In this document: piece after piece, positions 1 to 64,000 of the stretch | Layout: each line of letters starts with the position of its first letter | Numbering within the stretch: position 1 is the first letter of the stretch | Origin: a virus | Virus record (IMG/VR): IMGVR_UViG_3300045988_121141 | Coordinates: 1 to 64,000 of that record | DNA: 64,000 bases | Strand: one strand, 5' to 3' | Made by a program: the position numbers and the translations under genes | Notes under the pieces: generated by a model | The model's input: only the letters and a program-made list of their open reading frames with translations | Told to the model about the DNA's origin: nothing | The model's database searches: none

Positions 1-34
1 TAAAACACATTTTCGGCGAAACGTTCTCAAAGAA

Positions 35-289
35 GTGGATGCAGACGATTATGTTTTACGCAAGGATAATTGCTATGAAGACTTCATGGCAGGTGCAGAA
101 TGGAGCATCAGCAGCGCGTGGCATGATGCAAGCGAAACACCACAACACAGTGGAATGTTGATTGCTATTAAACAAGATGGAACTCCTATTGTCTGTGGGC
201 CAAATAACTCTAATTGGAAAATAGCTGTTAGAATTTTCCATATCGTAAGATGGACCTACATCGAAAATTTACTGCCTATTACATGTTGA
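35..289 (+). CDS. hypothetical protein (84 aa)
   Basis: ORF in same orientation and packing as downstream operon; no recognisable motif. Confidence 0.4.
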   Translation: MDADDYVLRKDNCYEDFMAGAEWSISSAWHDASETPQHSGMLIAIKQDGTPIVCGPNNSNWKIAVRIFHIVRWTYIENLLPITC

Positions 290-310
290 ATAATATATTT
301 TCACGAGATC

Positions 311-514
311 ATGACCGACAGAGAACTTCTCGAAGAAAACAATAAGATGTTAAAGGAAATTCTAAGTTTTGTGAGAAAAGTTGATTCTGCTGAATACAGG
401 GATCATCAAGACTTTATGGAATTTCTTAGAAATGTGGCAGCCGATATATGGGTAGAATATACGGAGCCTGAACAAAGAGGTAGATTGTTTAATTTAATAA
501 ATAAAAAGAAATGA
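311..514 (+). CDS. hypothetical protein (67 aa)
   Basis: ORF overlapping next gene by 4 nt (ATGA-style coupling). Confidence 0.4.
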   Translation: MTDRELLEENNKMLKEILSFVRKVDSAEYRDHQDFMEFLRNVAADIWVEYTEPEQRGRLFNLINKKK

Positions 515-1176
515 AAACAGTTTTTGATTTAAGCAGAGATGAGATTGTGGCATTGACAGACGAAGAGATAAGTCTGTATATAGACAAAGAGCTTGCTGGT
601 AAAGGTATTCCAATTGAAGCTAAAAACTGGAATATAAAGAACGAAAAAGAAGTCGTGTATCCAAGAACTGGAGTTCCAGTATTTATGTTAAAAGATATCG
701 GCATCGGTTTTAGAACCGTAGAAGGTGCAACTGAGGTGGCTAATTTGCTTGTTAAATATAATGCATTTAAAATAGAATCAAGGTTTCTGACAGGATCGTA
801 TGAACAGTTTTGGATCATAAAAGAAAGTGTTTGCCCGGCTATTAAAGGGGAAGCGGGGTATAGCAAAGAAGAGTTTGATAAGGTAAACAAGGAAAGCAAA
901 GATCCAGAATTGGAAAGTATAAATTCCTTCAATGATACTGTGAAAAAAGCCAATGAAATTAAAGACAGGGTGTTGAAATACGTGTACAACATAAAACAAG
1001 AGCGTTCATATAACAATGACCTGGTTGGTATCTTTGAAAGGTATAAAGATATAGCAGACGGTGATATGGAGGTAGCTATGAATTTTATTAAGGAGGCCTA
1101 TCCATTCAATGAAGAAACAGAATCGTTTATCAGGAAAAAGTTTGACATGCCTATGCCGGACGAATCAAAAGAGTAG
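511..1176 (+). CDS. hypothetical protein (221 aa)
   Basis: Long ORF, coupled start; no motif recognised. Confidence 0.5.
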   Translation: MKTVFDLSRDEIVALTDEEISLYIDKELAGKGIPIEAKNWNIKNEKEVVYPRTGVPVFMLKDIGIGFRTVEGATEVANLLVKYNAFKIESRFLTGSYEQFWIIKESVCPAIKGEAGYSKEEFDKVNKESKDPELESINSFNDTVKKANEIKDRVLKYVYNIKQERSYNNDLVGIFERYKDIADGDMEVAMNFIKEAYPFNEETESFIRKKFDMPMPDESKE

Positions 1177-1350
1177 TAATTAAGCTAAATTAAATCATTT
1201 TGAATCTTTTTTATTATCAAAAGACATATCTTTGTCCAAAAAAACAAACAGAATGGAAGAAAAAGAGATAAAAGAAGCTATGATTGAAGCCCTGACGCAC
1301 TTAGAGGGGTGTAAGTATTTCGTGGCCACGATAGTAAATAATCGAGAATA

Positions 1351-1650
1351 ATACATAACTCATACAAATCATAAACAATTTGTATCGTATTATGTATAAT
1401 AGCCAAAAGCTATTCCGATTATTAGCCTAAGTGTTGAAATAAACACTACGTTATTTGAGAATATATAGTTACCTACGGATGTTTACCCAAGTCTGTAGCT
1501 CTAAGGTAAGTGATTAAACAATGGTTGTATTCGAGCTATAGTGTTGCTTACGAAAAACCTTAAATAACATTGGCGATGGGTACTAACAGAGTTTTACTCT
1601 GACTTATGTTGAATAAACATTAAAAACGTTTGTAGATATGGTGTACGTAC
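1351..1650 (+). ncRNA. candidate IscB omegaRNA (non-coding leader immediately 5' of iscB)
   Basis: About 290 nt without a long ORF directly upstream of and abutting the IscB start; several local and long-range complementary segments (gtgtt/aacac hairpin near 1433, tagctc..gagcta near 1498/1545, gtaag..cttac). Position matches known IscB omegaRNA architecture. Confidence 0.3.
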
Positions 1651-2864
1651 AAGACATAAATGGTAAACCTATGATGCCAACAACAAGACATGGAAAGGTT
1701 AGGAGACTGCTCAAATCAAACAAAGCAGTCGTTGTAAACCTATGTCCGTTTACCATCAAATTAATGTACGTAACATCTGATTACAAACAAGAAATTGTGT
1801 TAGGCGTTGATGCTGGTACTAAACATGTTGGTTTATCGGCTACAACGAAAAGCAAAGAACTTTACAGTAGTGAAGTAATCCTTAGAAATGATATTGTAGA
1901 TCTTTTGTCTACCAGAAGGGAGCTACGAAGATCAAGACGAAATAGATTGAGATATAGAAAACCTCGTTTTGATAATAGAATAAAAAGTAAGCGTCCGGGA
2001 TGGGTAGCACCTTCGGTGAAATACAAAGTAGACGCCCATATTCGTGTTATTGACAATGTATGTTCTATATTACCAATATCTCGTATTGTTATCGAAGTAG
2101 CTCAATTTGATACTCAGAAGATTAACAATCCTGAAATATCAGGTAAAGAATATCAGGAAGGAGATCAACTTGGTTTTTGGAACGTAAGGGAGTATGTTTT
2201 AGCAAGGGATGGACATAAATGTCAGTATTGTAAAGGAAAATCGAAAGATAAGATCCTTAATGTTCATCACATTGAATCTCGAAAGACTGGAGGAAATTCT
2301 CCATCTAATCTTATTACCTTATGTGAAACATGTCATAAAGAATATCACAAAGGCAATATTAATTTAAAAGTAAAACGAGGCAAGTCGCTTCGCGACGCGG
2401 CCGTAATGGGAATTATGAAATGGAGGTTGTATGAAGGATTAAAGTCTAAATATGACAAAGTTTCTATGACTTTCGGTTATGTTACAAAATACAATAGGAT
2501 TTATAACAATATTGAAAAATCCCATGTTTCGGATGCTTTTATTATTTCTAAGAACTTTAATTCTATAAGGTTGGGTTATTATTATAAAGTAAGATTAATT
2601 AGAAGACATAATCGTCAAATTCACAAACAAAAGATTCCAAAAGGAGGGATAAAAAGACCAAATCAATCTCCTTTTGAAGTTTTTGGTTTCCGATTGTTTG
2701 ATAGGGTTATGTTTGAAAACAGTTATTACTTTATATTTGCAAGGCGTAAAACCGGTAGTTTTAATATTCGAGATATTGATGGTAAAAACCAAAGAGATAT
2801 TACATACAAGAAATTGAAATTATCAAGGTGTAAACGCTTTATGGTACAAAAGGAAATGGATTGA
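1638..2864 (+). CDS. iscB: IscB, IS200/IS605-family RNA-guided HNH/RuvC nuclease (OMEGA system)
   Basis: N-terminal PLMP-like domain (GKPMMPTTRHGKVRRLLKSNKAVVV..PFTIKL), RuvC-I (LGVDAGTKHVGLS), Arg-rich bridge helix (RRELRRSRRNRLRYRKPRFDNR), RuvC-II (IVIEVAQFD), HNH (CQYC..HHIESRKTGG..NLITLCETCHKEYH), RuvC-III (SHVSDAFII); 408 aa. Confidence 0.8.
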   Translation: MVYVQDINGKPMMPTTRHGKVRRLLKSNKAVVVNLCPFTIKLMYVTSDYKQEIVLGVDAGTKHVGLSATTKSKELYSSEVILRNDIVDLLSTRRELRRSRRNRLRYRKPRFDNRIKSKRPGWVAPSVKYKVDAHIRVIDNVCSILPISRIVIEVAQFDTQKINNPEISGKEYQEGDQLGFWNVREYVLARDGHKCQYCKGKSKDKILNVHHIESRKTGGNSPSNLITLCETCHKEYHKGNINLKVKRGKSLRDAAVMGIMKWRLYEGLKSKYDKVSMTFGYVTKYNRIYNNIEKSHVSDAFIISKNFNSIRLGYYYKVRLIRRHNRQIHKQKIPKGGIKRPNQSPFEVFGFRLFDRVMFENSYYFIFARRKTGSFNIRDIDGKNQRDITYKKLKLSRCKRFMVQKEMD

Positions 2865-3358
2865 TTAATTTGAATAAAAATATAGACATGAATCGTTGGT
2901 TTGAAATCACAGTAAAAGCCGAGATTGATAATATCGAGAACGGCAAAAAAAAGAAAGTAACTGAAAAGTATTTGGTAGATGCCTTGTCTTACACAGAGGC
3001 AGAATCAAGATCGTTGGAGATCTTTAAGGATTTGTACAATTCTTTCGAGGTTGTAAAAATTAATCCTATTAAAGTGTCGGAAATCTTTTTCAACGGAGAA
3101 GCTGAGTACTGGTATAAGTGTAAGGTGAATTACATTACACTGGATGAAAAGAAAGGTAAAGAAAAGAAAACTCCATGCTATATGTATATCCAGGCCGGCA
3201 ATCCGAAAGACGCTGAGGCTGTGTTGACTAAAGGTATGCAGGGTACGTTAGGAGACTGGAATTGCGAGTCTATTGTGGAAACGAAAATCATTGAAGTGTT
3301 TAAATACGATCTTCAGAAGGGAGCTGAAAAATTAGGCGAGAAGAAGAGTGAAGAGTAA
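2861..3358 (+). CDS. hypothetical protein (165 aa; alternative start near 2888)
   Basis: ORF overlapping iscB stop (ATGA); protein-like composition. Confidence 0.5.
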   Translation: MINLNKNIDMNRWFEITVKAEIDNIENGKKKKVTEKYLVDALSYTEAESRSLEIFKDLYNSFEVVKINPIKVSEIFFNGEAEYWYKCKVNYITLDEKKGKEKKTPCYMYIQAGNPKDAEAVLTKGMQGTLGDWNCESIVETKIIEVFKYDLQKGAEKLGEKKSEE

Positions 3359-3587
3359 GGCTGATGTAGTTTCCAACATAGCGCTTGTTGTGGCGATAAT
3401 ATCATTGCTTTCAGCAGGCGCTTTCCTTCTGATAGTGATTAAGACAGACGAGGTATCTAAATTATTAATGAACGTACCTTATCTACTGGCTTCAGCGGGA
3501 TTATTCTTTTCAATAATATCATTATTATTCGAATGGAAAGCAAGGAAAAGAAGCTATACGTCTGCGAAAAATGCGGACGAAAAGTAA
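3348..3587 (+). CDS. small membrane protein (79 aa)
   Basis: Two hydrophobic helices (IALVVAIISLLSAGAFLLIVI; LLASAGLFFSIISLLF). Confidence 0.45.
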   Translation: MKSKADVVSNIALVVAIISLLSAGAFLLIVIKTDEVSKLLMNVPYLLASAGLFFSIISLLFEWKARKRSYTSAKNADEK

Positions 3588-4057
3588 TGATAAGAAGTCA
3601 TGGCTTATGCCAGGCTTGCAGGAGCAAAGAGTTGACTCCGAAGAAAAAAGACAGAATTACATCCATTAAAAACAGCAGCAAGAAGAAAAAGTTAGAGAAC
3701 CCGGATTTATCCGGGTTTTTTCGTCTTATGTTGGAGGAGTTGAGTACTATTCGAATGTCTATGACCGGTAAGGCTATTCATTTTCCTACAGTATGTAACG
3801 TATGTCACATACTTCCGAAAAGGTTATATAAGTCGGTTGCTACTTGCAGGGATAATATAGTTTTCCTACATGAATCGGAGCATACGGTATTCGACATGTA
3901 TCTTGACAGGATGGAATTTGATAAACTTGAAACAGAATTTCCTTTTGTGTGGAAGTATGCGGTAAAGAAGGTACTGGATATGGAAAACAGGGGAATGATT
4001 AAAGAAAGAGGTAGATTAATTATTGAAATAATTGACAGATATGAGAAAACTTTATAA
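3533..4057 (+). CDS. zinc-ribbon protein (174 aa)
   Basis: CEKCG...CQAC Cys4 zinc-ribbon motif at N-terminus. Confidence 0.5.
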   Translation: MESKEKKLYVCEKCGRKVMIRSHGLCQACRSKELTPKKKDRITSIKNSSKKKKLENPDLSGFFRLMLEELSTIRMSMTGKAIHFPTVCNVCHILPKRLYKSVATCRDNIVFLHESEHTVFDMYLDRMEFDKLETEFPFVWKYAVKKVLDMENRGMIKERGRLIIEIIDRYEKTL

Positions 4058-4217
4058 AATAAGAATAGAAGCTGACAATGAAACTATCTTTTATGCTCAC
4101 ATACAGAGAGAGAGTTATGGTAAGGATATAGCTATCGCAGTGAAAGATAAAGATAAAGATGAAGTGGAAACAGTGTTACATTGTATTAAAGAAGAATTGA
4201 TTAGAGGAAGATCATGA
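4032..4217 (+). CDS. hypothetical protein (61 aa)
   Basis: Small ORF filling gap, coupled to next gene. Confidence 0.35.
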   Translation: MTDMRKLYKIRIEADNETIFYAHIQRESYGKDIAIAVKDKDKDEVETVLHCIKEELIRGRS

Positions 4218-5530
4218 AAGAGAAAATAAAAATATTGACAGATTTAGGATTTGTTCCTATGGTGGAAGGAGAAGGAAATACGTTGTTTAGAATGAACGAT
4301 GTTGTGATGTCGGTGTCAGATCCTAATCAAACACCAGAGCAGTTGAAGAAGGAGGTTATGTCTTTAATAAAGAACAGAGACATAGCAGAAAGAGGCGGAC
4401 AGGTTCCAGTAGTTGAAGAGCCGGCGCCTGAGCCAGAGCAGGCCCAGAAGGAGGAACCGGAAGCTCCGGCGGAGGAAGCCGCTTCTAACCCTGGAGAAGA
4501 GGATTCGAATCCGTTTACAGAAAATCAGGAAACGTTAGAGCCGTTTTATATCTGTGATGAGTTAAAGAAGATTGAGACTCCCAAATTCGTAAGATTGACA
4601 TTAGACGGTAATCGTTTTTATGTAAGAAAGATGGACGATGGGACAGCCAAGATATACGCCTCGGTAACAACCATGATTAGAGACGGATTCGTAGATGACA
4701 AGACGGCTCTTCAAGAATGGAGACAGGAGATGAGGATGATTGGTCGCAATCCGGAAGAAGTATCAGAATATGATGCAGATAAAGGAACGATCATGCACTA
4801 CCTATACGGATTATACTTGACAGGTAGAGATATGGTCTTAAATCGAAGTTTTATAGTTAAGACAGTGCAAGAAGGCAAGCTTAAAATATCAAAAAAGAAT
4901 CTTGACAAATTCTTTGGTAGCATAGATGATCTTGACGATATGATTGTCAGAGTTATGAAGTTTGCTAAGTTTTGTTCGGAGTATAAGGTTAAGCCGATGA
5001 TGATTGAAAGAATATTGTCATTAGAAGATTATTTGGTAGCTACGCCGATAGATGCGATGGTTAAAATGACATTCAAATACAAAGAAGAAGGTTGTTTTGG
5101 AGCCGTGTATCAAAGGGCTACGGGGCAGTTCAAAAAAGGAGATCCGAAGAAGGAAGTGAGAGAAGTGGAGAAAGAAGAGATTGTTATCTTAGATTTTAAA
5201 TCAGGTGACATACGAAATGAACATGCTTTTCAATTGGAGGCTGAAAGGAGAATGGTTAAAAACTGGTACGGAATTGATGCACGTATTATGAATTTTTCTC
5301 CAAAAAGCACGAACAGTAAAGGTTATACGCTAAAAGAATGGTCTGATAAAAATGCTGCTATGGAGAAAGCGGACTGTGTGTTCCAACAAGGGATGTTGAA
5401 TCATATCAGAAAAGATAAGAGGTTTAAAGTGAGAAAAGGAGTGCTGAATATCAATAAGCCGTACAATGAAGAGGATCATATTGTCGTATATGATATTGCT
5501 GAGGAAATGTCTAAAAGATTCGTAATATGA
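4214..5530 (+). CDS. hypothetical protein with acidic Pro/Glu-rich linker; possible PD-(D/E)xK-type nuclease C-terminal domain
   Basis: 438 aa; ILDFKSGD...QLEAE motif resembling the IDWKSG motif of the RecB/Cas4-like nuclease at 14198. Confidence 0.5.
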   Translation: MKEKIKILTDLGFVPMVEGEGNTLFRMNDVVMSVSDPNQTPEQLKKEVMSLIKNRDIAERGGQVPVVEEPAPEPEQAQKEEPEAPAEEAASNPGEEDSNPFTENQETLEPFYICDELKKIETPKFVRLTLDGNRFYVRKMDDGTAKIYASVTTMIRDGFVDDKTALQEWRQEMRMIGRNPEEVSEYDADKGTIMHYLYGLYLTGRDMVLNRSFIVKTVQEGKLKISKKNLDKFFGSIDDLDDMIVRVMKFAKFCSEYKVKPMMIERILSLEDYLVATPIDAMVKMTFKYKEEGCFGAVYQRATGQFKKGDPKKEVREVEKEEIVILDFKSGDIRNEHAFQLEAERRMVKNWYGIDARIMNFSPKSTNSKGYTLKEWSDKNAAMEKADCVFQQGMLNHIRKDKRFKVRKGVLNINKPYNEEDHIVVYDIAEEMSKRFVI

Positions 5531-5760
5531 GTGATATTGTTATTCCTGAAGGAGATTATGTGGAAATCGTAAAAGCGATATGTATCAATCCTTTTGGTAA
5601 TTATTTCATTAACATCAAAAGGGGTTCAAGATTAAGATTATCGAAAGATTTGAAAATAGGGGATAAGTATGCAATATGCATACTCACATCTTATGAGAAA
5701 TATGGTAAGACCGTTAAAGTAGTAATGCCTATACTGGTTAGAAACACAAGAAGAGTATGA
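5527..5760 (+). CDS. hypothetical protein (77 aa)
   Basis: Coupled ORF. Confidence 0.4.
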   Translation: MSDIVIPEGDYVEIVKAICINPFGNYFINIKRGSRLRLSKDLKIGDKYAICILTSYEKYGKTVKVVMPILVRNTRRV

Positions 5761-6107
5761 AAAGAAAAATTAGAAGAACCGGGGAGATAATAGACGTAAT
5801 CACCTTCAGCGGCTCAACTACAAGAAGCGACTGTGACAAAATACAGTTCTATGACAGAAACGGAAGTGTGATAAATGAGAGTTTAAATTATTATCTCGAT
5901 ACCCTTCCTGTGGATGATGAAAACAAAGACGTAGATTGGGAACAACGTAGATTCGATCTTGTTAAGGCTTATTCTATTGAGTTTATTAAAACGCTGCATA
6001 GAAAAGGAGAAATAGATTGCGGAGTATATGTACCAGATGTGGTGTCATGGTCTATAACTATAGCAGATAGAATCATAGAAGCAATGAGAGGAGTTAAAAA
6101 TGCTTGA
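5757..6107 (+). CDS. hypothetical protein (116 aa)
   Basis: Coupled ORF. Confidence 0.45.
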   Translation: MKRKIRRTGEIIDVITFSGSTTRSDCDKIQFYDRNGSVINESLNYYLDTLPVDDENKDVDWEQRRFDLVKAYSIEFIKTLHRKGEIDCGVYVPDVVSWSITIADRIIEAMRGVKNA

Positions 6108-7113
6108 TTTCAGAAGATACGAAAACGTACCCCGGTTTCAACTTGACCGCAGACCTGGCAGGAGCCGACTAAAGCTAACCTGCCCGGCTTGCGGAAAAAG
6201 CCGGTGCCTCACTCCTTATATTGATGTGGCAACAGGTCAGGTTGTTGGAAACGAGTTCGGAAGATGCGATCATGAACGGACTTGCGGTTACGATAAACGA
6301 CCTACTGGTAAGGATGTAGGTGATAAAGATCTTTGGATTTCGGGAAATAAGTGTATAAGAGCTTATCGTCCTCCTGTAAATCCTGACGTTGTAAATTACA
6401 TACCTTTTAGCGAGTTTGAGAGGACTGTGGTTCCAGACGATAGAAACACCGTATTTAGATTTTTATCGTCTCTGTGGGGGAAAGAAAGGGTGTCTGATGT
6501 GTTCAGAAGGTACCATGTCGGAACAATGGATTTATGGGGATGGAAAGGGTGTTGTATATTCTGGCAGATAGACAAAGATTTTGTATGTAGAACCGGCAAG
6601 ATCATGGACTTTTATATAAAGACCGACAGCCAGGGGAATGAGATTGATGTAAAAAGAGTGAAGGAAAAAGACGGTGACAATGAGCGGCCTCATGTTATGT
6701 TTTATCACTCGTTGCATGCAAGAGACTTCTTGTTTAGGCAATGCCTGTTCGGAGAGCATCTTCTAAGCCAGTATCCGGATAAGGTGGTTAATCTGGTGGA
6801 ATCAGAAAAGACGGCTATTATATGCGCTGTGAATAAACCAGATGAGTTATTTGTAGCTACCGGTGGGTTGCAGAATCTAAGGCCGGAAGTGATAGATGTT
6901 TTAAAAGATAGAAAGACTGTAGCTTTTCCGGACAAAGGACAAGCATTTGAGACATGGAGTAAAAAGATAGATGGGATGATGATGAAGTCAAGGATAAAAG
7001 TATCGGACTATCTTCAAAATGTTGAAAATGTAGGAGACGGAGATGATGTGGCAGATTTGATAATTAGTAACAAGATAAAAGAAAAATATCATGAGCCTGG
7101 ATGTTTATATTAA
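6100..7113 (+). CDS. primase-like protein (zinc-binding domain plus TOPRIM-like region)
   Basis: CPACGKS..C..H..C zinc motif near N-terminus; VESEKTAIICAV...VAFPDKGQAF resembles TOPRIM acidic motifs; location beside helicase. Confidence 0.4.
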   Translation: MLDFRRYENVPRFQLDRRPGRSRLKLTCPACGKSRCLTPYIDVATGQVVGNEFGRCDHERTCGYDKRPTGKDVGDKDLWISGNKCIRAYRPPVNPDVVNYIPFSEFERTVVPDDRNTVFRFLSSLWGKERVSDVFRRYHVGTMDLWGWKGCCIFWQIDKDFVCRTGKIMDFYIKTDSQGNEIDVKRVKEKDGDNERPHVMFYHSLHARDFLFRQCLFGEHLLSQYPDKVVNLVESEKTAIICAVNKPDELFVATGGLQNLRPEVIDVLKDRKTVAFPDKGQAFETWSKKIDGMMMKSRIKVSDYLQNVENVGDGDDVADLIISNKIKEKYHEPGCLY

Positions 7114-7441
7114 GAACAAGAAGAAAGAAGATCGTGAATGGGTTGCAAACATTACCCACAACATGAACAAGATGGCACAAAGGATATTCGTATCAGAAAA
7201 TAAAGAAACGCTGTACGATTATGTTTGGAGACCAGAAGAATTGTATAGAGAAATATATACCAATGAGATGAAGAATGTACTTACAAAAGGTATATGTATT
7301 ATGATCTCCAAGAGAAAAAGTCTTTTGAAATACGAGCCAGAAAATGGATGGGGGTCTTATGATTCATTTCTTAAGTTTCTTATCGAATATAAAGAGGCGT
7401 GTGAAGATCATCCGGGTTATATAATTGAAGCAAGTAGATAA
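7091..7441 (+). CDS. hypothetical protein (116 aa)
   Basis: Coupled ORF. Confidence 0.45.
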   Translation: MSLDVYIKNKKKEDREWVANITHNMNKMAQRIFVSENKETLYDYVWRPEELYREIYTNEMKNVLTKGICIMISKRKSLLKYEPENGWGSYDSFLKFLIEYKEACEDHPGYIIEASR

Positions 7442-7700
7442 TATGGAAAATTACAAAAACACTTTAAATGAGGTAGTGGTGATCGAATCATCACCAGAAA
7501 CGTATTTTGTTTACGCTATTCGTAATGCTATTCGTATCTCTAAATGTGCGTATCCGACAGCCAAGAAAGTAATTTTCAAAAGAGAGGACGTAGAGGTAGA
7601 GATTTCGGAAATGGAAACTGAGAGCAGTTTGTATGAAAAGTTTAAAGAAAAACAAAAGAATAGGGTATGGAACTTAATGAGCGCCAACAACGGGTTTTAA
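7425..7700 (+). CDS. hypothetical protein (91 aa)
   Basis: Coupled ORF. Confidence 0.4.
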   Translation: MKQVDNMENYKNTLNEVVVIESSPETYFVYAIRNAIRISKCAYPTAKKVIFKREDVEVEISEMETESSLYEKFKEKQKNRVWNLMSANNGF

Positions 7701-8233
7701 GAGGCGAAATTTGTCCTTATTGTGGAAGAGAAACCGAGTTGGTCAATGCCGATAAAATATATAGCAGAAAAGACTTAGGGATGGTTATGATGTGTAAACC
7801 ATGCAATGCTTATGTCGGTGTTCATGAATCAGGGCCGAATAAGGGAAAAGCTAAAGGCCGGCTTGCAGGGCCATCACTGAGGTCTCTTAAGATAAGGGTC
7901 CATGCCGAACTTGACAGACTATGGTCTACGCCGGAGGAACGGGAAAGGATGTATAAAGATTTATCTGAATTTCTCTCTATACCGGAAGAGTACACACATA
8001 TAGGTATGTTCGGAGAGAAGACGATGGGGAAAATCTTTCAGTTCTGTCATGTAAACAAAGAGCGATCAGGTTCGAGAATAGAATGGCATAAGCCTGGAGA
8101 TAAGTGCCCTAACAAAAACAATCAAATAGTGTCAGGCAGTAGCGCATGCAGAGGATGTCCTGAGTATCTTCATGATGAGAAAGACGGGTATGTCTGGTGT
8201 GATCCCGACATGAGCTACGGTAGGTTGAAATAG
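7667..8233 (+). CDS. zinc-ribbon protein (188 aa)
   Basis: CPYCG...CKPC and CRGC Cys clusters. Confidence 0.5.
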   Translation: MELNERQQRVLRGEICPYCGRETELVNADKIYSRKDLGMVMMCKPCNAYVGVHESGPNKGKAKGRLAGPSLRSLKIRVHAELDRLWSTPEERERMYKDLSEFLSIPEEYTHIGMFGEKTMGKIFQFCHVNKERSGSRIEWHKPGDKCPNKNNQIVSGSSACRGCPEYLHDEKDGYVWCDPDMSYGRLK

Positions 8234-8241
8234 GGCGCGAA

Positions 8242-8565
8242 TTGCCTATCTTTGTGCTATTATTAATCAAAAAAAAATATAAGCACATGGGCAGATCAAC
8301 AGAGTACTACAGGACTCATCCCGAAGCCAGGAAGAAAAAGGCTAAAAAGGACAAGGAAATAAATGCCAGACCGGAACAGAAAGCCAAACGCCGAGAGCTT
8401 GGTCGTAAAAACTACGAAACGGACAAGAAGAAGGGTAAGGGCTGGAGAAAAGGAAAGGATTGTTCTCATACCAAGAACGGTCTTAGGTATAAATCAGTAA
8501 AAGCTAATAGGGGATCCAAATCGGATACGAAAGGTGACAAAAATGCAAGAGGATCTGAAAAATAA
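8242..8565 (+). CDS. highly basic Lys/Arg-rich protein (107 aa), possible nucleic-acid binding
   Basis: Composition: KKKAKKDKE..KAKRRELGRK..KKKGKGWRKGK. Confidence 0.4.
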   Translation: MPIFVLLLIKKKYKHMGRSTEYYRTHPEARKKKAKKDKEINARPEQKAKRRELGRKNYETDKKKGKGWRKGKDCSHTKNGLRYKSVKANRGSKSDTKGDKNARGSEK

Positions 8566-9667
8566 AATAGATATAAGAAGGATATTCAAGACCTCTAAAC
8601 AGGTTATGGAAGAGGCGTATGAGAATATCTTGAAATACAGGCGGGGAGAGCTTATCCCCGCTAAAACCGGATACGATTATATTGATGAGGCTTTGCTTGG
8701 AGGTATTTTTCCTCAGCACGCTATTGCCATAGGAGCCCGGCCATCTGTAGGTAAATCGTATGTGGCCCAAAAGATATTGGAAAATGTGATGAATCCGATG
8801 ATCAACCCGCAAGCAGAAGATTATTTTCTTGTTAATTGCGAGTTCGAAATGAATCCTCAAGATCTTCTTCTTCGCAGAATGAGCCAGGATATGAAAAAGC
8901 GAGCTCCTGAAATATTAAGAAGGCAAGATTCTAATACAGTAGAAGAGATGAGGATGTTTGAAATCCTTCAAGGTGAAATCAGGAATAATATAATATACAT
9001 CGATGCTCCGTGTACGGTAAAAGAGTTTGAGGCGGCTGTGTATCATATAGCTACCAAACACAAAGACAAACGTCTTATAATATTTAAAGTCGATCATATT
9101 GCTTTGATAAAAAGAATGGGGTTAGATCCTAAGTCGGCTATAGATGATTTGGTGGCGGTTATGAACGAAGCTAAATTAGTATATAAAAACATATTTTTCC
9201 TCATCATATCCCAATTCAACAGAGAGATAGAAGGAAGGATAAAAAGCCCACAAGAGCAGCCTCCGCGTCTTTCTGATTTTTACCAGTCTGATACGCTGGG
9301 TCAGTTATGTACGTTAATGATAGGTTTGCACAATCCTCGTAGGTACGGGCTGGATAAGTATATGATATTTGGGAAAGATTGGTATCAGACTCTTGATAGG
9401 TTTAAAACTGAAAACAAAACATCATTCAGGACAGCCGGACTGGTGTTTCATCATATACTGAAGGTAAGGCAAGTTAGTATGGAAGAGCTTACTAATACAA
9501 TCCACCCAGAGATCTTGCCGGGGCATGGATGGATGTACGGGGAGGGAGGGACGAAGTTCGTGAACCCCAACCAGCCGCCGACGCCGCCCAAGCTCTATAC
9601 TGTGGAAGACGTTACGGACAATCAGGAACAAGAACAAGAGACAAAAGAAGAACAGTCATTGTATTAA
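8534..9667 (+). CDS. DnaB-like replicative helicase (RecA-fold C-terminal domain)
   Basis: Walker A GARPSVGKS; DnaB H4-like motif LIISQFNREIEGR; 377 aa. Confidence 0.65.
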   Translation: MTKMQEDLKNKIDIRRIFKTSKQVMEEAYENILKYRRGELIPAKTGYDYIDEALLGGIFPQHAIAIGARPSVGKSYVAQKILENVMNPMINPQAEDYFLVNCEFEMNPQDLLLRRMSQDMKKRAPEILRRQDSNTVEEMRMFEILQGEIRNNIIYIDAPCTVKEFEAAVYHIATKHKDKRLIIFKVDHIALIKRMGLDPKSAIDDLVAVMNEAKLVYKNIFFLIISQFNREIEGRIKSPQEQPPRLSDFYQSDTLGQLCTLMIGLHNPRRYGLDKYMIFGKDWYQTLDRFKTENKTSFRTAGLVFHHILKVRQVSMEELTNTIHPEILPGHGWMYGEGGTKFVNPNQPPTPPKLYTVEDVTDNQEQEQETKEEQSLY

Positions 9668-9682
9668 AAAAAAATAAGAACC

Positions 9683-10285
9683 ATGAGACTAACAGTAGAA
9701 GAAAACGAATACCTGATAAGTAAGTTCCTTTTGGTTCTTACTGAGTTTGCAGGGGATGAAAGAGAGATGTTTTTAATCAACTCCATACATGATAAGGCGG
9801 TGGCGGATATGAATTATCGTCTTCCGTCTTTAATAAGCAGAGAACGTAAAAGACGAGTCATTGAGCTCCTTAAAGAAGGAACCAGAATAATCAAGGACTT
9901 TTCCGGCTATGCAGGTGATATGGGTATGATTAACGAATACGATCGTCTAAAGAAAGAAATAGGTACCGTCCAAGACCAGCTTGGTGACGTAGAAGGTCAA
10001 CTTCGGGCAGCAGGAGAAGTTATTAAAAAAGAACTTGATATGATTGCTGACCGAATCAAAGAAGATCTTCTTGACCGAGAGCTGGCTAAAAGTAATGCCG
10101 AGGCTGAAAGAAAAGCCAAAGTAGATCCGAGATACGAAGTAGCTTTAGGTGATTACAAGGAGATGCTGGAAGTGATTTTTACAACCAGAAACAAGTATTC
10201 TACGGTAGATTCTGTACATGACGATCTTCGACAGTCGGTATCTACCGGTAGAAATTCGATTATTAAAGAAGGGTACAACAGTTAA
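9683..10285 (+). CDS. hypothetical protein (200 aa), coiled-coil
   Basis: ORF; charged heptad-like region. Confidence 0.5.
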   Translation: MRLTVEENEYLISKFLLVLTEFAGDEREMFLINSIHDKAVADMNYRLPSLISRERKRRVIELLKEGTRIIKDFSGYAGDMGMINEYDRLKKEIGTVQDQLGDVEGQLRAAGEVIKKELDMIADRIKEDLLDRELAKSNAEAERKAKVDPRYEVALGDYKEMLEVIFTTRNKYSTVDSVHDDLRQSVSTGRNSIIKEGYNS

Positions 10286-10300
10286 AAACAAGGAGGGAAT

Positions 10301-10507
10301 ATGGAAAAGAAGGAATTTAAAGTAGGAGAAGTATTTACTGCCGGACTTGTGAGATTAAAATGTGTGGAACCTACGGCACCAGATGCAGGATGTGAAGGAT
10401 GTATATTTAATTACTTTACATGCGGGGCAGTGGATGTGATTGCAGGTCCGTGTAATCACGCAGAGAGAGAGGATAATAGGGATGTTATTTTTATTAAAGC
10501 TGATTAG
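10301..10507 (+). CDS. small Cys-rich protein (68 aa)
   Basis: 5 Cys in 68 aa (CVEP..CEGC..C..C). Confidence 0.35.
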   Translation: MEKKEFKVGEVFTAGLVRLKCVEPTAPDAGCEGCIFNYFTCGAVDVIAGPCNHAEREDNRDVIFIKAD

Positions 10508-10509
10508 GC

Positions 10510-11223
10510 ATGTACATCAATTTCAGACAACTTGCAGCATCAGACATGACTCCTAATGATCTTGCCAATCTTCTTGCCATAAGACAGAAGGATACGGTTA
10601 TGATCGAAGCCATGCCAGAAGAAGATGCTGGGAGATATATAGAGCTTGGCTTGGTTGAGAAATTAAAATCAGGCGTGATGAGATTAACCAACAAAGGAAC
10701 GTCTTTTGTAAATTATATAGAGACACCGGAAATGACAGACGAGGTTCTGGAAACGTTGAAGATTATGATAGGAATGTACGAATCATATTCAAAAGACATA
10801 GGTGTCAGCAGAAAAGAAGCAGAATCCAGATTGTGTTGGTTTATGGGTAACACCTCATTCAAGAAAGAGGTCATACTTCAGGTAACGGAATCTTATATAG
10901 CAGAGTCAGGAGATTATACAATGAGCTTATGTAACTTCATATGGAAACCGCCTTCTCAGGCTTTTTCAGTCCATATGAACCTTAAAAATTCAAAGCTCTT
11001 TGACTTAATAGCTGAAAAATTTAAGATCGCTACCGAGCCTTATTTGGAGTCTAAGAAGAATAAGGAAATGGATTGGTTGTTTGCCGTATCTAAATTGCCT
11101 ACGCCGCCGGCTAAAGGCAATCCGGATTATTTATTTACCGGAAGTTCTGAAACAGACAAAGAGAGATTGAAAAACATAAAAACATACTTATTTAACAAAA
11201 TTAGAAAGCAATGGAAAAAGTAA
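10510..11223 (+). CDS. hypothetical protein (237 aa)
   Basis: ORF. Confidence 0.5.
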   Translation: MYINFRQLAASDMTPNDLANLLAIRQKDTVMIEAMPEEDAGRYIELGLVEKLKSGVMRLTNKGTSFVNYIETPEMTDEVLETLKIMIGMYESYSKDIGVSRKEAESRLCWFMGNTSFKKEVILQVTESYIAESGDYTMSLCNFIWKPPSQAFSVHMNLKNSKLFDLIAEKFKIATEPYLESKKNKEMDWLFAVSKLPTPPAKGNPDYLFTGSSETDKERLKNIKTYLFNKIRKQWKK

Positions 11224-11462
11224 GAATCAGAAAGATAATAGAGGATATAATTATTACTCAGTTTCTTAATTCGGAAATAGATATAGTTCATGAAGAAGAT
11301 GTGACGTTTAAAGAACTTGGATTAGATTCTGTTGATCGAATTGAGCTTGATGTGATGGTGGAACAAAAATTCAATATTGTTATTATTGATTATGATGTGG
11401 AAACCATCAAAGATATGACTGATCTTGTTTACAAAATAATAACAGAAGGGTATGGGAAGTGA
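11211..11462 (+). CDS. acyl-carrier-protein-like protein (83 aa)
   Basis: Aligns by eye to ACP helix I/II: IRKIIEDII...FKELGLDSVDRIELDVMVEQKF (ACP: VKKIIGEQL...[22 protein letters not shown]) with the conserved DS(L/V)D Ser. Confidence 0.55.
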   Translation: MEKVRIRKIIEDIIITQFLNSEIDIVHEEDVTFKELGLDSVDRIELDVMVEQKFNIVIIDYDVETIKDMTDLVYKIITEGYGK

Positions 11463-11946
11463 CATAATTTTATGCATGGCTTTAATAGCGTCATTTGCTT
11501 TTGTTATACAGTTTTTGTTGTCGATATTAGGATCCGATCTGGATACGGATATTGACATTGACAGTGCTTCTGATTTAAGCATGTCTTTGTCGGACATCAT
11601 ATCATTCAAGGGCATAACACATTTCATCCTTGGATATAGCTGGACTACCTACTTTTCGGGTTCTCATTTAGTAGGGGTTGTGATAGGGTCGTTTTTCTTT
11701 ATCGTTTTGTTTTACGTATATAAATTACTTCTTAAGTTAAAACAAGAAATGGTGTACGAATGTCCGGAAGATTTAAATGGCAGAGAGGTGGAGATAGTGT
11801 TTAGATCGGGGAAGAATCATTATATGGTAAATATTTCGAAAAATGGAAGACAAGAGCAAATGAGAGTAAGATGCTTGTCTGGAAAAACCTACAAAAACGG
11901 TGACAAGGTGAATATAAAATATGAAGAAGGAGAATTAAGTATCTAA
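11452..11946 (+). CDS. NfeD-like membrane protein (YuaF-like short NfeD)
   Basis: Two TM helices followed by a small C-terminal beta domain; immediately upstream of an SPFH/flotillin gene as in yuaF-floT operons. Confidence 0.5.
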   Translation: MGSDIILCMALIASFAFVIQFLLSILGSDLDTDIDIDSASDLSMSLSDIISFKGITHFILGYSWTTYFSGSHLVGVVIGSFFFIVLFYVYKLLLKLKQEMVYECPEDLNGREVEIVFRSGKNHYMVNISKNGRQEQMRVRCLSGKTYKNGDKVNIKYEEGELSI

Positions 11947-11977
11947 TTTTTTTATCAACAATTAAATTTTAAAAGTT

Positions 11978-13678
11978 ATGACAACAATCATGTACGTGTC
12001 AGCTATCTTAGCTGTAGTGATTATTTTGACAATCATCGGAGTCTTATCAAGGTATCGTAGATGTAAGCCTAATCAGGTCTTGGTCGTTTACGGTAAGACA
12101 GGTGGGGAAAAGAAATCGGCGAAATTATATCATGGTGGAGCGGCATTTGTCTTGCCTATTATTCAAAGCTATGATGTTTTGTCAATGGAGCCTATGCAAA
12201 TAGATTGCAAGCTTACCGGTGCTTTGTCATCTCAGAATATTAGAGTAGATGTACCTACGACCATTACAGTAGCTATCAGTACAAATCCCGAAATCATGCA
12301 AAATGCGGCAGAAAGACTTTTGGGGATGGATACCGAATCTACTGAAAATCTTATTACGGACATCGTTTACGGTCAGATGCGTTTGATTATTGCTGAAATG
12401 ACAATCGAAAAACTTAATTCTGACAGGGATGAGTTTTTGGATAAGGCAAGAAAGAACATTGATAACGAGCTTAACAAGTTAGGTCTTTACCTCCTGAACA
12501 TCAACATCAGTGACATCAGAGATGAAGCCGGTTATATTATGAACCTTGGTAAGGAAGCTGAAAGTAGGGCTCTGAACGAGGCACAGGCTAATATCGAAGA
12601 ACAGGAGAAGCTGGGTGCTATTAAAATTGCTGTACAGCAGAAGGAAAAAGAAACGGCTGTGGCTAATACCAAAAAAGAACAAGAGATTCAAATTGCTTGT
12701 ACTGAAAAAGAAAAGGAGACAATAGTAGCTGAAACGAAGAAAGAAAAAGAAATAGCTTTAGCTTTAACCGATAAAGAGAAACAGATCGGTGTAGCTCAAG
12801 CAGATAGAGACAGGGCTGCGGTTATCGCAAAAACTTTAACCGACAAGGAATCGGCGATCGTAAGATCTAAGGCAGAACTTGAAGTAAATAAAGCCGAGGC
12901 TGAAAGAATGGAAGAAGTCGGAAAGAATAAGGCTGAAGCTGACAAGGAAGCAGCTATAGCAATACAAGACTCTGAAGCTCAGATTAAGAAGGCTGAGGCT
13001 GAGAAAAATGCGTCTATAGGATACAACAATGCCCAGAAGGAGGTTGCTGTGTCAGTATCAGAACTACAGATCATCAAAGCTCAATCAGAGAAGAAGGCCG
13101 GAGAAGAAAAAGTTAAATCGGAAGCGGCTGTAAAAACAGCAAAAGAGCTTGCCGAAAAAGAAGTGGAAGAAGCTAAGGCTAAGAAAGTTCAGGCTGCGCT
13201 TAAGGCTGAAAAGATTGTGCCGGCTGAAACCCAGAAGGAAGAGGCTATCTTGCAAGCTGATGCCGAGGCCGAGAAGATCAAACGCCGGGCTGAGGCTGAG
13301 GCAGCAGCACATTTGGCAAAAGCTGAGGCGGAGGCAAAAGCTATTCAGATGAAGCTGGAGGCAGAAGCCGAAGGTAAGAAAAAGTCGTTAATGGCAGAAG
13401 CCGACGGATTTAAGGCCATGGTGGAAGCAGCAGAATCCAATCCTCAGATCGCCATCCAGTACAAGATGGTTAATCAGTGGAAAGAAATTGCCGGAGAACA
13501 GGTTAAGGCATTTGAGCACATTAACCTCGGAAATATCACAGTATTTGACGGCGGTCAGAACAGTACCGGTAATTTCCTTAACAATGTTGTCAAGACCGTC
13601 GCTCCGGCATTGGGAGTCATTGATCAGCTTCCGATTGCAGATACTTTAAAGAAGTTAAAAGGAGATGACAAAAAATAA
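11978..13678 (+). CDS. flotillin-like SPFH/band-7 protein with long Glu/Ala/Lys-rich coiled coil (566 aa)
   Basis: N-terminal TM anchor, SPFH-like region (QVLVVYGKTGG...), long AEAEAKA / EKE-repeat coiled coil typical of FloT/flotillins. Confidence 0.75.
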   Translation: MTTIMYVSAILAVVIILTIIGVLSRYRRCKPNQVLVVYGKTGGEKKSAKLYHGGAAFVLPIIQSYDVLSMEPMQIDCKLTGALSSQNIRVDVPTTITVAISTNPEIMQNAAERLLGMDTESTENLITDIVYGQMRLIIAEMTIEKLNSDRDEFLDKARKNIDNELNKLGLYLLNINISDIRDEAGYIMNLGKEAESRALNEAQANIEEQEKLGAIKIAVQQKEKETAVANTKKEQEIQIACTEKEKETIVAETKKEKEIALALTDKEKQIGVAQADRDRAAVIAKTLTDKESAIVRSKAELEVNKAEAERMEEVGKNKAEADKEAAIAIQDSEAQIKKAEAEKNASIGYNNAQKEVAVSVSELQIIKAQSEKKAGEEKVKSEAAVKTAKELAEKEVEEAKAKKVQAALKAEKIVPAETQKEEAILQADAEAEKIKRRAEAEAAAHLAKAEAEAKAIQMKLEAEAEGKKKSLMAEADGFKAMVEAAESNPQIAIQYKMVNQWKEIAGEQVKAFEHINLGNITVFDGGQNSTGNFLNNVVKTVAPALGVIDQLPIADTLKKLKGDDKK

Positions 13679-13685
13679 ATACAAT

Positions 13686-13707
13686 GGCCCAAGGTTACAC
13701 TTGGGCC
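13686..13707 (+). terminator. hairpin after flotillin gene (ggcccaag-gttaca-cttgggcc), no clear U-tract
   Basis: 8-bp perfect stem 8 nt after stop codon. Confidence 0.3.
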
Positions 13708-13841
13708 TAATTGAAGAAATAAAAGCAGCATTCATAGATTTCCTGCCGGCAGGGACAGTGATTTTAAGTGCTTTACTAATTACGATATTTTTAACATGGA
13801 TTTTGGACAAGATTTAGAACCAGAAGAACTGACCAAGCATT

Positions 13842-14201
13842 ATGATCAGTGTTATGGAATTGATTTTGAAACAGAAGAAGAGGAGGATGAAGATTATGAC
13901 TGATGAGGAATTTGTATTGGATAATAAGAAAAAGGTTGTTGTAAGAAAAAGAATATCTTATTTAAACAAAGGGGATAAAGTATGGATCGTGTCTTCCGAC
14001 GGGTATCTACTACACACAGACGTAGTTAGAGCCGAACGCGGTCGATCTTATGTGGATATAGATGGGATTCTGTATTGGAAGCGAGGATTAGATGGCAAGC
14101 ATCGTAATCGTAATAACTACATGCAGTTTGCCATGACACCAGAAGACGGTAAGAAGTATGTCGTATATTACCCGGAAGGATTTAAAGACAATGACTTATG
14201 A
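13842..14201 (+). CDS. hypothetical protein (probable true start near 13897, MTDEEF, behind GAGGAGGA RBS)
   Basis: ORF; RBS-like GAGGAGGA before internal ATG. Confidence 0.45.
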   Translation: MISVMELILKQKKRRMKIMTDEEFVLDNKKKVVVRKRISYLNKGDKVWIVSSDGYLLHTDVVRAERGRSYVDIDGILYWKRGLDGKHRNRNNYMQFAMTPEDGKKYVVYYPEGFKDNDL

Positions 14202-15217
14202 TGGTCCCGGAAACGCATTTGCTATATAAGGAGTTTAATGGTGTGAAACGTCTTGCCATATCTTATTCCCAGATAGACACGTTTCTTACCTGTCCAATGA
14301 AATGGTATAAGACTTACGTAGAGGGCAAAAGGTCTACAGAAAAACAAGAAGCTACGTCTTATGGTACGGTTATCCATAAGACACTGGAATACTTTTTTAA
14401 GAACGGAAGGCAGCCTTCTGGCAAAGACCTTGGAGAAGCAATAAGTTACTATGCTTACCAAGAAGACATACCTTGGCAATCACCGGAAAATATGATGATA
14501 GCCATGAAACAATCTGGGGAGCTTCTTGCTTGGATTGTGGATCTGTTTAAAAAAGACGGCAATAGGTTTATGATAGCTGATAGTGATCTTAATCCTTGTG
14601 AGAAACTTATCAGACACGGCGCTATAGTTGGAGTCGAAGAAGATTTTGTGCTGCCGTACCGCCTTCCTAAGCCAGTTGACATAAATGGGGTAATTCATAC
14701 CCATGTGTACATAGTAGGATCAGTAGACCTTCATCTGGCTATAAAGAGCAAGAACGTAATTCACCATTATGTCATAGATTGGAAATCAGGGAATAAGGTT
14801 TTTGATTCTAAGAAGTTGGAAACGAATTTACAGCATCCTATATATTCGTTTTACATCTATAGAAAATATGGTGGGGTTCTACCAGATATGAACATCTATT
14901 TCTTTACCAGAACCAGGCAGTACCAAAAGGTTAAGGTGGATGAAGAACGTAAAACAAAATCTATAGAGATGCTAAATGACACTTTATCTAAAATGTATGA
15001 TTTTGAAGATAATAGTGTAAAAACATTTCAGGCATACATCCAGGGGGCAGAAGGAGCCAGATATAGCAAGCGGCGTGCCACCCTAAGCCAGCCTGTTCCG
15101 CAAAACAAGCTACCCTGCCCGTCGGCACTGTGTTATTATTGTGACTTTGGATTACATAACAAAAACGAATGCCCTTTCTCTTCGGATTGGGATCCGTCTA
15201 AAAAGATAAAACGATGA
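14198..15217 (+). CDS. PD-(D/E)xK nuclease of the RecB/Cas4 family with C-terminal Cys4 cluster
   Basis: N-terminal SYSQIDTFLTCPMKWY motif, VDLH...IDWKSG catalytic motifs, C-terminal CPSALCYYC..C Fe-S-type cluster. Confidence 0.65.
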   Translation: MMVPETHLLYKEFNGVKRLAISYSQIDTFLTCPMKWYKTYVEGKRSTEKQEATSYGTVIHKTLEYFFKNGRQPSGKDLGEAISYYAYQEDIPWQSPENMMIAMKQSGELLAWIVDLFKKDGNRFMIADSDLNPCEKLIRHGAIVGVEEDFVLPYRLPKPVDINGVIHTHVYIVGSVDLHLAIKSKNVIHHYVIDWKSGNKVFDSKKLETNLQHPIYSFYIYRKYGGVLPDMNIYFFTRTRQYQKVKVDEERKTKSIEMLNDTLSKMYDFEDNSVKTFQAYIQGAEGARYSKRRATLSQPVPQNKLPCPSALCYYCDFGLHNKNECPFSSDWDPSKKIKR

Positions 15218-15387
15218 AATACGAGGACGTTCAAAAGTTAAGAACAAAATACCGGCAAGATCCGGAAGTCATATATCTTGAAGAGATGAGGAACGTGGCG
15301 GTACGGTGCGGAAATTTTAAAAAGGCGTTTGAGTTCCAGGAGAAACTTGAGGCTATTTGGTTTAACTACTTAAAGGGAGTGCAATGA
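15214..15387 (+). CDS. small protein (57 aa) filling operon gap
   Basis: ATGA overlap with upstream stop and ATGA-type overlap with downstream start; below ORF-track threshold. Confidence 0.35.
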   Translation: MKYEDVQKLRTKYRQDPEVIYLEEMRNVAVRCGNFKKAFEFQEKLEAIWFNYLKGVQ

Positions 15388-15707
15388 AAGAAGATCTAAT
15401 ATGTGGAGTAGCGATCCTTTTGTATTTAGTTTTATTATACTTGCTCACGACAATTTTCATAAAAACAGGTGAAGCAGTAGGTCGTTACAAGATGAAGAAG
15501 AAAACTGACAAAATCAAAGTAGGCCAAAGATACGAACATAAGAACTACTTTGAGGATCCATTTGAAAGAGGCAAGCATGTGATTAAGATATTAGACATAA
15601 AAGAAGGGTACGCTCTGTATGTGTATGAAGAAAAACTATATATACGTTCTTCTATAAGTCTTGAAGATATTGTTAAAAAATATATTTTAATTACTGATAT
15701 AAAATAA
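15384..15707 (+). CDS. small membrane-anchored protein (107 aa)
   Basis: N-terminal hydrophobic helix ICGVAILLYLVLLYLLTTIFI. Confidence 0.45.
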   Translation: MKEDLICGVAILLYLVLLYLLTTIFIKTGEAVGRYKMKKKTDKIKVGQRYEHKNYFEDPFERGKHVIKILDIKEGYALYVYEEKLYIRSSISLEDIVKKYILITDIK

Positions 15708-15713
15708 GGGGTT

Positions 15714-16100
15714 ATGGAAAAGAAAGTCACAATCAAAGAAGGGATGGATATTTTTTACAAAAATGCAGGGAAAGATATATGGGTCTATATTGGACTTTTT
15801 GGAAATAAAGTGCTATCCATTTTAAAAAACAAAGGTGTTATTGCATGCGAAAACGATGCTGAATATTGCGTGTTGATGGATGGAGAAGATCATTTTATAA
15901 GTATAGCAAAAGACATGAGTCACGACTATTGTTGTGAATACGTTGTAGAAAGAGCAGAAGCCTACAGAGACTACCCCTCCAAAGGTGCTACATGCAGTGT
16001 ATGCCTGTTTGAAGATAATGAGAATAAGGCAAGGGAGATGTTGAAAGAGGCGATAATAGAACTTTCAAAAAACAGCAAAATAGATTGCGATGGGCTTTGA
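15714..16100 (+). CDS. hypothetical protein (128 aa)
   Basis: ORF with RBS-like GGGG upstream. Confidence 0.45.
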   Translation: MEKKVTIKEGMDIFYKNAGKDIWVYIGLFGNKVLSILKNKGVIACENDAEYCVLMDGEDHFISIAKDMSHDYCCEYVVERAEAYRDYPSKGATCSVCLFEDNENKAREMLKEAIIELSKNSKIDCDGL

Positions 16101-17511
16101 ACTTAGACCTTACCAGAAAGAGGCAGTAGATGCCGGGCTTAAGTTTCTTACAGGAAGATCTAAGAAGCCTGGCATAATCGTAGCCCCATGCGGATGTGGA
16201 AAGAGCCTTCTGATATCCAAGATAGCACATGAAATAAATAGACCGACATTAGTATTACAGCCCTCAAAAGAGATTCTGGAGCAGAATTATGCGAAGGCCG
16301 TATCATTCGGTTCTGAACCTACTATATATTCTGCTTCATGTGGTATAAAGGAGCTGTCGGCTATGACTTATGCAACATTAAAGAGCATAAAGAAAGATGT
16401 AGCGAGGTTGAAGGATATAGGGATAGATACCTTATTGATAGACGAATGTCATTCAGGATATTCTCCTGAAGAAGGTTCTGAATTTATGGAGTTTATGAAC
16501 AGGTTCCCAGAGGCGAAGGTACTGGGCTTCACCGCCACTCCCTGCCGCCTCCGAACCTACAGTTCCATGCTGGAAGGGAACTATAGCAAGCTCAATATGC
16601 TGACGAAAGACGAGCATAACTTCTTCAAGAAAATAGTTCATGTGACTCAAATACAAGAACTAACTTCTCAAGGGTTTTGGTGTCCACTTAAGTACGAACG
16701 ATGGTCGTTTGATGAATCGGCTCTGATGTTAAACAGTACCGGAGCCGAATACACCAACGAATCTATTAAAGAAAGTATTGTACGAAACGGCTTAAACAAC
16801 TCTATCTACAAGCGCCTTCTTCAACTTATGAACGAGCGTAAAGCCATTTTGGTTTGCATGGATTCTATCGAATCATGTAATAGAATATCAGAGTTCATGA
16901 ATGCCAGGATGGGAGCCATAACCGGTGTCGTAACATCGCTAACAACCAAAAAGAAAAGAGAGCAAATCATATCCGATTTCAAAGAAGGTAAGTTGAAGGT
17001 GGTTTTTAATTATTCAACGCTTGCTACCGGATTTGATTTTCCTGAACTTGATTGTGTGATGTTTGGTCGACCAACTTTCTCATATTCAACTTATTACCAA
17101 ATATTAGGCCGCGCCGTCCGCATCCATCCTGACAAGAAAGAGGCGCTGATAGTTGATTGCTGCGACAACATGAGACGCTTTGGTCGGATAGAAGACCTGA
17201 CAATCGAGCAATTCCCTTCTAAGGGCTGGTGTATGTTTGCTGGCGATCAACTTCTGTCTAATATAAGGATGGGTGATATTATTACCAAAGACGAGATCCT
17301 TCGCCGGGCAGCCTCGCTTAAATCTGTGAATGGAGATGGTAGGAGAGAAGACGATCTTGACAGTATAATAATGTGGTTTGGAAAATATGAAGGAATTAGA
17401 TTCAAGGACATACCAGTGTCGTATTTTAGGTTCTTGGCTGAGAATATGGCAGTAAAACCAGGAGACAGGAAAGAAAAGATTATCGAATATTATAATAAGA
17501 TAAAGGCATGA
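16090..17511 (+). CDS. superfamily-2 DNA/RNA helicase (DExH box)
   Basis: Walker A APCGCGKSLL, DECH box, FTATP motif III, C-terminal helicase domain motifs (ILGRAVR). Confidence 0.7.
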   Translation: MGFELRPYQKEAVDAGLKFLTGRSKKPGIIVAPCGCGKSLLISKIAHEINRPTLVLQPSKEILEQNYAKAVSFGSEPTIYSASCGIKELSAMTYATLKSIKKDVARLKDIGIDTLLIDECHSGYSPEEGSEFMEFMNRFPEAKVLGFTATPCRLRTYSSMLEGNYSKLNMLTKDEHNFFKKIVHVTQIQELTSQGFWCPLKYERWSFDESALMLNSTGAEYTNESIKESIVRNGLNNSIYKRLLQLMNERKAILVCMDSIESCNRISEFMNARMGAITGVVTSLTTKKKREQIISDFKEGKLKVVFNYSTLATGFDFPELDCVMFGRPTFSYSTYYQILGRAVRIHPDKKEALIVDCCDNMRRFGRIEDLTIEQFPSKGWCMFAGDQLLSNIRMGDIITKDEILRRAASLKSVNGDGRREDDLDSIIMWFGKYEGIRFKDIPVSYFRFLAENMAVKPGDRKEKIIEYYNKIKA

Positions 17512-17864
17512 ACAACAAGAGAAGAAAAAAAATATCGGATGTTATTAACAACGTAAATAAGTATAAAACAGATTTTGAATACATCAAATCAAAGTTGTCG
17601 GAGTTGAAGCACAACATAAATTCAGCCAAAGATGATGTTGATATGATTTTAGATGAAGAGACTGAGGCGAGAGATAATATACCGGAATCGTTACAAGACT
17701 CAGAAAGATATTGGGAATCAGATCAGGCTGTAACTGATATGGAGGAGGTGGTTGATGACATGGAAAGTATTATAAATGATATAGATGATGTGATTTCAAC
17801 CATAGATGGGAGCATTAAAACCATAAATGGTTCTATTAAAGTAAATTTGGAAGGAGTAATATAA
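17508..17864 (+). CDS. very acidic protein (118 aa)
   Basis: Asp/Glu-rich C-terminal half (DDVDMILDEETEARD..DMEEVVDDMESIINDIDDV). Confidence 0.45.
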   Translation: MNNKRRKKISDVINNVNKYKTDFEYIKSKLSELKHNINSAKDDVDMILDEETEARDNIPESLQDSERYWESDQAVTDMEEVVDDMESIINDIDDVISTIDGSIKTINGSIKVNLEGVI

Positions 17865-18170
17865 ATGAAAACAAATGAATTAAGGGAAATACTTAAATTG
17901 TATGGTCTTCAACATGATGTTGTTATCAACAAAAGTTCAAGAAGGTATTCTATTATCTTAGATAATAACATAATAGGAACCAATCACGACAAAGAGAGGG
18001 TGGTTGTGTTCCGTCCTATACCGGAAGGGAAAAACACATTCTGCATGGAGCGAGATAGGTTCTACACGGAGTTTGAAGAAGCTTTTGATGATGATAAAGC
18101 CATAGAAGCCGTAAGACAATATTTTGAAAACAATAAAACAGAAAGTCATGAACGAAAACGAAATATTTAG
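17865..18170 (+). CDS. hypothetical protein (101 aa)
   Basis: ORF. Confidence 0.4.
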   Translation: MKTNELREILKLYGLQHDVVINKSSRRYSIILDNNIIGTNHDKERVVVFRPIPEGKNTFCMERDRFYTEFEEAFDDDKAIEAVRQYFENNKTESHERKRNI

Positions 18171-18489
18171 ATTAAAGGGCAGAATAGCCATATCCAACCT
18201 ATCACGTGAGGACAAGGATATGATAAATAGCATCCTTGATGGTATCAATAAAAAGGATGAAGAAGAAAAAGGATATCTCTATACCGTGAGAGTAAAACTA
18301 AACAACGGAAGGGTTGTGCATGCTACTTTATTTTTTAAAGACAAGAAAGGCCCTACATTTGAAGATTTAAAGAAGGAGCTTGATGACATGGGAGTTAAAA
18401 ATGATAGTTATAGCAATAACGGCATAATTATCATTAACCGCATTGTCATGAGCGGAGAAGAATTTGACCGCTTTGCAAAAGAAAAATGA
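18124..18489 (+). CDS. hypothetical protein (121 aa)
   Basis: ORF. Confidence 0.4.
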   Translation: MKTIKQKVMNENEIFRLKGRIAISNLSREDKDMINSILDGINKKDEEEKGYLYTVRVKLNNGRVVHATLFFKDKKGPTFEDLKKELDDMGVKNDSYSNNGIIIINRIVMSGEEFDRFAKEK

Positions 18490-18533
18490 TGGACTATATT
18501 ATTATATCAAATAATTAAAACAACGATAAAACA

Positions 18534-19091
18534 ATGGAAAAGATGGACAATAATACTAAAAACATCCTTTATCCAAAAGGATCTATTTTTCGCATGTTGG
18601 AAAGTGATGTAATCAGTTCCGAATTAGAAATAGCCAGAGGAGCTATAGTGGAGGCAGTATCAGACATAGAGGTAGATGATGAATATGCTGAGGTTTGTTG
18701 CAATGGAGAGACGTTTATCGTAGGAACGGACATTATGGGTATTATTCCTGTCAAAGTATCCAGAGAAAACAAATCGGTGAAAAATGACATCATTGACGAT
18801 AAACTACGATGGGATTTACTTCCAATGGAAGAGATTGAGGACATTGTAAAAGTCTATCATGCTGGTGCAAAGAAGTACGGACCCAATAAATGGCAGAACC
18901 TTGACAACGGGTTTGAACGGTATCGTGCTGCGGCTGCCAGACACCTAATGGAATACATGAAAGGGGAAAGAATAGACTCAGATACAGGATGTTTTCATCT
19001 TGCACAATGTGCATGGAACTGTATAGCTATGCTGTGGTATGACAAGCATGGAAAAGGGTTGATACCATTAAACAAGGAGGAAAAGAAATGA
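18534..19091 (+). CDS. dATP/dGTP pyrophosphohydrolase-like (MazG-like phage nucleotide pyrophosphohydrolase) domain protein
   Basis: RWDLLPMEEIEDIVKVYHAGAKKYGPNKWQNL...RHLMEY...GERIDSDTGCFHLAQCAWN matches the phage dGTP/dATP diphosphohydrolase domain pattern. Confidence 0.5.
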   Translation: MEKMDNNTKNILYPKGSIFRMLESDVISSELEIARGAIVEAVSDIEVDDEYAEVCCNGETFIVGTDIMGIIPVKVSRENKSVKNDIIDDKLRWDLLPMEEIEDIVKVYHAGAKKYGPNKWQNLDNGFERYRAAAARHLMEYMKGERIDSDTGCFHLAQCAWNCIAMLWYDKHGKGLIPLNKEEKK

Positions 19092-19396
19092 CAAAAGAAC
19101 AAATGATTCAACTGTTAGACACAGAGCTTGATGCAATGAACAAACATAGAAATAATATTGAAAGAATTAAAAAGGAATATTTCGATTCTGTTTATGGATT
19201 CAAGAAGGGAGATAAGGTAAGCGTTCTTTACAAACGTTCGAAAGAACCTCTTGTTGGTTTCTTCAAGAGCGTTCAAATCATGAGTACTGGAACAGTTATA
19301 TTTACAATCCAGGAAGTTAATAAAGAAGGAAGACCTGGAAGAGGATCTTATTTGGTGTATGAAGGCGATTTAAGCGAAATCAAAAAAGTAGAATAA
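19088..19396 (+). CDS. hypothetical protein (102 aa)
   Basis: Coupled ORF. Confidence 0.4.
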   Translation: MTKEQMIQLLDTELDAMNKHRNNIERIKKEYFDSVYGFKKGDKVSVLYKRSKEPLVGFFKSVQIMSTGTVIFTIQEVNKEGRPGRGSYLVYEGDLSEIKKVE

Positions 19397-19397
19397 C

Positions 19398-19928
19398 ATG
19401 ATTAGAGCAAGATTTTACATTAGAAAGGATGACTGTAACAATAATTACCGTCCAGTCAAATGGCCTATAAAATATCCATATTGGTGTAGTGCAGAATCCA
19501 GTAATTCATTTGTATTGGTAGCGTATGCTGAAGATGAAGACAGCATAAAAGAACTGTGGCCGGAGGCGTATGATATTAATGTCTTAGAGAAAGATACCGA
19601 AATTAGATTCACATTAAGATTCCCTAAGCCGGAATGGTATGAATTGTACGAAAGGGAATTAGAAGAATGTGATAGATTTATATGGGTTACGGATGCGTGC
19701 CTGAGAGACGGTATAATAAGAAAAGTAAAAGCTAAAATAGAAGAGTATGGTGGTCTTTTGTTAGCCGACATCCCTGATAGGTTCACTCCTTATGAAATAG
19801 GAATGGATGCTTTTGAGAGCAAAGAAGAAGCTTTAAAACATGCAGAGGAACGGAGAGCGCACCTGATCGAATCTATTAAGAAAAAATTGAATGAACTTGA
19901 AAATCTAAAATTTGAATGCGATGATTAA
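19398..19928 (+). CDS. hypothetical protein (176 aa)
   Basis: ORF. Confidence 0.45.
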   Translation: MIRARFYIRKDDCNNNYRPVKWPIKYPYWCSAESSNSFVLVAYAEDEDSIKELWPEAYDINVLEKDTEIRFTLRFPKPEWYELYERELEECDRFIWVTDACLRDGIIRKVKAKIEEYGGLLLADIPDRFTPYEIGMDAFESKEEALKHAEERRAHLIESIKKKLNELENLKFECDD

Positions 19929-20634
19929 TTACGCAGCAAAAGCCAGAAAAGCTTATTTGATAAATAATTTCGATAAGATTCTTAACAGTCTTAACACGCT
20001 TCATTCGACGGTTGAGACCATGACGTTGTTCGTAAACGACCAGGCTTATAATTACATTCTTAAGCTAAAGGAGGTAATTAAAACCAGTCCTATGTATAAG
20101 CACAATATCAAGCGTCTTTTAAATGACATGGACAAAGAGATAAAGAGGTACAATGCTTCTATCTACTACATAAATAAAGAGCGTAGTGAGGTTATAGCTG
20201 ATATAACACAAGCGATGGAAGATTGCCTCATGCCATACATAGACAACCTGGCCGGCGCTATAAGGGCAGCCGTGTGGTCGAGGGGTGTGTCCGAGGAGCG
20301 GACGGAAGCGGCGGTACTGTCCCTAATCGTATCCTCCTTGGCCACGACATCAGGCAGACTTATCTCAGGTGGATATCAGATCATGAAAGAAATGGGTGGG
20401 GGTCAAGGTGGTAATCCATTTACGTTTATGAGCATTGATAAGATAAGACACTTATCTACATCATTATCTGATGCTATTACCGGTGGAGAAATAGCTCTTG
20501 AGGAAAAAGAAGCCAATGACATAACTAAGGCAATGGATATTTTTATTGAGAAAATGTCTGATTCGGATATTGTTGATAAGGTGATCAGCATACTTGAAGA
20601 GGCTGAATCTAAAAATAAAGAGGAGCGATCGTGA
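19912..20634 (+). CDS. hypothetical protein (240 aa)
   Basis: ORF. Confidence 0.45.
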   Translation: MNAMINYAAKARKAYLINNFDKILNSLNTLHSTVETMTLFVNDQAYNYILKLKEVIKTSPMYKHNIKRLLNDMDKEIKRYNASIYYINKERSEVIADITQAMEDCLMPYIDNLAGAIRAAVWSRGVSEERTEAAVLSLIVSSLATTSGRLISGGYQIMKEMGGGQGGNPFTFMSIDKIRHLSTSLSDAITGGEIALEEKEANDITKAMDIFIEKMSDSDIVDKVISILEEAESKNKEERS

Positions 20635-20822
20635 ATTATTTGGATGGGTATGTAGAAGAAGTTCTTTCTGAGCCGTACTATGACGATTATGGCTCTGGGG
20701 TTTTTAGGTGGTGGGTGAAAGTGTCTTACGTTTGTGAAGGCATAGGAGCTGTCACTACCTTAATGTTTGATACGAGAGAAGAAGCAGAGGCAGTAAAACC
20801 AGGTTATAAATTTTTATGTTGA
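20631..20822 (+). CDS. hypothetical protein (63 aa)
   Basis: Coupled ORF. Confidence 0.35.
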   Translation: MNYLDGYVEEVLSEPYYDDYGSGVFRWWVKVSYVCEGIGAVTTLMFDTREEAEAVKPGYKFLC

Positions 20823-22272
20823 AAATAATATGGTGCAAAATAACATTAAAAATAATAGATTCTATTCTGTAATACAAATGTAATTCGTATATTAGATATA
20901 TGATTCATAGACAATATTTATAGTATTAAAAAAATCATGAGATTAGCATACAAGTTCAACATAGGAAACAATGAAAATATATCATCTCTGTGCAAGATTA
21001 GCAATAACTTGTACAATCAGGCATTATATATTTTTAGAGAAACACTTTCTAAAGAAGATAAGTGGTTGTCCTATTTTGAACTTGATTCTATCATGAAGAA
21101 TACCAAGAACTTAGATGGAGACATTAATTACAGATTACTAAAGGCGCAATGTTCTCAACAAGTTCTTCGTATTCTTGATAAGAATATAAAAAGCTATTAC
21201 AAATCGGTCCAAGATTACAAGAAAAATACCAACAAATACAAAGGAAAACCAGGTCTTCCAAATTATAAAAAGAGAGGTTCTGAGTTCAATTTGTATTACA
21301 CGAATCAGAGTTGCAAAATAAAAGATGGGAAAATAATCCTATCAAAAGATCTTTCAATACCCATTCCTCAATATGAGAAGTATTCTGATTTGATAAAAGA
21401 TTTCAAACAGATTAGAATAAAACCATTATCATGTGGATACAAAATAGAAATCATTTATGAGGTAAAAGATGCTGAAGTATCTAAAGGTAGAGAAGAGAAG
21501 ATTGCTTCAATTGATTTAGGAATAGACAATTTTGTAACATTAGTTAGTGAAGATTTTACCTATCTTTTTAGCGGTAATTTTGTTAAATCATATAATCAGG
21601 GATTTAATAAAACACTTGCTAAATTAAATAGCATAAAGGATTTACAAAAGATAAAAGGAACAACAAAACGAATAAAGAAATTATATTATGATAGAGAACA
21701 GTACATAGAAGATGTTTTTCATAAAATCAGTAGAAAGATAGTTGATTTGCTTGTTGATTCTAAGATAACAAAATTAGTTGTAGGTTATAACAAGGGATGG
21801 AAAACTGGAGTAAACATGGGAAAAAGAAACAACCAAAAGTTTACCCAAATCCCTTTTGCGAGATTAGTTAGTTACTTAGAATACAAATGTGAATTAGTTG
21901 GTATTGAAATAGTTATTCATGAAGAATCATATACTTCGAAATGTGATTCTCTTGCATTTGAGAAGATAGGAAAACATGAAAACTATTTAGGAAAGAGGAA
22001 GAAACGAGGATTGTTTCAATCTTCAGTAGGAAAACTCATAAATGCTGATGTAAATGGAGCATTAAACATTATGAGAAAAGTAGTCGGTGATTCCTGTGAA
22101 TCAATTCGTAGGATAATCGATAGAGGGTTATTGTTTAACCCGGTAAGGATTACGAATGTATTTTGCTAAGAAGTACATTTTGAAACTTATAAAGAAATGT
22201 AATAGATTTTTATTTAATTTAATATTTTTCATAACATCGGAGATTCTATTAAAATCGTAAAAGTAAAATAAT
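20823..22272 (+). mobile_element. IS200/IS605-like TnpB-only (TnpA-less) insertion
   Basis: Single tnpB-like gene flanked by AT-rich non-coding arms (114 nt left, 103 nt right) sharing short motifs (atagattctatt / gagattctatt; aaatgtaat in both arms), inserted between two tightly spaced phage genes. Confidence 0.45.
20937..22169 (+). CDS. tnpB: TnpB-like RNA-guided nuclease homolog, apparently lacking RuvC-II Glu and the zinc-finger Cys (possibly nuclease-dead)
   Basis: N-terminal MRLAYKFNI.., RuvC-I IASIDLGIDNFV, YTSKCD, RuvC-III NADVNGALNIMRK; the segment aligned to the E-D-L-N RuvC-II motif reads LVVGYNKGWK (no acidic residue) and the CxxC..CxxC finger is absent. Confidence 0.7.
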   Translation: MRLAYKFNIGNNENISSLCKISNNLYNQALYIFRETLSKEDKWLSYFELDSIMKNTKNLDGDINYRLLKAQCSQQVLRILDKNIKSYYKSVQDYKKNTNKYKGKPGLPNYKKRGSEFNLYYTNQSCKIKDGKIILSKDLSIPIPQYEKYSDLIKDFKQIRIKPLSCGYKIEIIYEVKDAEVSKGREEKIASIDLGIDNFVTLVSEDFTYLFSGNFVKSYNQGFNKTLAKLNSIKDLQKIKGTTKRIKKLYYDREQYIEDVFHKISRKIVDLLVDSKITKLVVGYNKGWKTGVNMGKRNNQKFTQIPFARLVSYLEYKCELVGIEIVIHEESYTSKCDSLAFEKIGKHENYLGKRKKRGLFQSSVGKLINADVNGALNIMRKVVGDSCESIRRIIDRGLLFNPVRITNVFC

Positions 22273-22761
22273 ATGGAAAAGAATTTAAAACTCGTATGTC
22301 CAAAATGTGGCACCCCTCACCAGCCTCATTCTCCGCACACGATGGATGCAGATGGATTTGAAAGGTGTGAGATAAGAACTGTCATGGAAGACAGGGGGTG
22401 GTGCTACGAATGCTCTTTTTGGCAAAACATGTACGACAAACACAAAGACGATCCGGGATGGGTTAGGATAGACGGTGAAAGCTGGGTGCTTAAACCTATG
22501 GTGAAAAACGTACCAAACGGATGGAATAGCCTTGGATGTGGTGGAAGAAAGATGTATATCAATATCGAAGGGAAGGGTATTGTTACATCAAATAACTGCT
22601 GGTGCCAAGGTGATGTTTCGGATGCATTTAAGGATCTGATGCCTGATAATGCTACTTGGGCTACGAAGGAGGAATTTGACAAAGCTCCTGTAGTAGGATA
22701 TATTGTAGAAGGTATTGGTTTAGTTTTCACAGATAGGGAAGGTCATGAAGTTAATGCTTAG
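22273..22761 (+). CDS. zinc-ribbon protein (162 aa)
   Basis: CPKCG...CYEC motif. Confidence 0.45.
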   Translation: MEKNLKLVCPKCGTPHQPHSPHTMDADGFERCEIRTVMEDRGWCYECSFWQNMYDKHKDDPGWVRIDGESWVLKPMVKNVPNGWNSLGCGGRKMYINIEGKGIVTSNNCWCQGDVSDAFKDLMPDNATWATKEEFDKAPVVGYIVEGIGLVFTDREGHEVNA

Positions 22762-23002
22762 AAACTTATTTCATATTCCTATTAGAATAGTTGAAAGGAA
22801 ATTAACTAATGGAGAGGTAGAATATTGGTGCCAATATCAAAACATTCTTGGGAAATGGAAAAACAGGATAAAATACGATATGTTTGGCATGGCGTGTTAT
22901 GCTGTTTTTTATTCATTCGAAGATGCGTATGAATTTAATTATGGTAAGAACAAAGAAGAAAAGGTAAAGGTAGTGGACTCTTGTTACAAGAAACGGTTTT
23001 AA
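22745..23002 (+). CDS. hypothetical protein (85 aa)
   Basis: Last plus-strand ORF before convergent terminator. Confidence 0.4.
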   Translation: MKLMLRNLFHIPIRIVERKLTNGEVEYWCQYQNILGKWKNRIKYDMFGMACYAVFYSFEDAYEFNYGKNKEEKVKVVDSCYKKRF

Positions 23003-23009
23003 TAATTAT

Positions 23010-23047
23010 AGCACCAATAGTTCTTGGTGCTATAATTGTTTTTTTTA
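23010..23047. terminator. bidirectional intrinsic terminator between convergent modules
   Basis: agcaccaa-tagttc-ttggtgct hairpin followed by T-run (attgtttttttta) on plus and A/T-rich on minus. Confidence 0.6.
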
Positions 23048-23065
23048 TTTGAACTCATATCGCAA

Positions 23066-23773
23066 TTATTTGGTTATAGTATTATTATATACAGGGTTAT
23101 ATCTATCAGAAGGATCTATTAGATACAGCTTTACGTCAGCTTTAAATACTATGTAGCTATCATCTTGTATATTAGACTGAATATGTATTATAGAAACAGT
23201 GTTTAACGATACTGTATTATTAAGTCTACCTTCTATATTGACATTGCTATCAACAACCCCCAGATTCCATTTTGAATCATCCTTGTAAAGAGCTTTATAG
23301 ATAGGGCTGCCAGGTGTCCCTTCATCTGTCTCCTCTTTTATTTCGTAGGTGTAATTCAGGTTATATAATCCAGGAACAACATTGTAAATAGACTCTGGAG
23401 CGTGATTATGATAAACTTTATATTTTTTGTAAGTAATAGGAGTAGAAACAAGAACAAAGTTAATGACAGGCAAACTAACGTGTAGAATATTATAATCATT
23501 TCCATTTTGTGGAGAAACAATTATAGCTATTTTATCTAATCCTTGAATATCTGTACTATTTTCAGTATATGTATCTATCAATTCTCTATTATTAGAGGGC
23601 ACGCCCCCTGAGATACTAATAGAAGAGATGGTTGGTTTTGGAGTAACGTAAATCAAAGGACTGGAGCTTACGACACCTACATTTTTTTCATCTACGAATA
23701 TGGTTCCGCCTATACAGTTGCTATTTATTACATATTCGTATAGCTTAATATCATTTTTGTATCTTCTTCTCAT
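23066..23773 (-). CDS. MRRRY-N-terminal protein, Asn/Ser/Thr/Tyr-rich beta-type (possible fibre/receptor-binding-like)
   Basis: ORF; N-terminus MRRRY shared with three other genes in window. Confidence 0.5.
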   Translation of the reverse strand: MRRRYKNDIKLYEYVINSNCIGGTIFVDEKNVGVVSSSPLIYVTPKPTISSISISGGVPSNNRELIDTYTENSTDIQGLDKIAIIVSPQNGNDYNILHVSLPVINFVLVSTPITYKKYKVYHNHAPESIYNVVPGLYNLNYTYEIKEETDEGTPGSPIYKALYKDDSKWNLGVVDSNVNIEGRLNNTVSLNTVSIIHIQSNIQDDSYIVFKADVKLYLIDPSDRYNPVYNNTITK

Positions 23774-23777
23774 AATT

Positions 23778-24395
23778 TCATAAAATTAATTCAGTAAAAG
23801 GACGGACATAATGTGAACTACCCCTTGAACCTGTATCCAAATGATCTCCTTGGATGTTTATATCATAATACCACGAATAGGAAAATTTTGTATTTCGAGT
23901 GGATGTCCACATTCTATTACTCATTATCGTACCTCCTACCATTAAAAGGCATTCGTTTATTTCATTCGCATACAATGATATCAAAAAAAACTCTCCGGCG
24001 CCACCTACATATCCATTTTGACCATTTTTAAATAAATAGTTATTAGCTTTATTAAAAGCGTAATCTGTATTACTGGTATCATATTCAAGATACGCATTCT
24101 GATTTTCACGCCCCCAATAATCCTTTTTAATAGTTCCCATATGAGAACTATCTTGTGCAAATATATTGTCTATTTCTCCATCCTTACCCCAACGAAATGT
24201 GCCAATATATTCGGTGGCTATAACAAAACACACTTTATCTACAAGAGCTATTCCATTGCATAGATCATTGGAATATCCTTTATTAGACCAATTTTCTTTT
24301 GTATATAATCCTCCATCTACATGTTGGATGTATATGCCTTTATTGATTATAAGCGAGGGATTTACCCCCATCCCTATTTGAAATCTTCGTCTCAT
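23778..24395 (-). CDS. MRRRF-N-terminal protein (start taken at internal MRRRF; ORF track extends to 24482)
   Basis: Internal ATG giving MRRRFQIG matches family N-terminus; upstream 29 codons look non-coding. Confidence 0.45.
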   Translation of the reverse strand: MRRRFQIGMGVNPSLIINKGIYIQHVDGGLYTKENWSNKGYSNDLCNGIALVDKVCFVIATEYIGTFRWGKDGEIDNIFAQDSSHMGTIKKDYWGRENQNAYLEYDTSNTDYAFNKANNYLFKNGQNGYVGGAGEFFLISLYANEINECLLMVGGTIMSNRMWTSTRNTKFSYSWYYDINIQGDHLDTGSRGSSHYVRPFTELIL

Positions 24396-24609
24396 GATTT
24401 TTGTTTGCAAGATAGCAATAATTGACAACATAAAAGAAACCGGTTCCCTATCATCTCTGACTGAGAACCGGTAAGAAAACAATTTCAGAAAAAATTAAAC
24501 CTACATAATCTTTCAAGTAAGAACAAAAAAACGTACAATCTACTCTTTGACGATGCTAATATAACATATTGGAATCATACAAAAACAATGCAAGTCCGAT
24601 ATTCTTCGT

Positions 24610-27600
24610 CTATTTGTAACTAACGTCATCGTCTCCTTCCGAATCAGGAGTAGCGCCGATGAAGAACATCATTGACTTGTTGTTTGTCTGCTGCCACCAA
24701 TTATAGGCGCGCGCTACGTCTTCCGGCGTCTTGATATTATACCATTGTTTGATAAACGTCTGTTTGGCGAGTTGCCTAAATAGCTTAGACTCTCCTTTGT
24801 ATGTACCGGATGTTACTTTATCAAGTGAATAATTCCTAAGATCGGTAAGATCCTTCAGCTTCCTTCCCATAACAAACGGGTCGTTAATGATATCTACAAC
24901 GTTAAGCTCCATAATAAACGGCATCTGTGAAGCTATTTCGTTTATGGTTCTGAATCCAACGTAAGATCCAAATTGAGTAAGCCAACTTTCTTCGTTTTCA
25001 TCATCATCACGCCATCCGGCAAGAAGCATGGATACGGCTTGCATGATAAGGAACGTGCCGGCATAGACACTGAGGCGTTTGAGATTAGTTTTTTCTACCT
25101 CATTCATATTGTCTTTATTTTCGTTCCAGGCATCTATGATGTTTTTCATACCAGACTCGGAAGCCAGGCTAAATGTTTTGGCTATCATATTCTTTAACGT
25201 AATTGACAACCCTTCCTCTTCTTGCATTGTTTGGAAATTGAAGCCACGTCTTTTCCACAGACGTTGAGCCGCCAGCACCAACCATCCTCGGTGGGCGGTC
25301 ATGAACCTGGCTATCCAGTTGCGCGATGCGGCAGTTCGGTTTTCTTCATTCAAAGATCCGTTACATATCTGCGACAAGCTACGGACTTGATTCCTGGTTA
25401 TAGCCATCTGGGTTTCAACTTCCTCAACAGTAACACCCGATCCTGGCTTTACAACCACCTTCCCATCCACGACGTCTACCATACTCCATAAAGTACGATC
25501 TTTTAATGCATTCCATTCTCTTTTTATGGTACTCTGTTCTTTATTGCGTTCTTTTTCCATCTTGAAATCTTGGAACGTGTAGAACCGACCTTTGTAATAA
25601 CGAACATTGTCCATAGTAGCAATCATAACCTGCGGATCAAGAGGGTAGTTCAGGATTTCCATAAAAGCATACATAGGTGAACGCATTAAGGTCCTGGCCA
25701 CTCTATTATATCCGGCACCATACATACGATTTCGGATATTGAATATCCCCATTCTCTCACCTATGACATATAATTTGCTTTTTCTATCTATGTCTCCGGT
25801 TTCTGCTATACAAGATGGCGCAAGACGGGAAAACTCAGCCGATGCGTATTTAAGGGAATCTTTGCTTATATACTGTCCTACGGCTGATTCCATGATGAGG
25901 TTGATATGGCCGGTAAGGGCGCCGGTAGCTGCCACAAACGGGGACAGTGCCAAGTTCATGACCGACATAAATCTTTCAACGGCCATCATTATCCTGGTAA
26001 GGTCTACTGTGTATCCACCGATGTTTACCGTCAGTTTTTTGGTGTTCATCCTAATGCCATAATAATGGTCATTGAAGAAGTCCCTGAACATCTGATATGC
26101 TTGGGTTGCTTCAGCTTTCTTCCCGCCTTCAAATTGCTTATTCAGCAACATCTGTTCCAGTCCTTGGGCAAGCTCTATAGACTTCTGCTTTTCGTTGTAT
26201 AACGATGACTGCATCATAAGCATCGAATAAGAGTAGCCAAAATCGTGAGATACATCATCTTGGTTTTCCAATTCATATATGTAGTATTTAGGTATAGACC
26301 TAAGTCTGTCTTCCGGATCATATACTTCCCCTTGTCTGGTTTTACCGTATAAAGAATCGTCTACTCTGTCCAGGCACAGATCTGATACAAAATTACGAAC
26401 CGTATTTTTGAAGTTAATACCCAATCCTTCTATACGTTCTATATCTTGTTTGGATATCTGTGGAATAGCATACAGATTAGGGCTCTGCTCTTTATATAGA
26501 TCAAGGGATTGTCTTTTTATTTCCTTGAGTTTTTGAATCATATTCCACTGCTCTACGTTTTTAGTAGCGACCTCATTACCATCAGCATCATACTTAATGC
26601 CGAAGTCGTTGAAATACGATTCATCACGATACAGGCTCTTCTTGGGCATACGATGACCATACCCGTGGTCTTTTACATAATCAGGGTTACGACCGCTATT
26701 TTCGGCCTCGGATTCAGCCACCCATGCTCTTGCAGGGTCAAAAGACAGGTATGATATATCCATACCATAATCTTGTGTGGATGTCCCATTCTGTACGTCC
26801 TTAACCATCTGCGCTACATCTATCTCACCTCGACCGATTTTGTCGATCATAGCCGCATATCCAGTAGGCGCCATGCGTTTATAGTACGAAAAGACCTGGC
26901 TCCTGGCAAATTCATTAACGATATCGTTCACTTCAGCTACTCCGTTATCGTGTCCAAATATGTCAGACATCTTAGCTCTAACCGCATTCCTAAAATCTCT
27001 ACGATCTAGCTTTTTATCTATTCCCAATTTTTCTGACAAGTAGTTGGTTTCAGAGACGGTAAACATATATCTGTTATCTTGAGCCATGAATAACTTATCT
27101 CTAAGAGCCTGAATCCTTTTGGCTTTTTTGGCAGTAGTATGACGCTGTGCAAACTGCCATTCAATTTCCTTAGAGTCAGCAAGAGCATTTAAATAAGACT
27201 GATTTACTTCGTTTTCAGCCTTACTGCTTTTAGTAAGGTATTTATCAATATCTTCAAGACCCACCATCTTAGCATAATCTATCAAAATAGCGTAATCGGC
27301 TTCAATAGCTTCAGATGCGGCCCTAAAAGCATCTCTTTCAGATGAGGTAAATGTCGCTTCATTAATTTCTCCGATATCAGCCACATCTCGGTTGTTGCCG
27401 ATTATTTCCTTGATAATGGCCTTATTTTTTTCTATATCTTTTACAATAGAATCCACGTCAGTCGCATCTCTATCACTTGTCGTAGAACTAATGATATCAT
27501 GCGCCATTTTAAGATACGAAGCCTTGTTATTTGATTCGGTACGTGCCGACTGCTCCGATTCTATGTCATTCCAAAACCGATCGTTAAATGACAGGTGACC

Positions 27601-30600
27601 CCCCAACATAAGCGTCTTCAGCGCAGCTTCCCCTCCAGACTCACGCTGAATCGTTCTCAATCTTTCCAAAAATGATTCTGATACGGCATTAGTGACATTA
27701 TTTGATTCTTTTCTCCAAACTTCATTTATGGCTTGTATTTCTTTAGCCATCTTAAGTTGGTCGCCGGTTTTTTCAACACGTCTGGTACCAACATATATGT
27801 ATTCCGAAGCCGCTTCCTTACGTTGTTTACGAAGCAGTCCTTCTTCTTCGTAGTTACTACTCTTATAGTAAGCAACCTCATCAAAATTACCACCGCTATC
27901 AATAAAAGGCTGCCTCAATATCCGTTTTTGCCGGGAAAGAGCATTAAGATACTCTTTAGTTGTTTGAGAAACCGGATGCCCTAATTCTTCTTCGGCCTTT
28001 TTGTATATGGATTCCATTCTTGTGGCATAACTTTCACTAAATTCCAATTCTGAATTTTCAGCATCCCACTTTTCCATCTGCTCCGTATAGATCTTTTCCT
28101 GCTCGATGGTAAAAATATCGGTATTAACCCTATCGGACGATGGTTTGAATTTAGCGTTTTCAGTAACCGTATTTCCATCCTTGTCAACTACTTCTCTTTT
28201 AAATACGTAATTACGGTTATTGTCAACCACATCATTTATTTCTTCTTCTGATATCTCTATGTTCATGGCAGTCGCAAACGCTCGCATCTGCGCCAGCTTC
28301 TTATTACGATCGTATTTAGCCATATCAAGAGCACTACGAAGGTAATTAGAAGTTTTGCCGTCTACTCTCTGAAGCAGTTTTTCAAATTCATATTTGTTAA
28401 AACCATGCTTTTTCGCATATGCCAGGAAGTCGGATATGGCGGGCTGGGCATTCACCATCGCATTGTAATTGTCTTTGGCAATCATAGCTCCAAGAGCGTT
28501 ATTGAACGGGCTGGAAGAATGCTCTAATATACCAAACCACCTACTTATCCAAGAGACATCATGTTGAACTTTGTCAAAAAATTCTTTTACTCTCTTTACC
28601 TTATCTGCCGGCACATGAAGTTCATTCATTAACTTATCAAGCAACGTACTTTCATCAAGGTCTTGTACTGATTTAATATCAGACTGAATACCATTGATGT
28701 CGGCAATGACGGTATTGATCCTATTTGTATAATCCTGCTTTTCACGTTCATCAAATTCGGTACTTCTGTTACGGATATATCCTCGAAGATCGTTCATGAT
28801 CGGAAGAACCTGATTGTTGATAATATCTACGTTCTTTCGATCATTGGTATTGAAGTGAAGCTTACCGTCTTTGGTATCACCATGAAGGATGGTGTTCACC
28901 ACATTACTTAAGTATCTGACCTGAGCTTCGGCTGTGGAGATCATGCTGTTCATGGCAGCCGCCATCTCATTCTTGTCTATTTCGGTCTCTACCTTATTTA
29001 TCTTATCTTCTATGGTCTTAAGCTGAGCAAGGGTCATAGACGTAGTTACAGCCCTATCAGAGCTTATCTGACGTAAGTCTCTTAATGTTTTTCTTAGTGA
29101 TCTGATCTTGGACTCAAGAAACTTGTTCTTGTTCATAGAAGAAAGGGAGTATAATGTAAAGTCATTATCCTTTAACAGAGAGGTGTCAAATCCTTTATCT
29201 ATGTCAGTAATGGCAAGATCACGAATGTTTTTAATAACGTTATTCAAATCTTGTCTTTGGGTTGATAAAGCTGATTTAAGCCAGCTTACGATTCCAGAGA
29301 AAAGCTGCCGGACGCGCCCCAGGAAGGAGGTGGGCTCTACCGGCGCCTGTGCTGTGCCGGTCTGCATCTCCCTGGCGAGGATCTTTCCAAGAATTTCTCT
29401 CCTAACAGCATTATCAAGCTCAGCTCCTTCATATACTTTACCGTATGTATTATAATACTGACCTGCATATTGGTTCCACTCTTCCGTACCTTCCACATCT
29501 TGCAGAACAGCCTCAACAGCATTCTGATCTCTGTATGCCTCTACAAGGAAGTGGGCTGTTTCTTCTACTAAATCAGATAAAGTAGCATCTTCACCAACTG
29601 CTATTACGTTATTGGCAATATCCGCCAATGCCTTAGCAGAAGGTTCATGCCCGTATTTGGTTTGGTACTTCTCTATATAGTCGGTCATACCTATGACGCT
29701 AACGCCAAGAGTTTTCAGTATCTCGACAATAGAATTTCGTTGGTCACGTTCCTGCCTGCTATAATCCGATACGATCTTAGCTTTAGTATCAGCATAAAGA
29801 TCGTTGTCTTCTAATATGAATGAAACTACAAGCGCATCAAAATGATCGTACTTGGCGTCCAATTCATTGTATCTTCCTGACTTAAGATCGTTCTTTATCT
29901 GCTCCCTGCTAACCCTTTCCGTTCCTCCGGTGGCGAGCCTCATAGTCACCTTACTGTTATCCAACGAGCTTATGGTTATCATACCTTGGTCGTTCATGGA
30001 AACATCGGAACCAAAATGATTACGGAGCTCGGTGTAGGATAAGGCTGAATTGAAAAGTCTAATTTGTCCTGTATGACCTTCTCCTGTAAGATAATAGCTT
30101 CTTGTTTCAGGATCGAATATCTTAGATCCGGACAAAAGACCTTTCTTTATAAGGTAGTTAATTATACCACCTTTTGTTGATAAAGAAGTAGAAGCAGAAG
30201 CGGTCATGACCGGTATAAAAGATTTGGGATTATTAAGAACATACCTTCCAGCTTTGTAAGTAATGTCTGCCACGCCATCCCAGGCAGATTCTTGAACGGT
30301 GCCTGATAAGAATCCTATTCTAATATCATTCCCGCCAGAACGAAGAGCTTCTCCGTAATCTTCAAATAATTGATTACGATCGCTCATGAAAAACAAACGA
30401 GGCTCTCCGGTCTGATACGTTACACCCACAGGATTAGAATCTGTCTGTGGTAACTCTTCTGGGCTAAATATCTTAAGACCGTCTTTTATAACCATATAAT
30501 TAACACCCTTATCCTGTACCATAGATACGGGAGTGAAGTCCGAAGATATAGCATCTTGTAAATACTGACCGGCGTCTATTCCAGGTCCTTCCGGTACGGA

Positions 30601-31023
30601 AATACTTGACGGAACCATAGCATCCACCAACATAATATTATCACCCAGATCTTGGCTGTAGAATCCAAAGCCCGATTCTCGGATTTCATAAGGTGCATCT
30701 GATTTTGACACAAGAACAGGATTACTCATCTTAGAAGCCTTATCCAGCACCCTTTCTCTATAGGCTTCCGGAATAAGATCGATGTTGGATTTTACCTTAT
30801 TATAAGCCGGTTTGTTGATAGGCACTCTCTTTCTCCAGTCGCCAAAAGCCTTTAAGAACTTATTAGAAAATACGGTTTTAAAAACAGTAGTAGCCCGCTC
30901 CCTATTTTCCATAAGAGGAATAGATGCTATTTTATCAAACAACATAGACCTGTCCCCTGATCTGGTAGAGACAGAAACAACTTTCTTTTTATTATCTCTT
31001 TTAATAATACACGTTGATACCAT
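24610..31023 (-). CDS. giant virion/ejection-associated protein (2137 aa), function unknown
   Basis: Uninterrupted 6.4 kb ORF; TAccTTTG promoter-like box about 30 nt upstream. Confidence 0.8.
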   Translation of the reverse strand: MVSTCIIKRDNKKKVVSVSTRSGDRSMLFDKIASIPLMENRERATTVFKTVFSNKFLKAFGDWRKRVPINKPAYNKVKSNIDLIPEAYRERVLDKASKMSNPVLVSKSDAPYEIRESGFGFYSQDLGDNIMLVDAMVPSSISVPEGPGIDAGQYLQDAISSDFTPVSMVQDKGVNYMVIKDGLKIFSPEELPQTDSNPVGVTYQTGEPRLFFMSDRNQLFEDYGEALRSGGNDIRIGFLSGTVQESAWDGVADITYKAGRYVLNNPKSFIPVMTASASTSLSTKGGIINYLIKKGLLSGSKIFDPETRSYYLTGEGHTGQIRLFNSALSYTELRNHFGSDVSMNDQGMITISSLDNSKVTMRLATGGTERVSREQIKNDLKSGRYNELDAKYDHFDALVVSFILEDNDLYADTKAKIVSDYSRQERDQRNSIVEILKTLGVSVIGMTDYIEKYQTKYGHEPSAKALADIANNVIAVGEDATLSDLVEETAHFLVEAYRDQNAVEAVLQDVEGTEEWNQYAGQYYNTYGKVYEGAELDNAVRREILGKILAREMQTGTAQAPVEPTSFLGRVRQLFSGIVSWLKSALSTQRQDLNNVIKNIRDLAITDIDKGFDTSLLKDNDFTLYSLSSMNKNKFLESKIRSLRKTLRDLRQISSDRAVTTSMTLAQLKTIEDKINKVETEIDKNEMAAAMNSMISTAEAQVRYLSNVVNTILHGDTKDGKLHFNTNDRKNVDIINNQVLPIMNDLRGYIRNRSTEFDEREKQDYTNRINTVIADINGIQSDIKSVQDLDESTLLDKLMNELHVPADKVKRVKEFFDKVQHDVSWISRWFGILEHSSSPFNNALGAMIAKDNYNAMVNAQPAISDFLAYAKKHGFNKYEFEKLLQRVDGKTSNYLRSALDMAKYDRNKKLAQMRAFATAMNIEISEEEINDVVDNNRNYVFKREVVDKDGNTVTENAKFKPSSDRVNTDIFTIEQEKIYTEQMEKWDAENSELEFSESYATRMESIYKKAEEELGHPVSQTTKEYLNALSRQKRILRQPFIDSGGNFDEVAYYKSSNYEEEGLLRKQRKEAASEYIYVGTRRVEKTGDQLKMAKEIQAINEVWRKESNNVTNAVSESFLERLRTIQRESGGEAALKTLMLGGHLSFNDRFWNDIESEQSARTESNNKASYLKMAHDIISSTTSDRDATDVDSIVKDIEKNKAIIKEIIGNNRDVADIGEINEATFTSSERDAFRAASEAIEADYAILIDYAKMVGLEDIDKYLTKSSKAENEVNQSYLNALADSKEIEWQFAQRHTTAKKAKRIQALRDKLFMAQDNRYMFTVSETNYLSEKLGIDKKLDRRDFRNAVRAKMSDIFGHDNGVAEVNDIVNEFARSQVFSYYKRMAPTGYAAMIDKIGRGEIDVAQMVKDVQNGTSTQDYGMDISYLSFDPARAWVAESEAENSGRNPDYVKDHGYGHRMPKKSLYRDESYFNDFGIKYDADGNEVATKNVEQWNMIQKLKEIKRQSLDLYKEQSPNLYAIPQISKQDIERIEGLGINFKNTVRNFVSDLCLDRVDDSLYGKTRQGEVYDPEDRLRSIPKYYIYELENQDDVSHDFGYSYSMLMMQSSLYNEKQKSIELAQGLEQMLLNKQFEGGKKAEATQAYQMFRDFFNDHYYGIRMNTKKLTVNIGGYTVDLTRIMMAVERFMSVMNLALSPFVAATGALTGHINLIMESAVGQYISKDSLKYASAEFSRLAPSCIAETGDIDRKSKLYVIGERMGIFNIRNRMYGAGYNRVARTLMRSPMYAFMEILNYPLDPQVMIATMDNVRYYKGRFYTFQDFKMEKERNKEQSTIKREWNALKDRTLWSMVDVVDGKVVVKPGSGVTVEEVETQMAITRNQVRSLSQICNGSLNEENRTAASRNWIARFMTAHRGWLVLAAQRLWKRRGFNFQTMQEEEGLSITLKNMIAKTFSLASESGMKNIIDAWNENKDNMNEVEKTNLKRLSVYAGTFLIMQAVSMLLAGWRDDDENEESWLTQFGSYVGFRTINEIASQMPFIMELNVVDIINDPFVMGRKLKDLTDLRNYSLDKVTSGTYKGESKLFRQLAKQTFIKQWYNIKTPEDVARAYNWWQQTNNKSMMFFIGATPDSEGDDDVSYK

Positions 31024-31071
31024 GATAAAACATTTTTGTTATGAGACAAAGGTAGTTAAAAATCAAGCATA

Positions 31072-31113
31072 TCATAAAAAATAAAGCCATCTAACTTCTC
31101 AGTCTGATGGCTT
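31072..31113 (-). terminator. intrinsic terminator (minus strand) upstream of giant gene
   Basis: aagccatc..gatggctt 8-bp stem followed on minus strand by TTTATTTTTT. Confidence 0.5.
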
Positions 31114-31165
31114 AAAAATGATATGAAAAAAAATTATAATCTGACGAAAAATCGTCAAGTTCAGC

Positions 31166-31489
31166 TTATATGTAATGCATGTACCCATCTCGGTGTATAA
31201 ACCTTCCCGATTCAAAGCGCTCAATATCTTCAGGGCAAATAGGGCCTGAATCCTCTCTCCTGGCTTCAAACCAAAGCCCCGGCTTACGAAGTCGGCAAGT
31301 TATGATATAATTGAAGCAATTGTGCGTAAAATGGAAAACAGATCCTACAGGGAAATACCTATCAGCTTGAAATACGATTCTTTTTCGTTTAGTATCAAAC
31401 GTGATATCTCCTACTATCTTAGCCACGTAATAGCTTCTGCCATTTAACGTTTCATCTGTTTGTGGTATCCAATAATAACCTCTTGCCAT
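31166..31489 (-). CDS. hypothetical protein (start revised to MARGYYWIP)
   Basis: Strong terminator hairpin lies inside the longer ORF-track version; ATG at 31489 follows the terminator U-tract. Confidence 0.45.
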   Translation of the reverse strand: MARGYYWIPQTDETLNGRSYYVAKIVGDITFDTKRKRIVFQADRYFPVGSVFHFTHNCFNYIITCRLRKPGLWFEARREDSGPICPEDIERFESGRFIHRDGYMHYI

Positions 31490-31534
31490 GCCACAAATAT
31501 ATAAAAAAAGTCGGACAAGACACATGTCCGACTT
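31490..31534 (-). terminator. intrinsic terminator (minus strand)
   Basis: aagtcggaca..tgtccgactt 10-bp stem followed by TTTTTTTTATATATTT on minus strand. Confidence 0.55.
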
Positions 31535-31698
31535 TATATTACTTTGATTCATTTTCAAACCGCTTTATAAGAGAAGCAATATCATCACCACAAACAAACA
31601 TCATTCGACGTTCTTCTTTTGGTTTATGAGACACTGGGATGGTTTTGTTTATCTTAATCTGATTCGCCAGACCTCTGCCTAAACGAATATCAACCTTT

Positions 31699-32016
31699 TT
31701 ACCTTTCATGAATTATTTGTTTAAACAGACCAATTCCATCTATTATAATATGACCGCTTTGCATACGACCATTATTAGGATTGTAAAGAAAATTGAAACC
31801 ACTTTCTTTTTCCTGTCTTTCAAAAGAACTGATATCCTTTCCTCTACGGGCTCTTTCAAAAGCTTTCTTGAACAACTTACCCCTGAAGGTCTTGACGAGG
31901 ATCTTGGTAGCGTTATTGCCGGCTTTTACCATTGCTTTCCTTGCCTGGTCCTCCGAGACAAAACTGCTTCGGAAAATATACGATGCTGCTGCTTGTATAT
32001 CTTGTTTAGTAATCAT
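31699..32016 (-). CDS. possible HU/IHF-like DNA-binding protein (105 aa)
   Basis: N-terminus MITKQDIQAAAS resembles HU MNKxELIxxIA; basic arm-like RGK region; weak. Confidence 0.35.
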   Translation of the reverse strand: MITKQDIQAAASYIFRSSFVSEDQARKAMVKAGNNATKILVKTFRGKLFKKAFERARRGKDISSFERQEKESGFNFLYNPNNGRMQSGHIIIDGIGLFKQIIHER

Positions 32017-32363
32017 ATGACAAACATTTCTTTCAAGATACTATTTTGTATGCTATATATCAATTTCATCCCATCTCTATCATATACGTCAAAAAAGGAT
32101 TCACTTAAGTTCTTTGGATTTACATTCAGTTGAATTATGCAATTACCGGTATAAACCTTAATTCCGTAATTATCAGAGTATATATCTTGCATAGTCTCAA
32201 ATGTCTCAATTAAATTTTCAACAAGGACTCTGTTAAATGAAAAAGGTTCTTTACCATTACCTTTAAATGTGATATGATCTAAATTTATGTTGTCAAATTC
32301 ATACTCTAACTGATTGCCGTCCATCATATCATAAGTGATTGACTTTTTGATTTTAAACCCCAT
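32013..32363 (-). CDS. hypothetical protein (116 aa)
   Basis: Coupled ORF. Confidence 0.4.
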   Translation of the reverse strand: MGFKIKKSITYDMMDGNQLEYEFDNINLDHITFKGNGKEPFSFNRVLVENLIETFETMQDIYSDNYGIKVYTGNCIIQLNVNPKNLSESFFDVYDRDGMKLIYSIQNSILKEMFVI

Positions 32364-32380
32364 GTTGTTTTGTTTTTTAG

Positions 32381-32686
32381 TTAATATAGATCTTCTGAAT
32401 ACAATTGTTCTCTAATGGCACTCCTATCTACTACCATTTCCTGATTATTGTTTCTAACAAGTTCAGATGCCTCCTCTCTTGTTAAAAACCGATTCTTGCT
32501 TGTCAAAAATCCTTGAACACTGCGGTTTTTATGGGCTATACCGTATGCCGCAAGTTGAGATAGTATAGAGGGGTGTCTCAATCCACAGAACACGGTACCG
32601 GATGGTATATTGGTGGGCTGATAGGGACGTTTCTTGTCGTCCTGTACCCAGATGGCCGCGCATATCACGATTTCTTTATTGCACAT
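32381..32686 (-). CDS. hypothetical protein (101 aa)
   Basis: ORF. Confidence 0.4.
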   Translation of the reverse strand: MCNKEIVICAAIWVQDDKKRPYQPTNIPSGTVFCGLRHPSILSQLAAYGIAHKNRSVQGFLTSKNRFLTREEASELVRNNNQEMVVDRSAIREQLYSEDLY

Positions 32687-32688
32687 GA

Positions 32689-32964
32689 CTATAAATTTAA
32701 TATTCCGTTTTTACCAATATGTTTCTTTTCTTCTTCAGTAGGCCATTCTTTCTTGAACTTACCATGCCACGTTCCAGGAACTACCACCACTTCGCCTCCC
32801 TTACTATATTCAATAGCGGCACATTCAGAACAAAGAGGCTTGCCTTCATATCCCTTTAGCGACTTATCGTAAATACGATTCTTACAAGGTCTTATAAGAG
32901 CCCAGTAATATGATGTGGCTGTATTATCTATACAGCCACATTTTGAACAAACAAACAAACTCAT
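32689..32964 (-). CDS. zinc-ribbon protein (91 aa)
   Basis: CSKCGC...CSEC. Confidence 0.4.
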   Translation of the reverse strand: MSLFVCSKCGCIDNTATSYYWALIRPCKNRIYDKSLKGYEGKPLCSECAAIEYSKGGEVVVVPGTWHGKFKKEWPTEEEKKHIGKNGILNL

Positions 32965-33839
32965 CCCGCAATCTCCCAGTCATTAGACATAATATCATGT
33001 TCGGTTGGATTCCAATTTGATGCTACTTTTTGACCTGTATCTACCATCAATATATTTACGTCAGATTCTACAATAAACATACAGATATACTTTTTACCCC
33101 AATCGATTCTTTTTATCTTACGACCTAATTTAAGCTGTTCTAAAGCCTGTTCGAATGTCATGCCACGACGAGGCAGTTTGAGATACTTTTCAAGTCTGTC
33201 GGCAGCTTCATTTGGTGTATGGCCATCGTATTCGAAAGCGGTTTCTCTTTCAGGAACATCAAACAAATCCCAGTATTTGCTTTCATAGTGATTAGATACC
33301 TGACCGGTAGGTAGGATCGCCATCACAATAAACCAATCATCAGAACCGAAGCATTTTTCTCCATCGCTGTGTCTCCTTGATTTGCAAACTTCAACCTGTC
33401 CGTTTCTGGCTAATAGATTAAAGAAGGCGGCGTTATACAACATGCGGTACCGATACAATTCATTGAAAGTATGGTATCCATCAGAGACTTCTCCCACGTC
33501 TACAGGCTTCTTGTTTTGAATACTACCCAAAATATTCTCTATATAGAGCTGTATTTTATACATACCCATTTCGGTGTGGCCGTATTTGTTCAAGATATTA
33601 TTGACATCGTATTGTATATTAAAATCTTTTTCAAATTCTACTTCAGGATGATTAGGATAGTAGTAATCTACTGATGCTTCTAACACGGACTTTACGTGTT
33701 CCATTACCCTCGTAGCATCATCATGTTTAAAAAAATGCTTAATTCTTTCAACGAATTTAATATCTTCGTTGATTGCTGATTCGAACTCTTCTTTTGTCAT
33801 CACTCTAATTACATCTTTTTTAAAATCGTCTAATCCCAT
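32961..33839 (-). CDS. two-domain protein with C-terminal DUF2829 (Tad2-like, anti-Thoeris family) domain
   Basis: C-terminal ~75 aa: MTFEQALEQLKLGRKIKRIDWGKKYICMFIV...SNWNPTEHDIMSNDWEIAG matches the DUF2829 pattern (F.EAL..LK.GKKV.R.GW......NxWxP...D.la.DWe). Confidence 0.5.
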   Translation of the reverse strand: MGLDDFKKDVIRVMTKEEFESAINEDIKFVERIKHFFKHDDATRVMEHVKSVLEASVDYYYPNHPEVEFEKDFNIQYDVNNILNKYGHTEMGMYKIQLYIENILGSIQNKKPVDVGEVSDGYHTFNELYRYRMLYNAAFFNLLARNGQVEVCKSRRHSDGEKCFGSDDWFIVMAILPTGQVSNHYESKYWDLFDVPERETAFEYDGHTPNEAADRLEKYLKLPRRGMTFEQALEQLKLGRKIKRIDWGKKYICMFIVESDVNILMVDTGQKVASNWNPTEHDIMSNDWEIAG

Positions 33840-33894
33840 GATTTATTTTAAATTAGTTGTTATTATACTTTTACATTTAAGATTAATGTTTTCA

Positions 33895-34110
33895 TTATTT
33901 TGGCAAAATATTCATATAACACGGCACATCTACTACGTCTCTTCTACGGATCCGCTTATCAAAATAAGAAACCATATAAGTATTTTTACCTTCGTGATCA
34001 GGTCTGGGATCGAAACATTCAAAAACGAATCTTGTTCTACCTTCAAGATGACCAAACATGAAAACAAATTCGCCACCGTATCTTTTATTAGCCAATTCTT
34101 CTACGGTCAT
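33895..34110 (-). CDS. hypothetical protein (71 aa)
   Basis: ORF. Confidence 0.35.
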   Translation of the reverse strand: MTVEELANKRYGGEFVFMFGHLEGRTRFVFECFDPRPDHEGKNTYMVSYFDKRIRRRDVVDVPCYMNILPK

Positions 34111-34334
34111 AATCTGTCCCCTCCTAATCCTGAATTGATGCTAACATACTTGACACGGACATCATTTCCACGTCCAAGCTGACCCCAGCCGGGCGATGGC
34201 GTTCCCTTAGCCGGAGCAGGGACAGCCCTAAGCCGAGACCAGTCCTGCTTTTGCCTCATGGCTTCAGCCTCTTTGTAATACCGGTTACACAGTTCTTGAT
34301 CTTCGTAACCAACGTAATCTTCCTTATTTTCCAT
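34107..34334 (-). CDS. hypothetical protein (75 aa)
   Basis: Coupled ORF. Confidence 0.35.
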   Translation of the reverse strand: MENKEDYVGYEDQELCNRYYKEAEAMRQKQDWSRLRAVPAPAKGTPSPGWGQLGRGNDVRVKYVSINSGLGGDRL

Positions 34335-34400
34335 AAAAAATACTTTTTCAACAAATGTACGACATTCATGAATTAATTAGATTTAAAATAAAACAATATG

Positions 34401-34439
34401 AATTAAAATAAAAACCCGATACGTTAAAATCGCATCGGG
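34401..34439 (-). terminator. intrinsic terminator (minus strand)
   Basis: cccgatgcg..cgtatcggg stem (with G-U) followed by TTTTTATTTT on minus strand. Confidence 0.5.
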
Positions 34440-34460
34440 CCTGGTATTGAAAAAACAGGT

Positions 34461-34637
34461 TCAGATCTTGGGTAAAGACTCGAGCCAATTTTTAACATCT
34501 TTATATTTAGGGTCTTTGTCTATTCTATCTTTCAGTTCATGCAATGCTGAGTCCATAACCGTATTCGGTACGCCAATCAACTCTCCTATTAAATACAATG
34601 GGGTTTTATTCGATTTAGATTCGTGTGCTATATTCAT
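34461..34637 (-). CDS. small protein (58 aa, MNIAHESKSNKTPLYLIGELIGVPNTVMDSALHELKDRIDKDPKYKDVKNWLESLPKI)
   Basis: Below ORF-track cutoff; same strand as neighbours; followed directly by the terminator above; competing plus-strand 84-aa ORF looks antisense/low-complexity. Confidence 0.35.
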   Translation of the reverse strand: MNIAHESKSNKTPLYLIGELIGVPNTVMDSALHELKDRIDKDPKYKDVKNWLESLPKI

Positions 34638-34800
34638 GTCAAAAAAAAGTTATGTGAAACAAACCGGCCACGGGTATTCTATTGCCCGCCGACCGGTATA
34701 ATATTTTTATTCTTTTTTTTCCAAACGGGAAAAACGGGAATGCGGGAATCATATTTTTTACTATGGCTCCCGCACCACCGGAAGGACCTGGATCTGGATC

Positions 34801-35094
34801 TCAGGTCAGATCCTTCCAGTTTATTTTTTCGCCGAGGTAATCTTGCACGGCAAGCCATCTTATAAAGGCTACTCCTTCGGGAGCATCCGGATCATCCAAA
34901 TACATTAACGTAGCTTTCACCAACTCGTTCTCACATTTGAAGACCTTCGGAAAACCATCCGAATAGTACATTGCAAAGACATATTGGACATCGCCCCATG
35001 TCGCTTTATCCGGCTTCTTCGCTCCGCACTTTTCAAAAATATCTTTTATTTCCGGCTGCTTCCAGATCCTCTTGGATCCATCGACGTTGACCAT
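34801..35094 (-). CDS. hypothetical protein (97 aa)
   Basis: ORF; in frame with upstream gene through a single TGA. Confidence 0.4.
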   Translation of the reverse strand: MVNVDGSKRIWKQPEIKDIFEKCGAKKPDKATWGDVQYVFAMYYSDGFPKVFKCENELVKATLMYLDDPDAPEGVAFIRWLAVQDYLGEKINWKDLT

Positions 35095-35187
35095 CTTCTT
35101 TACCGCCTCATCAGCAAGAGCATTAGAAAAATGGTAGCCGTAAGTATCTACATATTTCTGATAAGCTGGATCCTCTGCGTCTGCTCC

Positions 35188-35556
35188 TCAATAAGAACGA
35201 CCTCTGCCACGTCCGCGACCTCTACGCATCTGAGGTCCGTCACCGTAGTATCTGTCGTCTCCATAGTAATCGGTCGGGTAGGATTCGTAACCCATCCTCC
35301 GGTATTCCCGGTCCTCCATTTCATAACGACGTTCGCGCTCTTCGAGTCTTCTTTCCCTTTCTTCCAGCTCGTTTTCGCGTTCTTCCATTTCCTTCATCTT
35401 CTCATGCATACCGTAATGGTCGTAAATACCACCACCGTACCCCATGTACGTCCCATCAGAACGCCGGCTTCTGCCTCTGCCTCCACCTCGTCTGTCTTCT
35501 ATCTCGTCATATCCAGGATATTCTCTGTGTCCTGAATTTAAATCATATACTATCAT
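35188..35556 (-). CDS. RG/RGG-repeat, Tyr/Glu/Arg-rich low-complexity protein (122 aa)
   Basis: RRGGGRGRSRR...RERRLEERERRYE...RRGRGRGRGRSY. Confidence 0.45.
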   Translation of the reverse strand: MIVYDLNSGHREYPGYDEIEDRRGGGRGRSRRSDGTYMGYGGGIYDHYGMHEKMKEMEERENELEERERRLEERERRYEMEDREYRRMGYESYPTDYYGDDRYYGDGPQMRRGRGRGRGRSY

Positions 35557-35563
35557 ATTATAC

Positions 35564-36058
35564 TTATTTCAAACGTTCTACAATTAACTTCTTTAAATCT
35601 TCGAATGAATCAGTAAGGTCATTCACCTTATTTTCTATACCAGCTATTTTACGATCCTGCTCTCTCGTTTGTTTGAATGCCGGATTGATGTCTTCTAATA
35701 TAGATTCACAAGCCTCTATCTTGGCACGATGGGCATCTACGCTGTTTATTATGTCTTGACTGGTGTTTTTTATAGCATTCAGTTCGTTCATAATCGGATC
35801 TATGCTGGTAGATAATGTTATGCCCATAGCCTTAGCCACATTCTGGGATTCCGGGACCGTATAGGTCTTGGTTTCGCCAGTGAGCTCTACCGTCAGATCC
35901 ACCACGCGGGTCTGCATCGCCTGATACTGACCTGGCTGAGGAGGAAGATACCTGGGTTCGGATACGGCTACTACCTTTCCCAATTCGTATTTAGGTACTG
36001 TATTAGTATCAAGGGTATGTACCTGAAACCCTTTCTTCAAATCTGAAAACATGATCAA
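35564..36058 (-). CDS. hypothetical protein (164 aa)
   Basis: ORF. Confidence 0.45.
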   Translation of the reverse strand: MIMFSDLKKGFQVHTLDTNTVPKYELGKVVAVSEPRYLPPQPGQYQAMQTRVVDLTVELTGETKTYTVPESQNVAKAMGITLSTSIDPIMNELNAIKNTSQDIINSVDAHRAKIEACESILEDINPAFKQTREQDRKIAGIENKVNDLTDSFEDLKKLIVERLK

Positions 36059-36108
36059 AATATTAGTTAGGTGAAAATAGGGTGATGATCTCCATCACCC
36101 TACTGAAA

Positions 36109-36522
36109 TCATTTACCTGCTTTAACTTCAGACGCCTGGGCTGTTGTTGTCGGAACACAACAATCCATTAATCTTAACACGCCACGAACTTTATTGAAGT
36201 ACAGAAGGCGTTCTGTGCCATTTACCATAGCAGCACCCGTGACAGCTACGTTAATAGGGTTCACGACATTCACTCCCGTAACCGGGCAACAGGTGTCGGC
36301 TCCTACTGTTGAAACTGTGCTGTTTGCCGGGACCGCAATCTGTACCGGTAGAGCACTTCCGGCTGTGGGGACTACTTGCCTTATCTTAAGAAGGATAAGA
36401 CCCTCACACGGAAGGGCGATCCAAGCCCGTGGGTTAATACCGAAGACTGTATTTGTCGTACTGACAATAACATTCTTCGTAACCATCTCATACAACGATC
36501 CTATTTTAGAAACACAAGCCAT
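36109..36522 (-). CDS. Val/Thr-rich hypothetical protein (137 aa)
   Basis: ORF. Confidence 0.45.
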   Translation of the reverse strand: MACVSKIGSLYEMVTKNVIVSTTNTVFGINPRAWIALPCEGLILLKIRQVVPTAGSALPVQIAVPANSTVSTVGADTCCPVTGVNVVNPINVAVTGAAMVNGTERLLYFNKVRGVLRLMDCCVPTTTAQASEVKAGK

Positions 36523-36545
36523 ATTAGCCTCCTTTCTTAATAAAA

Positions 36546-37553
36546 TCAGACAGCAGCGTTGTTATTGCAACATCCGTTGTTACATCCACATCCGTTATTG
36601 CAGCAACCTCCTCCGAATACCTGTCCCCAAGTATAAGCCTGGTAAGGAGAACAAGAGGGGTAGGCCGGGACGGCCGTCGGACGTAATTGACCAACGATAT
36701 TCTGGGTTTGTTGCTGAGATAATGCCGAAGCTGTCAAAGCCGCTTTTTCTTCACGAAGTTGAGCAATAGTGTTCTGCATTTCCCTCATTTCCAACTGACA
36801 GAATTTGTCGTTGATCATGACGTTTTGAGCATCAAGTTTAGCAGACAAGATATTGAATTGGCTTGTAGCTTGCTCACGATTGTTATTCAGACCTTGGTTG
36901 AGACCGTTCTGCAAGATATTGGTTTGTTCCAACGTGCGAAGTTGGTTATCAAAACCTTGCTGAGTAATCATTCCCTGAGTCTGGCAAGTGCTTTGATTGA
37001 TCAACGAACTCAGATTGCAGCAGCAAGAGCTGATTTGATTTCCTATTTCACAACCTTGTTGTTGAACTGCGTTGATAACAGCCTGAGAAGTCATACCTAC
37101 CTGACCGGCTACTTTATCAATAGCACCCTGTACGTTGCAGATAGCACTCTGAAGTTGAGTAGTAGAACAGTTCAAAGCAGAAGCGATCTGATCTATGGCG
37201 CTACGATTACCTTGAATTGCTTGCATCAAAAGTTCACGACCGTAATCGTTATTCAACTGAGCCGGCAAACCATTGGCGCAACAATCACCGCCATTTCCAA
37301 AACCGTTACCGAAGCCGCGTCCACCCCACAGCCAGAACAAAACAATTATCCAGAGCCACCAACCGTTAGCCCCACCGAAACCGTCCTGGTTGTTACGACC
37401 GTTCATCAAAGCCGCCACCAGATTCGGATCCATTTTATTACCACCTATCAAATTAGCAAACATGCCGGGAATCATTGAAAGAAGACCGTTAGTGGCTGCA
37501 CCACCACCGTTAGCCCCGGCTCCATCTAAAAGGACGATTTTATCACCACCCAT
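36546..37553 (-). CDS. Gly/Asn/Gln/Cys-rich membrane-anchored protein (start taken at MGGDKIV)
   Basis: TM segment WWLWIIVLFWLW, Q/N-rich coiled region, C-terminal GGGCCNNGCGCNNGCCNNN tail. Confidence 0.5.
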   Translation of the reverse strand: MGGDKIVLLDGAGANGGGAATNGLLSMIPGMFANLIGGNKMDPNLVAALMNGRNNQDGFGGANGWWLWIIVLFWLWGGRGFGNGFGNGGDCCANGLPAQLNNDYGRELLMQAIQGNRSAIDQIASALNCSTTQLQSAICNVQGAIDKVAGQVGMTSQAVINAVQQQGCEIGNQISSCCCNLSSLINQSTCQTQGMITQQGFDNQLRTLEQTNILQNGLNQGLNNNREQATSQFNILSAKLDAQNVMINDKFCQLEMREMQNTIAQLREEKAALTASALSQQQTQNIVGQLRPTAVPAYPSCSPYQAYTWGQVFGGGCCNNGCGCNNGCCNNNAAV

Positions 37554-37697
37554 AATTTTATAGTATTTAATTGTTAAACATACGTGCATGAAGCACGTAA
37601 CAAAGATCATGATTGCAGGGTGGAACAAGGCTGAGTTTGTTTCCGATAAAATGGAAGGATTTTCAGTAAAAACGGAAATATAATATACAACAAGTAG

Positions 37698-37719
37698 TTT
37701 TCCCCATTTATGGGGAAAA
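37698..37719. terminator. hairpin ttttcccca-ttta-tggggaaaa in 680-nt non-coding region
   Basis: 9-bp perfect stem flanked by A/T runs. Confidence 0.4.
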
Positions 37720-38308
37720 ATTGATAATCAGCAACTTTCGCTTTTCCTTTTTTGGGTAAAGCGCTGTAAATCAAAACAGGATCCGCATCACTGCGAATCC
37801 TGCCTCAACTAATCTAAACTAAAATACCATGAAAAACTTTTCCCTACTAAAACTAAAGAACGAACAAATGTATGAAAATACATGCTTTTCACAAAGAATC
37901 CGTATCCTGTTCTTTGGTATGGTTAAGTACATGGGATATAGTTCTGATACTTAATCCGGTTTGATTTTGTATCAGATTATAAATATAGGATTTTGAAACT
38001 ACAGTTCTTAATTGACCTAAATCATTCATAATGTTTTTATACATAAGATGAATGCTGTTGTTACGTTTGATGGTACTGATTCTCATTTCCTACTGTTATT
38101 AGTTACGTTCGGTTCTTACTTTTTCCTTATTTCCATAATCCCTTCCTGAAACTAATATTGCAAACTTAATAAAAATAATTCATAAACAATGAAAATCTAA
38201 CTTTTCTTGTATGTTATTGATATACGTACATATATAAGAAAAGTGAGACTTTCACAAGCCTCACTTCCCAAATTATAACTATGAAAAAACTATATATATG
38301 TACAAAAA

Positions 38309-40588
38309 TTACCTGCATTCTAATTTGTTAAGGTCATCCAATTCAGACTTGCTTACGGTCATGTCTTGCGTCAAGCCAGATCTGTTTTGGTATGGAGCGT
38401 AATCGGTTTCTACCACCTTAGCCTTCTGAGTAGAATCGTATTTCACCTCCGATTCGGTTCCTGTCAGATTTTGGTAGATAGATCCGGAACTACTTTCGCT
38501 TACTTTAGACCATATCTTATTACCTACTCTTATAAAATTATCATAAATACCTTCGGCTGTTATAACACCATCTTGCTCTACGATATTAGGGCCCGATTTT
38601 TCTTTTAACAGATACGGGTGCCTGGTGTAAAAATAGTGTTCAAAATCATTCCCGGCATACGAAGAGTCATACTTCTCCAAATAAAACAATTCTGATAAAG
38701 AAGGGTCGGTACTGGTCATGCTATAATCAAACAACATCAACCTGTCTTTTCCAGATAAAGATAATTCTATTGATTTCAAAATATCAGGATCATCAGAAAT
38801 AAGGCCCAAAGATGGACCAGGTTTGAAGTCAAGATACTTATAGGCATTATCATATAATTTTGTTTTATGGAGTTTGTTGTCAAGGTAAGATTGGTATAAA
38901 TCGAATAAGGATAATGGGTTTTCGCTATCTTGTTTTTTGTTCATGTATCGACTATACTCCCGATCCACATCCACGTAAGGAACGTCAAGTACCGCCGGGT
39001 GCCCAAACGCCATCCTGGTCATTATCATGTCCTCTGTGTTTTGAGAATCCATGAACGATCTGACGTATTTTTTAATGGAATCCATGAGCGTATTATTATC
39101 TACGTTCCGTACTTTCTCTTTATCCAAAACGCCGTTCTTAAAACAAGATTCAGGATATATTTTAGTAGAAAAATGAGTTAGGTTGTGCTTGGCTAACACT
39201 GTTGATATTTGATACATCTCGTTAAGATCATCTTTGCTGATCCTTTGATATAGATTATCTCCTACCTTAAGCAATGAATGTTTCTCAAATGCTTCTACTG
39301 GGTCTATATCAGATTCAGAATAAACGATATTCAAATTATCCATATATTCCGGCAATAATTCAAAATAATAGTCTGTACTATCACCAAGAACATCATCTAT
39401 AGAAGATGCCAGTGTTGGAGCATAATTTGCATCATTATGCCTAGCCACATAAATATCAAGATCCAGCATCAAATTATCTATCTTATTCAAAGATTCTTCT
39501 GTGCCATCATAAGTTTCCGATGTCCCTATTATATCTATGCCAAACCACGTACAAGCCTCTTCTATATCCCATATCATGCTTCTTAAATCGGATTCGGTGT
39601 CGGCATTAGCCCTATGTAAATAAGCTGATATACGAGCTCTTAGGAACTCTATTTTGCCAGGATTGTAATAAGACATATCTTGTAGCTTAGACAAGGATCT
39701 TCTCTTGCCTTCTACCACATCATCCCCTTCTATGTTTATTACCGGAATCTTATTCGTAGATAAAAACTCATCAAACATAGATTCGGCAAATTCTTTATCA
39801 GAAACGAATTTCTCAACCAGTTCAGGATATGAGTTTCTCAACGATTCAAAAGCAGATGAAAATTCAGAAAAGTTTTTTATGCCGGCTACTGTTTTACGTA
39901 TAGCATAATAAAGCTCAGAAGGATTATATGGCACTTTTTTACCAAATTGGTTAAACACTCCCTCCTTGTAAACAATAGGACCATACTGATAGTCAACAGA
40001 CATAAAATAATTATCCTTTTCCCTATCATGTTCGTTAATAGAATAATCTATTAACTTTCTCATGGAAGTCGAAACCTCATTTAAAACAGAAGGATCGGAT
40101 AAAATACGACTTATCTCTGTTTCATCATACAAACCGGATCTCCTTAATTTCTGCTCATTCAGTATCAAACTGCCATCTACATAAAAATCGAAGAGAATAG
40201 CATTAGACAATGAAGACGCATTGAAAAAATAATGAGTAGACAAAAGGAAATCCCTTACATCCTTAATATCCTGAGCCGTTAAAGGATCAGCAAAATAAGT
40301 CTGACGCTTCATATACGACAGCACGTCTTCTAAAAGAGGTTCGCCATTGGGATCGGTATTAAACATCTCCCCTGGAGCCGGGTTATTCCAATGACCGTAA
40401 TACGACAAAAAACCAGGAGTGTAAGCCTTAGCCCATACCTGAAGAGCTCGTTCGCTATTTCCTAATAATTTTAAGGCACTTTCGTAAAGAACGGAAGGCT
40501 CCCCGTTAGGAGCCTTAACCCGTTTTATTTCATTTTCCTTTTTTTCTATCTGACATTTGACACCCATAGTGATAAATATTTTGGACAA
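38309..40588 (-). CDS. large virion-associated hypothetical protein (759 aa; alternative start MGVKCQ at 40567)
   Basis: Long ORF. Confidence 0.6.
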   Translation of the reverse strand: MSKIFITMGVKCQIEKKENEIKRVKAPNGEPSVLYESALKLLGNSERALQVWAKAYTPGFLSYYGHWNNPAPGEMFNTDPNGEPLLEDVLSYMKRQTYFADPLTAQDIKDVRDFLLSTHYFFNASSLSNAILFDFYVDGSLILNEQKLRRSGLYDETEISRILSDPSVLNEVSTSMRKLIDYSINEHDREKDNYFMSVDYQYGPIVYKEGVFNQFGKKVPYNPSELYYAIRKTVAGIKNFSEFSSAFESLRNSYPELVEKFVSDKEFAESMFDEFLSTNKIPVINIEGDDVVEGKRRSLSKLQDMSYYNPGKIEFLRARISAYLHRANADTESDLRSMIWDIEEACTWFGIDIIGTSETYDGTEESLNKIDNLMLDLDIYVARHNDANYAPTLASSIDDVLGDSTDYYFELLPEYMDNLNIVYSESDIDPVEAFEKHSLLKVGDNLYQRISKDDLNEMYQISTVLAKHNLTHFSTKIYPESCFKNGVLDKEKVRNVDNNTLMDSIKKYVRSFMDSQNTEDMIMTRMAFGHPAVLDVPYVDVDREYSRYMNKKQDSENPLSLFDLYQSYLDNKLHKTKLYDNAYKYLDFKPGPSLGLISDDPDILKSIELSLSGKDRLMLFDYSMTSTDPSLSELFYLEKYDSSYAGNDFEHYFYTRHPYLLKEKSGPNIVEQDGVITAEGIYDNFIRVGNKIWSKVSESSSGSIYQNLTGTESEVKYDSTQKAKVVETDYAPYQNRSGLTQDMTVSKSELDDLNKLECR

Positions 40589-40609
40589 AGGTATTATAAA
40601 AAATAGAAA

Positions 40610-41197
40610 TTATGAAACTTCTATTTCATAATGCGAAGCCTTTGTTTCAACTATTAATCTTCCCTCTCCTTCGAACTCAACACTATTATCTCCTGGACCA
40701 GTAACAAAATGGAAATCAGATACGGATGTTACATAATCTTTATCACCACCAGAAAAAGACTGACTTTTACTTTGTTTGTAATTGATAGTCAATTGTGTTT
40801 TACCTATCTGAAGAGTTCCAGATAAATTTTTAGTATAAGTAGTGGTAGTTGTAATATCCCCATTTTTATAACAATACATTATAAAGGTGGTAACCGGACT
40901 CTTTTTTATATTACTATCCGGACCTGCATGATAAGATTCATTTCCTCCAAATATGCTATAAATGTGACAATAAGGACCGACTCTTTTACTTGAAGTTTTA
41001 GCCTTATCCTCGACTCCTTTCAAAGATATAGTAACCTTACTCTTGTATTCAATATCCTTCCAATTACAGACTCCTTCACTTACGTTTCCAACAAACCTGT
41101 CATCAACATAAACCTCTATATCCCCCTGCTGATTGGTCTTCAACTGATACTGAACAAGATTTGAAACATCTTCGTATCTCCTTCTCATACTCAACAC
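40610..41197 (-). CDS. MLSMRRRY-N-terminal protein (195 aa), Ser/Thr/Gly/Tyr-rich
   Basis: ORF; start region lies in a duplicated 47-nt junction. Confidence 0.5.
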   Translation of the reverse strand: MLSMRRRYEDVSNLVQYQLKTNQQGDIEVYVDDRFVGNVSEGVCNWKDIEYKSKVTISLKGVEDKAKTSSKRVGPYCHIYSIFGGNESYHAGPDSNIKKSPVTTFIMYCYKNGDITTTTTYTKNLSGTLQIGKTQLTINYKQSKSQSFSGGDKDYVTSVSDFHFVTGPGDNSVEFEGEGRLIVETKASHYEIEVS

Positions 41198-41222
41198 TCC
41201 TTATTTAACTCATTTATCGAAT
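41176..41222 (-). repeat. 47-nt junction repeat copy A (copy B at 41793..41839, 1 mismatch)
   Basis: atctccttctcatactcaacactc[c/t]ttatttaactcatttatcgaat present twice; spans RBS plus MLSMRRR start and, in copy B, the 2214-aa gene terminus SINELNKEC*. Confidence 0.7.
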
Positions 41223-41249
41223 TTTTCTATCTGACATTTGACACCCATA
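41223..41249 (-). repeat. 27-nt repeat (second copy at 40541..40567) duplicating the MGVKCQIEK start region of the 759-aa gene
   Basis: tttttctatctgacatttgacacccat identical at both sites. Confidence 0.7.
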
Positions 41250-41274
41250 ATAATTAACTTTTTTTCAAAATTAA

Positions 41275-41814
41275 CTATAAAATCGACTTATACAATGACG
41301 GATCCCAAACTCCTTCTATATAAATCTCTGGGAAACTCAAACTGCCATCACGAAGAGTGGTAACTTTCAAACTGGGAATGTTAAAAACAGTGCTAACATC
41401 ACTAAACTCACCATTCAACTTAATAGCATTTCCACTATTATCAGCTTCATAATAATAATAACAATAATTTTCATTAAGACTCGGATCATATTCGTACCAA
41501 TATGTTAGATCTTGCATATGGTCTTCTATATTACCAATTTTATTTCCACCTAATATAAAAATACCATTATTGCTATGATGATAAACCGTAGATTCATAAT
41601 TACCATAATTCCAGTCACTATTAAACACTATATCACTGACATCGGAATCATGATCTTTTAATACAGGTCCTATATGTATATGAATTTTATTAAACTGACA
41701 TACATAAGGTCTTTTTCCTCCAAGCCTTTTTATCTCTTCATTAGATAACTTATTATAACATCCTCCCACAAAATTATCCGCAGCATTAAAAAATCTCCTT
41801 CTCATACTCAACAC
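41275..41814 (-). CDS. MLSMRRRF-N-terminal protein (179 aa), Asn/Tyr-rich
   Basis: ORF; start overlaps last codons of the 2214-aa gene. Confidence 0.5.
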   Translation of the reverse strand: MLSMRRRFFNAADNFVGGCYNKLSNEEIKRLGGKRPYVCQFNKIHIHIGPVLKDHDSDVSDIVFNSDWNYGNYESTVYHHSNNGIFILGGNKIGNIEDHMQDLTYWYEYDPSLNENYCYYYYEADNSGNAIKLNGEFSDVSTVFNIPSLKVTTLRDGSLSFPEIYIEGVWDPSLYKSIL

Positions 41815-44800
41815 TCTTTATTTAACTCATTTATCGAATCCGAATTATCAGAACCTTCTACGAGATTCTTATTCCTATCTATCTCTTCCTGACTCATGTT
41901 ACTCATCATATTTTGTATTTTTCTACCAGATTGAGATAAAGAGCGGATGAATGCACTGGAACTTATCTTAACTCCAAGATCCGGTTTTGCCCTAAACGCT
42001 TCACCGGTACTGATATTATACAAATCATACACACCTGAGTTCATATAGAATTTATATATCCAGTTTCCACCAGCTTTTTTGTACCCTAATTTGGTTAACT
42101 CGACTACACTCATACCAAATTTAATGCCATTACGACCCATTATCTTCTCCGGTATAGGTTCTACCTTAGCCGGAACAGATGTATATGCTTCATCGCCGCC
42201 GTACAGGAAATAAGGGGTTGTCACCCTTGATATGTGAGTAAGCGACTCTTCGGATATACGAGGTTCGTCTTTCGCAGCCTTAGATCCTTTCCTTAGATTG
42301 GATATTCTAATAAAAGGATCGTATGTCAAAAAGGTTAAGCCGTATTCTACTTTATAACCTGATACGCCGTTAAGATCCCTTATAGCCTTAGTCGTATGCG
42401 AGTGATTGATGGTGTCTATACCATACCTTGATTCCATATCGGTCATAATACTATTAACCTCATCTCCCTCTACATAAACCTCTTCTCCTTCCGGGATAGA
42501 GGTTATGCCGGCAGCCCTTCTAAGTAGCCATAAAGTAACTTCAGCAATGTCAGAGAACTTATCTCCGTTCTTCCTATAGTTATCTACTCTTCCTTCTTCA
42601 GATCCAGGTAATTCGACATTTCTTTCAACTTCGACATTTGTTCTGGATTGTCCTTTGCCTTCTCCATCTCCCTTTTTATCGCCATCTTCCTCAGTGCGTA
42701 CTGCACCGCCTTCTGCACTTCCTTCTTTTCCATCATTTAAAATATTATCTGATTCTGACTCTATAGACTCCACGACAGCATCATACTCTGGTATGCCGCT
42801 AAGGAAATCTGCTACGTTATTCAAAAACTCTATTTTTTCCTCGTTTGTCATATCAAGGCTTTCCACGGGCCCCCATATGGCGGGCAAGTTGTTTGATTTT
42901 ATTACAGTAGAAACATCTTCTATAGTTTGGTTGTCCACCGTAGGCAAAACTTTAGAAACCAAACTATTGATATCAGATTCCATTTTTTCTACTTCCTCTT
43001 TTGTGCCATATTCTTTTAGGGTATCCATGCCATTGACTCTAAGAGAATAATTCAAAGCCTTGCTTGGAACAAAATTAATATATTTCAAAAAGTTTTTCAA
43101 CTCTGATATAATTTGTTCGTCAGATCTTGGCCCAACATAATCCTCGACTACCTGATCTGTTTGAGAACGAAGCCAAGAAACGTATTCTTCTAAAGTCTTA
43201 CCACCTTTACCGGAAGGAGTGGATATTTTATCACCTACTGTTCCTTTAGGTTCTAATCCCATTTCCTCCTTAAGGCTTTTAGGATTACCTCTCTCACGAA
43301 GAAACCTCAAATCACCTCCTACAATCTTCCTTGCTATAAAATCAAAAATATTAGCATAAGGCGGCAATCCCTCTTTTTCTATATGAGATTCTATTTCGTT
43401 TAACATAAGAGAGAAGTTTTTCCTGGAGGTACGCTTCTTGCCAGGTAAAGACTGCGCATCTTGTGCCGCAGGAGCCGGCTGAGCTAATGGCGCCGGCTGA
43501 GTCTCCCGGGCAGCCCCTTCCTCTGGCATTTCCTCTTCATAAACTTCCACATCTTCTACCTTAGAAGTAACGGTCTTACCCTCATCAGAGAAAGGAAGAT
43601 CATCCTCTATAAGCGATTTAGGTCTGGAAGATGATTTGCCAAACTGAATCCTGATCTTAGGAGCGACAAACATCTCACCTTCGAAATCTATTCCAGATTC
43701 TACTTCAGACGTCACAATGTCTTTCACATTCCTGCTTTCATCTTCTACCCACTTAACAACATCAGGAACCGTAGATAATTTTTCTATAGCCTCACGAGCT
43801 TTTCTAAGCCCTGAAATAGGATTCAAATACGATACTTGATACGAAGCCGGATCAAGACCTAACTTGGTTAGATACGCATTAAGATCTTGTATGTCATCTT
43901 GACCCATCTGTAGCAATTCAGAATCACCAGATTCAAGCAGCATATCTATAAAAGACATCCATTTCTGCCCTTCCTCTGATTCTACAGAACGTAGGCTAAC
44001 TGGGAAAAGATAATTAAGACCGTTTTTACCTTTGATGACGACTACCGGAACTCTTACATTTTTGTAATTATTCCCCTTGTCATTTAATATAGAATAAGCA
44101 AATGGGAAGCCTGTGTATTTAGATCCGTTCTTAAGCACGACTTTGCCATTTAATACATATCCAACATCAGATACTTTTTCAGCACCTTTTTCGGTAATAG
44201 GGAGATTTTCTATCTGGCCATATCCTTGACCGTTCACCTTCATGTTAAACACCGGTCTTCCGGGAAGGGTCTGGGCAACAACATGCGTGCCGACGCCGAT
44301 GGTAGCCGACCGGCCGGCGTCCTTCTTCCACTTGTTAAAAGCCGTTCTTCTTATTTTACTTATACCATCTATGCCTCCTGTATCAGCTTTTACAACAGAA
44401 ACGAATCTGTTTCCACTCATGACCTTGATAACCATATTGGATACCAGTTTATTTTCAGCAGATTCTATTCTTTTTTTATCTCCGGACTGAACAGCATCAT
44501 TGTATTCGGCAAAAAGAGACTGATTATAGGTATCATTTACATCTATTTCGAGATTAACCTTATCTCCTTTTTTCAAAGAAGATAATGCTTCCTGATCTAT
44601 TTTATCTACTTCATTCTCTCCGAATCCGACACCCGTTCTGTACGGAACCAACTCATCTGAATCAAGACGCTTATAAACCAAAGAATATGAATTACCCACG
44701 TCCTGAATAGACACATCTGTGTAACGGTTAAGAACACGAGCCGATTCTTTGTCTATAGACCATCTCGCATGATAAGGCAGTTCAATTATAGTAGCCGTTT

Positions 44801-47800
44801 CTCCACCTATGTTAAGAGAATACCTTTTAGTACCATTAGCGTTCGTTTCAGAGCTTATTTGAATAGGAACCAATGATTTTATAGAAGATATAAATTTATC
44901 GGCTCTAAGACCTGCAATTTCATACCTTTCATTGCCGTCATTGGAGATTCTTCTTACCATCAACGTCTCTGGATTCTGGGCGCTATCTATATTGGCTCCC
45001 GGCGTATTATCAGATTCGTCTAATTCATTTACAAGAGAATCTATATTAGCATCATCCTCCCCAAAATTACTTAACGTAGATTCGGAAATACGACCTTTAT
45101 CAATAATCCTGTTTTGTTCGATATAAGGAAGGAGATCCGTGATGTTTCCAACCTGGCCAAGATCTTCTATGGTAAATACCGAATCGGCAAGCTTATCTTC
45201 GTCAACTTTCTCCCCTTTGTCCCGTCTGTTCATTATATCAACATACGAAGAAATAGCATCATCAAGTTCCTTCCTTTGATCTGGTTCCAAATTGGATTTA
45301 GCCATATCAATAATAGCTTTATTATCCTCATACACAGATCTCGGACTTGTAAGCCTATCAGCCTTTTCAGATAATGATTTTATGAGATTAACGGGACTGT
45401 CACCCAAAGACGATACATAATCATCAAAATCTTGTTTGTATTTATCATACACATCTTTTTCTCTCTCAGTAAGAAGATCGGCATTACCTGTATATAGTTT
45501 ATCAATTATAGACTGCCTTACGGCCGGAACCATAATAGGATTATCCATAGCAGCCTCATAATCTTCATCCGATACAGACTCCGTAAGCGGTGACTCTTTT
45601 ATATCATCTTCTGCTTCCTTCATCCTATCTTCCCTTACTTTATCAAGAGCATGCATAAAAGCCTTGATAGTCCAAGCTTCGTCTTCCGAAATCTTACCTT
45701 CTGACACAGCTTGATCTACTACCTCATCAGTGTCATATTCACCAACTTTATTAGACTCTGCAAAATCAGGAACCTTGTCATCCCCTTTATAAGGAGTAGA
45801 CCATAGAGAAGACAGCGCTTTTGAAAACCCCCTGTTTTCCTCAGCTAAGAATCTTTTATCAAGCATCTTAGACAAGAAGTTATTCATATTCCTATAGTCC
45901 ATCAAACTTCTTCGGTATTCATTTACCAAGGATCTCATGGCTTTGTCTTTGGCTGTAAACTTCTTTTCCTGTCTTGATTTTACATTAAAATAATCATCAA
46001 AAGCCACAAGCGTATCATAGGCTTCTATCACATCTTGTGAACTTATGGGAGAAAGAGGAGATGATAAAACAGATTCGGTTTTACTTACCAGCTCTTCTAT
46101 CGAAAACTCTTTTCCTATTAACGTTGATAACTCAGACAACGAATTGTTGTAATTGGTTCTAAGGCTTTCCAATTCTTTGGTTTTTCGTTGTATGGATTCA
46201 GCTTGTGGATCTTTCCCTTCTACGTTGCGAGGGCGGGTAGCAAGATCTTCTATTTCGGATTCAAGTTCTTCTATTCTTGACCGTATGCCACGGATAGCCA
46301 TCGCCCGCTCCCTTGCCCTGTCCGACAGCCGGGAGAACGTACTTAGAGCATCCGCCACGCGAGGCTGCCCCGAAAGCGTTTCTATGACAGAAGCTATGTC
46401 TTTCATTCTTGATTCCGATTGAAGACCAAGAAAAGCATTACGAGCCACGTATTTCCTAAACTCAATCTTAGAATCATCACCTATAAGATCTTCGGCAAAA
46501 CTCTGGGCAGATCTGAAATCCGAAAGACGATTATTATAATTATCAATAATAGAGTCCTTGTATTTCTTTGCCTCTTCCAAAGACATTCCATTAGCTTCGG
46601 CTATTTCCGAAATAGGCATCATATCAATCATCTGCCGGAAATTTTCAGCCGAATCCTCTAAGGTTCCCATTTGGTTGTCAATAGACATCTTTTCAAACAT
46701 AGCATCATCAAGCTCCTTACCAGTCATAGACTGGGCATCGGAACGAACTTGAGGCCCTAAACTCATTGATTTTTTCAACGTATTCAAAGCCGCCGTGTTA
46801 AGATTAGAAGATGCTTTGTTATATTCATTCACTTGCCTTTCCAGCAAGATCTGACTATTACTATACTCTTTCACCCCAAAGAAGCCTTCTCTCATACCAA
46901 ACAAAGAACCGATAATAGCACCGATTCCTATTTCAGTCCATCCTTCTTTAGACGTATATTGCTTTTTAAATCCTTCAGAAATAGCATCAAGAACATCAAC
47001 GGCTCCGTTCATGGCGACATTATCATATCTTGACTTAACATATTCCTCAGCCGTATTCTGAACAGCACCTTGAGATCCTTCTTCCCATAAGCCTTCAGAT
47101 ACCGGTCTTTTCATGATATTGAAAACATTGCCTGCTATCTTCTGTCCTATATTGGGATTGGTTATTTTAATAGCCATCTCTCCCGGCTTCGCAACTTCCG
47201 TCCCTAATCCAAATAAATGCTTGTTGAGCCTCTTTTCCAACCCTGGTATAGCCTTGCCTCCTAACCCTATATACTTACCAAAAAGAAGCCAGTTAGATAA
47301 TCCTACGATACCCATATTGGCGGCAAATATAGCACTACCTACATCAGCATTAGAATTACGAAAAACAGCCATTTCCTCTGCATTGGGATCACGACCATAA
47401 ATCTTACGATAATAATCCTTGAAATCAGACTCAGATTGCTTCATAAAAGAATTTGCTTCAACCGATGACTCGAATCCGGCACTGGTAGCCAACAACGTCA
47501 TGGTCTTAGCCGCCTCCCCTACATTTCTTCCGGTAGCAACTCCTTTTCTTACATAGTCGTTAAACACGCTTTTAAGGCTTCCTATGCCCCTATTGGCAGC
47601 TTGCCTTGCTGCTAACTTAGCTCCGATTCTTCCACCTAATTTAGCGCCTATATTACCCAATGATCCAACTCCAAGTCCTCCGGTCATGTACGCTGATATC
47701 ATGGCTCCTACGGTAAAAGACATACCATTACCAAGGACGTCATTCCACAAGAAATTACCGGTATCCTTAAAAAGCTTCTGACCAAAATTATAATCTTCTA

Positions 47801-48452
47801 CCTCTTTCTTGTAATAATGGGGAAGAAGCATGTCTATTTGCTGGTCAAGATCACCTACAAACTTATCCATGTTAGTGTTTAACGCAGCTTTGTAACTTCC
47901 CTCAGATGCCATATTGATAAGTTTGTCAGGCAATGACACAACTCCTTGTGCACCGTACAATGCGGATTTTAAAGCGAATTTGCCTACACCATTCCAAAAC
48001 TTACTCCACCCGCTCTGTCTCCTGGCATAATAATCCTCATTATTTATACCCGGAATATAGTTGGGATATTTTGTACGCCATACCCCATCATTACCCATCT
48101 GATGACTTTCACGGATACTTACCTTCGGTCCATAGGGATTAAGAGGCGGCGGGGCAGGTGTAGCCCCCCTGTAGCTGTTACGAGCCAGTGCCTCTGAGTA
48201 GCTGTTGCTTATCTCCTTGGCTATATACGGTTCTTCGTATTCGGCAGCAGCTATCCTTGATGCGTAATCCGGAAATTTAGGTTGGGCATACACACCTTCA
48301 CCAGGCATATAATTAGGAACCAGAGGCGTTGTCGTCTCTGGTAATGTAGCCGGAGTGTAATTCTCTTCTTCGGCTAATTTCCTTTGCCTTGCCACATCTT
48401 CGTAAGTGGTTTTAGCAGCAGGATTATATCTATCTATATTATTGTCAGCCAT
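41808..48452 (-). CDS. giant virion/ejection protein (2214 aa) with Gly-rich hydrophobic segments
   Basis: 6.6 kb ORF. Confidence 0.8.
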   Translation of the reverse strand: MADNNIDRYNPAAKTTYEDVARQRKLAEEENYTPATLPETTTPLVPNYMPGEGVYAQPKFPDYASRIAAAEYEEPYIAKEISNSYSEALARNSYRGATPAPPPLNPYGPKVSIRESHQMGNDGVWRTKYPNYIPGINNEDYYARRQSGWSKFWNGVGKFALKSALYGAQGVVSLPDKLINMASEGSYKAALNTNMDKFVGDLDQQIDMLLPHYYKKEVEDYNFGQKLFKDTGNFLWNDVLGNGMSFTVGAMISAYMTGGLGVGSLGNIGAKLGGRIGAKLAARQAANRGIGSLKSVFNDYVRKGVATGRNVGEAAKTMTLLATSAGFESSVEANSFMKQSESDFKDYYRKIYGRDPNAEEMAVFRNSNADVGSAIFAANMGIVGLSNWLLFGKYIGLGGKAIPGLEKRLNKHLFGLGTEVAKPGEMAIKITNPNIGQKIAGNVFNIMKRPVSEGLWEEGSQGAVQNTAEEYVKSRYDNVAMNGAVDVLDAISEGFKKQYTSKEGWTEIGIGAIIGSLFGMREGFFGVKEYSNSQILLERQVNEYNKASSNLNTAALNTLKKSMSLGPQVRSDAQSMTGKELDDAMFEKMSIDNQMGTLEDSAENFRQMIDMMPISEIAEANGMSLEEAKKYKDSIIDNYNNRLSDFRSAQSFAEDLIGDDSKIEFRKYVARNAFLGLQSESRMKDIASVIETLSGQPRVADALSTFSRLSDRARERAMAIRGIRSRIEELESEIEDLATRPRNVEGKDPQAESIQRKTKELESLRTNYNNSLSELSTLIGKEFSIEELVSKTESVLSSPLSPISSQDVIEAYDTLVAFDDYFNVKSRQEKKFTAKDKAMRSLVNEYRRSLMDYRNMNNFLSKMLDKRFLAEENRGFSKALSSLWSTPYKGDDKVPDFAESNKVGEYDTDEVVDQAVSEGKISEDEAWTIKAFMHALDKVREDRMKEAEDDIKESPLTESVSDEDYEAAMDNPIMVPAVRQSIIDKLYTGNADLLTEREKDVYDKYKQDFDDYVSSLGDSPVNLIKSLSEKADRLTSPRSVYEDNKAIIDMAKSNLEPDQRKELDDAISSYVDIMNRRDKGEKVDEDKLADSVFTIEDLGQVGNITDLLPYIEQNRIIDKGRISESTLSNFGEDDANIDSLVNELDESDNTPGANIDSAQNPETLMVRRISNDGNERYEIAGLRADKFISSIKSLVPIQISSETNANGTKRYSLNIGGETATIIELPYHARWSIDKESARVLNRYTDVSIQDVGNSYSLVYKRLDSDELVPYRTGVGFGENEVDKIDQEALSSLKKGDKVNLEIDVNDTYNQSLFAEYNDAVQSGDKKRIESAENKLVSNMVIKVMSGNRFVSVVKADTGGIDGISKIRRTAFNKWKKDAGRSATIGVGTHVVAQTLPGRPVFNMKVNGQGYGQIENLPITEKGAEKVSDVGYVLNGKVVLKNGSKYTGFPFAYSILNDKGNNYKNVRVPVVVIKGKNGLNYLFPVSLRSVESEEGQKWMSFIDMLLESGDSELLQMGQDDIQDLNAYLTKLGLDPASYQVSYLNPISGLRKAREAIEKLSTVPDVVKWVEDESRNVKDIVTSEVESGIDFEGEMFVAPKIRIQFGKSSSRPKSLIEDDLPFSDEGKTVTSKVEDVEVYEEEMPEEGAARETQPAPLAQPAPAAQDAQSLPGKKRTSRKNFSLMLNEIESHIEKEGLPPYANIFDFIARKIVGGDLRFLRERGNPKSLKEEMGLEPKGTVGDKISTPSGKGGKTLEEYVSWLRSQTDQVVEDYVGPRSDEQIISELKNFLKYINFVPSKALNYSLRVNGMDTLKEYGTKEEVEKMESDINSLVSKVLPTVDNQTIEDVSTVIKSNNLPAIWGPVESLDMTNEEKIEFLNNVADFLSGIPEYDAVVESIESESDNILNDGKEGSAEGGAVRTEEDGDKKGDGEGKGQSRTNVEVERNVELPGSEEGRVDNYRKNGDKFSDIAEVTLWLLRRAAGITSIPEGEEVYVEGDEVNSIMTDMESRYGIDTINHSHTTKAIRDLNGVSGYKVEYGLTFLTYDPFIRISNLRKGSKAAKDEPRISEESLTHISRVTTPYFLYGGDEAYTSVPAKVEPIPEKIMGRNGIKFGMSVVELTKLGYKKAGGNWIYKFYMNSGVYDLYNISTGEAFRAKPDLGVKISSSAFIRSLSQSGRKIQNMMSNMSQEEIDRNKNLVEGSDNSDSINELNKEC

Positions 48453-51400
48453 AAATTTTCTGCAAAAAATCGTTCAACTTACTAAACTTGTCATTCATAT
48501 TGGGCGTGATATTTATTCCTCTCATATACGGATCCCTCATCTGATCAAGACGTTCTTGAACAGCCTCCTTCACGTATTTTACAAAGAAGTACTGAGGACA
48601 CTTCTGGTGAATGCTATTCCAGTAATCCGCATACTCATCATTACCTGGATCCAAAGGAACAAAATCCGAGAACAACAATGCAGGATTTTTAGAATTTTTA
48701 GTCCTTTTGTCATAGAAATTGACCGCTACCTCTCTCGAACCCCTGTCATCCATTCCTTCCAACTGAACTGATATGTTATCAGACATGTCAATAAAATTAT
48801 CAACAAGGGTTTTAACAACATTCATTTCTTCTGGCTTAAGGTAAGAACCATGAACCTTTACTATATCATAAAGATCATTCTTGACATCAGCCTTAGAAGC
48901 CAAACGGGGAAGACCATTACGTATGAGATACTTATCATAAGAATAGCCTTCCTTCTTTCCGGTATCTACAAAATCACAAGTTCCAAAACTTGATTTGTAA
49001 CCATCTACTGGATAATTGCGCTCCTCAACCGAAGGATCTATACCTGCCTTAAGAAGCTCATCATTTGTGATCTCTACCCTTTCTGTAACATAAGAGTTTT
49101 TACCAGACCCTACTTGAGCAGTCAAGAATCTTCTAACAGTGCCATTATCTATCTCGGCGTCCATATTGATGGTATTAATAGCAGTAGGATCCAGATTATT
49201 TACCTTTCCTGCCATGTAACCAGACAATCTTCTAAACTGAGCCTTCTGCAAAGACTTTTCCGGTGAATCGGCATTCCAATTGTATCTTTTGTAAGAATCA
49301 AGGTAATGATACTGAGATAACTTATCAGAAATCTGATCAGGAGATACAGACATTTTTATCTCATCCTGCATCTGACCTGCTATCATATCAGACACTCTAC
49401 TGTTTTTCTCAGCATATCTTAGCTGGGTAATAGTTAATGGTTCACCTTCCTGATAATCTTTTAAATCTATATCACCATCCTTATCTATGGTCATATAATC
49501 TGATATATTAAAATCAGGATCGCCGTTGAGTTTCTTCATTCCATTAATAAGAGCCAACGTACCAGTAGAAGAACCATTATTCTCGCTTGTAATAGCATCA
49601 GATATGTTTTTCCCCAACTTGCCGGCACTCGCCTTAGCTCCTAATGACGGAGATATAGCACTAAGAATATCTATTCCTCTTGAAGGGTCCATCATGTATT
49701 CTCTGAACCCTACGGCATCAGATACACCAGTTGTTATGGCTGTGGCGAGCAGGAAGGCTCCAGCCTTATCATCTGTATCGGTAAGATTTATAAAAGAATT
49801 TCCTTTCATAAACTTAGCATTACGAACTTTACTGATAATATCCTTATTTTTTTTAGTAACTATATTATCTATTTGATAATCAGTTATGTTATTTATAGCC
49901 TTTGTAGCTCCATTTGCCTTAGAATCAGAAAGAAGTAAAGCATCATAAGCTTCAGACAATCTGTTATTTCCTTGTCCAAAATATCCGTTTTTCTGACCTC
50001 CATTATTTTTTAAATAAGAATATATCCGTTCTTCAGGAGTCATATTAGCATACAATCCTGGGTCAGTTTTTTCTTCTTCGTATGATGCTGCAACGATATT
50101 ACTTCTGTCTGTAGGAGATAATGAATTATATAATTTCAATAAATTTGCTTTACGATCTGTAGAATGAGATTTAAGTAACTCGTAAGGAATATTGGCCAAA
50201 TTAACAGATCCCGTCTTACCTGTTCCAGAGTTAATAGCCGTAGGCCCGTCCATAGGAGCCATCGGTACTCTCATGCCGCCTGCGCCTGTTGTGCCTGCGG
50301 ATGAGCTTTCAGTTCCCATCTTGGAGCCGTAAGTGCGCATGTACTCGGTTTCAATCTTAGCCTGTGCAAGTTGCTCTTTTGCCAACGATATTTCAACCAT
50401 AGACTTAGCATTATCAGTCAAAAACTTTTGCTGAGCCCTATCCTCTGCCAACCTTGCAAAATAAAGATCATCTTTCTTCCTTTCAAAACTTGTATTGTCG
50501 TATCTCCATGCATCAGTCATCTTATCGAAAAGATTATTGGTAACAACAAAATTAGCAGCCGCTACCGGATCTGATGAAGCTATTATCATATCTGCCTCCC
50601 TCTTGGCTTCTGCTTTCTGATTTTTAGCTTCCTGTATCTGACTGTCAATACGATCAATAATATCCTTATTATCCCCTACTGATTTCTTTTTTGCTTCCAA
50701 TGCTCCTATGTGCCTATCGTATCTTTCGACATAAGACCCAATGTATTGACTAACCAAATCCGGATTACTGAACACCGGATTGGTAGCTGCCATGTATGAT
50801 GCTTCTATTCTCATCTGATTCCTCATGTTTTCAGATAAGTTAGCAGACACAAAATTCCTTATCTGGGAATCAGTAAGCTCATCTACGTTGACTTCTATGA
50901 TTCCACCAGTAGGATTACCTTTAACATCATATTCTGTTGTCTGAATCTTCTTGCCTTCGTTGTTTTTCCTAAAATCACTGACCAGCTTATTTATCTCCTT
51001 AGTATAATCGACATAAGGAGAATAATGAAGACCTCCCAACCTTGATCCTGCTTTACCATCTGACCTCCATTTGTAATAAGGGTCCAAAGCATGCCATTCA
51101 TTAATAGGAGAATAAAGTTCAGGATGATTCTGTTTTATAGATTCTATTTCCTTCATAACCCTCTTGCCTTCTTTTGTGCCGGCAATCGCGTTAATGACCG
51201 TATCATCTAACACCGAACTTATCTCTCCTTGTATGGCTCTCGTAACACCATCAGAAGAAAGATCCACGCCTTTGAATTTTTGATTGATGTTAGCAATCAC
51301 ACCTGACATCTTATCTTCCATATAAGCGCGGGCTTCAGGCTTATCTATCTCTTGACCCATAAGATAATCTACCTGGGTATAGATCTTTTCACGAGCAGCA

Positions 51401-51504
51401 TCAACCTTCTGCTGTTTGTACATCATGACGTCCTTAACAAGATCTATGTTGTAAGGACTAACATACGGGGCATATTGCCTTAAAATACTATACTGTGAAG
51501 CCAC
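48445..51504 (-). CDS. large virion protein (1019 aa); contains DKDGD motif
   Basis: Long ORF overlapping neighbours by a few nt. Confidence 0.8.
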   Translation of the reverse strand: MASQYSILRQYAPYVSPYNIDLVKDVMMYKQQKVDAAREKIYTQVDYLMGQEIDKPEARAYMEDKMSGVIANINQKFKGVDLSSDGVTRAIQGEISSVLDDTVINAIAGTKEGKRVMKEIESIKQNHPELYSPINEWHALDPYYKWRSDGKAGSRLGGLHYSPYVDYTKEINKLVSDFRKNNEGKKIQTTEYDVKGNPTGGIIEVNVDELTDSQIRNFVSANLSENMRNQMRIEASYMAATNPVFSNPDLVSQYIGSYVERYDRHIGALEAKKKSVGDNKDIIDRIDSQIQEAKNQKAEAKREADMIIASSDPVAAANFVVTNNLFDKMTDAWRYDNTSFERKKDDLYFARLAEDRAQQKFLTDNAKSMVEISLAKEQLAQAKIETEYMRTYGSKMGTESSSAGTTGAGGMRVPMAPMDGPTAINSGTGKTGSVNLANIPYELLKSHSTDRKANLLKLYNSLSPTDRSNIVAASYEEEKTDPGLYANMTPEERIYSYLKNNGGQKNGYFGQGNNRLSEAYDALLLSDSKANGATKAINNITDYQIDNIVTKKNKDIISKVRNAKFMKGNSFINLTDTDDKAGAFLLATAITTGVSDAVGFREYMMDPSRGIDILSAISPSLGAKASAGKLGKNISDAITSENNGSSTGTLALINGMKKLNGDPDFNISDYMTIDKDGDIDLKDYQEGEPLTITQLRYAEKNSRVSDMIAGQMQDEIKMSVSPDQISDKLSQYHYLDSYKRYNWNADSPEKSLQKAQFRRLSGYMAGKVNNLDPTAINTINMDAEIDNGTVRRFLTAQVGSGKNSYVTERVEITNDELLKAGIDPSVEERNYPVDGYKSSFGTCDFVDTGKKEGYSYDKYLIRNGLPRLASKADVKNDLYDIVKVHGSYLKPEEMNVVKTLVDNFIDMSDNISVQLEGMDDRGSREVAVNFYDKRTKNSKNPALLFSDFVPLDPGNDEYADYWNSIHQKCPQYFFVKYVKEAVQERLDQMRDPYMRGINITPNMNDKFSKLNDFLQKIYG

Positions 51505-54350
51505 TATTTGGTCCTCCTTCTTCTTTTAATTTCATCATCTTCTTCATTTAAACTTCTCAAGTAAGGTGTGGAATAATCACCCATATTCATCACATCCTGA
51601 TTACCTTGAACGTAAATAATTTGACCACTTGGAAGCATTCTCATATTTGGAGCTATGGAAGCTATGGTATTCAACGATGTACGAACATTGAACTTATTCT
51701 GTATCTCGCTGTTTATACTATCATAATAACGAGCAAGATTTTCATCCCTTATAGCCATAGCCTTCAATAATCCAGATTCATAACGTTGCCTTTCCGCTAT
51801 GTTCTTATCGTCTGTCTGAACATAAGCCATTTCATTGAATCTATCAGCTTCGTTTATTTGCCTTGCGTTATTGAAATTTACTTCGTTAATGTACTTGGCT
51901 ATATTGCTTCCGGCTATGGCGTTCATATTAGCCAGAATAGCGGAGCGCTGGGAGTCGGGCACGTCACCTACTGCGTCCAACTGAGCCGATGTCGCGCGGT
52001 TGAGCTCGTTGATATACTGATCAGCAGATTGCAGAACAGGATCTATTCTCGGAGCCTGATGCCTTTCCAATCCCTCTATCTCTAATCCGGTATCAAGCAT
52101 CCTCAACATCTCAGGGAATATAGGACCTGATAAAGCAGGATTGACACCTTTTCTTCCTTTTGTATCATCTTCTTCCTCAGCTTCCGTTTCTACAGTAGTA
52201 TTAATAACAGGATTTTCTTTCTTCACTTCTATCCTGCCTGGAGAACCTGGGTTGGGAGATTTAGCGCCGGTTCCTACAGGTTTAGCTTCTATAGGTTTTG
52301 ATGCCGGATTTACGGCTTCTAAAACAAAGTCTGTTTCTAACATCAAACCGCTATCTTTTAAAGCAGCAAACTTATTATAATCGGCACCCAGAATCTTCTT
52401 AGCTGCATCAGATTTATCACCAAATAAGTCAACATAATTCTTTATCCCTTTTTCGTTCAACAATCTCTTTTGTTCAGGAGTAACTACATCCAATCCATAA
52501 AATGATCTGGTTGCCGTAGTTTGCCCAAATTTGTCATCTACGGCAAATGAGTTATATGCCGATTTACTTCCTTGGTCGTACTTACCAGCATCTTCTCCCC
52601 AAAATCCGTATTCGTCTCTAAATTTCTTGGCTTTTTCGGCATTGGCTATAGCACCTGATTCTGCCAAAGCCCATAGGTTGTTTAGTTGGCTATTGTATCC
52701 AGTCTGGAATCCTTCTGTATTAAAATCTCCATCCGTATTGTATTTATTAGCCCAACGGTTAATATCAAGCAAATTAGAAATAGCTTTGTTGTTTACCCTA
52801 CCATAACCGGAACTGCTTCTGTGTTGCAGATTTTGATTAGAATTTACACCAGAATCAGGATTAAGGATCTGCTCTCTGTCTGCAACATCTACTATAGACA
52901 TATTAAGAGCACGTCCAAACTGCTTCATTAAAAGCTGCTGTACTTTCTTACCCCACTCTATTTGCTCTTTGGTAGGGCCGCCTTCAGCCATTTTCCTAAC
53001 TCTCTTTACATACTCATCGTATATCCAATTTTTAGCATCAGATTCAGATACGTTAAGAGCCTTAGCCTGCTTTCTTACGGCATTTAAATCAACCTTTCCG
53101 CCATCTCTAAAGAAAGCATCTATCTTTTCTTGGCGCTTGGATTCCTCTTGTTTGTTATAGACAATATCAGCAAAAGACCTGAATTGCACCTCAAGTTCGT
53201 CTATTTCCTTTTGATTATCATTTACGTACTTGGAAAGAATAGACTTATTCAACTCAGAAGTATTTTTATCCTTAACATCCTTATTCTTTTCCAGCCTCTT
53301 GAAAACACGTTCCTGATCATCATACTTTTCGGACAATCCTATTTTTTTCTTGTACCTATCAAGAAGCGTAGCATATGTATCTTTTTCCGTAGCTCTAATG
53401 CCATAATTTTCCCTTACGTAAGAAGCAAAATCATCATCAATAGTACGGTAATCTGAAATAATATGAGCTTCTGGCAAATCAACGGGAGTGCCGCCGTCTT
53501 CATGCCTGTTACCTTTTGCCTCCATAGGACCAACATCATCCGGAGTCGAAACATATTCTCCTTTTTCTATCTCAACATTAGCATTATCCTCCATAGATTT
53601 AGGAAGAGGGTAAATGTATTCTCCTGTCAAATCGGAAGAATCTATTCTCTGTCCATTTCCGAGGTTAACACCACCGCCTTCACGTTCCCATCGGATAAAC
53701 TGCTGCCGGCGCTCTTTTTCGAGCTTTTCCCTCGCCGCCTGCTCGTCTCTGCTGGCTGCATACGCAGCAGATGAAGCTCCCATGATATTACGAGTAAGAC
53801 CTAATCCTAAACTAACACCGGACAAGGCAGCTTGAGCCACATTAGCACCGACCTTATTACCGGCTCTTATCCGACCAAGACTTGTACCGAACATTTGAGC
53901 TCTGCCGGTTAGATCAGGTGAATAATATGGGGTAGTCATAGGATCAAGAGGATTACCATCTTGGGAACGTTTTTCTTTAGAGGAATCAGCATCAACACCA
54001 CCTAAATTCATTGCATTATCAACGACTGATTTCTCTACGTTTTTAACCATGCCCCTATTATCAGCGAGATATCCTGCATATCCTGCATCATGATTTTCAA
54101 AAAACGGATCGGATGTAGGCATACTACTAAATGGATTTATCTCCCCCTCCTCTGTTTCTAAAGTCACATCAGAAGGCATATATATATTCTGAATATCAGA
54201 TTCACCCCATTTATTAACAGGCGTTCCATAATCAAGAATAGGCTGAGTAGAGGATACATTAATATCCTGTCTCTTATCCTGAACACTACCGCCAGGAGCG
54301 AATATCGGACGATTTTTTATGATTCGTAATCTCATACTATCTTTTTTCAC
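51504..54350 (-). CDS. large virion protein (948 aa)
   Basis: Long ORF. Confidence 0.75.
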   Translation of the reverse strand: MKKDSMRLRIIKNRPIFAPGGSVQDKRQDINVSSTQPILDYGTPVNKWGESDIQNIYMPSDVTLETEEGEINPFSSMPTSDPFFENHDAGYAGYLADNRGMVKNVEKSVVDNAMNLGGVDADSSKEKRSQDGNPLDPMTTPYYSPDLTGRAQMFGTSLGRIRAGNKVGANVAQAALSGVSLGLGLTRNIMGASSAAYAASRDEQAAREKLEKERRQQFIRWEREGGGVNLGNGQRIDSSDLTGEYIYPLPKSMEDNANVEIEKGEYVSTPDDVGPMEAKGNRHEDGGTPVDLPEAHIISDYRTIDDDFASYVRENYGIRATEKDTYATLLDRYKKKIGLSEKYDDQERVFKRLEKNKDVKDKNTSELNKSILSKYVNDNQKEIDELEVQFRSFADIVYNKQEESKRQEKIDAFFRDGGKVDLNAVRKQAKALNVSESDAKNWIYDEYVKRVRKMAEGGPTKEQIEWGKKVQQLLMKQFGRALNMSIVDVADREQILNPDSGVNSNQNLQHRSSSGYGRVNNKAISNLLDINRWANKYNTDGDFNTEGFQTGYNSQLNNLWALAESGAIANAEKAKKFRDEYGFWGEDAGKYDQGSKSAYNSFAVDDKFGQTTATRSFYGLDVVTPEQKRLLNEKGIKNYVDLFGDKSDAAKKILGADYNKFAALKDSGLMLETDFVLEAVNPASKPIEAKPVGTGAKSPNPGSPGRIEVKKENPVINTTVETEAEEEDDTKGRKGVNPALSGPIFPEMLRMLDTGLEIEGLERHQAPRIDPVLQSADQYINELNRATSAQLDAVGDVPDSQRSAILANMNAIAGSNIAKYINEVNFNNARQINEADRFNEMAYVQTDDKNIAERQRYESGLLKAMAIRDENLARYYDSINSEIQNKFNVRTSLNTIASIAPNMRMLPSGQIIYVQGNQDVMNMGDYSTPYLRSLNEEDDEIKRRRRTK

Positions 54351-54403
54351 AAAGATAAGAGAAACGAACGAGAAAATCCAACGTTATGGGATACGTTTAA
54401 AAA

Positions 54404-55423
54404 TCAATCATGTACGGCAGACAAACCGCCCGAATCAGGGTCGTACTTAAGACCGCATGCCCGGCGATAGTTCTTAAGCGCTCTCTTGTACAAAAACAGC
54501 ACTGTCTTGGAAACTATTTTCTTCATAGATTTGGTTAAAACCTCTTCTGTTGAAACAGACATCAGACAGCTATTCAAAAACGACCTGACATTGGAACCGA
54601 ACAAGATCTTCACCATTTTTCTAAACGTTCTAAAAAGATATGATGCAGAAAGAGACTTTAACCCATTGCGAACCAGTCTCTTATTCAAATACGAAACAGC
54701 CTTTTCAGATAGACAGAGCCTATTCTTTCCTTCGCTATCTACCTCTGATGAAAACCACGAATATAAAGTGGTAGGATGTTTCTTAAGGTGATTGATGAAG
54801 GAAGTCATTATCCCTTCTTTTAAGGCCCTTTTGTGGGCTACGCATGCAGCAATCTTCTCTTCTCTTTTTAAAGAGCTGTCAAGGCATCTAAACACCGTCC
54901 TATCGTCTCCGATGAAATACTGAGGACGTTCTTCCTTGAACTTAGCCCGATAAGCGGCATATCCTTCCTTACGAAGCATATCTATCTGAGACCGGATATA
55001 GAACCTTACACACTTTTCTTCAGCTTCTTGCACGCTTTTAAGATAAGGAACTGACTTTCTCCCATATCGAAGATAATCATAAACCATAGCCTCAATAAAG
55101 TCATTGTACGGAAAGAATCTTCCAAATCCAAAGTTCCAAACTATGAAACATCGCACTCTATCTTTCCAGTAATCAGATATGAGAAAATTACTACAATATC
55201 TCAACTTCCTGTTTTTCTGATAGAAATGATGAGTATGTTTGTCATAAAATAGATTAAAATATCTCAAATTGCCTAAACACTGACCGGCTGGACGGCGTAC
55301 TACATTGTACCCTAAGTTGCTGAAGCTATTGTATATAACTTCTATCGGAGAGACCTGCTCTTTCTTGAAGAGCTTGTCGTGTAACTTGTGAGGATTCATT
55401 ATTTCAGTTATTTTTGTCTCCAT
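54404..55423 (-). CDS. basic hypothetical protein (339 aa), apparently an independent transcription unit
   Basis: ORF; TATATTTG -7-like box about 21 nt upstream; hairpin further upstream. Confidence 0.55.
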   Translation of the reverse strand: METKITEIMNPHKLHDKLFKKEQVSPIEVIYNSFSNLGYNVVRRPAGQCLGNLRYFNLFYDKHTHHFYQKNRKLRYCSNFLISDYWKDRVRCFIVWNFGFGRFFPYNDFIEAMVYDYLRYGRKSVPYLKSVQEAEEKCVRFYIRSQIDMLRKEGYAAYRAKFKEERPQYFIGDDRTVFRCLDSSLKREEKIAACVAHKRALKEGIMTSFINHLKKHPTTLYSWFSSEVDSEGKNRLCLSEKAVSYLNKRLVRNGLKSLSASYLFRTFRKMVKILFGSNVRSFLNSCLMSVSTEEVLTKSMKKIVSKTVLFLYKRALKNYRRACGLKYDPDSGGLSAVHD

Positions 55424-55443
55424 ATTGTTTTTGTTGTTTAGTG

Positions 55444-55451
55444 CAAATATA
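55444..55451 (-). promoter_or_regulatory. Bacteroidota-type -7 box TAtaTTTG
   Basis: Exact TAnnTTTG match about 21 nt upstream of ATG at 55423. Confidence 0.35.
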
Positions 55452-55482
55452 TGATTTTATATAAAAAGAAGAAAATGCACTG

Positions 55483-55528
55483 CCTTGTATCCGGTTTGAG
55501 AGAAATAGGATACAAGGTTTTTTGTTTT
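55483..55528. terminator. hairpin ccttgtatcc..ggatacaagg with TTTTTTGTTTT on plus side
   Basis: 10-bp stem, 15-nt loop; T-run on plus strand, weaker U-rich on minus. Confidence 0.4.
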
Positions 55529-55740
55529 ATGACGGTTTGGATAAGAGACGGGAAAACGACTCTGAACGTAACCGTCTGACCGTCAGGAGTGGGACAACAA
55601 ATCTTGAATTAAAACTACGCCTATAAATAGTCTCCGTTTTCCTTAATATTAAGACCATTTTTAATGATCTTACTCATTATATTATTTATATTATTTTATA
55701 TACTTTACCATTTATTCATATAATTGTTTGCAGTGAATGA

Positions 55741-55915
55741 ACTTAACGACCGAAGGGAGTTAAGTGAGTGAACGGATTGACAAATTACTTTTTTCGTCTA
55801 TTGTATTGTTTGCCTAATTGTGTTAAAAGATTGAGTATCGTGACCGAAGGGAACGATGCGAAAAAATTTATAATATTTAAAAACGACTGAACCTATCGAC
55901 TGAAGGGAGATAGGT
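55741..55915 (-). ncRNA. three hairpins with conserved 11-nt loop GAC(C/T)GAAGGGA and covarying stems (candidate structured RNA or protein-binding sites)
   Basis: 55741-55765 acttaac/gttaagt; 55845-55869 (g)tatcgt/acgat(gc); 55891-55915 acctatc/gataggt; loops identical except one C/T; on minus strand the loop contains CUUCGG. Confidence 0.45.
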
Positions 55916-56178
55916 GATGGAGTGACGTTAATAATTATATTAGGTAGCCAGTGGAGAATTAGGCAGGCTGGTAGGCGAGACGGGCGTCCATGCCTGTCAG
56001 GACAGTGGAAGTACGTAGGTCTGTTCTGTTAAACAAAGGCGATGATAGTTCCATCCTTCACGAAATCGCACAGAAAAGCCGGATTATCTTGATGACGTTC
56101 TTCAACCTTCGGTATCCGTGTAACGAGTCTCAAATCCGGCTTCGCTTTATTAATATGAGGAAATAAAATAATATTGTT

Positions 56179-59160
56179 CTAATTATCGGTGACGCCTTTA
56201 ATGCGAAGCTGAATATTGGGAAGCACGGCATTAATCAAAGCCATTTTCTTATCCTCTTCGCTTTCTTTTTCATGCTGTTTATACATCATGCTGTAATCAC
56301 TGTCATCACCATCCTTTTTCCCGTCTAACGTCAGTAAATGATTTATGATGTCCTTACCATACGTTTCAGTCCATGTACGGAATCTCTCTTCCTCGGACTG
56401 TCTCTCCTGGGACGGGACTTCCGGGTTAGGAAGGGCGGCTGCCACTTCTACCTCTGGAAGTGTTACCGATGCTGCTATTTCAGCATCATCTCCGAATCCC
56501 ATTTGACCATACGAAGATACGGAATTTTCTTCAATTTCCAAACCAAGATTTTTAGCAACCTCCATAGCATAATTATAACGGTCATCGTTTCTTATAACAC
56601 TCTTATGAGGACGTCCTGCTCCTTGGTTCCAAGCTACTACAGCATCTTTCAGGTTATCGGCGTTCATAAAGTCCTGCCGGCTGTAGTTGTAATACCCTGG
56701 TCCTTCTTTTCCTTTTCTTGTGTATAAGAAATTAGAATATCCGGTTTTCCCTTCGTATTCATCAGCTAAAAACTCAAGTTGGTCTTTGAATGTTGGTGTA
56801 GAATGACCTTTCTTTTTGGCGTGCTTGAATAGCTTATCCATACGCTCATTATGCCATTGCTGTATGCCGTATGATGTTCTGTTGTCTCCGTATATGTCAT
56901 CTTTAAGACCGGATTCAGCCATGAGATTACCTATGATGGCAAGCGCTTGTATCTTGGACATACCTCGCTTATTAGTAAAGTAATCATATGCTTCACGCTG
57001 TTTTCCAATCACGCCGCCTTCCTCCATCTTACTTACATCATCTACTATACCCAACGTTGATATAACAGGATTTGCAATATCAAGTATATCATCCACTTTG
57101 TTTCCATATCTTCCCATAAAAGACATATTCCTTACCACATTCGTTCCTCCTATTGCTTCTGCCGCTCCACCAAGTATGCCGGCATAATTAAAGGCATTAT
57201 CACCTTCTGGATCTAAGGCAATCTGACTTCCATCAATACCTATATTGGACAATCCTGCTATGGTTTGTATCTTGCTACTTTCTGCTATTGTCTTAAGAAT
57301 TGGCATTAAATCTAATCCCATTTTATTATACAACCTAAGCATTCCAGGTGTGGAAGAAGCAACATCTGCAAGAGTAAGCAAAGATTCTGCCATTAACTTA
57401 TAAGGGTAAGCGTCCTCCTTGCTCTTGTTCTCCTTCCCCTTTTTAGCATCATCAATTCCCCCTTTTACCTTATCTATATCTATGGAATTTAAAAGATTAT
57501 TTATGATAGCGCCTATTTCTTCCCCGTTTCCATCTTTGGATATTATCAAATTTCCTATTTCACTATTTGAAAATCCGGCTATTCTTCTAAATTCGTCCTC
57601 ATCAATTTCACCTTTTTCAAGATCTGAATGAGCTTGTTCAAGTAATATCCTCCTCTTTTCTTGCCACTCCCCATTGTCATCTTGTCTTTTTACAATCTCA
57701 TCTCTCTTGTTTGGATCAATCCACCAATGTTTAGTTTCTCCACCTTCTCCGTATTTCCTTACAAACCTTTTAGGTAAAGCCTTGTCATTATTTCGAAGCA
57801 CACTACCTTTCTTAGGATCGTATTTGATACGTTCCCTTATTCTAAGAGGGACATCCCTTTCAGGTATGATGTCTTCCGCTATTTTCTTTCGACTAAAATC
57901 ATAATCATCCTTAACATCCAACATACCAGCATCAGGATCCCATCTTACACTGAAATTCTTCAACGCACCTAATCCGGAAGCTTCGTTTACTTTTTCAAAA
58001 TTGTCACCATATACTTCTTCTCTAAATGGACTTACACCTTCATTTACTAAAATCCATTTTCCTGGATTTTCAAATATATTTTTATTTAGTTTATCAAGGA
58101 CCTTCTTATAATCTATTATTTTTCGTTTACTTTTTTTATCAGCATCCTTATATGCCTCGTCAAGCATGTTGTTCATATACTCTTTATCTAATAAAGATTG
58201 TATCAAAATAGCTTGTTCTTGAGGCAATCCTACATACTGAGCGTCATCATCATCGTCATCAAAACGATACTTGCTTGCCGGCAATCTACTTATATCTCCA
58301 TCCGTGTAAGCTTTCCACATTTTTTCTTCAAAATCCGTGGCTGTATCTTCCCCCGATCGCTCTCTATTAGGATCCAACATACGTTTCATAGTAGGAATAA
58401 AATCGGCAATTAAACTAATAGGATCAGTGTCTAATATTGGATTAACGGATTCATACCACTTATCAGGATCAGCGTTATTGGATATACCAACTGATTTCAT
58501 ATTCGAATCAGATACCCTGACCTTATTTCCGTCATATCCTCTACCCACATAACCTGTATAATCATATTTAGCTTCCACATGGCGAGCGTCTTCGTATTTT
58601 GGACCATCAGTACCTTCTCCTACAGATTTGTCTTCTACTGGCTTGTTTTCAATCAGGACGTAGTTACTGTCGTCATCCACCGTCCAAGGCTGGTCTGTCG
58701 GCGTAGAGAACACCCGGCGCTCGAAGGCCCGGCGCTTCTTCTGGCCATCCATGTCGTCTTTCCATTCGTCATGATTTATTTCCTTAACCGCCTTATCAAA
58801 ATCTCCTTCTTTAAGATATTTGAATAGCATAGGACTTTTCATATAAGTATCAGCACCGGCATTGTAATACAAGCTAAAAAGAGCATCACGCTGATTATTG
58901 TTTAGATTATCAAAGTTTGGAGTAAGTTTCCTAAACTCAGGAACGAACGTATTTACTACGCCTGCAAATTCTTTGTCTGCTTGCTCTTCCGTTATACCCT
59001 TCTTGTATTTTTTAAGAAGGTGAGGCAAGTTAAATCCGTATCCGACAGTAATATTTCCTTCACCATCGTCATACGGTTTTGACCTAAATTTTTCCCACGA
59101 CTTCAAATATTTAAGAATATTTTCTGAAGGTTTCCAATCTGACTTACTCTTCTTTGCCAT
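56179..59160 (-). CDS. large virion protein with N-terminal GH24-like lysozyme domain and a second muralytic (phage-tail-lysozyme-like) domain (993 aa)
   Basis: N-terminus ILKYLKSWEKFRSKPYDDGEGNITVGYGFNL (T4-lysozyme-like E..D..T pattern); later ALAIIGNLMAESGL..YGIQQW region. Confidence 0.7.
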   Translation of the reverse strand: MAKKSKSDWKPSENILKYLKSWEKFRSKPYDDGEGNITVGYGFNLPHLLKKYKKGITEEQADKEFAGVVNTFVPEFRKLTPNFDNLNNNQRDALFSLYYNAGADTYMKSPMLFKYLKEGDFDKAVKEINHDEWKDDMDGQKKRRAFERRVFSTPTDQPWTVDDDSNYVLIENKPVEDKSVGEGTDGPKYEDARHVEAKYDYTGYVGRGYDGNKVRVSDSNMKSVGISNNADPDKWYESVNPILDTDPISLIADFIPTMKRMLDPNRERSGEDTATDFEEKMWKAYTDGDISRLPASKYRFDDDDDDAQYVGLPQEQAILIQSLLDKEYMNNMLDEAYKDADKKSKRKIIDYKKVLDKLNKNIFENPGKWILVNEGVSPFREEVYGDNFEKVNEASGLGALKNFSVRWDPDAGMLDVKDDYDFSRKKIAEDIIPERDVPLRIRERIKYDPKKGSVLRNNDKALPKRFVRKYGEGGETKHWWIDPNKRDEIVKRQDDNGEWQEKRRILLEQAHSDLEKGEIDEDEFRRIAGFSNSEIGNLIISKDGNGEEIGAIINNLLNSIDIDKVKGGIDDAKKGKENKSKEDAYPYKLMAESLLTLADVASSTPGMLRLYNKMGLDLMPILKTIAESSKIQTIAGLSNIGIDGSQIALDPEGDNAFNYAGILGGAAEAIGGTNVVRNMSFMGRYGNKVDDILDIANPVISTLGIVDDVSKMEEGGVIGKQREAYDYFTNKRGMSKIQALAIIGNLMAESGLKDDIYGDNRTSYGIQQWHNERMDKLFKHAKKKGHSTPTFKDQLEFLADEYEGKTGYSNFLYTRKGKEGPGYYNYSRQDFMNADNLKDAVVAWNQGAGRPHKSVIRNDDRYNYAMEVAKNLGLEIEENSVSSYGQMGFGDDAEIAASVTLPEVEVAAALPNPEVPSQERQSEEERFRTWTETYGKDIINHLLTLDGKKDGDDSDYSMMYKQHEKESEEDKKMALINAVLPNIQLRIKGVTDN

Positions 59161-59563
59161 CTTTTTCTTCCTCTAAGAATCCAAACATTTCATCTGCGCA
59201 ATTACCAACAAATCCGGCTATGTAAGCTGCGTGTTCATCTTCTCCCACCTTAAAGCCAAGAGACATATTACAATGTTGGCATACCGACATAGCTGCATGA
59301 AATGATTCATGACATATGTTTTGTATAGTCATATCATTCTCACTTTGAAAATTCCATAATAACTTAAAAGCTCTATCATCCCCCTTATCACGAACAAGAT
59401 TCATAAAAGAGACTTCTGAATCTAAATCGCCTTCATCTCCCCATTCTCCTTCATGATCCAATTCTGCATTCTCAAAACGATCACACAATGTTTTGTAATC
59501 TAACCCTATGGTGATAATCAACTTTAGTGGATATATCACAAAATCAAATTCTTTTTCTTTCAT
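59144..59563 (-). CDS. hypothetical protein with HExxH motif (CHESFHAAM), possible Zn-metallopeptidase-like (139 aa)
   Basis: ORF; single HExxH motif. Confidence 0.4.
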   Translation of the reverse strand: MKEKEFDFVIYPLKLIITIGLDYKTLCDRFENAELDHEGEWGDEGDLDSEVSFMNLVRDKGDDRAFKLLWNFQSENDMTIQNICHESFHAAMSVCQHCNMSLGFKVGEDEHAAYIAGFVGNCADEMFGFLEEEKDGKEE

Positions 59564-59569
59564 TCTTTT

Positions 59570-59624
59570 TTTTCAACAAATGTAAACAAAATAGCCGAAG
59601 AATGCCACCATTCATTCTCCGGCT
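59570..59624 (-). terminator. hairpin agccggagaatg..cattcttcggct followed by U-rich tract (minus strand) after the Ro60 gene
   Basis: 11/12-bp stem 45 nt after stop of 59670..61304. Confidence 0.4.
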
Positions 59625-59669
59625 TGTTATGATAAATCTCTTCTTATGAAAACAGTACGAATGTAAGAT

Positions 59670-61304
59670 TTAAATCTTAATCTTCTTAATTTCATCAATC
59701 ATATTCTTATATCCGCAGAACTTGCTGTTAATAACATCGAAGATAGATTCTGACCAGCCAGCTATGTTCAAGATATTAGATCCTCTGTAAAACATCTCAC
59801 TTCCATATCCTTGAATAGAAATAGAAACGATTTTGCAATTTGGATTCACTTTCTTGAACCCTTTCAAAAGTTCGGCGAATTTGCCATATCCATAACTGGA
59901 ACTTTTCTCCCATACAACAGATTCACCGTCTCCTATCTGCATATCTGAAATAACGTACAAGTTATCTACTTTGATCTTATCTTTAACGCACTTATCCAAG
60001 AATGCAAAAAGACCGTTTTCAGTGGCACCACCGCATTCTCCTCCGGCAGTAAAAGATTTTTTGTTATTCCATAAAACACCTTTACTTCTATCATATTCGT
60101 AATTGATAAGTTTGTCACCAAACATACCAATAAATACGTCAGGAAGCACAGAAGCAATCATACAGCCAAACAAGTTGCCAATGACAGCCGTACTTGTTTT
60201 GCTAAAGGCAGACACCTCAGAAGATCCTCCCATATCTCCACGTACAGAGCCAGAGTGGTCAATCAGGATAGCCGACCGCCCCTCCAATACCGGCAGGTTC
60301 TTGCAGGAGATGGTTATGGCTTTCTCCAACGCATCTAAAATCTTATATTTGTTACGCGCTGTTAATTTAGCACGTTTTTTATCCGACTCAAATACAATAT
60401 CATTATCGGAACCATCAGTGCCTATATTTTCAACCTCTTTGAAAGCTGAAGCAAAACGGAAAGGAAGCATCTTCGAATTAAGCACCTTCTCTTCTATTGT
60501 AAGCTGCCTACAAACTTCATCTATTTGATCAGGTGCGTATTTGATTATGTTTACAAGATTACGAACCATATTAAAAATAGGCATACCTTTTACATTAGAA
60601 ACCACGTCCCGAATAGCGTCACCTAAAGCTTCTTTCTTTTCCTTATTGTCTTTCTTATCCTGACCGGCCTTAGACATCTCTTTTTCAAGAATCTTGCTTT
60701 CGTATAATCCAGACAAAGATCGACCTTCTATAAGATACTGGAAAGCTGTTTTATTAACCTGATTGCTTTTGGGGTGAAATAAATTCACAAGATCAATCAT
60801 CGTAATAACCCTACTGTCCATCTTGTACTTGTCAATCCGATACGGATCAAGACCTTCCAGGGCCGTCTTAAACCCTTTCTTAATAGCGCTGGATATTCCT
60901 CTTAACTTCTTTGGATTTTTGTCGTTAAGAGCCGCATAGCAGCCAAGGATTTCGCTCATATCATCAGGACGCATAACGATCTTATTATAGAACCTTGAAG
61001 CCCATTCCTTACCCGATGCTTTGCTGGCAAGGACAGAAGCCATAAGATGCGTTACCGACCTAAGCTTTCCTTCTTTCCTGACATACAATGCTGTTTGTGC
61101 TGCGAAATATGGATCTACTTGATCCATAAGGTCCTTAATCCTGTTCACCTTGTCTTTTTCTTTCTCATAATAAGAATCAGACAACATGGTAGTCATTACC
61201 GTAGATACCAACTCTTCTTCTGCGTTAGGCTTATACGCCTTCTCTCCCATGTGATTCACGATCGTAGGTTTAACACCTTCATCCTTTTTGTTAAACTTTC
61301 CCAT
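59670..61304 (-). CDS. rsr: Ro60 ortholog (TROVE domain plus C-terminal von Willebrand A domain with MIDAS)
   Basis: N-terminal TROVE-like segments alignable to Ro60 (..TMLSDSYYEKEKDK..RIKDLMDQ..HLMASVLASKAS vs human GGTYYIKEQKL..ALIRLIED..FALAIASQCS); C-terminal vWA: ILIDHSGSVRG (DxSxS MIDAS), GGECGGATENG; 544 aa like Ro60. Confidence 0.75.
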   Translation of the reverse strand: MGKFNKKDEGVKPTIVNHMGEKAYKPNAEEELVSTVMTTMLSDSYYEKEKDKVNRIKDLMDQVDPYFAAQTALYVRKEGKLRSVTHLMASVLASKASGKEWASRFYNKIVMRPDDMSEILGCYAALNDKNPKKLRGISSAIKKGFKTALEGLDPYRIDKYKMDSRVITMIDLVNLFHPKSNQVNKTAFQYLIEGRSLSGLYESKILEKEMSKAGQDKKDNKEKKEALGDAIRDVVSNVKGMPIFNMVRNLVNIIKYAPDQIDEVCRQLTIEEKVLNSKMLPFRFASAFKEVENIGTDGSDNDIVFESDKKRAKLTARNKYKILDALEKAITISCKNLPVLEGRSAILIDHSGSVRGDMGGSSEVSAFSKTSTAVIGNLFGCMIASVLPDVFIGMFGDKLINYEYDRSKGVLWNNKKSFTAGGECGGATENGLFAFLDKCVKDKIKVDNLYVISDMQIGDGESVVWEKSSSYGYGKFAELLKGFKKVNPNCKIVSISIQGYGSEMFYRGSNILNIAGWSESIFDVINSKFCGYKNMIDEIKKIKI

Positions 61305-61332
61305 TTGTTGTTGTTTTCTTTAAAGTGTTATA

Positions 61333-61375
61333 CAAAAAAAAGCAGTGATATTACTACCACTGCTTGAAAAAAAAA
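61333..61375 (-). terminator. intrinsic terminator between ncRNA cluster and Ro60 gene
   Basis: agcagtg-N10-cactgct hairpin flanked by A8 / T9 runs. Confidence 0.45.
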
Positions 61376-61424
61376 TATATCAAAATGAATACTCAATGAG
61401 GGAAAACCTGAAGTTAGTGTAAAC

Positions 61425-61530
61425 AATCAAATAATGGATTTGAACCATTGACACATATCTTAAAAGGATATTGCTCTACCATCTGAGCTAAATTCGAAGT
61501 AACTAACCCCATCACCACTCATTAGTTTCT
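61425..61530 (-). ncRNA. tRNA-like module 1 (D-arm, UUU anticodon-like arm, T-arm) lacking a conventional acceptor stem; flanks form a long imperfect stem
   Basis: Minus strand: TAGCTCAGATGGTAGAGC (D-arm), ATATC-CTTTTAA-GATAT, GTGTC, AATGG-TTCAAAT-CCATT; 5' TCGAATT cannot pair with 3' ATTTGAT, but AATGAG..GTTAG upstream pairs with CTAAC..CTCATT downstream. Confidence 0.45.
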
Positions 61531-61539
61531 TATGTCTTT

Positions 61540-61626
61540 CAAACAGAGGAAAAGCGGAGACGGAGAATTAAAATGATATATCGGCCTCATTCGAAGTAAC
61601 CGTACTCCTCACCATCTGTATATTTT
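61540..61626 (-). ncRNA. module B: repeat motif plus long imperfect stem without tRNA-like arms
   Basis: TACAGATGGTGAGGAGTACGGTTACTTCGAATG followed by CTCCGTCTCCGC..CCTCTGT able to pair back. Confidence 0.25.
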
Positions 61627-61633
61627 ATTAAAA

Positions 61634-61760
61634 CAGGGATAACTTGGAAGGTGTTTTAAAGGAGGTTTTGATCTACCAACTGATCTAATTTTTCTTACAT
61701 GAAAAATACAGGACTCGAACCTGTGACACAAACCGAAGTATCACCTTCCATCACCACTGT
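61634..61760 (-). ncRNA. YrlA-like Y RNA candidate: permuted tRNA-like module (T-arm, loop-closed acceptor stem, D-arm) embedded in a long 5'/3' stem
   Basis: Minus strand order: GGAAGGTG..GGTTTG / TGTGTC / ACAGG-TTCGAGT-CCTGT / ATTTTTC-atgtaa-GAAAAAT / TA / GATC-AGTTGGTA-GATC / CAAAACC..CACCTTCC; termini pair (GGAAGGTG with CACCTTCC, GGTTTG with CAAAACC). Confidence 0.45.
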
Positions 61761-61903
61761 TTTTGTATTATAATCTCTCTTGATTACGATGCAAATATAG
61801 ACATTCAAATATGATTTACAAATTAAAATGATTTAAAATAGATTAATTTGAATAAATTAACACACAGACAATATAATAGGAAGTATTGTATTGTATATTT
61901 GCG

Positions 61904-61911
61904 TATAACAT
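61904..61911 (+). promoter_or_regulatory. Bacteroidota-type -7 box TAtaTTTG upstream of T5orf172 gene
   Basis: Exact TAnnTTTG 16 nt before ATG at 61927. Confidence 0.35.
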
Positions 61912-61926
61912 AAAAAAAATAAATAC

Positions 61927-62538
61927 ATGGATAGATATATTGTTGATTTACTATTAAATGAAGACGACTCTCCGTTTAATAGTAAAAATTTTAAAATAAT
62001 AGAATTTGAAGAAAATGACAATGAAAAAGTATATAACCTATTCAATAAAGTGTACGGAGAAAATGTAAGTATTATTTTCATTGATAGTGGATTTGGAGTA
62101 TTAACGTTTATAAATGATAACATGATGAGACAAGTTGATTTGTATATCATGCTGCAATCTTTATCCGTTATATACGAAGATGCTATAGATGTAATATCCA
62201 TATTGTTCGGTAAAAACGCATCACTCCTTACAGTATGTAACAAACCAGCCCCAGTCACGCATGATAAAAATTCCAGTGGTGATATTAATACCTATATAAT
62301 TAAAGATAGTTCGAGTGGTTTATTTAAAATAGGGAAAAGCCGTAACCCTATTGAAAGACTTAAAACGCTATCTATCGGGAATCCTAATTTATCTATAATA
62401 GGAGTATGCAATAAAAATGTAGAATTATTAATACATAAAGAATATGATTCGGTAAGAGTAGGTGGAGAATGGTTCAGAATGGATAATAATGATATTTGCC
62501 ATATAATAAAGAAATACGGATTTATATGTGTAGAATAA
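61927..62538 (+). CDS. T5orf172/MUG113-type GIY-YIG-superfamily domain protein (203 aa)
   Basis: C-terminal GLFKIGKSRNPIERLKTLSIGNP...ELLIHKEYDSVRVGGEWFRMD matches T5orf172 domain pattern; lone plus-strand gene in minus-strand block. Confidence 0.55.
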   Translation: MDRYIVDLLLNEDDSPFNSKNFKIIEFEENDNEKVYNLFNKVYGENVSIIFIDSGFGVLTFINDNMMRQVDLYIMLQSLSVIYEDAIDVISILFGKNASLLTVCNKPAPVTHDKNSSGDINTYIIKDSSSGLFKIGKSRNPIERLKTLSIGNPNLSIIGVCNKNVELLIHKEYDSVRVGGEWFRMDNNDICHIIKKYGFICVE

Positions 62539-62541
62539 AAA

Positions 62542-62575
62542 ATCACCCTCTACTTATTGAAAAGTAGAGGGTGAT
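62542..62575. terminator. strong bidirectional hairpin terminator between convergent genes
   Basis: 13-14 bp perfect stem (atcaccctctactt / aagtagagggtgat), loop attgaa; U-tract on minus side. Confidence 0.6.
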
Positions 62576-62581
62576 ACGATA

Positions 62582-63925
62582 TTATCTATTCTTAATCTTA
62601 TCCTCAGAAATCAACCACTGGAATATAATCTTCCGGTTGCTAATTACTTTCTTTATCCTCATCAGCATCCAACTTCCTCTTAACCTATCAAGCCATGACC
62701 GTCTAAAATTAAGAGAATCAGGATTAACCGACTTATTTATATCGTTATCGTCCTTGATCCAGATAGGTGTTTCAGATCGGTCATCGTCAACCCTATTAAA
62801 GAAGTCGTTTAACTTATGTCTTCTATATACTTCAGTATCCAGAACCTCGGTATGGTCGCCTACGATCTTCGGATACGATATACGTTGCGCTAAATTATTC
62901 TTTTCTTCTGGAACAAGATGAATTTCACCTGAGTTGTTTGTGTCGTTGTAGATAGTTATCGTATCTAAACCTACTTTTCTATCAAGAGTGTAATTCACAT
63001 CATCAACGTATTTCCTTGCGTCAAGCTCATACTCAACAGAAGCCAGCGTAGAACCATTATATTTCTCTTTTATCGGAACTTCTAATATAAATGGATATGT
63101 TGTTCCATAAAACGTTTGAAAGCTTTTATTCGTCAGCAAATGACTCCATAAGCCACCTTCTTCGTCTGATGCCGGGAAGTTTATACCTGTTTGGAAATAT
63201 TGTTGCTGTTCTATATAATAGTCGGGGCAGAACGAATAATAAGAAATCCATTCTTGCTTCAAACACGAATACCCGATAGTGAACGACACATCCTTGAAAT
63301 ACTGTTCGTCTTTTAAGGATATTTCCTTATCGTTTGACAACACCTCTGTTTCATTGTACAAGAACCTTCCACCATCATATTTATAATATGCCGGGTTCTT
63401 AACAGGTATATAATCTTTTTTCGTGATAAGTACCCTCTTATACCTATTATCCCATCCAAGAGACAGACCAAGACCTATAAATTTATTATCCGTATCTTCT
63501 TCTGTCATCTCTGTACCGGTTAAGATATTAGTTATTCCGTATCTAAGAATCTTAAACGGAAGATGACGCTTAAGCCAATGTCTGATACCTACACTAAGTT
63601 CCTTAAGATTACGTCCGTTTGGATCGGTCATGAACACCTGTGCTCTTTTAGTATCTACCCAGAAATGACCAAATTCTGAACTAATTATTTCAGTACTCTG
63701 GGTTCCAGAATAACCAAGGTCGGTCGTGTTGTACTCCAGAGGCCGGGACGCAAACAGACCGCCGGTGCCCATCTCAGCCTGCCCTGGGGAGGTGCGCTCC
63801 TTGATTACGTCTATGGCGTTATGGAGCGAAACTTGATCCTCGAACCTGACAAGAATCTGATTAGACTCAATACGCTTCATATGGATCAGTTTACCGTTAC
63901 TGGTAGGGAACTCATGATAATCCAT
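62582..63925 (-). CDS. hypothetical protein (447 aa), possibly structural
   Basis: Long ORF ending just before terminator. Confidence 0.6.
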   Translation of the reverse strand: MDYHEFPTSNGKLIHMKRIESNQILVRFEDQVSLHNAIDVIKERTSPGQAEMGTGGLFASRPLEYNTTDLGYSGTQSTEIISSEFGHFWVDTKRAQVFMTDPNGRNLKELSVGIRHWLKRHLPFKILRYGITNILTGTEMTEEDTDNKFIGLGLSLGWDNRYKRVLITKKDYIPVKNPAYYKYDGGRFLYNETEVLSNDKEISLKDEQYFKDVSFTIGYSCLKQEWISYYSFCPDYYIEQQQYFQTGINFPASDEEGGLWSHLLTNKSFQTFYGTTYPFILEVPIKEKYNGSTLASVEYELDARKYVDDVNYTLDRKVGLDTITIYNDTNNSGEIHLVPEEKNNLAQRISYPKIVGDHTEVLDTEVYRRHKLNDFFNRVDDDRSETPIWIKDDNDINKSVNPDSLNFRRSWLDRLRGSWMLMRIKKVISNRKIIFQWLISEDKIKNR

Positions 63926-64000
63926 AGGTTTATACGTTAGCCACGGATCTGTTTGGCTATTTTCAGATACGTCAGCCCTACTCCATATAACACCATTAGG

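Follow-up and report, generated by a model that had tools for sequence, protein, structure and literature searches.

An IscB-omegaRNA element in a crAss-like gut phage is a candidate RNA-guided homing element

Introduction

IscB-omegaRNA systems are the ancestors of Cas9, and the natural role shown for IscB in bacteria is the restoration of a transposon after its excision. TnpB, the ancestor of Cas12, uses a guide at the 3′ end of its RNA and a target-adjacent motif (TAM) located 5′ of the target. Canonical IS200/IS605 ends bear subterminal hairpins, which are imperfect palindromes. In work on OgeuIscB, the guide was reportedly 16 nt long.

A previous report described ISGst5 of Geobacillus stearothermophilus, in which the omegaRNA lies upstream of the IscB ORF and the guide is derived from the flank, as in the element studied here (PMC10055086). 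IscB guides sit 5′ of the scaffold and derive from flanking DNA (PMC10055086). The TAM of the ISGst5 IscB is TTCAT on the transposase strand, i.e., ATGAA 3′ of the target, and the published role of the system is to cut the empty site and so reinstall the element (PMC10055086). ISGst5 is chromosomal and bacterial, with a TnpA in the same genome and palindromes at both ends (PMC10055086). In contrast, the element of the present locus is phage-borne, TnpA was not found, and its TAM-side end has no hairpin. ATG alone is constant across the sites of its family, and the likely target would be a co-infecting genome instead of a sister chromosome.

The free-standing Seg/Mob homing genes of T4-like phages are likewise small nucleases wedged between phage genes, and are likewise present in some related phages and absent from others (PMC13565253). 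In this "intronless homing", the nuclease is expected to cut a co-infecting genome that lacks the gene, and the gene and its flanks are recombined in (PMC13565253). Unlike Seg/Mob, the present element is found at many sites and has sharp ends like those of a transposon, and its target would be recognized by a flank-derived RNA guide and a 3-nt motif instead of by a protein. TnpB elements (IS605/IS607) follow the same OMEGA logic as this IscB element, and it has been reported that IS605 spreads TnpA-independently in plasmid populations (cited in PMC13565253). A 2026 review regarded copying into co-infecting phages or plasmids as theoretical for such elements (PMC13565253).

Results

The IscB gene lies in a crAss-like phage

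In this study, we analyzed a 64-kb stretch of viral DNA (the window). Its first 6 kb are 88-89% identical to csAssE-Sib (OR575929), a 151-kb phage from the human gut that is collinear with the whole window. The same window also carries a TnpB element at 20833-22232, and two TnpB elements are annotated in csAssE-Sib. Ring and muzzle proteins of the crAss type and BACON domains were found both in csAssE-Sib and in contigs with close IscB copies. Near iscB, small ORFs precede the genes for a replication factor, a primase/helicase, and DnaB, and NinG is also among the neighbors. iscB sits inside the replication-gene block of a crAss-like gut phage.

Directly downstream is a DUF4494 gene at 2888-3358 (Pfam 6.8e-41), which starts at ATG 2888, as does its counterpart in the related csAssE-Sib. 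A start at TTG 2861, overlapping the iscB stop, was rejected because ATG 2888 is used, matching csAssE-Sib. The overlap of the downstream gene with the iscB stop, as originally claimed, was an artefact of ORF calling.

The protein is a full-length IscB

1638 to 2864, plus strand: iscB, 408 aa, identified by Pfam, NCBIfam, and solved-structure matches, motifs, and dN/dS

The product of iscB matched Pfam RRXRR at residues 2-175 (1.2e-60) and Pfam HNH at residues 195-238 (1.6e-10). Residues 2-303 matched NCBIfam NF040563 (guided_IscB, "RNA-guided endonuclease IscB") with 365.2 bits against a cut-off of 175, and the closest solved structures were IscB chains (3e-42). Reading from the translation, we found PMMP at residues 11-14, the position of the PLMP motif, and an Arg-rich helix at about residues 92-111. 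The RuvC residues D58 (RuvC-I), E153 (RuvC-II), and H296 and D299 (RuvC-III) align with the catalytic positions of OgeuIscB. The HNH domain carries the pairs C195xxC198 and C229xxC232 together with H210, H211, and N224. Among 22 homologues (79-94% identity), E153, H210, H211, N224, H296, and D299 were invariant and D58 was at least 90% conserved. As judged from these matches, ORF 1638-2864 encodes an IscB that is full length and retains its catalytic residues.

OgeuIscB (PDB 7UTN, 7XHT, 8CSZ) shares with the window protein the order PLMP, RuvC-I, bridge helix, RuvC-II, HNH, RuvC-III, as well as a HEARO-type omegaRNA, and the protein sequences match at 1e-40 to 3e-42. The two differ in length (408 aa in the window, 496 aa in OgeuIscB), and the C-terminal 75 residues of the window protein have no sequence match. 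The OgeuIscB TAM is NWRRNA, whereas ATG is inferred for the window IscB, and the window omegaRNA differs from that of OgeuIscB by an insertion of roughly 70 nt with two hairpins within P1. A search of residues 291-408 (the C-terminal 118 aa) against PDB sequences gave no match. An AF2 model built from a shallow alignment had a pLDDT of 51.5, with a beta-rich region at residues 350-395 (pLDDT about 70). In a Foldseek search with this full-length, low-confidence model, IscB structures ranked at the top with low TM-scores, and the model was used solely to record these top matches.

An omegaRNA scaffold and a predicted guide lie upstream of iscB

1338 to 1607, plus strand: omegaRNA scaffold of the HEARO family, based on Rfam, RNAalifold covariation, a test of the P1 register, and folding z
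1322 to 1337, plus strand: predicted guide segment, GTGGCCACGATAGTAA, 16 nt of flank adjoining the scaffold

A covariance-model search of the leader (1177-1637) found Rfam HEARO (RF02033) at 1396-1587 with 101.2 bits, above the gathering score of 83 (E 7e-21). This match, upstream of iscB and on the same strand, was the only one in the 64 kb. RNAalifold with 28 diverse copies gave 63 consensus pairs, with compensatory changes in 17. The 28-copy consensus also placed a terminal hairpin at 1587-1601, outside the Rfam model.

The P1 stem is formed by 1338-1344 (ATAATCG) and 1416-1422 (CGATTAT). The cmscan pairing of the first stem was rejected as wrong in favor of this pairing after a comparison of registers, in which the P1 register was 89.6% paired, with 2 compensatory pairs, and the shifted registers were 16-57% paired. 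P1 also co-varied between sub-families (ATATCCG/CGGATAT and GTAACCG/TGGTTAT). The covariation support for P1 is moderate, as one sub-family has two internal mismatches. Inside P1 are a long hairpin at 1348-1400 and a short hairpin at 1398-1414, and the core comes after P1. The 5′ (RNA-side) region folded at z = -5.4. Judged from the folds, the omegaRNA scaffold is broader than the Rfam match, spanning approximately 1338-1607.

Conservation among copies in different contexts ended exactly at 1338. Since the P1 stem opens at the same position, we placed the start of the scaffold at this boundary. The rule that an IscB guide is flank-derived and lies 5′ of the scaffold then gives 1322-1337 as the predicted guide.

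Since the protein matches, the motifs, and the sole HEARO match agree, the IscB and omegaRNA first noticed at this locus are real. All the hallmarks named in the original prediction (a PLMP-like motif, RuvC-I/II/III, HNH, the CxxC pairs, and an Arg-rich helix) were present, the catalytic residues, which it described as apparently intact, were conserved in the homologues, and the omegaRNA that it placed in the leader was recovered with covariation. The alternative that it named, a stand-alone HNH nuclease, was checked as well. According to this alternative, the protein would be a free-standing, protein-guided HNH homing endonuclease that uses no RNA guide, and phage records and PHROG phrog_119 do name the homologues "HNH endonuclease". 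However, the full split RuvC, the bridge helix, and the PLMP region match the IscB equivalog model, and a HEARO RNA that scores above the gathering threshold and shows covariation lies directly upstream. We consider this alternative exceedingly improbable. The protein and RNA can be identified with confidence, from their sequence signatures, as IscB-omegaRNA.

The element has discrete ends shared across many phage sites

1338 to 2887, plus strand: the whole mobile element, 1550 bp, defined by the shared blastn block and by pairs of occupied and empty sites
2865 to 2887, plus strand: 23-nt tail forming the right end of the element, TTAATTTGAATAAAAATATAGAC, conserved before unrelated downstream genes

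A scan of IMG/VR gave 286 relatives, of which 80 loci were fetched, on phage contigs of 80-190 kb. The comparison set comprised about 160 related phage loci. In the 80 fetched loci the protein was 81-95% identical, and some contigs carried two copies. Comparison of the 80 viral loci by blastn revealed one common block, from 1338-1342 to 2883-2892, with unrelated flanks. On the left, conservation starts with ATAATCG (1338), or with ATTCTCG, ATATCCG, or GTAACCG in sub-families. On the right, it ends with AATATAGAC, and ATG follows immediately. Because conservation starts at 1338 and stops before ATG 2888, we defined the element as 1338-2887. A boundary of 1339-2847, obtained from the comparison with csAssE-Sib alone, was rejected since other contexts place 2848-2887 within the element.

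The element thus defined contains the omegaRNA scaffold, iscB, and the 23-nt tail, and has no transposase gene. The tail resembles the leader before the iscB start (direct repeat D4, 1604-1620 and 2865-2881) and provides the upstream region for the next phage gene. The element family occupies at least 17 distinct right-flank contexts in crAss-like gut phages. It had been suggested that no separate right end is evident and that the ends may be degraded or the element domesticated. We instead observed a discrete right end at 2887/2888 across contexts, and both ends (1338 and 2887) are sharp. Because these ends recur in at least 17 other contexts, the element is neither end-degraded nor obviously domesticated.

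The element adjoins ATG at its insertion sites

2888 to 2890, plus strand: ATG adjoining the right end, candidate TAM and start codon of the DUF4494 gene, based on right flanks and empty-site junctions

In all of the at least 17 contexts the right flank starts with ATG, and the element is co-oriented with the next gene. Empty versions of sites occupied elsewhere were found in several fetched loci and in the window itself. Four pairs of occupied and empty sites were clean (L002/L045, L038/window 61298-61308, L048/L042, and L045/L002). In these, the element lies between the left flank and ATG, and the junction shows no gain, loss, or duplication of bases, leaving a 2-nt AT ambiguity. In two occupied/empty pairs, the phages themselves differ by a small indel or substitution; L038 and its empty site, for instance, differ by one CAA unit of a short left-flank repeat. 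At a fifth site, upstream of a tRNA, the empty alleles have GTG whereas the occupied alleles have ATG. In L047, at this tRNA site, 59 nt were lost and the new junction precedes an ATG of the empty allele.

Overall, 7 of the 8 empty alleles had ATG at the junction, including non-start ATGs, of which the L047 junction is one case. Most often this ATG starts the next gene, which leaves selection for harmless sites between genes as a partial confounder. Three junctions are at ATG positions other than the start of the next gene, and the left junction of the window is demonstrably at a non-start ATG. Both relevant sites of the window read ATGAA, of which the ISGst5 TAM, TTCAT, is the reverse complement (PMC10055086). 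The motif at the RNA-side end is two bases off the TAM both in ISGst5 and here (ATAAT compared with ATGAA; PMC10055086). These comparisons point to ATG as a candidate TAM of the window IscB.

Transposase and end structures

We searched for a transposase with tblastn, using TnpA sequences of IS608, IS200, and ISDra2 as probes. With these weak probes, no TnpA was found, either in the 64-kb window or across 1.37 Mb of related loci. TnpA was also absent from the 1550-bp element, from the csAssE-Sib annotation, and from the Pfam labels beside P0008 copies. A previous report showed that TnpA is absent from most IscB/HEARO loci (PMC10055086). The element is inserted without target duplication beside the short fixed motif ATG, as IS200/IS605 elements are beside theirs. 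With regard to palindromes at both ends, the RNA-side end folds strongly and the ATG-side end does not; no hairpin was found at the ATG-side end in single-sequence DNA folds (z = +0.3 and +1.0) or in an 11-copy alifold. The pattern of a circle junction or tandem (right end joined to left) was found 0 times in viral and metagenome contigs, which would rarely hold such molecules. Scanning for sigma-70 promoters gave no more matches than chance would, and it is probable that these phages rely on promoters of other kinds.

We infer that the route to new sites is TnpA-like. We also considered that new sites may be colonized without a Y1 TnpA, by a recombinase acting at AT dinucleotides with IS607-like logic or by IscB-dependent recombination or repair. 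AT is present at both junctions, with the 2-nt ambiguity at clean sites, the ATG-side end lacks a hairpin, TnpA was not detected, and adjacent deletions end at ATG sites. However, no serine recombinase was found nearby in the csAssE-Sib annotation or the labels of neighboring genes, and GG serves as the target of IS607 elements, which carry TnpB. In addition, copies L070 and L073 start without AT, the empty allele of the tRNA site has GT where AT would be needed, and the motif agrees with a TAM that is linked to TnpA in a characterized IscB element. Such a route is rather unlikely in our estimation.

The predicted guide matches the uninterrupted allele of the window's own locus

1254 to 1350, plus strand: remnant of a small phage ORF, with the 28 first codons kept; homology to csAssE-Sib ends at 1338

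In csAssE-Sib and 80 further loci, an intact small ORF of 83-86 codons lies between a 221-aa gene and DUF4494. This ORF had no family match in Pfam or PHROG. In the window, 180 bp of it are missing, and the frame of the remnant enters the element and stops at TAA 1348-1350. Across the position of the window's left junction, the intact alleles L082-L161 read GATAGTAA directly followed by ATGAAGAGG, the junction falling between the two. Window-like alleles read GTGGCTACGATAGTAA up to the junction and ATGAAGAGG after it, and the ATG at that point is not in frame. Because the left junction is inside the ORF and 180 bp are absent, the window joins site A (the internal ATG) to site B (the DUF4494 ATG). 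In L005, L006, L018, and L023, site C (the ATG of the small ORF itself) is joined to site B.

At this locus, left junctions of type A occurred in 10 loci and those of type C in 4-6, and both types adjoin an ATG of the intact allele. Left junctions without ATG were singletons. Rare singletons with small flank deletions or duplications by the scaffold were L013, L015, L020, L024, and L026. A simple insertion at site A, or one before DUF4494 with the ORF intact (site B), was found 0 times in IMG/VR, and a metagenome search for such insertions returned only 2 matches, both due to unrelated chance. It is possible that the insertion and the 180-bp deletion arose by recombination between two nearby copies or from an adjacent deletion made by a transposase.

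We searched phage sequences for guide matches beside the candidate TAM, and intact sister alleles matched with ATG adjacent. In 59 of the 81 intact sister-phage alleles, GTGGCCACGATAGTAA is present with one TAM-distal mismatch and is followed by ATG. A perfect match followed by ATG was found in none of the 81, the best having one mismatch. The other 22 alleles, of the csAssE type, carry the guide sequence with 0-2 mismatches followed by ACG, where a synonymous change of AAT to AAC removes the motif. In occupied alleles, the guide sequence runs directly into the element, whose first bases are ATA. Because ATG follows the guide match in the uninterrupted allele and ATA in the occupied one, the alleles are arranged as they would be if the nuclease cut the former and spared its own copy. 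The same DUF4494 flank is carried by 19 IscB-positive and 76 IscB-negative loci, a presence/absence polymorphism.

IscB is conserved and widespread

The 408-codon frame was intact in all 52 full-length copies examined. The dN/dS of iscB was 0.06-0.13 when the window copy was compared with 12 copies at other sites, with dS reaching 1-2. Judged by these ratios, iscB is under purifying selection. At E <= 1e-30, more than 8000 proteins in the database belonged to the IscB family; clusters within it had 3063, 1150, and 1116 members, and their contigs were about 150 kb long.

These data bear on whether the element is a decaying relic, immobile and inactive, which persists by hitch-hiking alone. The transposase is absent, the left flank carries a deletion, and small deletions or duplications lie beside the scaffold in the five singletons listed above. 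However, the intact frames and low dN/dS, the invariant or nearly invariant catalytic residues, the omegaRNA pairs kept via compensatory changes, and a family of thousands of sequences make a relic very improbable.

The purifying selection on iscB, which is strong, would also be expected of a domesticated nuclease with a fixed guide and a phage function (against the host chromosome, a defence locus, or unrelated competitors) that is no longer mobile. The co-orientation of iscB within the replication-gene block and the lack of a transposase in the element or its neighborhood are in line with such domestication. However, the segment at the guide position is ordinary flank that differs at each insertion site, near-identical phages differ in whether the element is present at one locus, at least 17 sites are occupied by it, and the window guide finds its match in the sister allele of the locus where it lies. 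We regard domestication as quite unlikely.

The diversity of the flanks was also examined. Within 400-800 nt downstream of the element, IscB-positive genomes have a haplotype in common, and past about 0.8 kb from the element they are as diverse as IscB-negative genomes. The scan of flank diversity showed no clean co-conversion gradient. These results are suggestive of spread by recombination, with which the flank diversity fits.

Discussion

In this study, we found an IscB gene, its omegaRNA, and a predicted guide within sharp ends in a gut phage. The element at 1338-2887 is likely a non-autonomous IscB-omegaRNA (OMEGA, ISC/IS200-IS605-type) element that acts as a selfish RNA-guided homing element of a crAss-like phage. 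Among the roles raised in the original prediction, that of a homing or selfish element fits best, as the flank-derived predicted guide matches the uninterrupted sister allele beside ATG. From the alleles compared here, the element probably copies itself between co-infecting phages.

In the proposed mechanism, rightward phage transcription would yield an RNA whose 5′ 16 nt (1322-1337) serve as the guide. IscB-omegaRNA would then cut co-infecting sister genomes carrying the intact allele, in which the guide match is followed by ATG. The predicted cleavage target is GTGGC(C/T)ACGATAGTAA followed by ATG. The element's own copy would be spared, as there the same 16 nt are followed by ATA, its first bases. 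Recombinational repair from the IscB-bearing genome would put the element in place of the 3′ portion of the small ORF, and the outcome would be homing or, at minimum, a competitive advantage. For the colonization of new ATG sites, a TnpA-type single-strand transposase would act in trans, as it does with other IscB elements.

A broader interpretation, which we put forward tentatively and consider doubtful, is that this IscB family is a natural RNA-guided gene drive of crAss-like gut phages without a transposase of its own kind. Such a drive would spread by cutting and converting sister genomes, and would be re-programmed when a rearrangement puts a new ATG-adjacent flank beside the scaffold. 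The two successful left junctions of this locus, each deleting part or all of the small ORF, would be examples of such re-programming. The drive would reach new ATG sites by something other than canonical Y1 transposition, as a Y1 enzyme needs a hairpin that is missing from one end.

The occurrence of IscB in a phage is not new, because phage records already contain many homologues, labelled "HNH endonuclease" (38 records, plus PHROG 119). Many of the genes so named in phage records (PHROG 119) are likely IscB. In the literature that we searched, neither this crAss-phage family nor its ATG motif was described, and no account was found of natural homing of IscB from phage to phage.

For the selfish homing element that we favor, the sequences point to a nuclease of 408 aa whose motif would be short and of the ATG type. 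With occupied and empty alleles, a predicted guide, and an adjacent motif now on record, RNA-guided homing between viruses becomes directly testable.

Other IscB insertion sites in the window and in related phages

We mapped the flanks of IscB elements from related phages onto the window. Positions 61298-61308 (minus strand), beside the tRNA-Lys gene at 61425-61498, form an unoccupied insertion site for a different member of the window's IscB family. In the related locus L038, an IscB element occupies the matching site, with the junctions ...AAAACAACAA|element|AATGGGA. A third IscB sub-family, with proteins of 400-406 aa, was found in L046, L053, L059, L068, L069 and L078, and its flanks map to approximately 32688-32951 (minus strand). 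In all of these loci, the element stands in place of a stretch of about 263 nt carrying a 91-aa ORF (window 32689-32964). This replacement indicates that the region around 32688-32951 is another insertion-plus-replacement site.

The nearest match to the window's IscB labelled as a bacterial genome was L162 ('Vibrio olivae', NZ_JBHMEP010000019.1; 79%), a 20-kb contig. L162 also matches, at the DNA level, the major capsid gene of csAssE-Sib, the related human gut phage, so this contig of a Vibrio assembly probably derives from a crAss-like phage.

Additional matches to HEARO, the Rfam omegaRNA family, scored 87-95 bits, which exceeds the gathering score:

L036, 8446-8690: HEARO/omegaRNA match
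L045, 113-357: HEARO/omegaRNA match
L062, 2703-2943: HEARO/omegaRNA match

No iscB ORF followed the match in L036 or L062. On each of the three contigs, a complete IscB element is present within a few kb of the match. These extra matches may be solo guide RNAs working in trans, or remnants.

TnpB and a candidate homing endonuclease gene

Two further segments of the window bear genes of interest:

20833-22232: second OMEGA-type element (TnpB), with an ORF at 20937-22169 (+), 410 aa
61927-62538 (+): 203-aa ORF with T5orf172/MUG113 (GIY-YIG-like) domains

The TnpB ORF matched OrfB_IS605 (3.9e-21) and the Cas12f1-like TNB domain in Pfam, and PHROG 506 'transposase'. In csAssE-Sib this 1.4-kb segment is missing, and a small ORF (~190 nt) takes its place. 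As with the window's IscB element, no TnpA was found in the TnpB element. Separately, one phage (L175, 12957-17319) carries a 407-aa TnpB gene at the position of the tail-lysozyme gene, where ORFs of 639 and 312 aa replace the ~1200-aa gene of its relatives.

The 203-aa ORF, possibly a free-standing homing endonuclease gene, lies within a segment (61861-62541) that was unmatched in csAssE-Sib.

Guide-adjacent motif and 3' tail of the IscB element

The small ORF that the element cuts short in the window has an allele class (L001 4027-4032; csAssE-type L082-L102) in which codon AAT is replaced by the synonymous AAC, and the ATG adjoining the guide match, the candidate TAM, becomes ACG. This class differs at many further positions, so selection on the change is not inferable; its ACG-bearing alleles might be immune to the window's IscB.

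The element's 3' tail (2865-2881, TTAATTTGAATAAAAAT) repeats 1604-1620 in the leader preceding the iscB start codon (TTATGTTGAATAAACAT). The downstream phage gene thus receives a copy of the element's own translation-start region.

Follow-up and report, generated by a model that had tools for sequence, protein, structure and literature searches.

A host-derived NfeD-like/flotillin gene pair with an adjacent acyl carrier protein gene in the replication block of an epsilon crAss-like phage

Introduction

Why would a phage of the human gut carry, among its replication genes, a gene for an acyl carrier protein (ACP) next to genes for a flotillin and a second membrane protein? Bacterial flotillins and their NfeD partners are widespread, but little is understood of what they do, particularly in Gram-negative anaerobes of the gut. 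The locus lies in a stretch of 64,000 nt (positions 1 to 64,000 of IMG/VR virus record IMGVR_UViG_3300045988_121141), here called the window. A sequence-only reading of the window took the three genes to be a phage-encoded functional trio, with which the phage would manipulate either the membrane organisation or the lipid metabolism of its host. The reality of the locus, the identity and origin of the three genes, and their dependence on one another are considered in turn below.

Results

Source phage and genomic setting

The window is ~97% identical to phage csAssE-Sib (GenBank accession number OR575929), and the phage carrying the module is an epsilon crAss-like phage that is very common in the human gut. 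One exact ACP sequence of this lineage is present on at least 1,000 contigs. The phage is uncultured. Similar sequences were reported within Parabacteroides distasonis and Parabacteroides merdae genomes by the authors of csAssE-Sib (PMC11054128). Together with the Parabacteroides flotillins, which are marginally the closest to that of the phage (~70% identity), they make Parabacteroides the likely host. The OR575929 record already labels an ACP, a "transmembrane protein" and a flotillin, and a literature search found no discussion of these three csAssE-Sib products.

The three consecutive, coupled genes that had been proposed are present on the + strand, and are the ACP gene (11211..11462), a gene for a short NfeD-like membrane protein (11452..11946) and the flotillin gene (11978..13678). 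The first two overlap by 11 nt, and an A/T-rich intergenic spacer of 31 nt (11947..11977) separates the second from the third. Upstream, a gene for a 237 aa protein (10510..11223, + strand) overlaps the start of the ACP gene by 13 nt, and downstream an ORF of 50 aa (13665..13817, + strand) overlaps the flotillin stop by 14 nt. The 11 nt overlap is kept in both deeply diverged phage lineages, in which the ACPs are only 35% identical, and the overlap between the 237 aa and ACP genes is also kept in the diverged lineage L089. The surroundings are those of a replication module, as claimed, with a DnaB-like helicase gene upstream and genes for a PD-(D/E)XK exonuclease and a helicase downstream. The promoter evidence for co-transcription comes from a simple motif search, in which positions 8000 to 16500 of the + strand gave a single intergenic -7 motif of the Bacteroidales type (TAnnTTTG), upstream of dnaB at 8247.

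The strong resemblance of the flotillin to chromosomal genes of the Bacteroidales could mean that the phage contig contains misassembled host DNA, or else the ORFs might not be real genes. However, the identical arrangement, with phage replication genes on both sides, was found in a complete genome of 151 kb and in >160 independent viral contigs of up to 155 kb, which excludes an assembly chimera. The gene order also persists in deeply diverged relatives in which synonymous sites are saturated, the phage copies group in a clade of their own that lies outside all of the bacterial ones, and purifying selection is strong. Misassembly was rejected on these grounds, and we give either kind of artefact almost no credence. 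The locus is phage-encoded, as the sequence-only reading had assumed.

The acyl carrier protein

The ACP (83 aa, pI 4.35) contains 20 Asp and Glu residues against 10 Lys and Arg, and is acidic like type II ACPs. It matches Pfam PF00550 (PP-binding) at 26.4 bits (cutoff 20.8) and PHROG 5934, 'acyl carrier protein', at 1.5e-8, and its ortholog in L089 reaches 32.7 bits against PP-binding. Sixty solved ACP chains match the phage protein at E <= 0.01 (best 5.9e-6). Ser40 aligns with the Ser of the DSL motif, LGLDS40VD lying opposite LGADSLD of the Plasmodium falciparum ACP (3gzl), and every one of the 82 phage loci in which an ACP ORF could be detected has LG[LF]DS[VILA]D; the serine of the phosphopantetheine site is invariant. 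These matches bear out the identification that had been made from the helix II motif. All NCBIfam AcpP models (TIGR00517/PRK00982) stayed below cutoff, with a best score of 29.4 bits against cutoffs of 66-106, and an AcpP ortholog was therefore rejected in favour of a divergent ACP. No close relative was found in any other deposited phage.

The phage ACPs of PHROG 5934, classed under 'moron, auxiliary metabolic gene and host takeover', are likewise small acidic PP-binding proteins, but no lipid or polyketide enzymes were found alongside the ACP in this genome. The 164 ORFs of the reference genome yielded no PPTase, acyltransferase, synthase or ligase, and host enzymes would therefore be required to modify and load the ACP, if it is active. 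The suggested role in lipid metabolism, which had only the ACP domain behind it, was not upheld.

The NfeD-like protein

The middle protein (164 aa) had been described as NfeD/YuaF-like with two transmembrane segments. No direct family match was obtained for it in Pfam, PHROG or NCBIfam, and at E <= 0.1 neither the window protein, nor its L089 ortholog, nor a bacterial ortholog matched PF01957, which was reached by only 2 of 76 family members (best 6e-5). The assignment is nevertheless supported by fold, synteny and evidence at the family level. The C-terminal part (residues ~110-164) is an OB-type beta domain, with a beta-barrel like those of solved NfeD soluble domains. The gene is directly upstream of the flotillin gene and in the same orientation in all 83 phage loci and in 81 of 82 bacterial loci, and the two genes are also adjacent in the distant members L082-L084. 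In addition, a viral homologue with 34% identity is named 'NfeD-like C-terminal domain-containing protein' in UniProt. Hydrophobic segments were found at residues 1-30 and 67-96, whereas the AF2 model has three helices in the membrane region (2-25, 52-69 and 72-101); only two of these are strongly hydrophobic, and the two-segment description stands only in that sense. An acidic DxDxD loop covers residues 28-46. The gene is constrained, with dN/dS of 0.012-0.08.

The flotillin

The 566 aa protein matches PF01145 (Band_7) at 7.6e-26 (91.7 bits, cutoff 23.6) and, over residues 450-559, PF15975 (Flot) at 8.3e-10 (39.3 bits, cutoff 27). Solved flotillin-1/2 chains also match, human flotillin-2 (9bq2) at 8e-23. 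A hydrophobic N-terminal membrane anchor (residues 1-28) is followed by the SPFH/Band_7 domain (~29-215), an Ala/Glu/Lys-rich coiled coil (~216-475) and the Flot domain (~476-559); Ala, Glu and Lys make up 22%, 19% and 16% of residues 196-475. The product is thus the SPFH-domain flotillin with a long coiled coil that had been predicted. When present the gene is strongly constrained (dN/dS 0.049), and the length of the coiled coil is polymorphic among phage flotillins. PADLOC defence models at E <= 0.1 gave no match for the ACP, the NfeD-like protein or the flotillin.

Flotillins are rare in phages, with homologues in 11 of 50,697 deposited phage records. The 'flotillin family protein' of Vibrio phage KIT04 and the SPFH lipoprotein of phage GIB1 are likewise SPFH-domain membrane proteins of lytic-type phages, but are only ~30% identical to the window flotillin and represent separate acquisitions. 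In KIT04 the gene had no detectable NfeD-like or ACP neighbour.

Flanking ORFs

The 237 aa protein matched nothing in Pfam, PHROG, NCBIfam or the PDB, and its single-sequence AF2 model was unusable (pLDDT 34.6). Its gene is strongly constrained (dN/dS 0.026), and its overlap with the ACP gene makes the product a possible candidate for an ACP partner. The 50 aa ORF, for which there was also no family match, is annotated as a hypothetical protein in OR575929. It has versions of 50-52 aa in diverged phage lineages, and a hydrophobic segment at residues 19-50 predicts a C-terminal helix.

Origin of the NfeD-like/flotillin pair

The pair had been likened to the yuaF-floT operon of Bacillus subtilis. 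The parallel is correct, but the closer match is a chromosomal NfeD-like/flotillin pair found in essentially all sampled gut Bacteroidales. Eighty chromosomal loci of Bacteroides, Phocaeicola, Parabacteroides and Prevotella hold a flotillin that is 62-67% identical to that of the phage by tblastn (66-70% over aligned columns). They have the same two-gene order, short gap and flotillin architecture as the phage, and their NfeD-like partner has the length, DxDxD acidic loop, SFKGxxHF motif and OB domain of the phage protein. The phage pair is a diverged, host-derived copy of this chromosomal pair. Unlike the Bacteroidales loci examined, the phage module includes the upstream ACP gene and the downstream 50 aa membrane ORF, and it lies among replication genes, whereas the Bacteroidales pair lies among housekeeping genes.

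Sampled Bacteroidales flotillins are 85-95% identical among themselves and the phage flotillin branches outside all of them, so that its function may have diverged. Between phage and host flotillins, the SPFH and C-terminal domains share 80% identity, the coiled coil 58% and the anchor 54%; for the last two regions, the host proteins compared among themselves give 86-96%. Phage and host NfeD-like proteins share only 33-43% identity.

Sequence similarity to the B. subtilis pair, yuaF (NfeD2) and floT (yuaG), is low. The NCBIfam FloT equivalog NF058507 was not reached (144 bits, cutoff 700) and there is no Pfam NfeD match; a FloT ortholog was accordingly rejected for a flotillin of the Bacteroidales type. 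The B. subtilis operon also belongs to another host phylum and has no ACP gene. The PH1511/PH1510 operon of Pyrococcus horikoshii is further removed. Its long NfeD, PH1510, cleaves the stomatin PH1511 by means of a ClpP-like serine protease at its N terminus, whereas the phage NfeD-like protein is without a protease domain and its partner is a flotillin.

Independent loss of the ACP and flotillin genes

The distribution of the module was followed in two sets of loci. In the phage loci, an ACP gene was found in 82 of 83 and the NfeD-like gene upstream of flotillin in every one. Relatives chosen by the 237 aa anchor gene, without regard to flotillin, gave a different picture, with intact flotillin absent from 24 of 78 contigs (~31%). 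Fifteen of the 24 share one clean deletion, and each of these keeps an intact NfeD-like gene. Of the others, 4 carry other deletions and 5 premature stops. Comparison of the junctions of two flotillin-less contigs (L179 and L218) with the window placed the recurrent deletion at ~11950-13789. The left breakpoint (TAATTTTT) is in the spacer at 11947..11977 and the right breakpoint (TATTTTTAA) is at ~13785-13792, and the 50 aa ORF is lost with flotillin. At least six different in-frame fusion junctions were found in other assemblies. With about a third of wild relatives lacking flotillin or carrying a broken copy, the gene is an optional accessory and not a core function.

The ACP gene behaves differently from its neighbours. 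Its population dN/dS is ~0.48, making it roughly ten times less constrained than they are (~0.05), and nonsense or frameshift mutations are present in 7 of 81 and 3 of 78 loci (4-9% of genomes). In the loci selected by flotillin, the ACP gene is broken in 7 genomes and the flotillin gene truncated in 3 different ones, and every one of these genomes keeps an intact NfeD-like gene. Genomes with a deleted flotillin retain the ACP gene. Loss of ACP and loss of flotillin are therefore independent, and no ACP gene was found in any of 82 bacterial NfeD-like/flotillin loci. The ACP is a phage-specific orphan and a separable add-on, although its tight overlap, conserved in both lineages, argues against a mere bystander. 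Thus the gene identities in the proposed trio stand, but the case for a functional unit is weakened; the module is a host-derived, conditionally useful membrane scaffold and not an obligate trio.

Discussion

The interpretation that we favour, and consider somewhat probable, is that the phage carries a host-derived NfeD-like/flotillin pair in its replication block, with an orphan ACP attached, which supplements or re-tunes the scaffold of the host. The ACP, NfeD-like and flotillin genes would probably be co-transcribed with the replication genes. The flotillin is predicted to insert through its N-terminal anchor on the cytoplasmic side of the host's inner membrane and, by analogy with other SPFH proteins, may oligomerise through the coiled coil and C-terminal Flot domain into a cage or microdomain. 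The NfeD-like protein, with its membrane helices and OB domain, would dock on the flotillin as in NfeD/SPFH pairs that have been solved or studied. The likely effect would be a supplemented or re-tuned host flotillin scaffold, with consequences for membrane order, membrane integrity or the clustering of membrane machinery. Infections by crAss-like phages are typically long and often non-lytic, and this is the probable setting of the effect. Its benefit would be conditional, the flotillin being constrained when present and dispensable in a large minority of wild genomes; alternatively, the gene could be mildly deleterious or nearly neutral. Where the phage flotillin is lacking, the NfeD-like protein might work with that of the host, whose SPFH and C-terminal domains are 80% identical, but such cross-talk is uncertain given the 33-43% identity between phage and host NfeD-like proteins. 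Manipulation of host membrane organisation, the other half of the original proposal, is plausible by analogy.

Other explanations start from the same observations. SPFH cages enclose FtsH, and flotillin-FtsH links are established in B. subtilis. The phage flotillin/NfeD cage might, like HflK/C in Escherichia coli, capture or modulate FtsH or a different membrane protease, so that phage regulators are stabilised or destabilised and the choice between lysis and persistence is biased, a phage version of the lambda CII/HflKC logic. A gene under strong constraint that some genomes can nevertheless do without would be compatible with a regulator of lifestyle. The csAssE-Sib genome does encode a repressor and anti-repressors, which its authors propose act in lysogenic-to-lytic switching (PMC11054128). 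This control of proteolysis is nonetheless unlikely, as the module is linked to no gene for a protease or a protease adaptor, its SPFH protein belongs to the flotillin and not the HflK/C type, and the short NfeD-like protein is without the ClpP-like domain of long NfeD. Dominant interference, in which the phage flotillin co-assembles with that of the host by way of the conserved SPFH and C-terminal domains and its diverged coiled coil and anchor poison or re-target the scaffold, would switch off an envelope-stress or membrane-repair response that otherwise restricts phage output. The mosaic divergence from host flotillins and the polymorphic length of the coiled coil are consistent with it, and one report describes recruitment of membrane-stress proteins by B. 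subtilis SPFH proteins (PMC8581546). The cognate NfeD-like partner suggests, however, a self-contained complex. Moreover, in flotillins generally the coiled coil evolves faster than any other region, and the mosaic may merely reflect weaker constraint, making interference improbable.

Presence/absence polymorphism together with strong constraint when present is typical of conflict genes, and other conflict genes in this genome include two proteins with Tad2-like domains. The module might then be a moron that alters the inner membrane so that rival phages cannot inject or replicate, its value being set by the local phage community; membrane proteins probably expressed with replication genes would suit that role. 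We rate such exclusion as distinctly unlikely, since PADLOC recognised none of the three proteins, the module derives from a housekeeping-like host operon and, to our knowledge, no exclusion system uses a flotillin. Finally, the three proteins could be one lipid-handling machine, in which holo-ACP charged by the host delivers acyl chains at phage flotillin microdomains and remodels membrane lipids. The retention of the 11 nt overlap between such divergent ACPs, the invariant serine and the acidity of the ACP speak for this reading, but the absence of ACP from the bacterial loci, its relaxed constraint, its loss and retention independently of flotillin and the lack of acyl-ACP enzymes in the genome leave it very unlikely. 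Equally improbable is a lipid-remodelling platform that perhaps also includes the 237 aa and 50 aa proteins, on which the host-charged ACP docks at the NfeD/flotillin cage and supplies acyl chains to a microdomain laid out by the phage; in flotillin-less genomes, the phage ACP and NfeD-like protein would hijack the host cage instead. If true, it would be without precedent, both as a physical coupling of a carrier protein to an SPFH scaffold and as the re-tooling of bacterial membrane microdomains by a phage.

The favoured reading, a host-derived scaffold with an orphan ACP attached, bears on annotation as well as on phage biology. The 'transmembrane protein' of the GenBank record can be re-annotated as an NfeD-like partner of flotillin, a subfamily of Bacteroidales NfeD proteins, mostly overlooked by Pfam, is defined, and the adjacent ACP is a caution against inferring phage lipid metabolism. 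One of the commonest phage lineages of the human gut keeps a diverged flotillin pair under strong purifying selection, and this pair offers a handle on the role of flotillins in the Bacteroidales. The variants with and without flotillin are a natural experiment, and metagenomes already at hand allow the two to be compared for host species, persistence and abundance.

Position in the phage genome and gene arrangement

The region between 8500 and 15500 of the window is matched over its full length, at 96.8% identity, by csAssE-Sib [GenBank accession number OR575929.1], a complete genome of 151,256 bp of human gut origin that has been classified as an epsilon crAss-like phage (Babkin et al. 2024, PMC11054128). 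The same paper reports similar sequences in genomes of Parabacteroides distasonis and P. merdae, which points to Parabacteroides as the host genus. Two of the three genes considered here are already known in that they are annotated in GenBank, where the OR575929 record labels the trio 'acyl carrier protein', 'transmembrane protein' and 'flotillin family protein'. In the main text of PMC11054128 there is no occurrence of flotillin, acyl carrier, NfeD, SPFH or membrane, and a literature search found no paper combining 'crAss-like' and 'flotillin'.

The three open reading frames that the sequence-only reading placed in 11211-13678 are present on the + strand, namely an acyl carrier protein (ACP) gene (11211-11462, 83 aa), a middle gene (11452-11946, 164 aa) and a flotillin gene (11978-13678, 566 aa). 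The last 13 nt of an upstream gene for a 237-aa protein (10510-11223, +) cover the start of ACP, the ACP and middle genes share 11 nt, and flotillin follows after an A/T-rich gap of 31 nt. A 50-aa ORF (13665-13817, +) predicts a protein with a C-terminal hydrophobic (transmembrane) helix, and its first 14 nt overlap the end of flotillin. This ORF is kept in diverged phage lineages and goes together with flotillin when lost, and inspection of two bacterial loci (L092 and L093) showed none 3′ of flotillin. The description of the setting as a replication module is right, as the trio is flanked by genes for a DnaB-like helicase (8534-9667) and a PD-(D/E)XK exonuclease (14198-15217). A search for the TAnnTTTG motif is weakly consistent with the trio being co-transcribed with the replication genes. 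A sigma-70 promoter scan, using a model unsuited to Bacteroidales promoters, was at background (31 promoter-like sites, 23 +/- 4.6 expected), as was a terminator scan (9 terminator-like sites, 5.3 +/- 2.4 expected). An assembly chimera or host contamination was rejected, because the complete csAssE-Sib genome matches, diverged phage contigs share the synteny, and the phage flotillins form their own clade.

The + strand replication/early block runs from 1 to about 22,800. Beyond it, very large structural genes, such as those at 24610-31023 and 41808-48452, make up a long block on the - strand, and both coding strand and GC skew switch at about 23000-24600. A 292-aa protein encoded at 32964-33839 (-) includes a WDGH domain (1.6e-36) and a Thoeris anti-defense 2-like (Tad2-like) domain (1.1e-12), on the basis of which the gene is probably an anti-defence gene. 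A second Tad2-like/DUF2829 protein is encoded in the reference genome. In a diverged lineage, a slot a few genes 3′ of the trio is occupied either by an 820-aa NAMPT/NAPRTase (NAD salvage) gene or by TnpB/IS605 OrfB, in one genome each (L090 12880-13707 versus L089 13180-13707). The downstream ResIII/Helicase_C helicase is at least 817 aa in contig L177 (6882-8480), where it carries Hom_end_hint (intein/homing endonuclease); the window copy is 473 aa and does not.

Predicted products of the three genes

The flotillin/SPFH identity of the 566-aa protein is secure, with matches to Band_7 (7.6e-26) and to the C-terminal Flot domain (8.3e-10) that both exceed their cutoffs, and a match to human flotillin-2 (9bq2) at 8e-23. 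Residues 1-28 form a hydrophobic N-terminal anchor, and the middle region is rich in Ala, Glu and Lys. It reaches only 144 bits on the equivalog model for Bacillus FloT, for which the cutoff is 700, so that, although a flotillin, it is not orthologous to FloT. Phage copies vary in size, from 404 to 577 aa in viral loci and from about 408 to 659 aa in the protein database, mostly because blocks of the Ala/Glu/Lys-rich coiled coil have been gained or lost in frame (window 12600-13400; proteins P0148 and P0159, loci L046, L071 and L072). One such block, of about 85 aa, is missing from P0148, for example. The coiled-coil region determines how tall an SPFH cage is.

The middle protein has no significant match in Pfam, PHROG, NCBIfam or PDB sequence searches, and a word-index search recovered only homologues in close phage relatives. 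An exhaustive profile search recovered 415 cluster representatives with full-length matches, mostly of 160-180 aa. Pfam NfeD is reached by 2 of 76 diverse members of this family (best 6e-5), which means that the subfamily is largely unannotated. The YuaF soluble domain matches the family profile weakly over its whole length (E 0.33), and hhalign pairs the family with that domain at E 2e-4 and 46% probability. In an AlphaFold2 model (pLDDT 72.5 overall, 82-88 in the C-terminal domain), helices at residues 2-25, 52-69 and 72-101 and a disordered acidic loop accompany a six-stranded beta domain, and the BFVD viral structure library holds a full-length match of 34% identity named 'NfeD-like C-terminal domain-containing protein'. 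The hallmarks of the family are a DxDxD acidic loop (67/76 members), located at residues 28-46 in the phage protein (window 11530-11590), followed by SFKGxxHF (58/76). Taken together, these independent lines of evidence identify the middle protein as a short NfeD-like protein. The earlier NfeD assignment thus stands on fold, architecture and synteny, and does not extend to formal membership of PF01957. The aspartate run of this Bacteroidales and phage subfamily resembles, as a sequence pattern, a cation-binding loop.

The ACP assignment also holds. The 83-aa protein scores 26.4 bits against Pfam PP-binding (gathering cutoff 20.8), matches PHROG 5934 'acyl carrier protein' at 1.5e-8, and is matched by 60 distinct solved ACP sequences at E <= 0.01. 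Its LGLDS40VD motif aligns with the phosphopantetheine site LGADSLD of 3gzl, placing Ser40 in the expected context, and the protein is acidic (pI 4.35). By sequence it is not an AcpP ortholog, as every NCBIfam ACP model falls far under its cutoff (best 29 bits, cutoffs of 66 or more). No partner enzyme is named in the deposited annotation of OR575929, and no phosphopantetheinyl transferase, acyltransferase, ketosynthase, adenylating enzyme or thioesterase is among the Pfam matches listed for 164 ORFs spanning the whole reference genome. The 237-aa upstream protein, a possible partner, has no match in PDB or NCBIfam profile searches, and its single-sequence AF2 model (pLDDT 34.6) is unusable. 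No other deposited phage carries a close relative of the ACP, which is phage-specific and orphaned.

Chromosomal counterparts in Bacteroidales

Flotillin is rare in deposited phages, with a tblastn homologue in 11 of 50,697 records, among which csAssE-Sib is the sole close one. The copy in Vibrio phage KIT04 is independent, and KIT04 was rejected as a separate instance of ACP-flotillin or NfeD-flotillin linkage because its neighbours include neither an ACP nor an NfeD signal. SPFH proteins of unknown role have occasionally been noted in other phages.

Flotillins of 82% and 76% identity are found on phage contigs on which both the gene order (ACP, a ~165-aa gene, flotillin) and the flanking replication genes are unchanged. 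Those of 62% and 49% identity are on contigs rich in bacterial housekeeping genes; here the gene before flotillin encodes a homologue, of 165 aa, of the middle protein, and ACP is absent. Species-representative genomes were scanned with the flotillin alignment, the 76-member NfeD-like alignment being too diverse for this purpose, and 80 chromosomal loci were found in Bacteroides, Phocaeicola, Parabacteroides, Prevotella, Leyella and Xylanibacter. The NfeD-like gene is immediately 5′ of flotillin in all 83 phage loci and in 81 of 82 bacterial loci, the lone exception being a truncated contig. An ACP-like ORF occurs in 82 of 83 phage loci but in none of the 82 bacterial ones. The NfeD-like/flotillin pair is thus of host-type origin.

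Flotillins from different bacterial families share 85-95% identity. The phage sequences form a clade outside this group, at 66-70% identity to every bacterial flotillin, with Parabacteroides marginally closest. The distance between phage and host varies along the protein, identity being 80% in the SPFH and C-terminal domains, 58% in the coiled coil and 54% in the anchor. The phage NfeD-like protein shares 33-43% identity with its host counterparts. One Phocaeicola vulgatus flotillin (L152) is only about 72-75% identical to the other Bacteroidales flotillins and, from its sequence, may be a divergent paralogue or a replacement.

Constraint on the module and natural loss of flotillin

Compared with a close lineage (L091), the window gives dN/dS values of 0.012 (NfeD-like gene), 0.049 (flotillin) and 0.39 (ACP), with neighbouring genes at 0.03-0.06. 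Across the population the NfeD-like gene has a ratio of 0.053, the 237-aa gene 0.026 and ACP 0.48, and amino-acid identities to a deeply diverged lineage (L089) are 62% for the NfeD-like protein, 82% for flotillin and 35% for ACP. The NfeD-like/flotillin pair is strongly constrained when present.

Among 81 loci fetched by flotillin similarity, ACP is truly broken by nonsense or frameshift mutations in 7. The in-frame stops comprise four TAA and one TGA at three different codons and are accompanied by two frameshifts, a mixture that rules out stop-codon recoding. As this first phage sample was skewed toward flotillin-bearing genomes, a second set of contigs was drawn by anchoring on the 237-aa gene. 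ACP, apparently the gene most often lost in the first sample, owed that position to selection bias, and loss of flotillin is far commoner in the anchor-selected sample. The trio is intact in 51 of 78 usable contigs, and an intact flotillin is absent from 24, through a common clean deletion (15), other deletions (4) or premature stops (5). ACP is disrupted in 3 of the 78 and the NfeD-like gene in only 2, both large deletions.

The clean deletion (window about 11950-13789) takes out exactly flotillin and the 50-aa ORF, in the manner of a cassette, with its junction within an A/T-rich direct repeat (TAATTTTT / TATTTTTAA). The 15 contigs (L178-L180, L202, L204, L213, L218, L225, L226, L228, L232, L238, L244, L245 and L251) occupy about six separate positions in a tree of the flanking 1.4 kb, and the deletion therefore either recurs or spreads by recombination. 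In all 15 the NfeD-like gene is undisrupted, with a dN/dS of 0.084 over the 9 that could be scored. Other assemblies contain at least 6 different in-frame junctions joining the NfeD-like N-terminus to the flotillin C-terminus, 2 out-of-frame deletions and 1 ACP-NfeD fusion (P0020, P0028, P0031, P0033, P0046, P0047, P0009, P0013 and P0044; loci L175-L177). Every one of these rearrangements has genuine phage surroundings, and the short block is thus a hot-spot for deletion. Flotillin is frequently lost in nature.

Possible roles of the module

At the level of gene identity the sequence-only reading was real and correct, and the module is an SPFH/NfeD operon carried by a phage. A reading in which ACP, NfeD-like protein and flotillin form a genuine lipid machine is the least probable of the alternatives and is disfavoured, given that ACP is absent from the bacterial operons, that constraint on it is relaxed, and that ACP and flotillin are lost independently. 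Superinfection exclusion is scarcely more probable, and PADLOC gave no support for reading the module as a defence system. Modulation of FtsH-type proteolysis by the module and dominant interference with the host scaffold are each unlikely, though somewhat less so.

In the preferred reading, an operon of host type acting on the host scaffold, flotillin and the NfeD-like protein would insert in the membrane, where an SPFH cage would assemble with its NfeD-like partner. Persistence of the NfeD-like gene where the phage flotillin is missing suggests that its product may be able to work with host flotillin. New here are the recognition of the middle protein as NfeD-like, the origin of the pair in a host operon, the restriction of the ACP to the phage loci and the presence/absence polymorphism of flotillin. 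For the phage, the module would confer a conditional benefit by supplementing or re-tuning the flotillin scaffold of its host.

Follow-up and report, generated by a model that had tools for sequence, protein, structure and literature searches.

A polymorphic accessory slot for small MRRR[F/Y]-headed genes next to a giant virion-protein gene in a human-gut epsilon crAss-like phage

The 64,000-nucleotide stretch analysed here (the window) comes from a human-gut epsilon crAss-like phage that is Epsilonunovirus-like. On its minus strand, a 2214-aa gene is followed by a first junction (A), a small gene (g1), a scar, a second junction (A'), another small gene (g2) and a 752-aa gene (Table 1). The homologue of the 2214-aa gene in crAssE-Sib, the closest phage, is annotated as a structural protein. 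Junction A contains the final ten codons of the 2214-aa gene, and the part of this gene that encodes the C-terminal region includes a separate mosaic patch (approximately 42050-42700) with 60% identity, versus 97-100% in its flanks. Table S1 of Babkin et al. 2024 lists the crAssE-Sib homologue of the 752-aa gene as a DNA-dependent (virion) RNA polymerase; a search against the PDB gave no sequence confirmation of this identity. A second locus with two small genes, h1 and h2, lies downstream of another giant virion gene.

Table 1. Features of the g1/g2 and h1/h2 loci (window coordinates)
Feature	Position	Strand	Source or remark
2214-aa giant virion ("structural") protein gene	41808..48452	-	ORF list; PHROG 32390
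Junction A: 2214-aa gene tail (SINELNKEC and stop), 2 nt, ATG AGA AGG AGA T (g1 start)	41793..41839	-	
g1: 176-aa MRRRF-headed ORFan	41275..41805	-	
g1-type 3' spacer	41249..41274	-	Bacteroidetes-type -7-like motif TAATTTTG (41273..41266)
Scar: copy of the first 27 nt of the 752-aa gene (41248..41222) joined to the 2214-aa gene tail	41210..41248	-	
Junction A': second copy of the 2214-aa gene tail and g2 start	41176..41222	-	
g2: 192-aa MRRRY-headed ORFan	40610..41188	-	
g2-type 3' spacer	40568..40609	-	-7-like motif TACCTTTG (40593..40586)
752-aa gene	38309..40567	-	ATG at 40567; junction B' = 40541-40567
2137-aa giant virion structural protein gene, upstream of h1/h2	24610..31023	-	PHROG 37651, virion structural protein, E 2e-79
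h1: 205-aa MRRRF-headed gene, downstream of the 2137-aa giant virion gene	23778..24395	-	
h2: 235-aa MRRRY-headed gene	23066..23773	-	

An earlier note on this DNA had described a 47-nt block that is present twice, and this was borne out: the two copies, at junctions A and A', differ by 1 mismatch (98% identity), and the 35-nt core of the block has exactly 2 occurrences in the window versus 0 expected (100 shuffles). Read on the minus strand, the block consists, as had been claimed, of the SINELNKEC codons with their stop and the ATG AGA AGG AGA start, with 2 bases between them; junction A' has the AAGGAG variant, as in crAssE-Sib. A 27-nt block (ATGGGTGTCAAATGTCAGATAGAAAAA, minus strand) is likewise duplicated without mismatch, although its second copy lies one position away from where it had been placed. 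Minus-strand reading also confirmed that this block contains the MGVKCQIEK start of the 752-aa gene (759 aa in the earlier reading). A repeat search stretches the block to 61 nt at 79% identity, but the truly common part is the first 27-28 nt, beyond which there is an AT-rich spacer that differs between the g1 and g2 cassettes. The upstream copy opens only a 12-codon ORF (MGVKCQIEKFDK and a stop) and forms part of the scar, in which these 27 nt from the start of the 752-aa gene run directly into the final ~33 nt of the 2214-aa gene. The repeats at the g1/g2 junctions are real and non-random.

The proteins encoded by g1 and g2 had been thought to share only MLSMRRR, and indeed nothing alike was found past the head: BLASTP alignments were never better than E = 0.04, and an hhalign comparison of both family profiles gave a probability of 1%, with MRRR[FY] as the sole aligned part. 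The shared start is, however, shorter than proposed. Because the identical MRRR[FY] start recurs in many other genes, the true N-terminus is almost certainly the ATG (MRRR...; MRRRF in g1 and MRRRY in g2) and not the upstream GTG (VLSMRRR). Both are real genes, given pN/pS values of 0.22 for g1 and 0.31 for g2. Neither has a detectable homologue outside its own lineage or a match in Pfam, PHROG, NCBIfam or at PDB level, including any to a fibre, spike or adhesin body, and g1 also had no match in PADLOC. An exhaustive HMMER search with the g1 profile returned only g1 fragments and one weak match to a MucBP repeat, and neither protein matched Pfam Gly_rich_2 (PF21722) even at E <= 10. AlphaFold2 models of g1 and g2 were unusable (pLDDT 32 and 33, respectively). 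The first 37 aa of g2 resemble h2 (41% identity over 37 aa).

The check that the earlier note had proposed, a search for cassette variation among relatives, revealed such variation at exactly the g1/g2 slot and behind the same junctions. Relatives have g1 only, g2 only, both genes in either order, TnpB insertions, deletions or an empty slot. For instance, g2 is the sole slot occupant in crAssE-Sib, compared to which the window carries one additional 617-nt unit, with g1 as its only gene and no TnpB ORF inside. A first scan with junction A yielded 116 IMG/VR loci, 98 of them long enough for classification. The most frequent occupant of the slot was g1 alone (~49/98), and g2 alone was present in 27 of the 98, three of which were frameshifted. 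Tandems with g2 before g1 were seen in 6/98 and with g1 before g2 in 1/98 (L060), and the other classified loci had TnpB insertions, TnpB in place of a gene, or internal deletions. The TnpB insertions represent three different elements, which disrupt g1 or g2 at various positions within or beside them. In a relative with 69% identity the slot is empty, with 26 nt from the stop of the giant gene to MGVKCQIEK; in relatives with 47% identity it is filled by antirepressor-like (KilA-N/Bro-N plus ANT) genes, and the slot is therefore not reserved for head-bearing genes. The g1/g2 slot genes are dispensable and in many cases deleted, truncated or replaced. Since relatives hold g1, g2, tandems, TnpB, deletions or nothing, the site is a polymorphic accessory slot between the giant virion-protein gene and the 752-aa gene.

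These alternative occupants support, with refinements, the proposal that cassettes are inserted or swapped by recombination at conserved junctions. Cassette type is scattered among near-identical flanks: a locus with g2 (L006) and one with g1 (L119) have flanks that are 99.3-99.7% identical, and an A/G SNP located 24 nt from the cassette boundary is not linked to cassette type. Additionally, identity to crAssE-Sib is 99-100% across g2 and the initial ~600 nt of the 752-aa gene, versus 90-94% for other parts of the 752-aa gene. Comparison of the genomes shows that ordinary homologous recombination exchanges g1 and g2, acting in the conserved flanks, which are the upstream gene tail and first four codons on the left and the downstream gene start on the right.

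Exact-fusion scans identified the g1-to-g2 fusion in 4 contigs besides the window (L060 and L121-L123), with the identical fusion in each, and a g2-to-g1 fusion in 9 contigs, with a scar unlike the g1-to-g2 scar; the fusion-bearing contigs come from different metagenomes. In the g1-to-g2 scar, codon 9 of the downstream gene abuts codon -10 of the upstream one; the joint falls in an A7 run and has only 1 nt of microhomology. Both tandem types break within this run with microhomology of 1-2 nt, and both scars end at the same GATAGAAAAA position but are joined to different points of the upstream tail. Exactly five A residues are kept in each scar, a feature that may point to common descent of the scars instead of separate origins. 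These comparisons show that the tandem arose through a single unequal crossover, at the level of microhomology, between one genome with g1 and one with g2. This illegitimate crossover, or template switch, took place in the downstream gene, within its A7 run, and joined g1 and the first 27 nt of the 752-aa gene, from the g1 genome, to the last ~33 nt of the 2214-aa gene and g2, from the g2 genome. The two duplicated blocks are the footprint of that crossover and not specialised recombination sites. As they are now direct repeats, either g1 or g2 could be lost across them.

Two other origins of the tandem can be weighed against the same loci. If a single ancestral gene had been duplicated in situ and its copies had diverged past recognition, a head-to-tail unit with repeated ends would also be present, and the N-terminal similarity of g2 and h2 shows that very divergent relatives exist in the family. 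However, the repeated junctions are 98-100% identical whereas the gene bodies lack any similarity, near-identical g1-only and g2-only genomes are common, and the reverse order is found with another scar. In-situ duplication is contradicted by these observations and was rejected as extremely improbable. An assembly chimera of co-occurring g1 and g2 strains is scarcely credible, even though both alleles are common in gut metagenomes and have junction k-mers in common. The scar sequence (GAAAAA joined to TTCGAT) is in neither parent and must therefore be present in reads, and the same scar occurs in four other contigs, from at least two metagenomes, that differ from the window by 2-3%. Furthermore, a g1/g2 chimeric protein derivable only from the tandem (P0037) occurs in another assembly. 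The earlier note had allowed that the repeats might be explained by an assembly artefact; this is not so, because the g1-to-g2 fusion recurs in four independently assembled genomes that are collinear with the window and only 97-98% identical to it.

A dedicated site-specific system (integron-like, homing endonuclease or TnpB/IS200-605-mediated) that moves cassettes via the conserved junctions could be suspected from the common GATAGAAAAA end of both tandem scars, from the TnpB insertions in the slot of relatives and from a TnpB at 20937-22169 in the window. We consider such a system very unlikely. No gene for a recombinase or nuclease is present in the cassettes, the end that both scars have in common falls within a homopolymer run, with microhomology that differs between both events, and the TnpB elements of relatives are inserted at no fixed point and disrupt the cassette genes. 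A scar made of neighbouring-gene fragments is the signature of unequal crossover, not of site-specific insertion. Inverted repeats at the locus are weak and scattered, with no attC-like end among them, and no integrase was found in the neighbourhood; the integrase search of Babkin et al., which included IntegronFinder, also failed. The 617-nt unit of the window does not qualify as an IS200/IS605-TnpB element. Similarly, no TR/VR pair of a diversity-generating retroelement target was found, the repeats being 98-100% identical junction fragments, and the retroelement of this lineage is located elsewhere (45.7-47.8 kb in crAssE-Sib).

The start common to g1 and g2 defines, in this analysis, a class of MRRR[F/Y]-headed small proteins. 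In the window, 4 of 560 candidate ORFs start with MRRR, versus 0.006 expected, and all 4 are MRRR[FY]; crAssE-Sib has four MRRR[FY] ORFs in 150 kb. Position 5 is F or Y in 186/186 MRRR ORFs of the fetched loci, which comprise nine families. The head-bearing genes are small (~150-450 aa), lie on the virion-gene strand and are found in a tandem array or a variable slot, and at both window loci a giant virion gene precedes them. For instance, a third slot gene (g3), from phages with only 43% identity in the 752-aa homologue, starts with MRRRY, and in L128 four MRRRF genes lie in a row upstream of the 752-aa homologue. It is highly doubtful that the conserved ATGAGAAGGAGA is a nucleic-acid signal (a promoter, or a Shine-Dalgarno-like or translational-coupling element) instead of a protein motif. 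AGAAGGAGA is Shine-Dalgarno-like, and at both loci, as in g3, the starts fall 1-4 nt past the stop codon before them; against this, the h1 start is 212 nt beyond the upstream stop, position 5 is restricted without exception, and the Arg codons vary (AGA AGG AGA, AGA CGA AGA, AGA CGG AGA, AGG CGT CGT). Because these codons differ synonymously between families, the head is conserved at the protein level. MRRR[F/Y] is thus a protein-level signature, new here, of at least nine otherwise dissimilar families at three or more loci.

The h1/h2 locus (23066-24395) also includes a second, dimorphic cassette slot, because crAssE-Sib and 15 IMG/VR genomes carry at the position of h2 an unrelated MRRRF gene, h2' (149 aa). 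Among close relatives, a constant N-terminal part is combined with an exchangeable C-terminal part, the head being kept while the bodies are swapped. Homology to fibres is found only in the sister families h1 and Gly_rich_2. The h1 body has homologues among the fibre-tip or fibre-adjacent proteins of other crassviruses, and a 783-aa protein of cr116_1, whose short recurring motifs we read as fibre-like, matches it in its C-terminal domain. The Gly_rich_2 model is matched by t1 of crAssE-Sib and by a 294-aa protein of L128, and among PHROG families its members match "minor tail protein" and "tail fiber assembly". At the gene position right after the fibre gene, before the holin, cr1_1 and cr55_1 have a Gly_rich_2 protein and an h1-like protein. 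These fibre links are remote (26-29% identity) and rest on database annotations, and the link of g1 and g2 to receptor-binding modules is circumstantial.

Overall, the reading that we favour, with a probability of about 0.6, combines a swappable slot, a tandem made by unequal crossover, and an MRRR[F/Y] docking head on exchangeable virion modules. The head would be a constant docking or incorporation peptide that plugs interchangeable bodies into a putative conserved virion partner, and the bodies would most likely be distal fibre or adhesin-like modules. If this is true, then g1 and g2 together would give the virion two alternative modules. In the distal tail-fibre and adhesin loci of T-even and other phages (gp37/gp38-type module exchange), the part that attaches is constant and the part that gives specificity is exchangeable; a stand-alone adhesin is encoded between the fibre gene and the holin, as the gp38 gene comes after gp37. 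The arrangement seen here is similar in having a constant and an exchangeable part swapped by recombination at conserved sequences, and glycine-rich stand-alone proteins follow the fibre gene in cr1_1 as gp38 follows gp37. Unlike distal fibre or adhesin loci, however, g1 and g2 have no glycine-rich motifs or fibre homology, and they adjoin giant virion and putative RNA polymerase genes, not an annotated fibre block. A precedent of the same order is the fibre protein gp22 of phiCrAss001, in which the N-terminal 26 residues dock to the tail hub (PMC10172136), so that a short peptide plugs an appendage protein into a conserved hub. The MRRR[F/Y] head is much shorter than residues 1-26 of gp22, and the likeness drawn here is one of arrangement. 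Five residues are very short for a docking signal, which counts against the docking reading.

Less probably, but still conceivably, the MRRR[FY] proteins, g1 and g2 included, reside inside the virion or are ejected from it, for example as anti-defence effectors. They would be packaged alongside the giant cargo proteins and the putative RNA polymerase proteins, with the head as a capsid-targeting signal; the genomic mechanism would be the same as in the favoured reading. The slot does lie between the gene of a giant virion protein and a gene listed as virion RNA polymerase, and crassvirus virions hold cargo proteins, including RNA polymerase-associated giants (PMC10172136). Additionally, the frequent loss and replacement of these genes fits arms-race accessory genes. 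The T-even IPI/IPII/IPIII locus is polymorphic and holds unrelated small genes with only a short N-terminal leader in common; this leader directs virion incorporation, and the bodies are diverse accessory (anti-restriction) proteins (PMC3012670). The likeness to that locus, with diverse bodies behind a conserved leader, is one of organisation only. In contrast to the T-even capsid targeting sequence of ~10 residues, which directs packaging into the prohead and is removed by the prohead protease, the head has 5, and no protease site or processing motif is evident past it. Two head-bearing families look instead like fibre-tip, fibre-adjacent or tail proteins, no PADLOC or anti-defence match was found, and the crassvirus assembly pathway differs from that of T-even phages.

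The slot also resembles phage morons, hyperplastic regions and anti-defence (e.g. anti-CRISPR) loci, as it is a fixed spot between conserved late genes where the small ORFans are variable, dispensable and unrelated and where IS/TnpB insertions and an empty state are also seen. However, such loci usually have no common N-terminal motif, and no anti-defence homology was found here. As a purely descriptive comparison, g1 and g2 are similar to the idiomorphs of fungal mating-type loci in being two non-homologous alleles with the same flanks in one recombining population, although, unlike idiomorphs, they can be in tandem or lost. The location of the slot, among giant virion and putative RNA polymerase genes and outside the annotated fibre block, suits an internal protein that is ejected no less than it suits an adhesin.

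On ORF reading of the window, all relevant genes lie on the minus strand, and two small genes, g1 and g2, share the slot between a 2214-aa giant virion gene and a 752-aa gene. Two repeats frame them, as the earlier note had described. The 47-nt repeat (junction A and its copy A', the tail of the 2214-aa gene with the start of g1 or g2) has one mismatch and the 27-nt repeat (the start of the 752-aa gene) has none; neither is expected by chance, and the second 27-nt copy lies one position away from where it had been placed. The ORF that starts at MGVKCQIEK in this middle position is only 12 codons long (MGVKCQIEKFDK*). The genes themselves are unrelated, again as that note had claimed, with no similarity beyond MRRR[F/Y] in BLASTP or in profile-profile comparison.

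Coordinates of the slot genes, repeats and associated elements in the window
Feature	Position	Strand	Remarks
2214-aa gene	48452..41808	minus	
Mosaic patch, C-terminal part of 2214-aa gene	about 42050-42700	minus	
Junction A	41839..41793	minus	last ten codons (SINELNKEC*), two bases, ATG AGA AGG AGA
g1, 176 aa	41805..41275	minus	
Spacer 3' of g1, 26 nt		minus	
TAnnTTTG motif, first copy	41266-41273	minus	
Copy of first 27 nt of 752-aa gene (MGVKCQIEK)	41248..41222	minus	perfect; fused directly to A'
A', second copy of 2214-aa gene tail	41222..41176	minus	
g2, 192 aa	41188..40610	minus	
Spacer 3' of g2, 42 nt		minus	
TAnnTTTG motif, second copy	40586-40593	minus	
True start of 752-aa gene	40567	minus	
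Second cassette locus	23066-24395	minus	
h1, 205 aa (MRRRFQIG...)	24395..23778	minus	directly 3' of 2137-aa giant virion gene
h2, 235 aa (MRRRYKND...)	23773..23066	minus	after h1
TnpB-like ORF, 410 aa (MRLAYKFNIGNNENISSLCK...)	20937-22169	plus	

In crAssE-Sib (OR575929; hereafter Sib), a 151-kb epsilon crAss-like phage from the human gut (Babkin et al. 2024, PMC11054128) with 93-97% identity over the window length, only g2 is found between the two large genes, and the window holds exactly one extra 617-nt unit. IMG/VR was scanned for junction A, and the resulting loci (at least 116) were oriented and then classified by slot content. Among the matches listed, g1 was alone in about 49 loci and g2 in about 27 (three of them frameshifted), g2 was followed by g1 in 6, and g1 by g2 in L060; about 10 carried g1 or g2 together with one of three different TnpB elements, L080 and L117 carried TnpB and neither gene in intact form, and L094, L104, and L107 had internal deletions. 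The cassette interpretation of the earlier note, which had proposed this comparison across relatives, is thus borne out, as relatives differ in the slot occupant. An exact-fusion search additionally located the window's g1-to-g2 scar (the 27-nt start of the 752-aa gene fused to A') in four contigs, while nine contigs carried the g2-to-g1 scar; the contigs derive from more than one metagenome. Since each g1-to-g2 contig differs from the window by 2-3% and is collinear with it, the arrangement is heritable, and the assembly artefact that the earlier note had named as a possible source of the repeats is ruled out.

The left breakpoint of both tandem types falls in an A7 run of the 752-aa gene, immediately after GATAGAAAAA. 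The right breakpoint, in the tail of the 2214-aa gene, differs between them, and lies immediately before TTCGATAAATGAG in the window type and before TAAGAATCTCG in the reciprocal type, and microhomology at the breakpoints is only 1-2 nt. Breakpoints of this kind are characteristic of unequal, illegitimate crossing-over or of template switching, here with a g1 and a g2 genome as the parents; this genomic mechanism is well supported. A 6-nt microhomology for the window's scar was considered and would need a 2214-aa gene tail minus one ATTCGG unit, of which there was none among the at least 116 loci. Site-specific insertion is rejected as the origin of the tandem because the apparent ends are fragments of the neighbouring genes. 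Similarly, duplication followed by divergence is rejected, given 98-100% identity of the junctions next to gene bodies that are unrelated. Recombination at conserved junctions had been suggested in the earlier note; cassette swapping stands, but the repeats themselves are a recombination scar and not recombination sites. Once formed, a tandem could probably lose either gene across the 47-nt and 27-nt direct repeats.

Cassette types are scattered among flanks of 99.3-99.7% identity, and cassette type shows no linkage to an A/G SNP that lies in junction A at 24 nt from the boundary and was considered as a marker of the parental origin of each copy. Additionally, the window's g2 and the first ~600 nt of its 752-aa gene are 99-100% identical to Sib, with other parts of the 752-aa gene at 90-94%. 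Together, the scattered types, the unlinked SNP, and the patchy identity to Sib are consistent with frequent recombination. The C-terminal part of the 2214-aa gene also carries a mosaic patch of ~60% identity to Sib, set between flanks of 97-100% identity and present as at least four allelic types in IMG/VR. This patch was considered as a partner domain that co-varies with the cassette, which was rejected, as its alleles assort independently of the g1/g2 state.

Both g1 and g2 are under purifying selection (pN/pS of 0.22 and 0.31, respectively) and yet are dispensable, because empty and TnpB-only slot states exist. Many different in-frame internal deletions of the two genes are present in public assemblies (proteins P0014-P0025 and P0046-P0053), and these suggest that deletion is frequent or that selection is relaxed or fluctuates; collapsed assembly could account for some of them. 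The database protein P0037 is a g1(1-63)/g2(141-192) chimera, for which the tandem is the only possible source. In L017, L037, L075, L081, L112, and L119, a TnpB separates g1 or g2 from the 752-aa gene, and the TnpB-like ORF of the window is apparently of the same family, as its first ~60 residues are near-identical. Two further TnpB families occur in the slot (L013/L045/L101 and L080/L117/L131), and sometimes disrupt or replace g1 or g2.

The slot was also compared in relatives with divergent homologues of the 752-aa protein. At 77% identity (L131), g1 is disrupted by TnpB; at 69% (L126), the slot is empty, with 26 nt from the giant gene stop to MGVKCQIEK; at 47% (L129 and L130), it holds antirepressor-like genes; and at 43% (L132-134), it holds g3, a third ORFan of 152 aa. 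The antirepressor-like genes (L129 2906-3934 and L130 2951-3934) are again alternative versions, KilA-N+ANT or Bro-N+ANT. In a 30%-identity relative (L120), a 287-aa ORF 5' of the 752-aa homologue (1250-2113) appears antirepressor-like by eye, and in MT839099 a different gene precedes the distant 752-aa homologue and is uninformative on the slot.

An MRRR[FY] start is common to the unrelated slot genes g1, g2, and g3, and persists even in genomes with a 752-aa homologue of only 43% identity. Four ORFs in the window have an MRRR start, against 0.006 expected: g1, g2, h1, and h2. Likewise, Sib has four in about 150 kb, namely g2, h1, h2' (a 149-aa MRRRF protein, unrelated to h2, in h2's place), and t1, a Pfam Gly_rich_2 protein of 240 aa encoded in the tail region, and a 53%-identity relative (L128) has four MRRRF genes in a row 5' of the 752-aa homologue, including an h2-like gene and a Gly_rich_2 protein. 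Position 5 is F or Y in 186/186 MRRR ORFs from all fetched loci, which form nine sequence families; because the Arg codons of this head differ between families, it is conserved at the protein level. Similarity between g2 and h2 extends past the head, with 41% identity across the N-terminal 37 residues. The MRRR[FY] start is a protein motif of the whole family, present in at least nine protein families and at a second locus in the window. At that locus, the h2/h2' slot is dimorphic (34 versus 15 in 50 IMG/VR genomes), and the swap starts right after ATGAGAAGAAGAT. In L127, a 454-aa MRRRF Gly_rich_2 gene (748-2166, minus strand of the locus) points the opposite way to its neighbours, whose arrangement is in other respects collinear with L128; head-gene arrays therefore also rearrange by inversion or replacement.

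Searches of Pfam, PHROGs, PADLOC, and NCBIfam with g1, g2, and the 752-aa protein gave no match, nor did a PDB sequence search with the 2214-aa, 2137-aa, and 752-aa proteins or a tblastn comparison of g1 and h2 with 50,697 phage records. On these sequence comparisons, g1 and g2 are lineage-restricted ORFans. AlphaFold2 models from shallow alignments were unusable (pLDDT of 32 for g1 and 33 for g2). An exhaustive HMMER profile search for remote homologues of g1 returned only g1 fragments and one weak MucBP-like match, to the MucBP-repeat adhesin P0074 (E 5e-5, 33% identity over about 50 aa). For MucBP in g1 there was no support from Pfam even at E <= 10, and the match may be taken as an unconfirmed lead. 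The g2 homologue is listed as a hypothetical protein only, and the 752-aa homologue as a virion RNA polymerase by HHpred (Babkin et al. 2024, PMC11054128); a keyword search of that paper found no mention of the slot or the MRRR head. A 12-sequence profile of the 752-aa protein, compared with the PDB to confirm the RNA polymerase label, gave no match. A Tat or lipoprotein signal reading of MRRRF was rejected, as direct reading of g2, g3, and h2 reveals no hydrophobic region.

Two sister families of g1 and g2, Gly_rich_2 and h1, have connections with tail or fibre proteins. Members of Gly_rich_2 have matches among the PHROGs under the labels minor tail protein and tail fiber assembly, and in cr1_1 (Suoliviridae) the gene for a 257-aa Gly_rich_2 protein (MLRRRT...) comes immediately 3' of a fibre-like gene, with the holin two genes further on. 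The congeneric cr55_1 encodes a 229-aa homologue of the h1 body (E 3e-10) directly after its fibre, and in cr116_1 (Steigviridae) an h1-like domain is the C-terminus of a 783-aa protein (E 6e-10), the short recurring motifs of which read as fibre-like. As a precedent, the N-terminal 26 residues of the phiCrAss001 fibre protein gp22 hold it in the tail hub (PMC10172136). From these links and this precedent we infer a function for the head, g1, and g2: MRRR[FY] would be a constant plug at the N-terminus of virion modules that can replace one another and are most likely adhesin-like. In the main rival reading, head-bearing proteins are ejected internal proteins, the head being likened to the targeting leader of T-even internal proteins; this rival is supported by the position of the slot, between a giant virion gene and a gene listed by Babkin et al. 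as virion RNA polymerase, and cargo proteins are known in crassvirus virions (PMC10172136). Tentatively, with a probability of roughly 0.3, MRRR[F/Y] might be a hitherto undescribed tag of five residues that serves epsilon crassviruses generally for incorporation or docking, such that one conserved partner mounts any small protein with this head on the virion or packs it inside. Unrelated payload bodies (g1, g2, g3, h1, h2, h2', Gly_rich_2, and others) would then be shuffled behind the plug and stacked in arrays, with broader host range or counter-defence as the outcome.

Epsilon crAss-like phages are abundant in the human gut, and we know of no cultured member and of almost no functional annotation in the slot region. 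Whole genes are exchanged here at population scale while the five-residue head in front of them stays constant, and each genome has two or more loci of this kind. Should the head serve as a tag for docking or packaging, it marks variable, probably host-interaction, components of these phages, provides a simple sequence rule by which metagenomes can be searched for such components, and offers a handle for the display or packaging of foreign proteins. Additionally, the g1-g2 tandem with its scar, the tandem in the reciprocal g2-g1 order, the slots with a single gene, and the chimera left by deletion are a rare stepwise record of the growth and shrinkage of accessory-gene arrays in an uncultured phage.

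Two smaller features of the slot were observed. A TAnnTTTG motif (Bacteroidetes -7-like) lies ~20-30 nt 5' of the 752-aa gene ATG in every slot state, whether the g1-type spacer, the g2-type spacer, or the empty slot (L126 3974-3990), against a background density of 0.59 per kb. Of its two copies in the tandem, the first is now 5' of the scar ORF and g2. A separate small duplication is present inside junction A in one IMG/VR locus among L004-L119, where the tail variant reads ATAAATGAGTTAAATAAAGAGTGTT followed by TCGATAAAT, that is, part of A and then TCGATAAATGAG again, which hints that junction A is prone to slippage.
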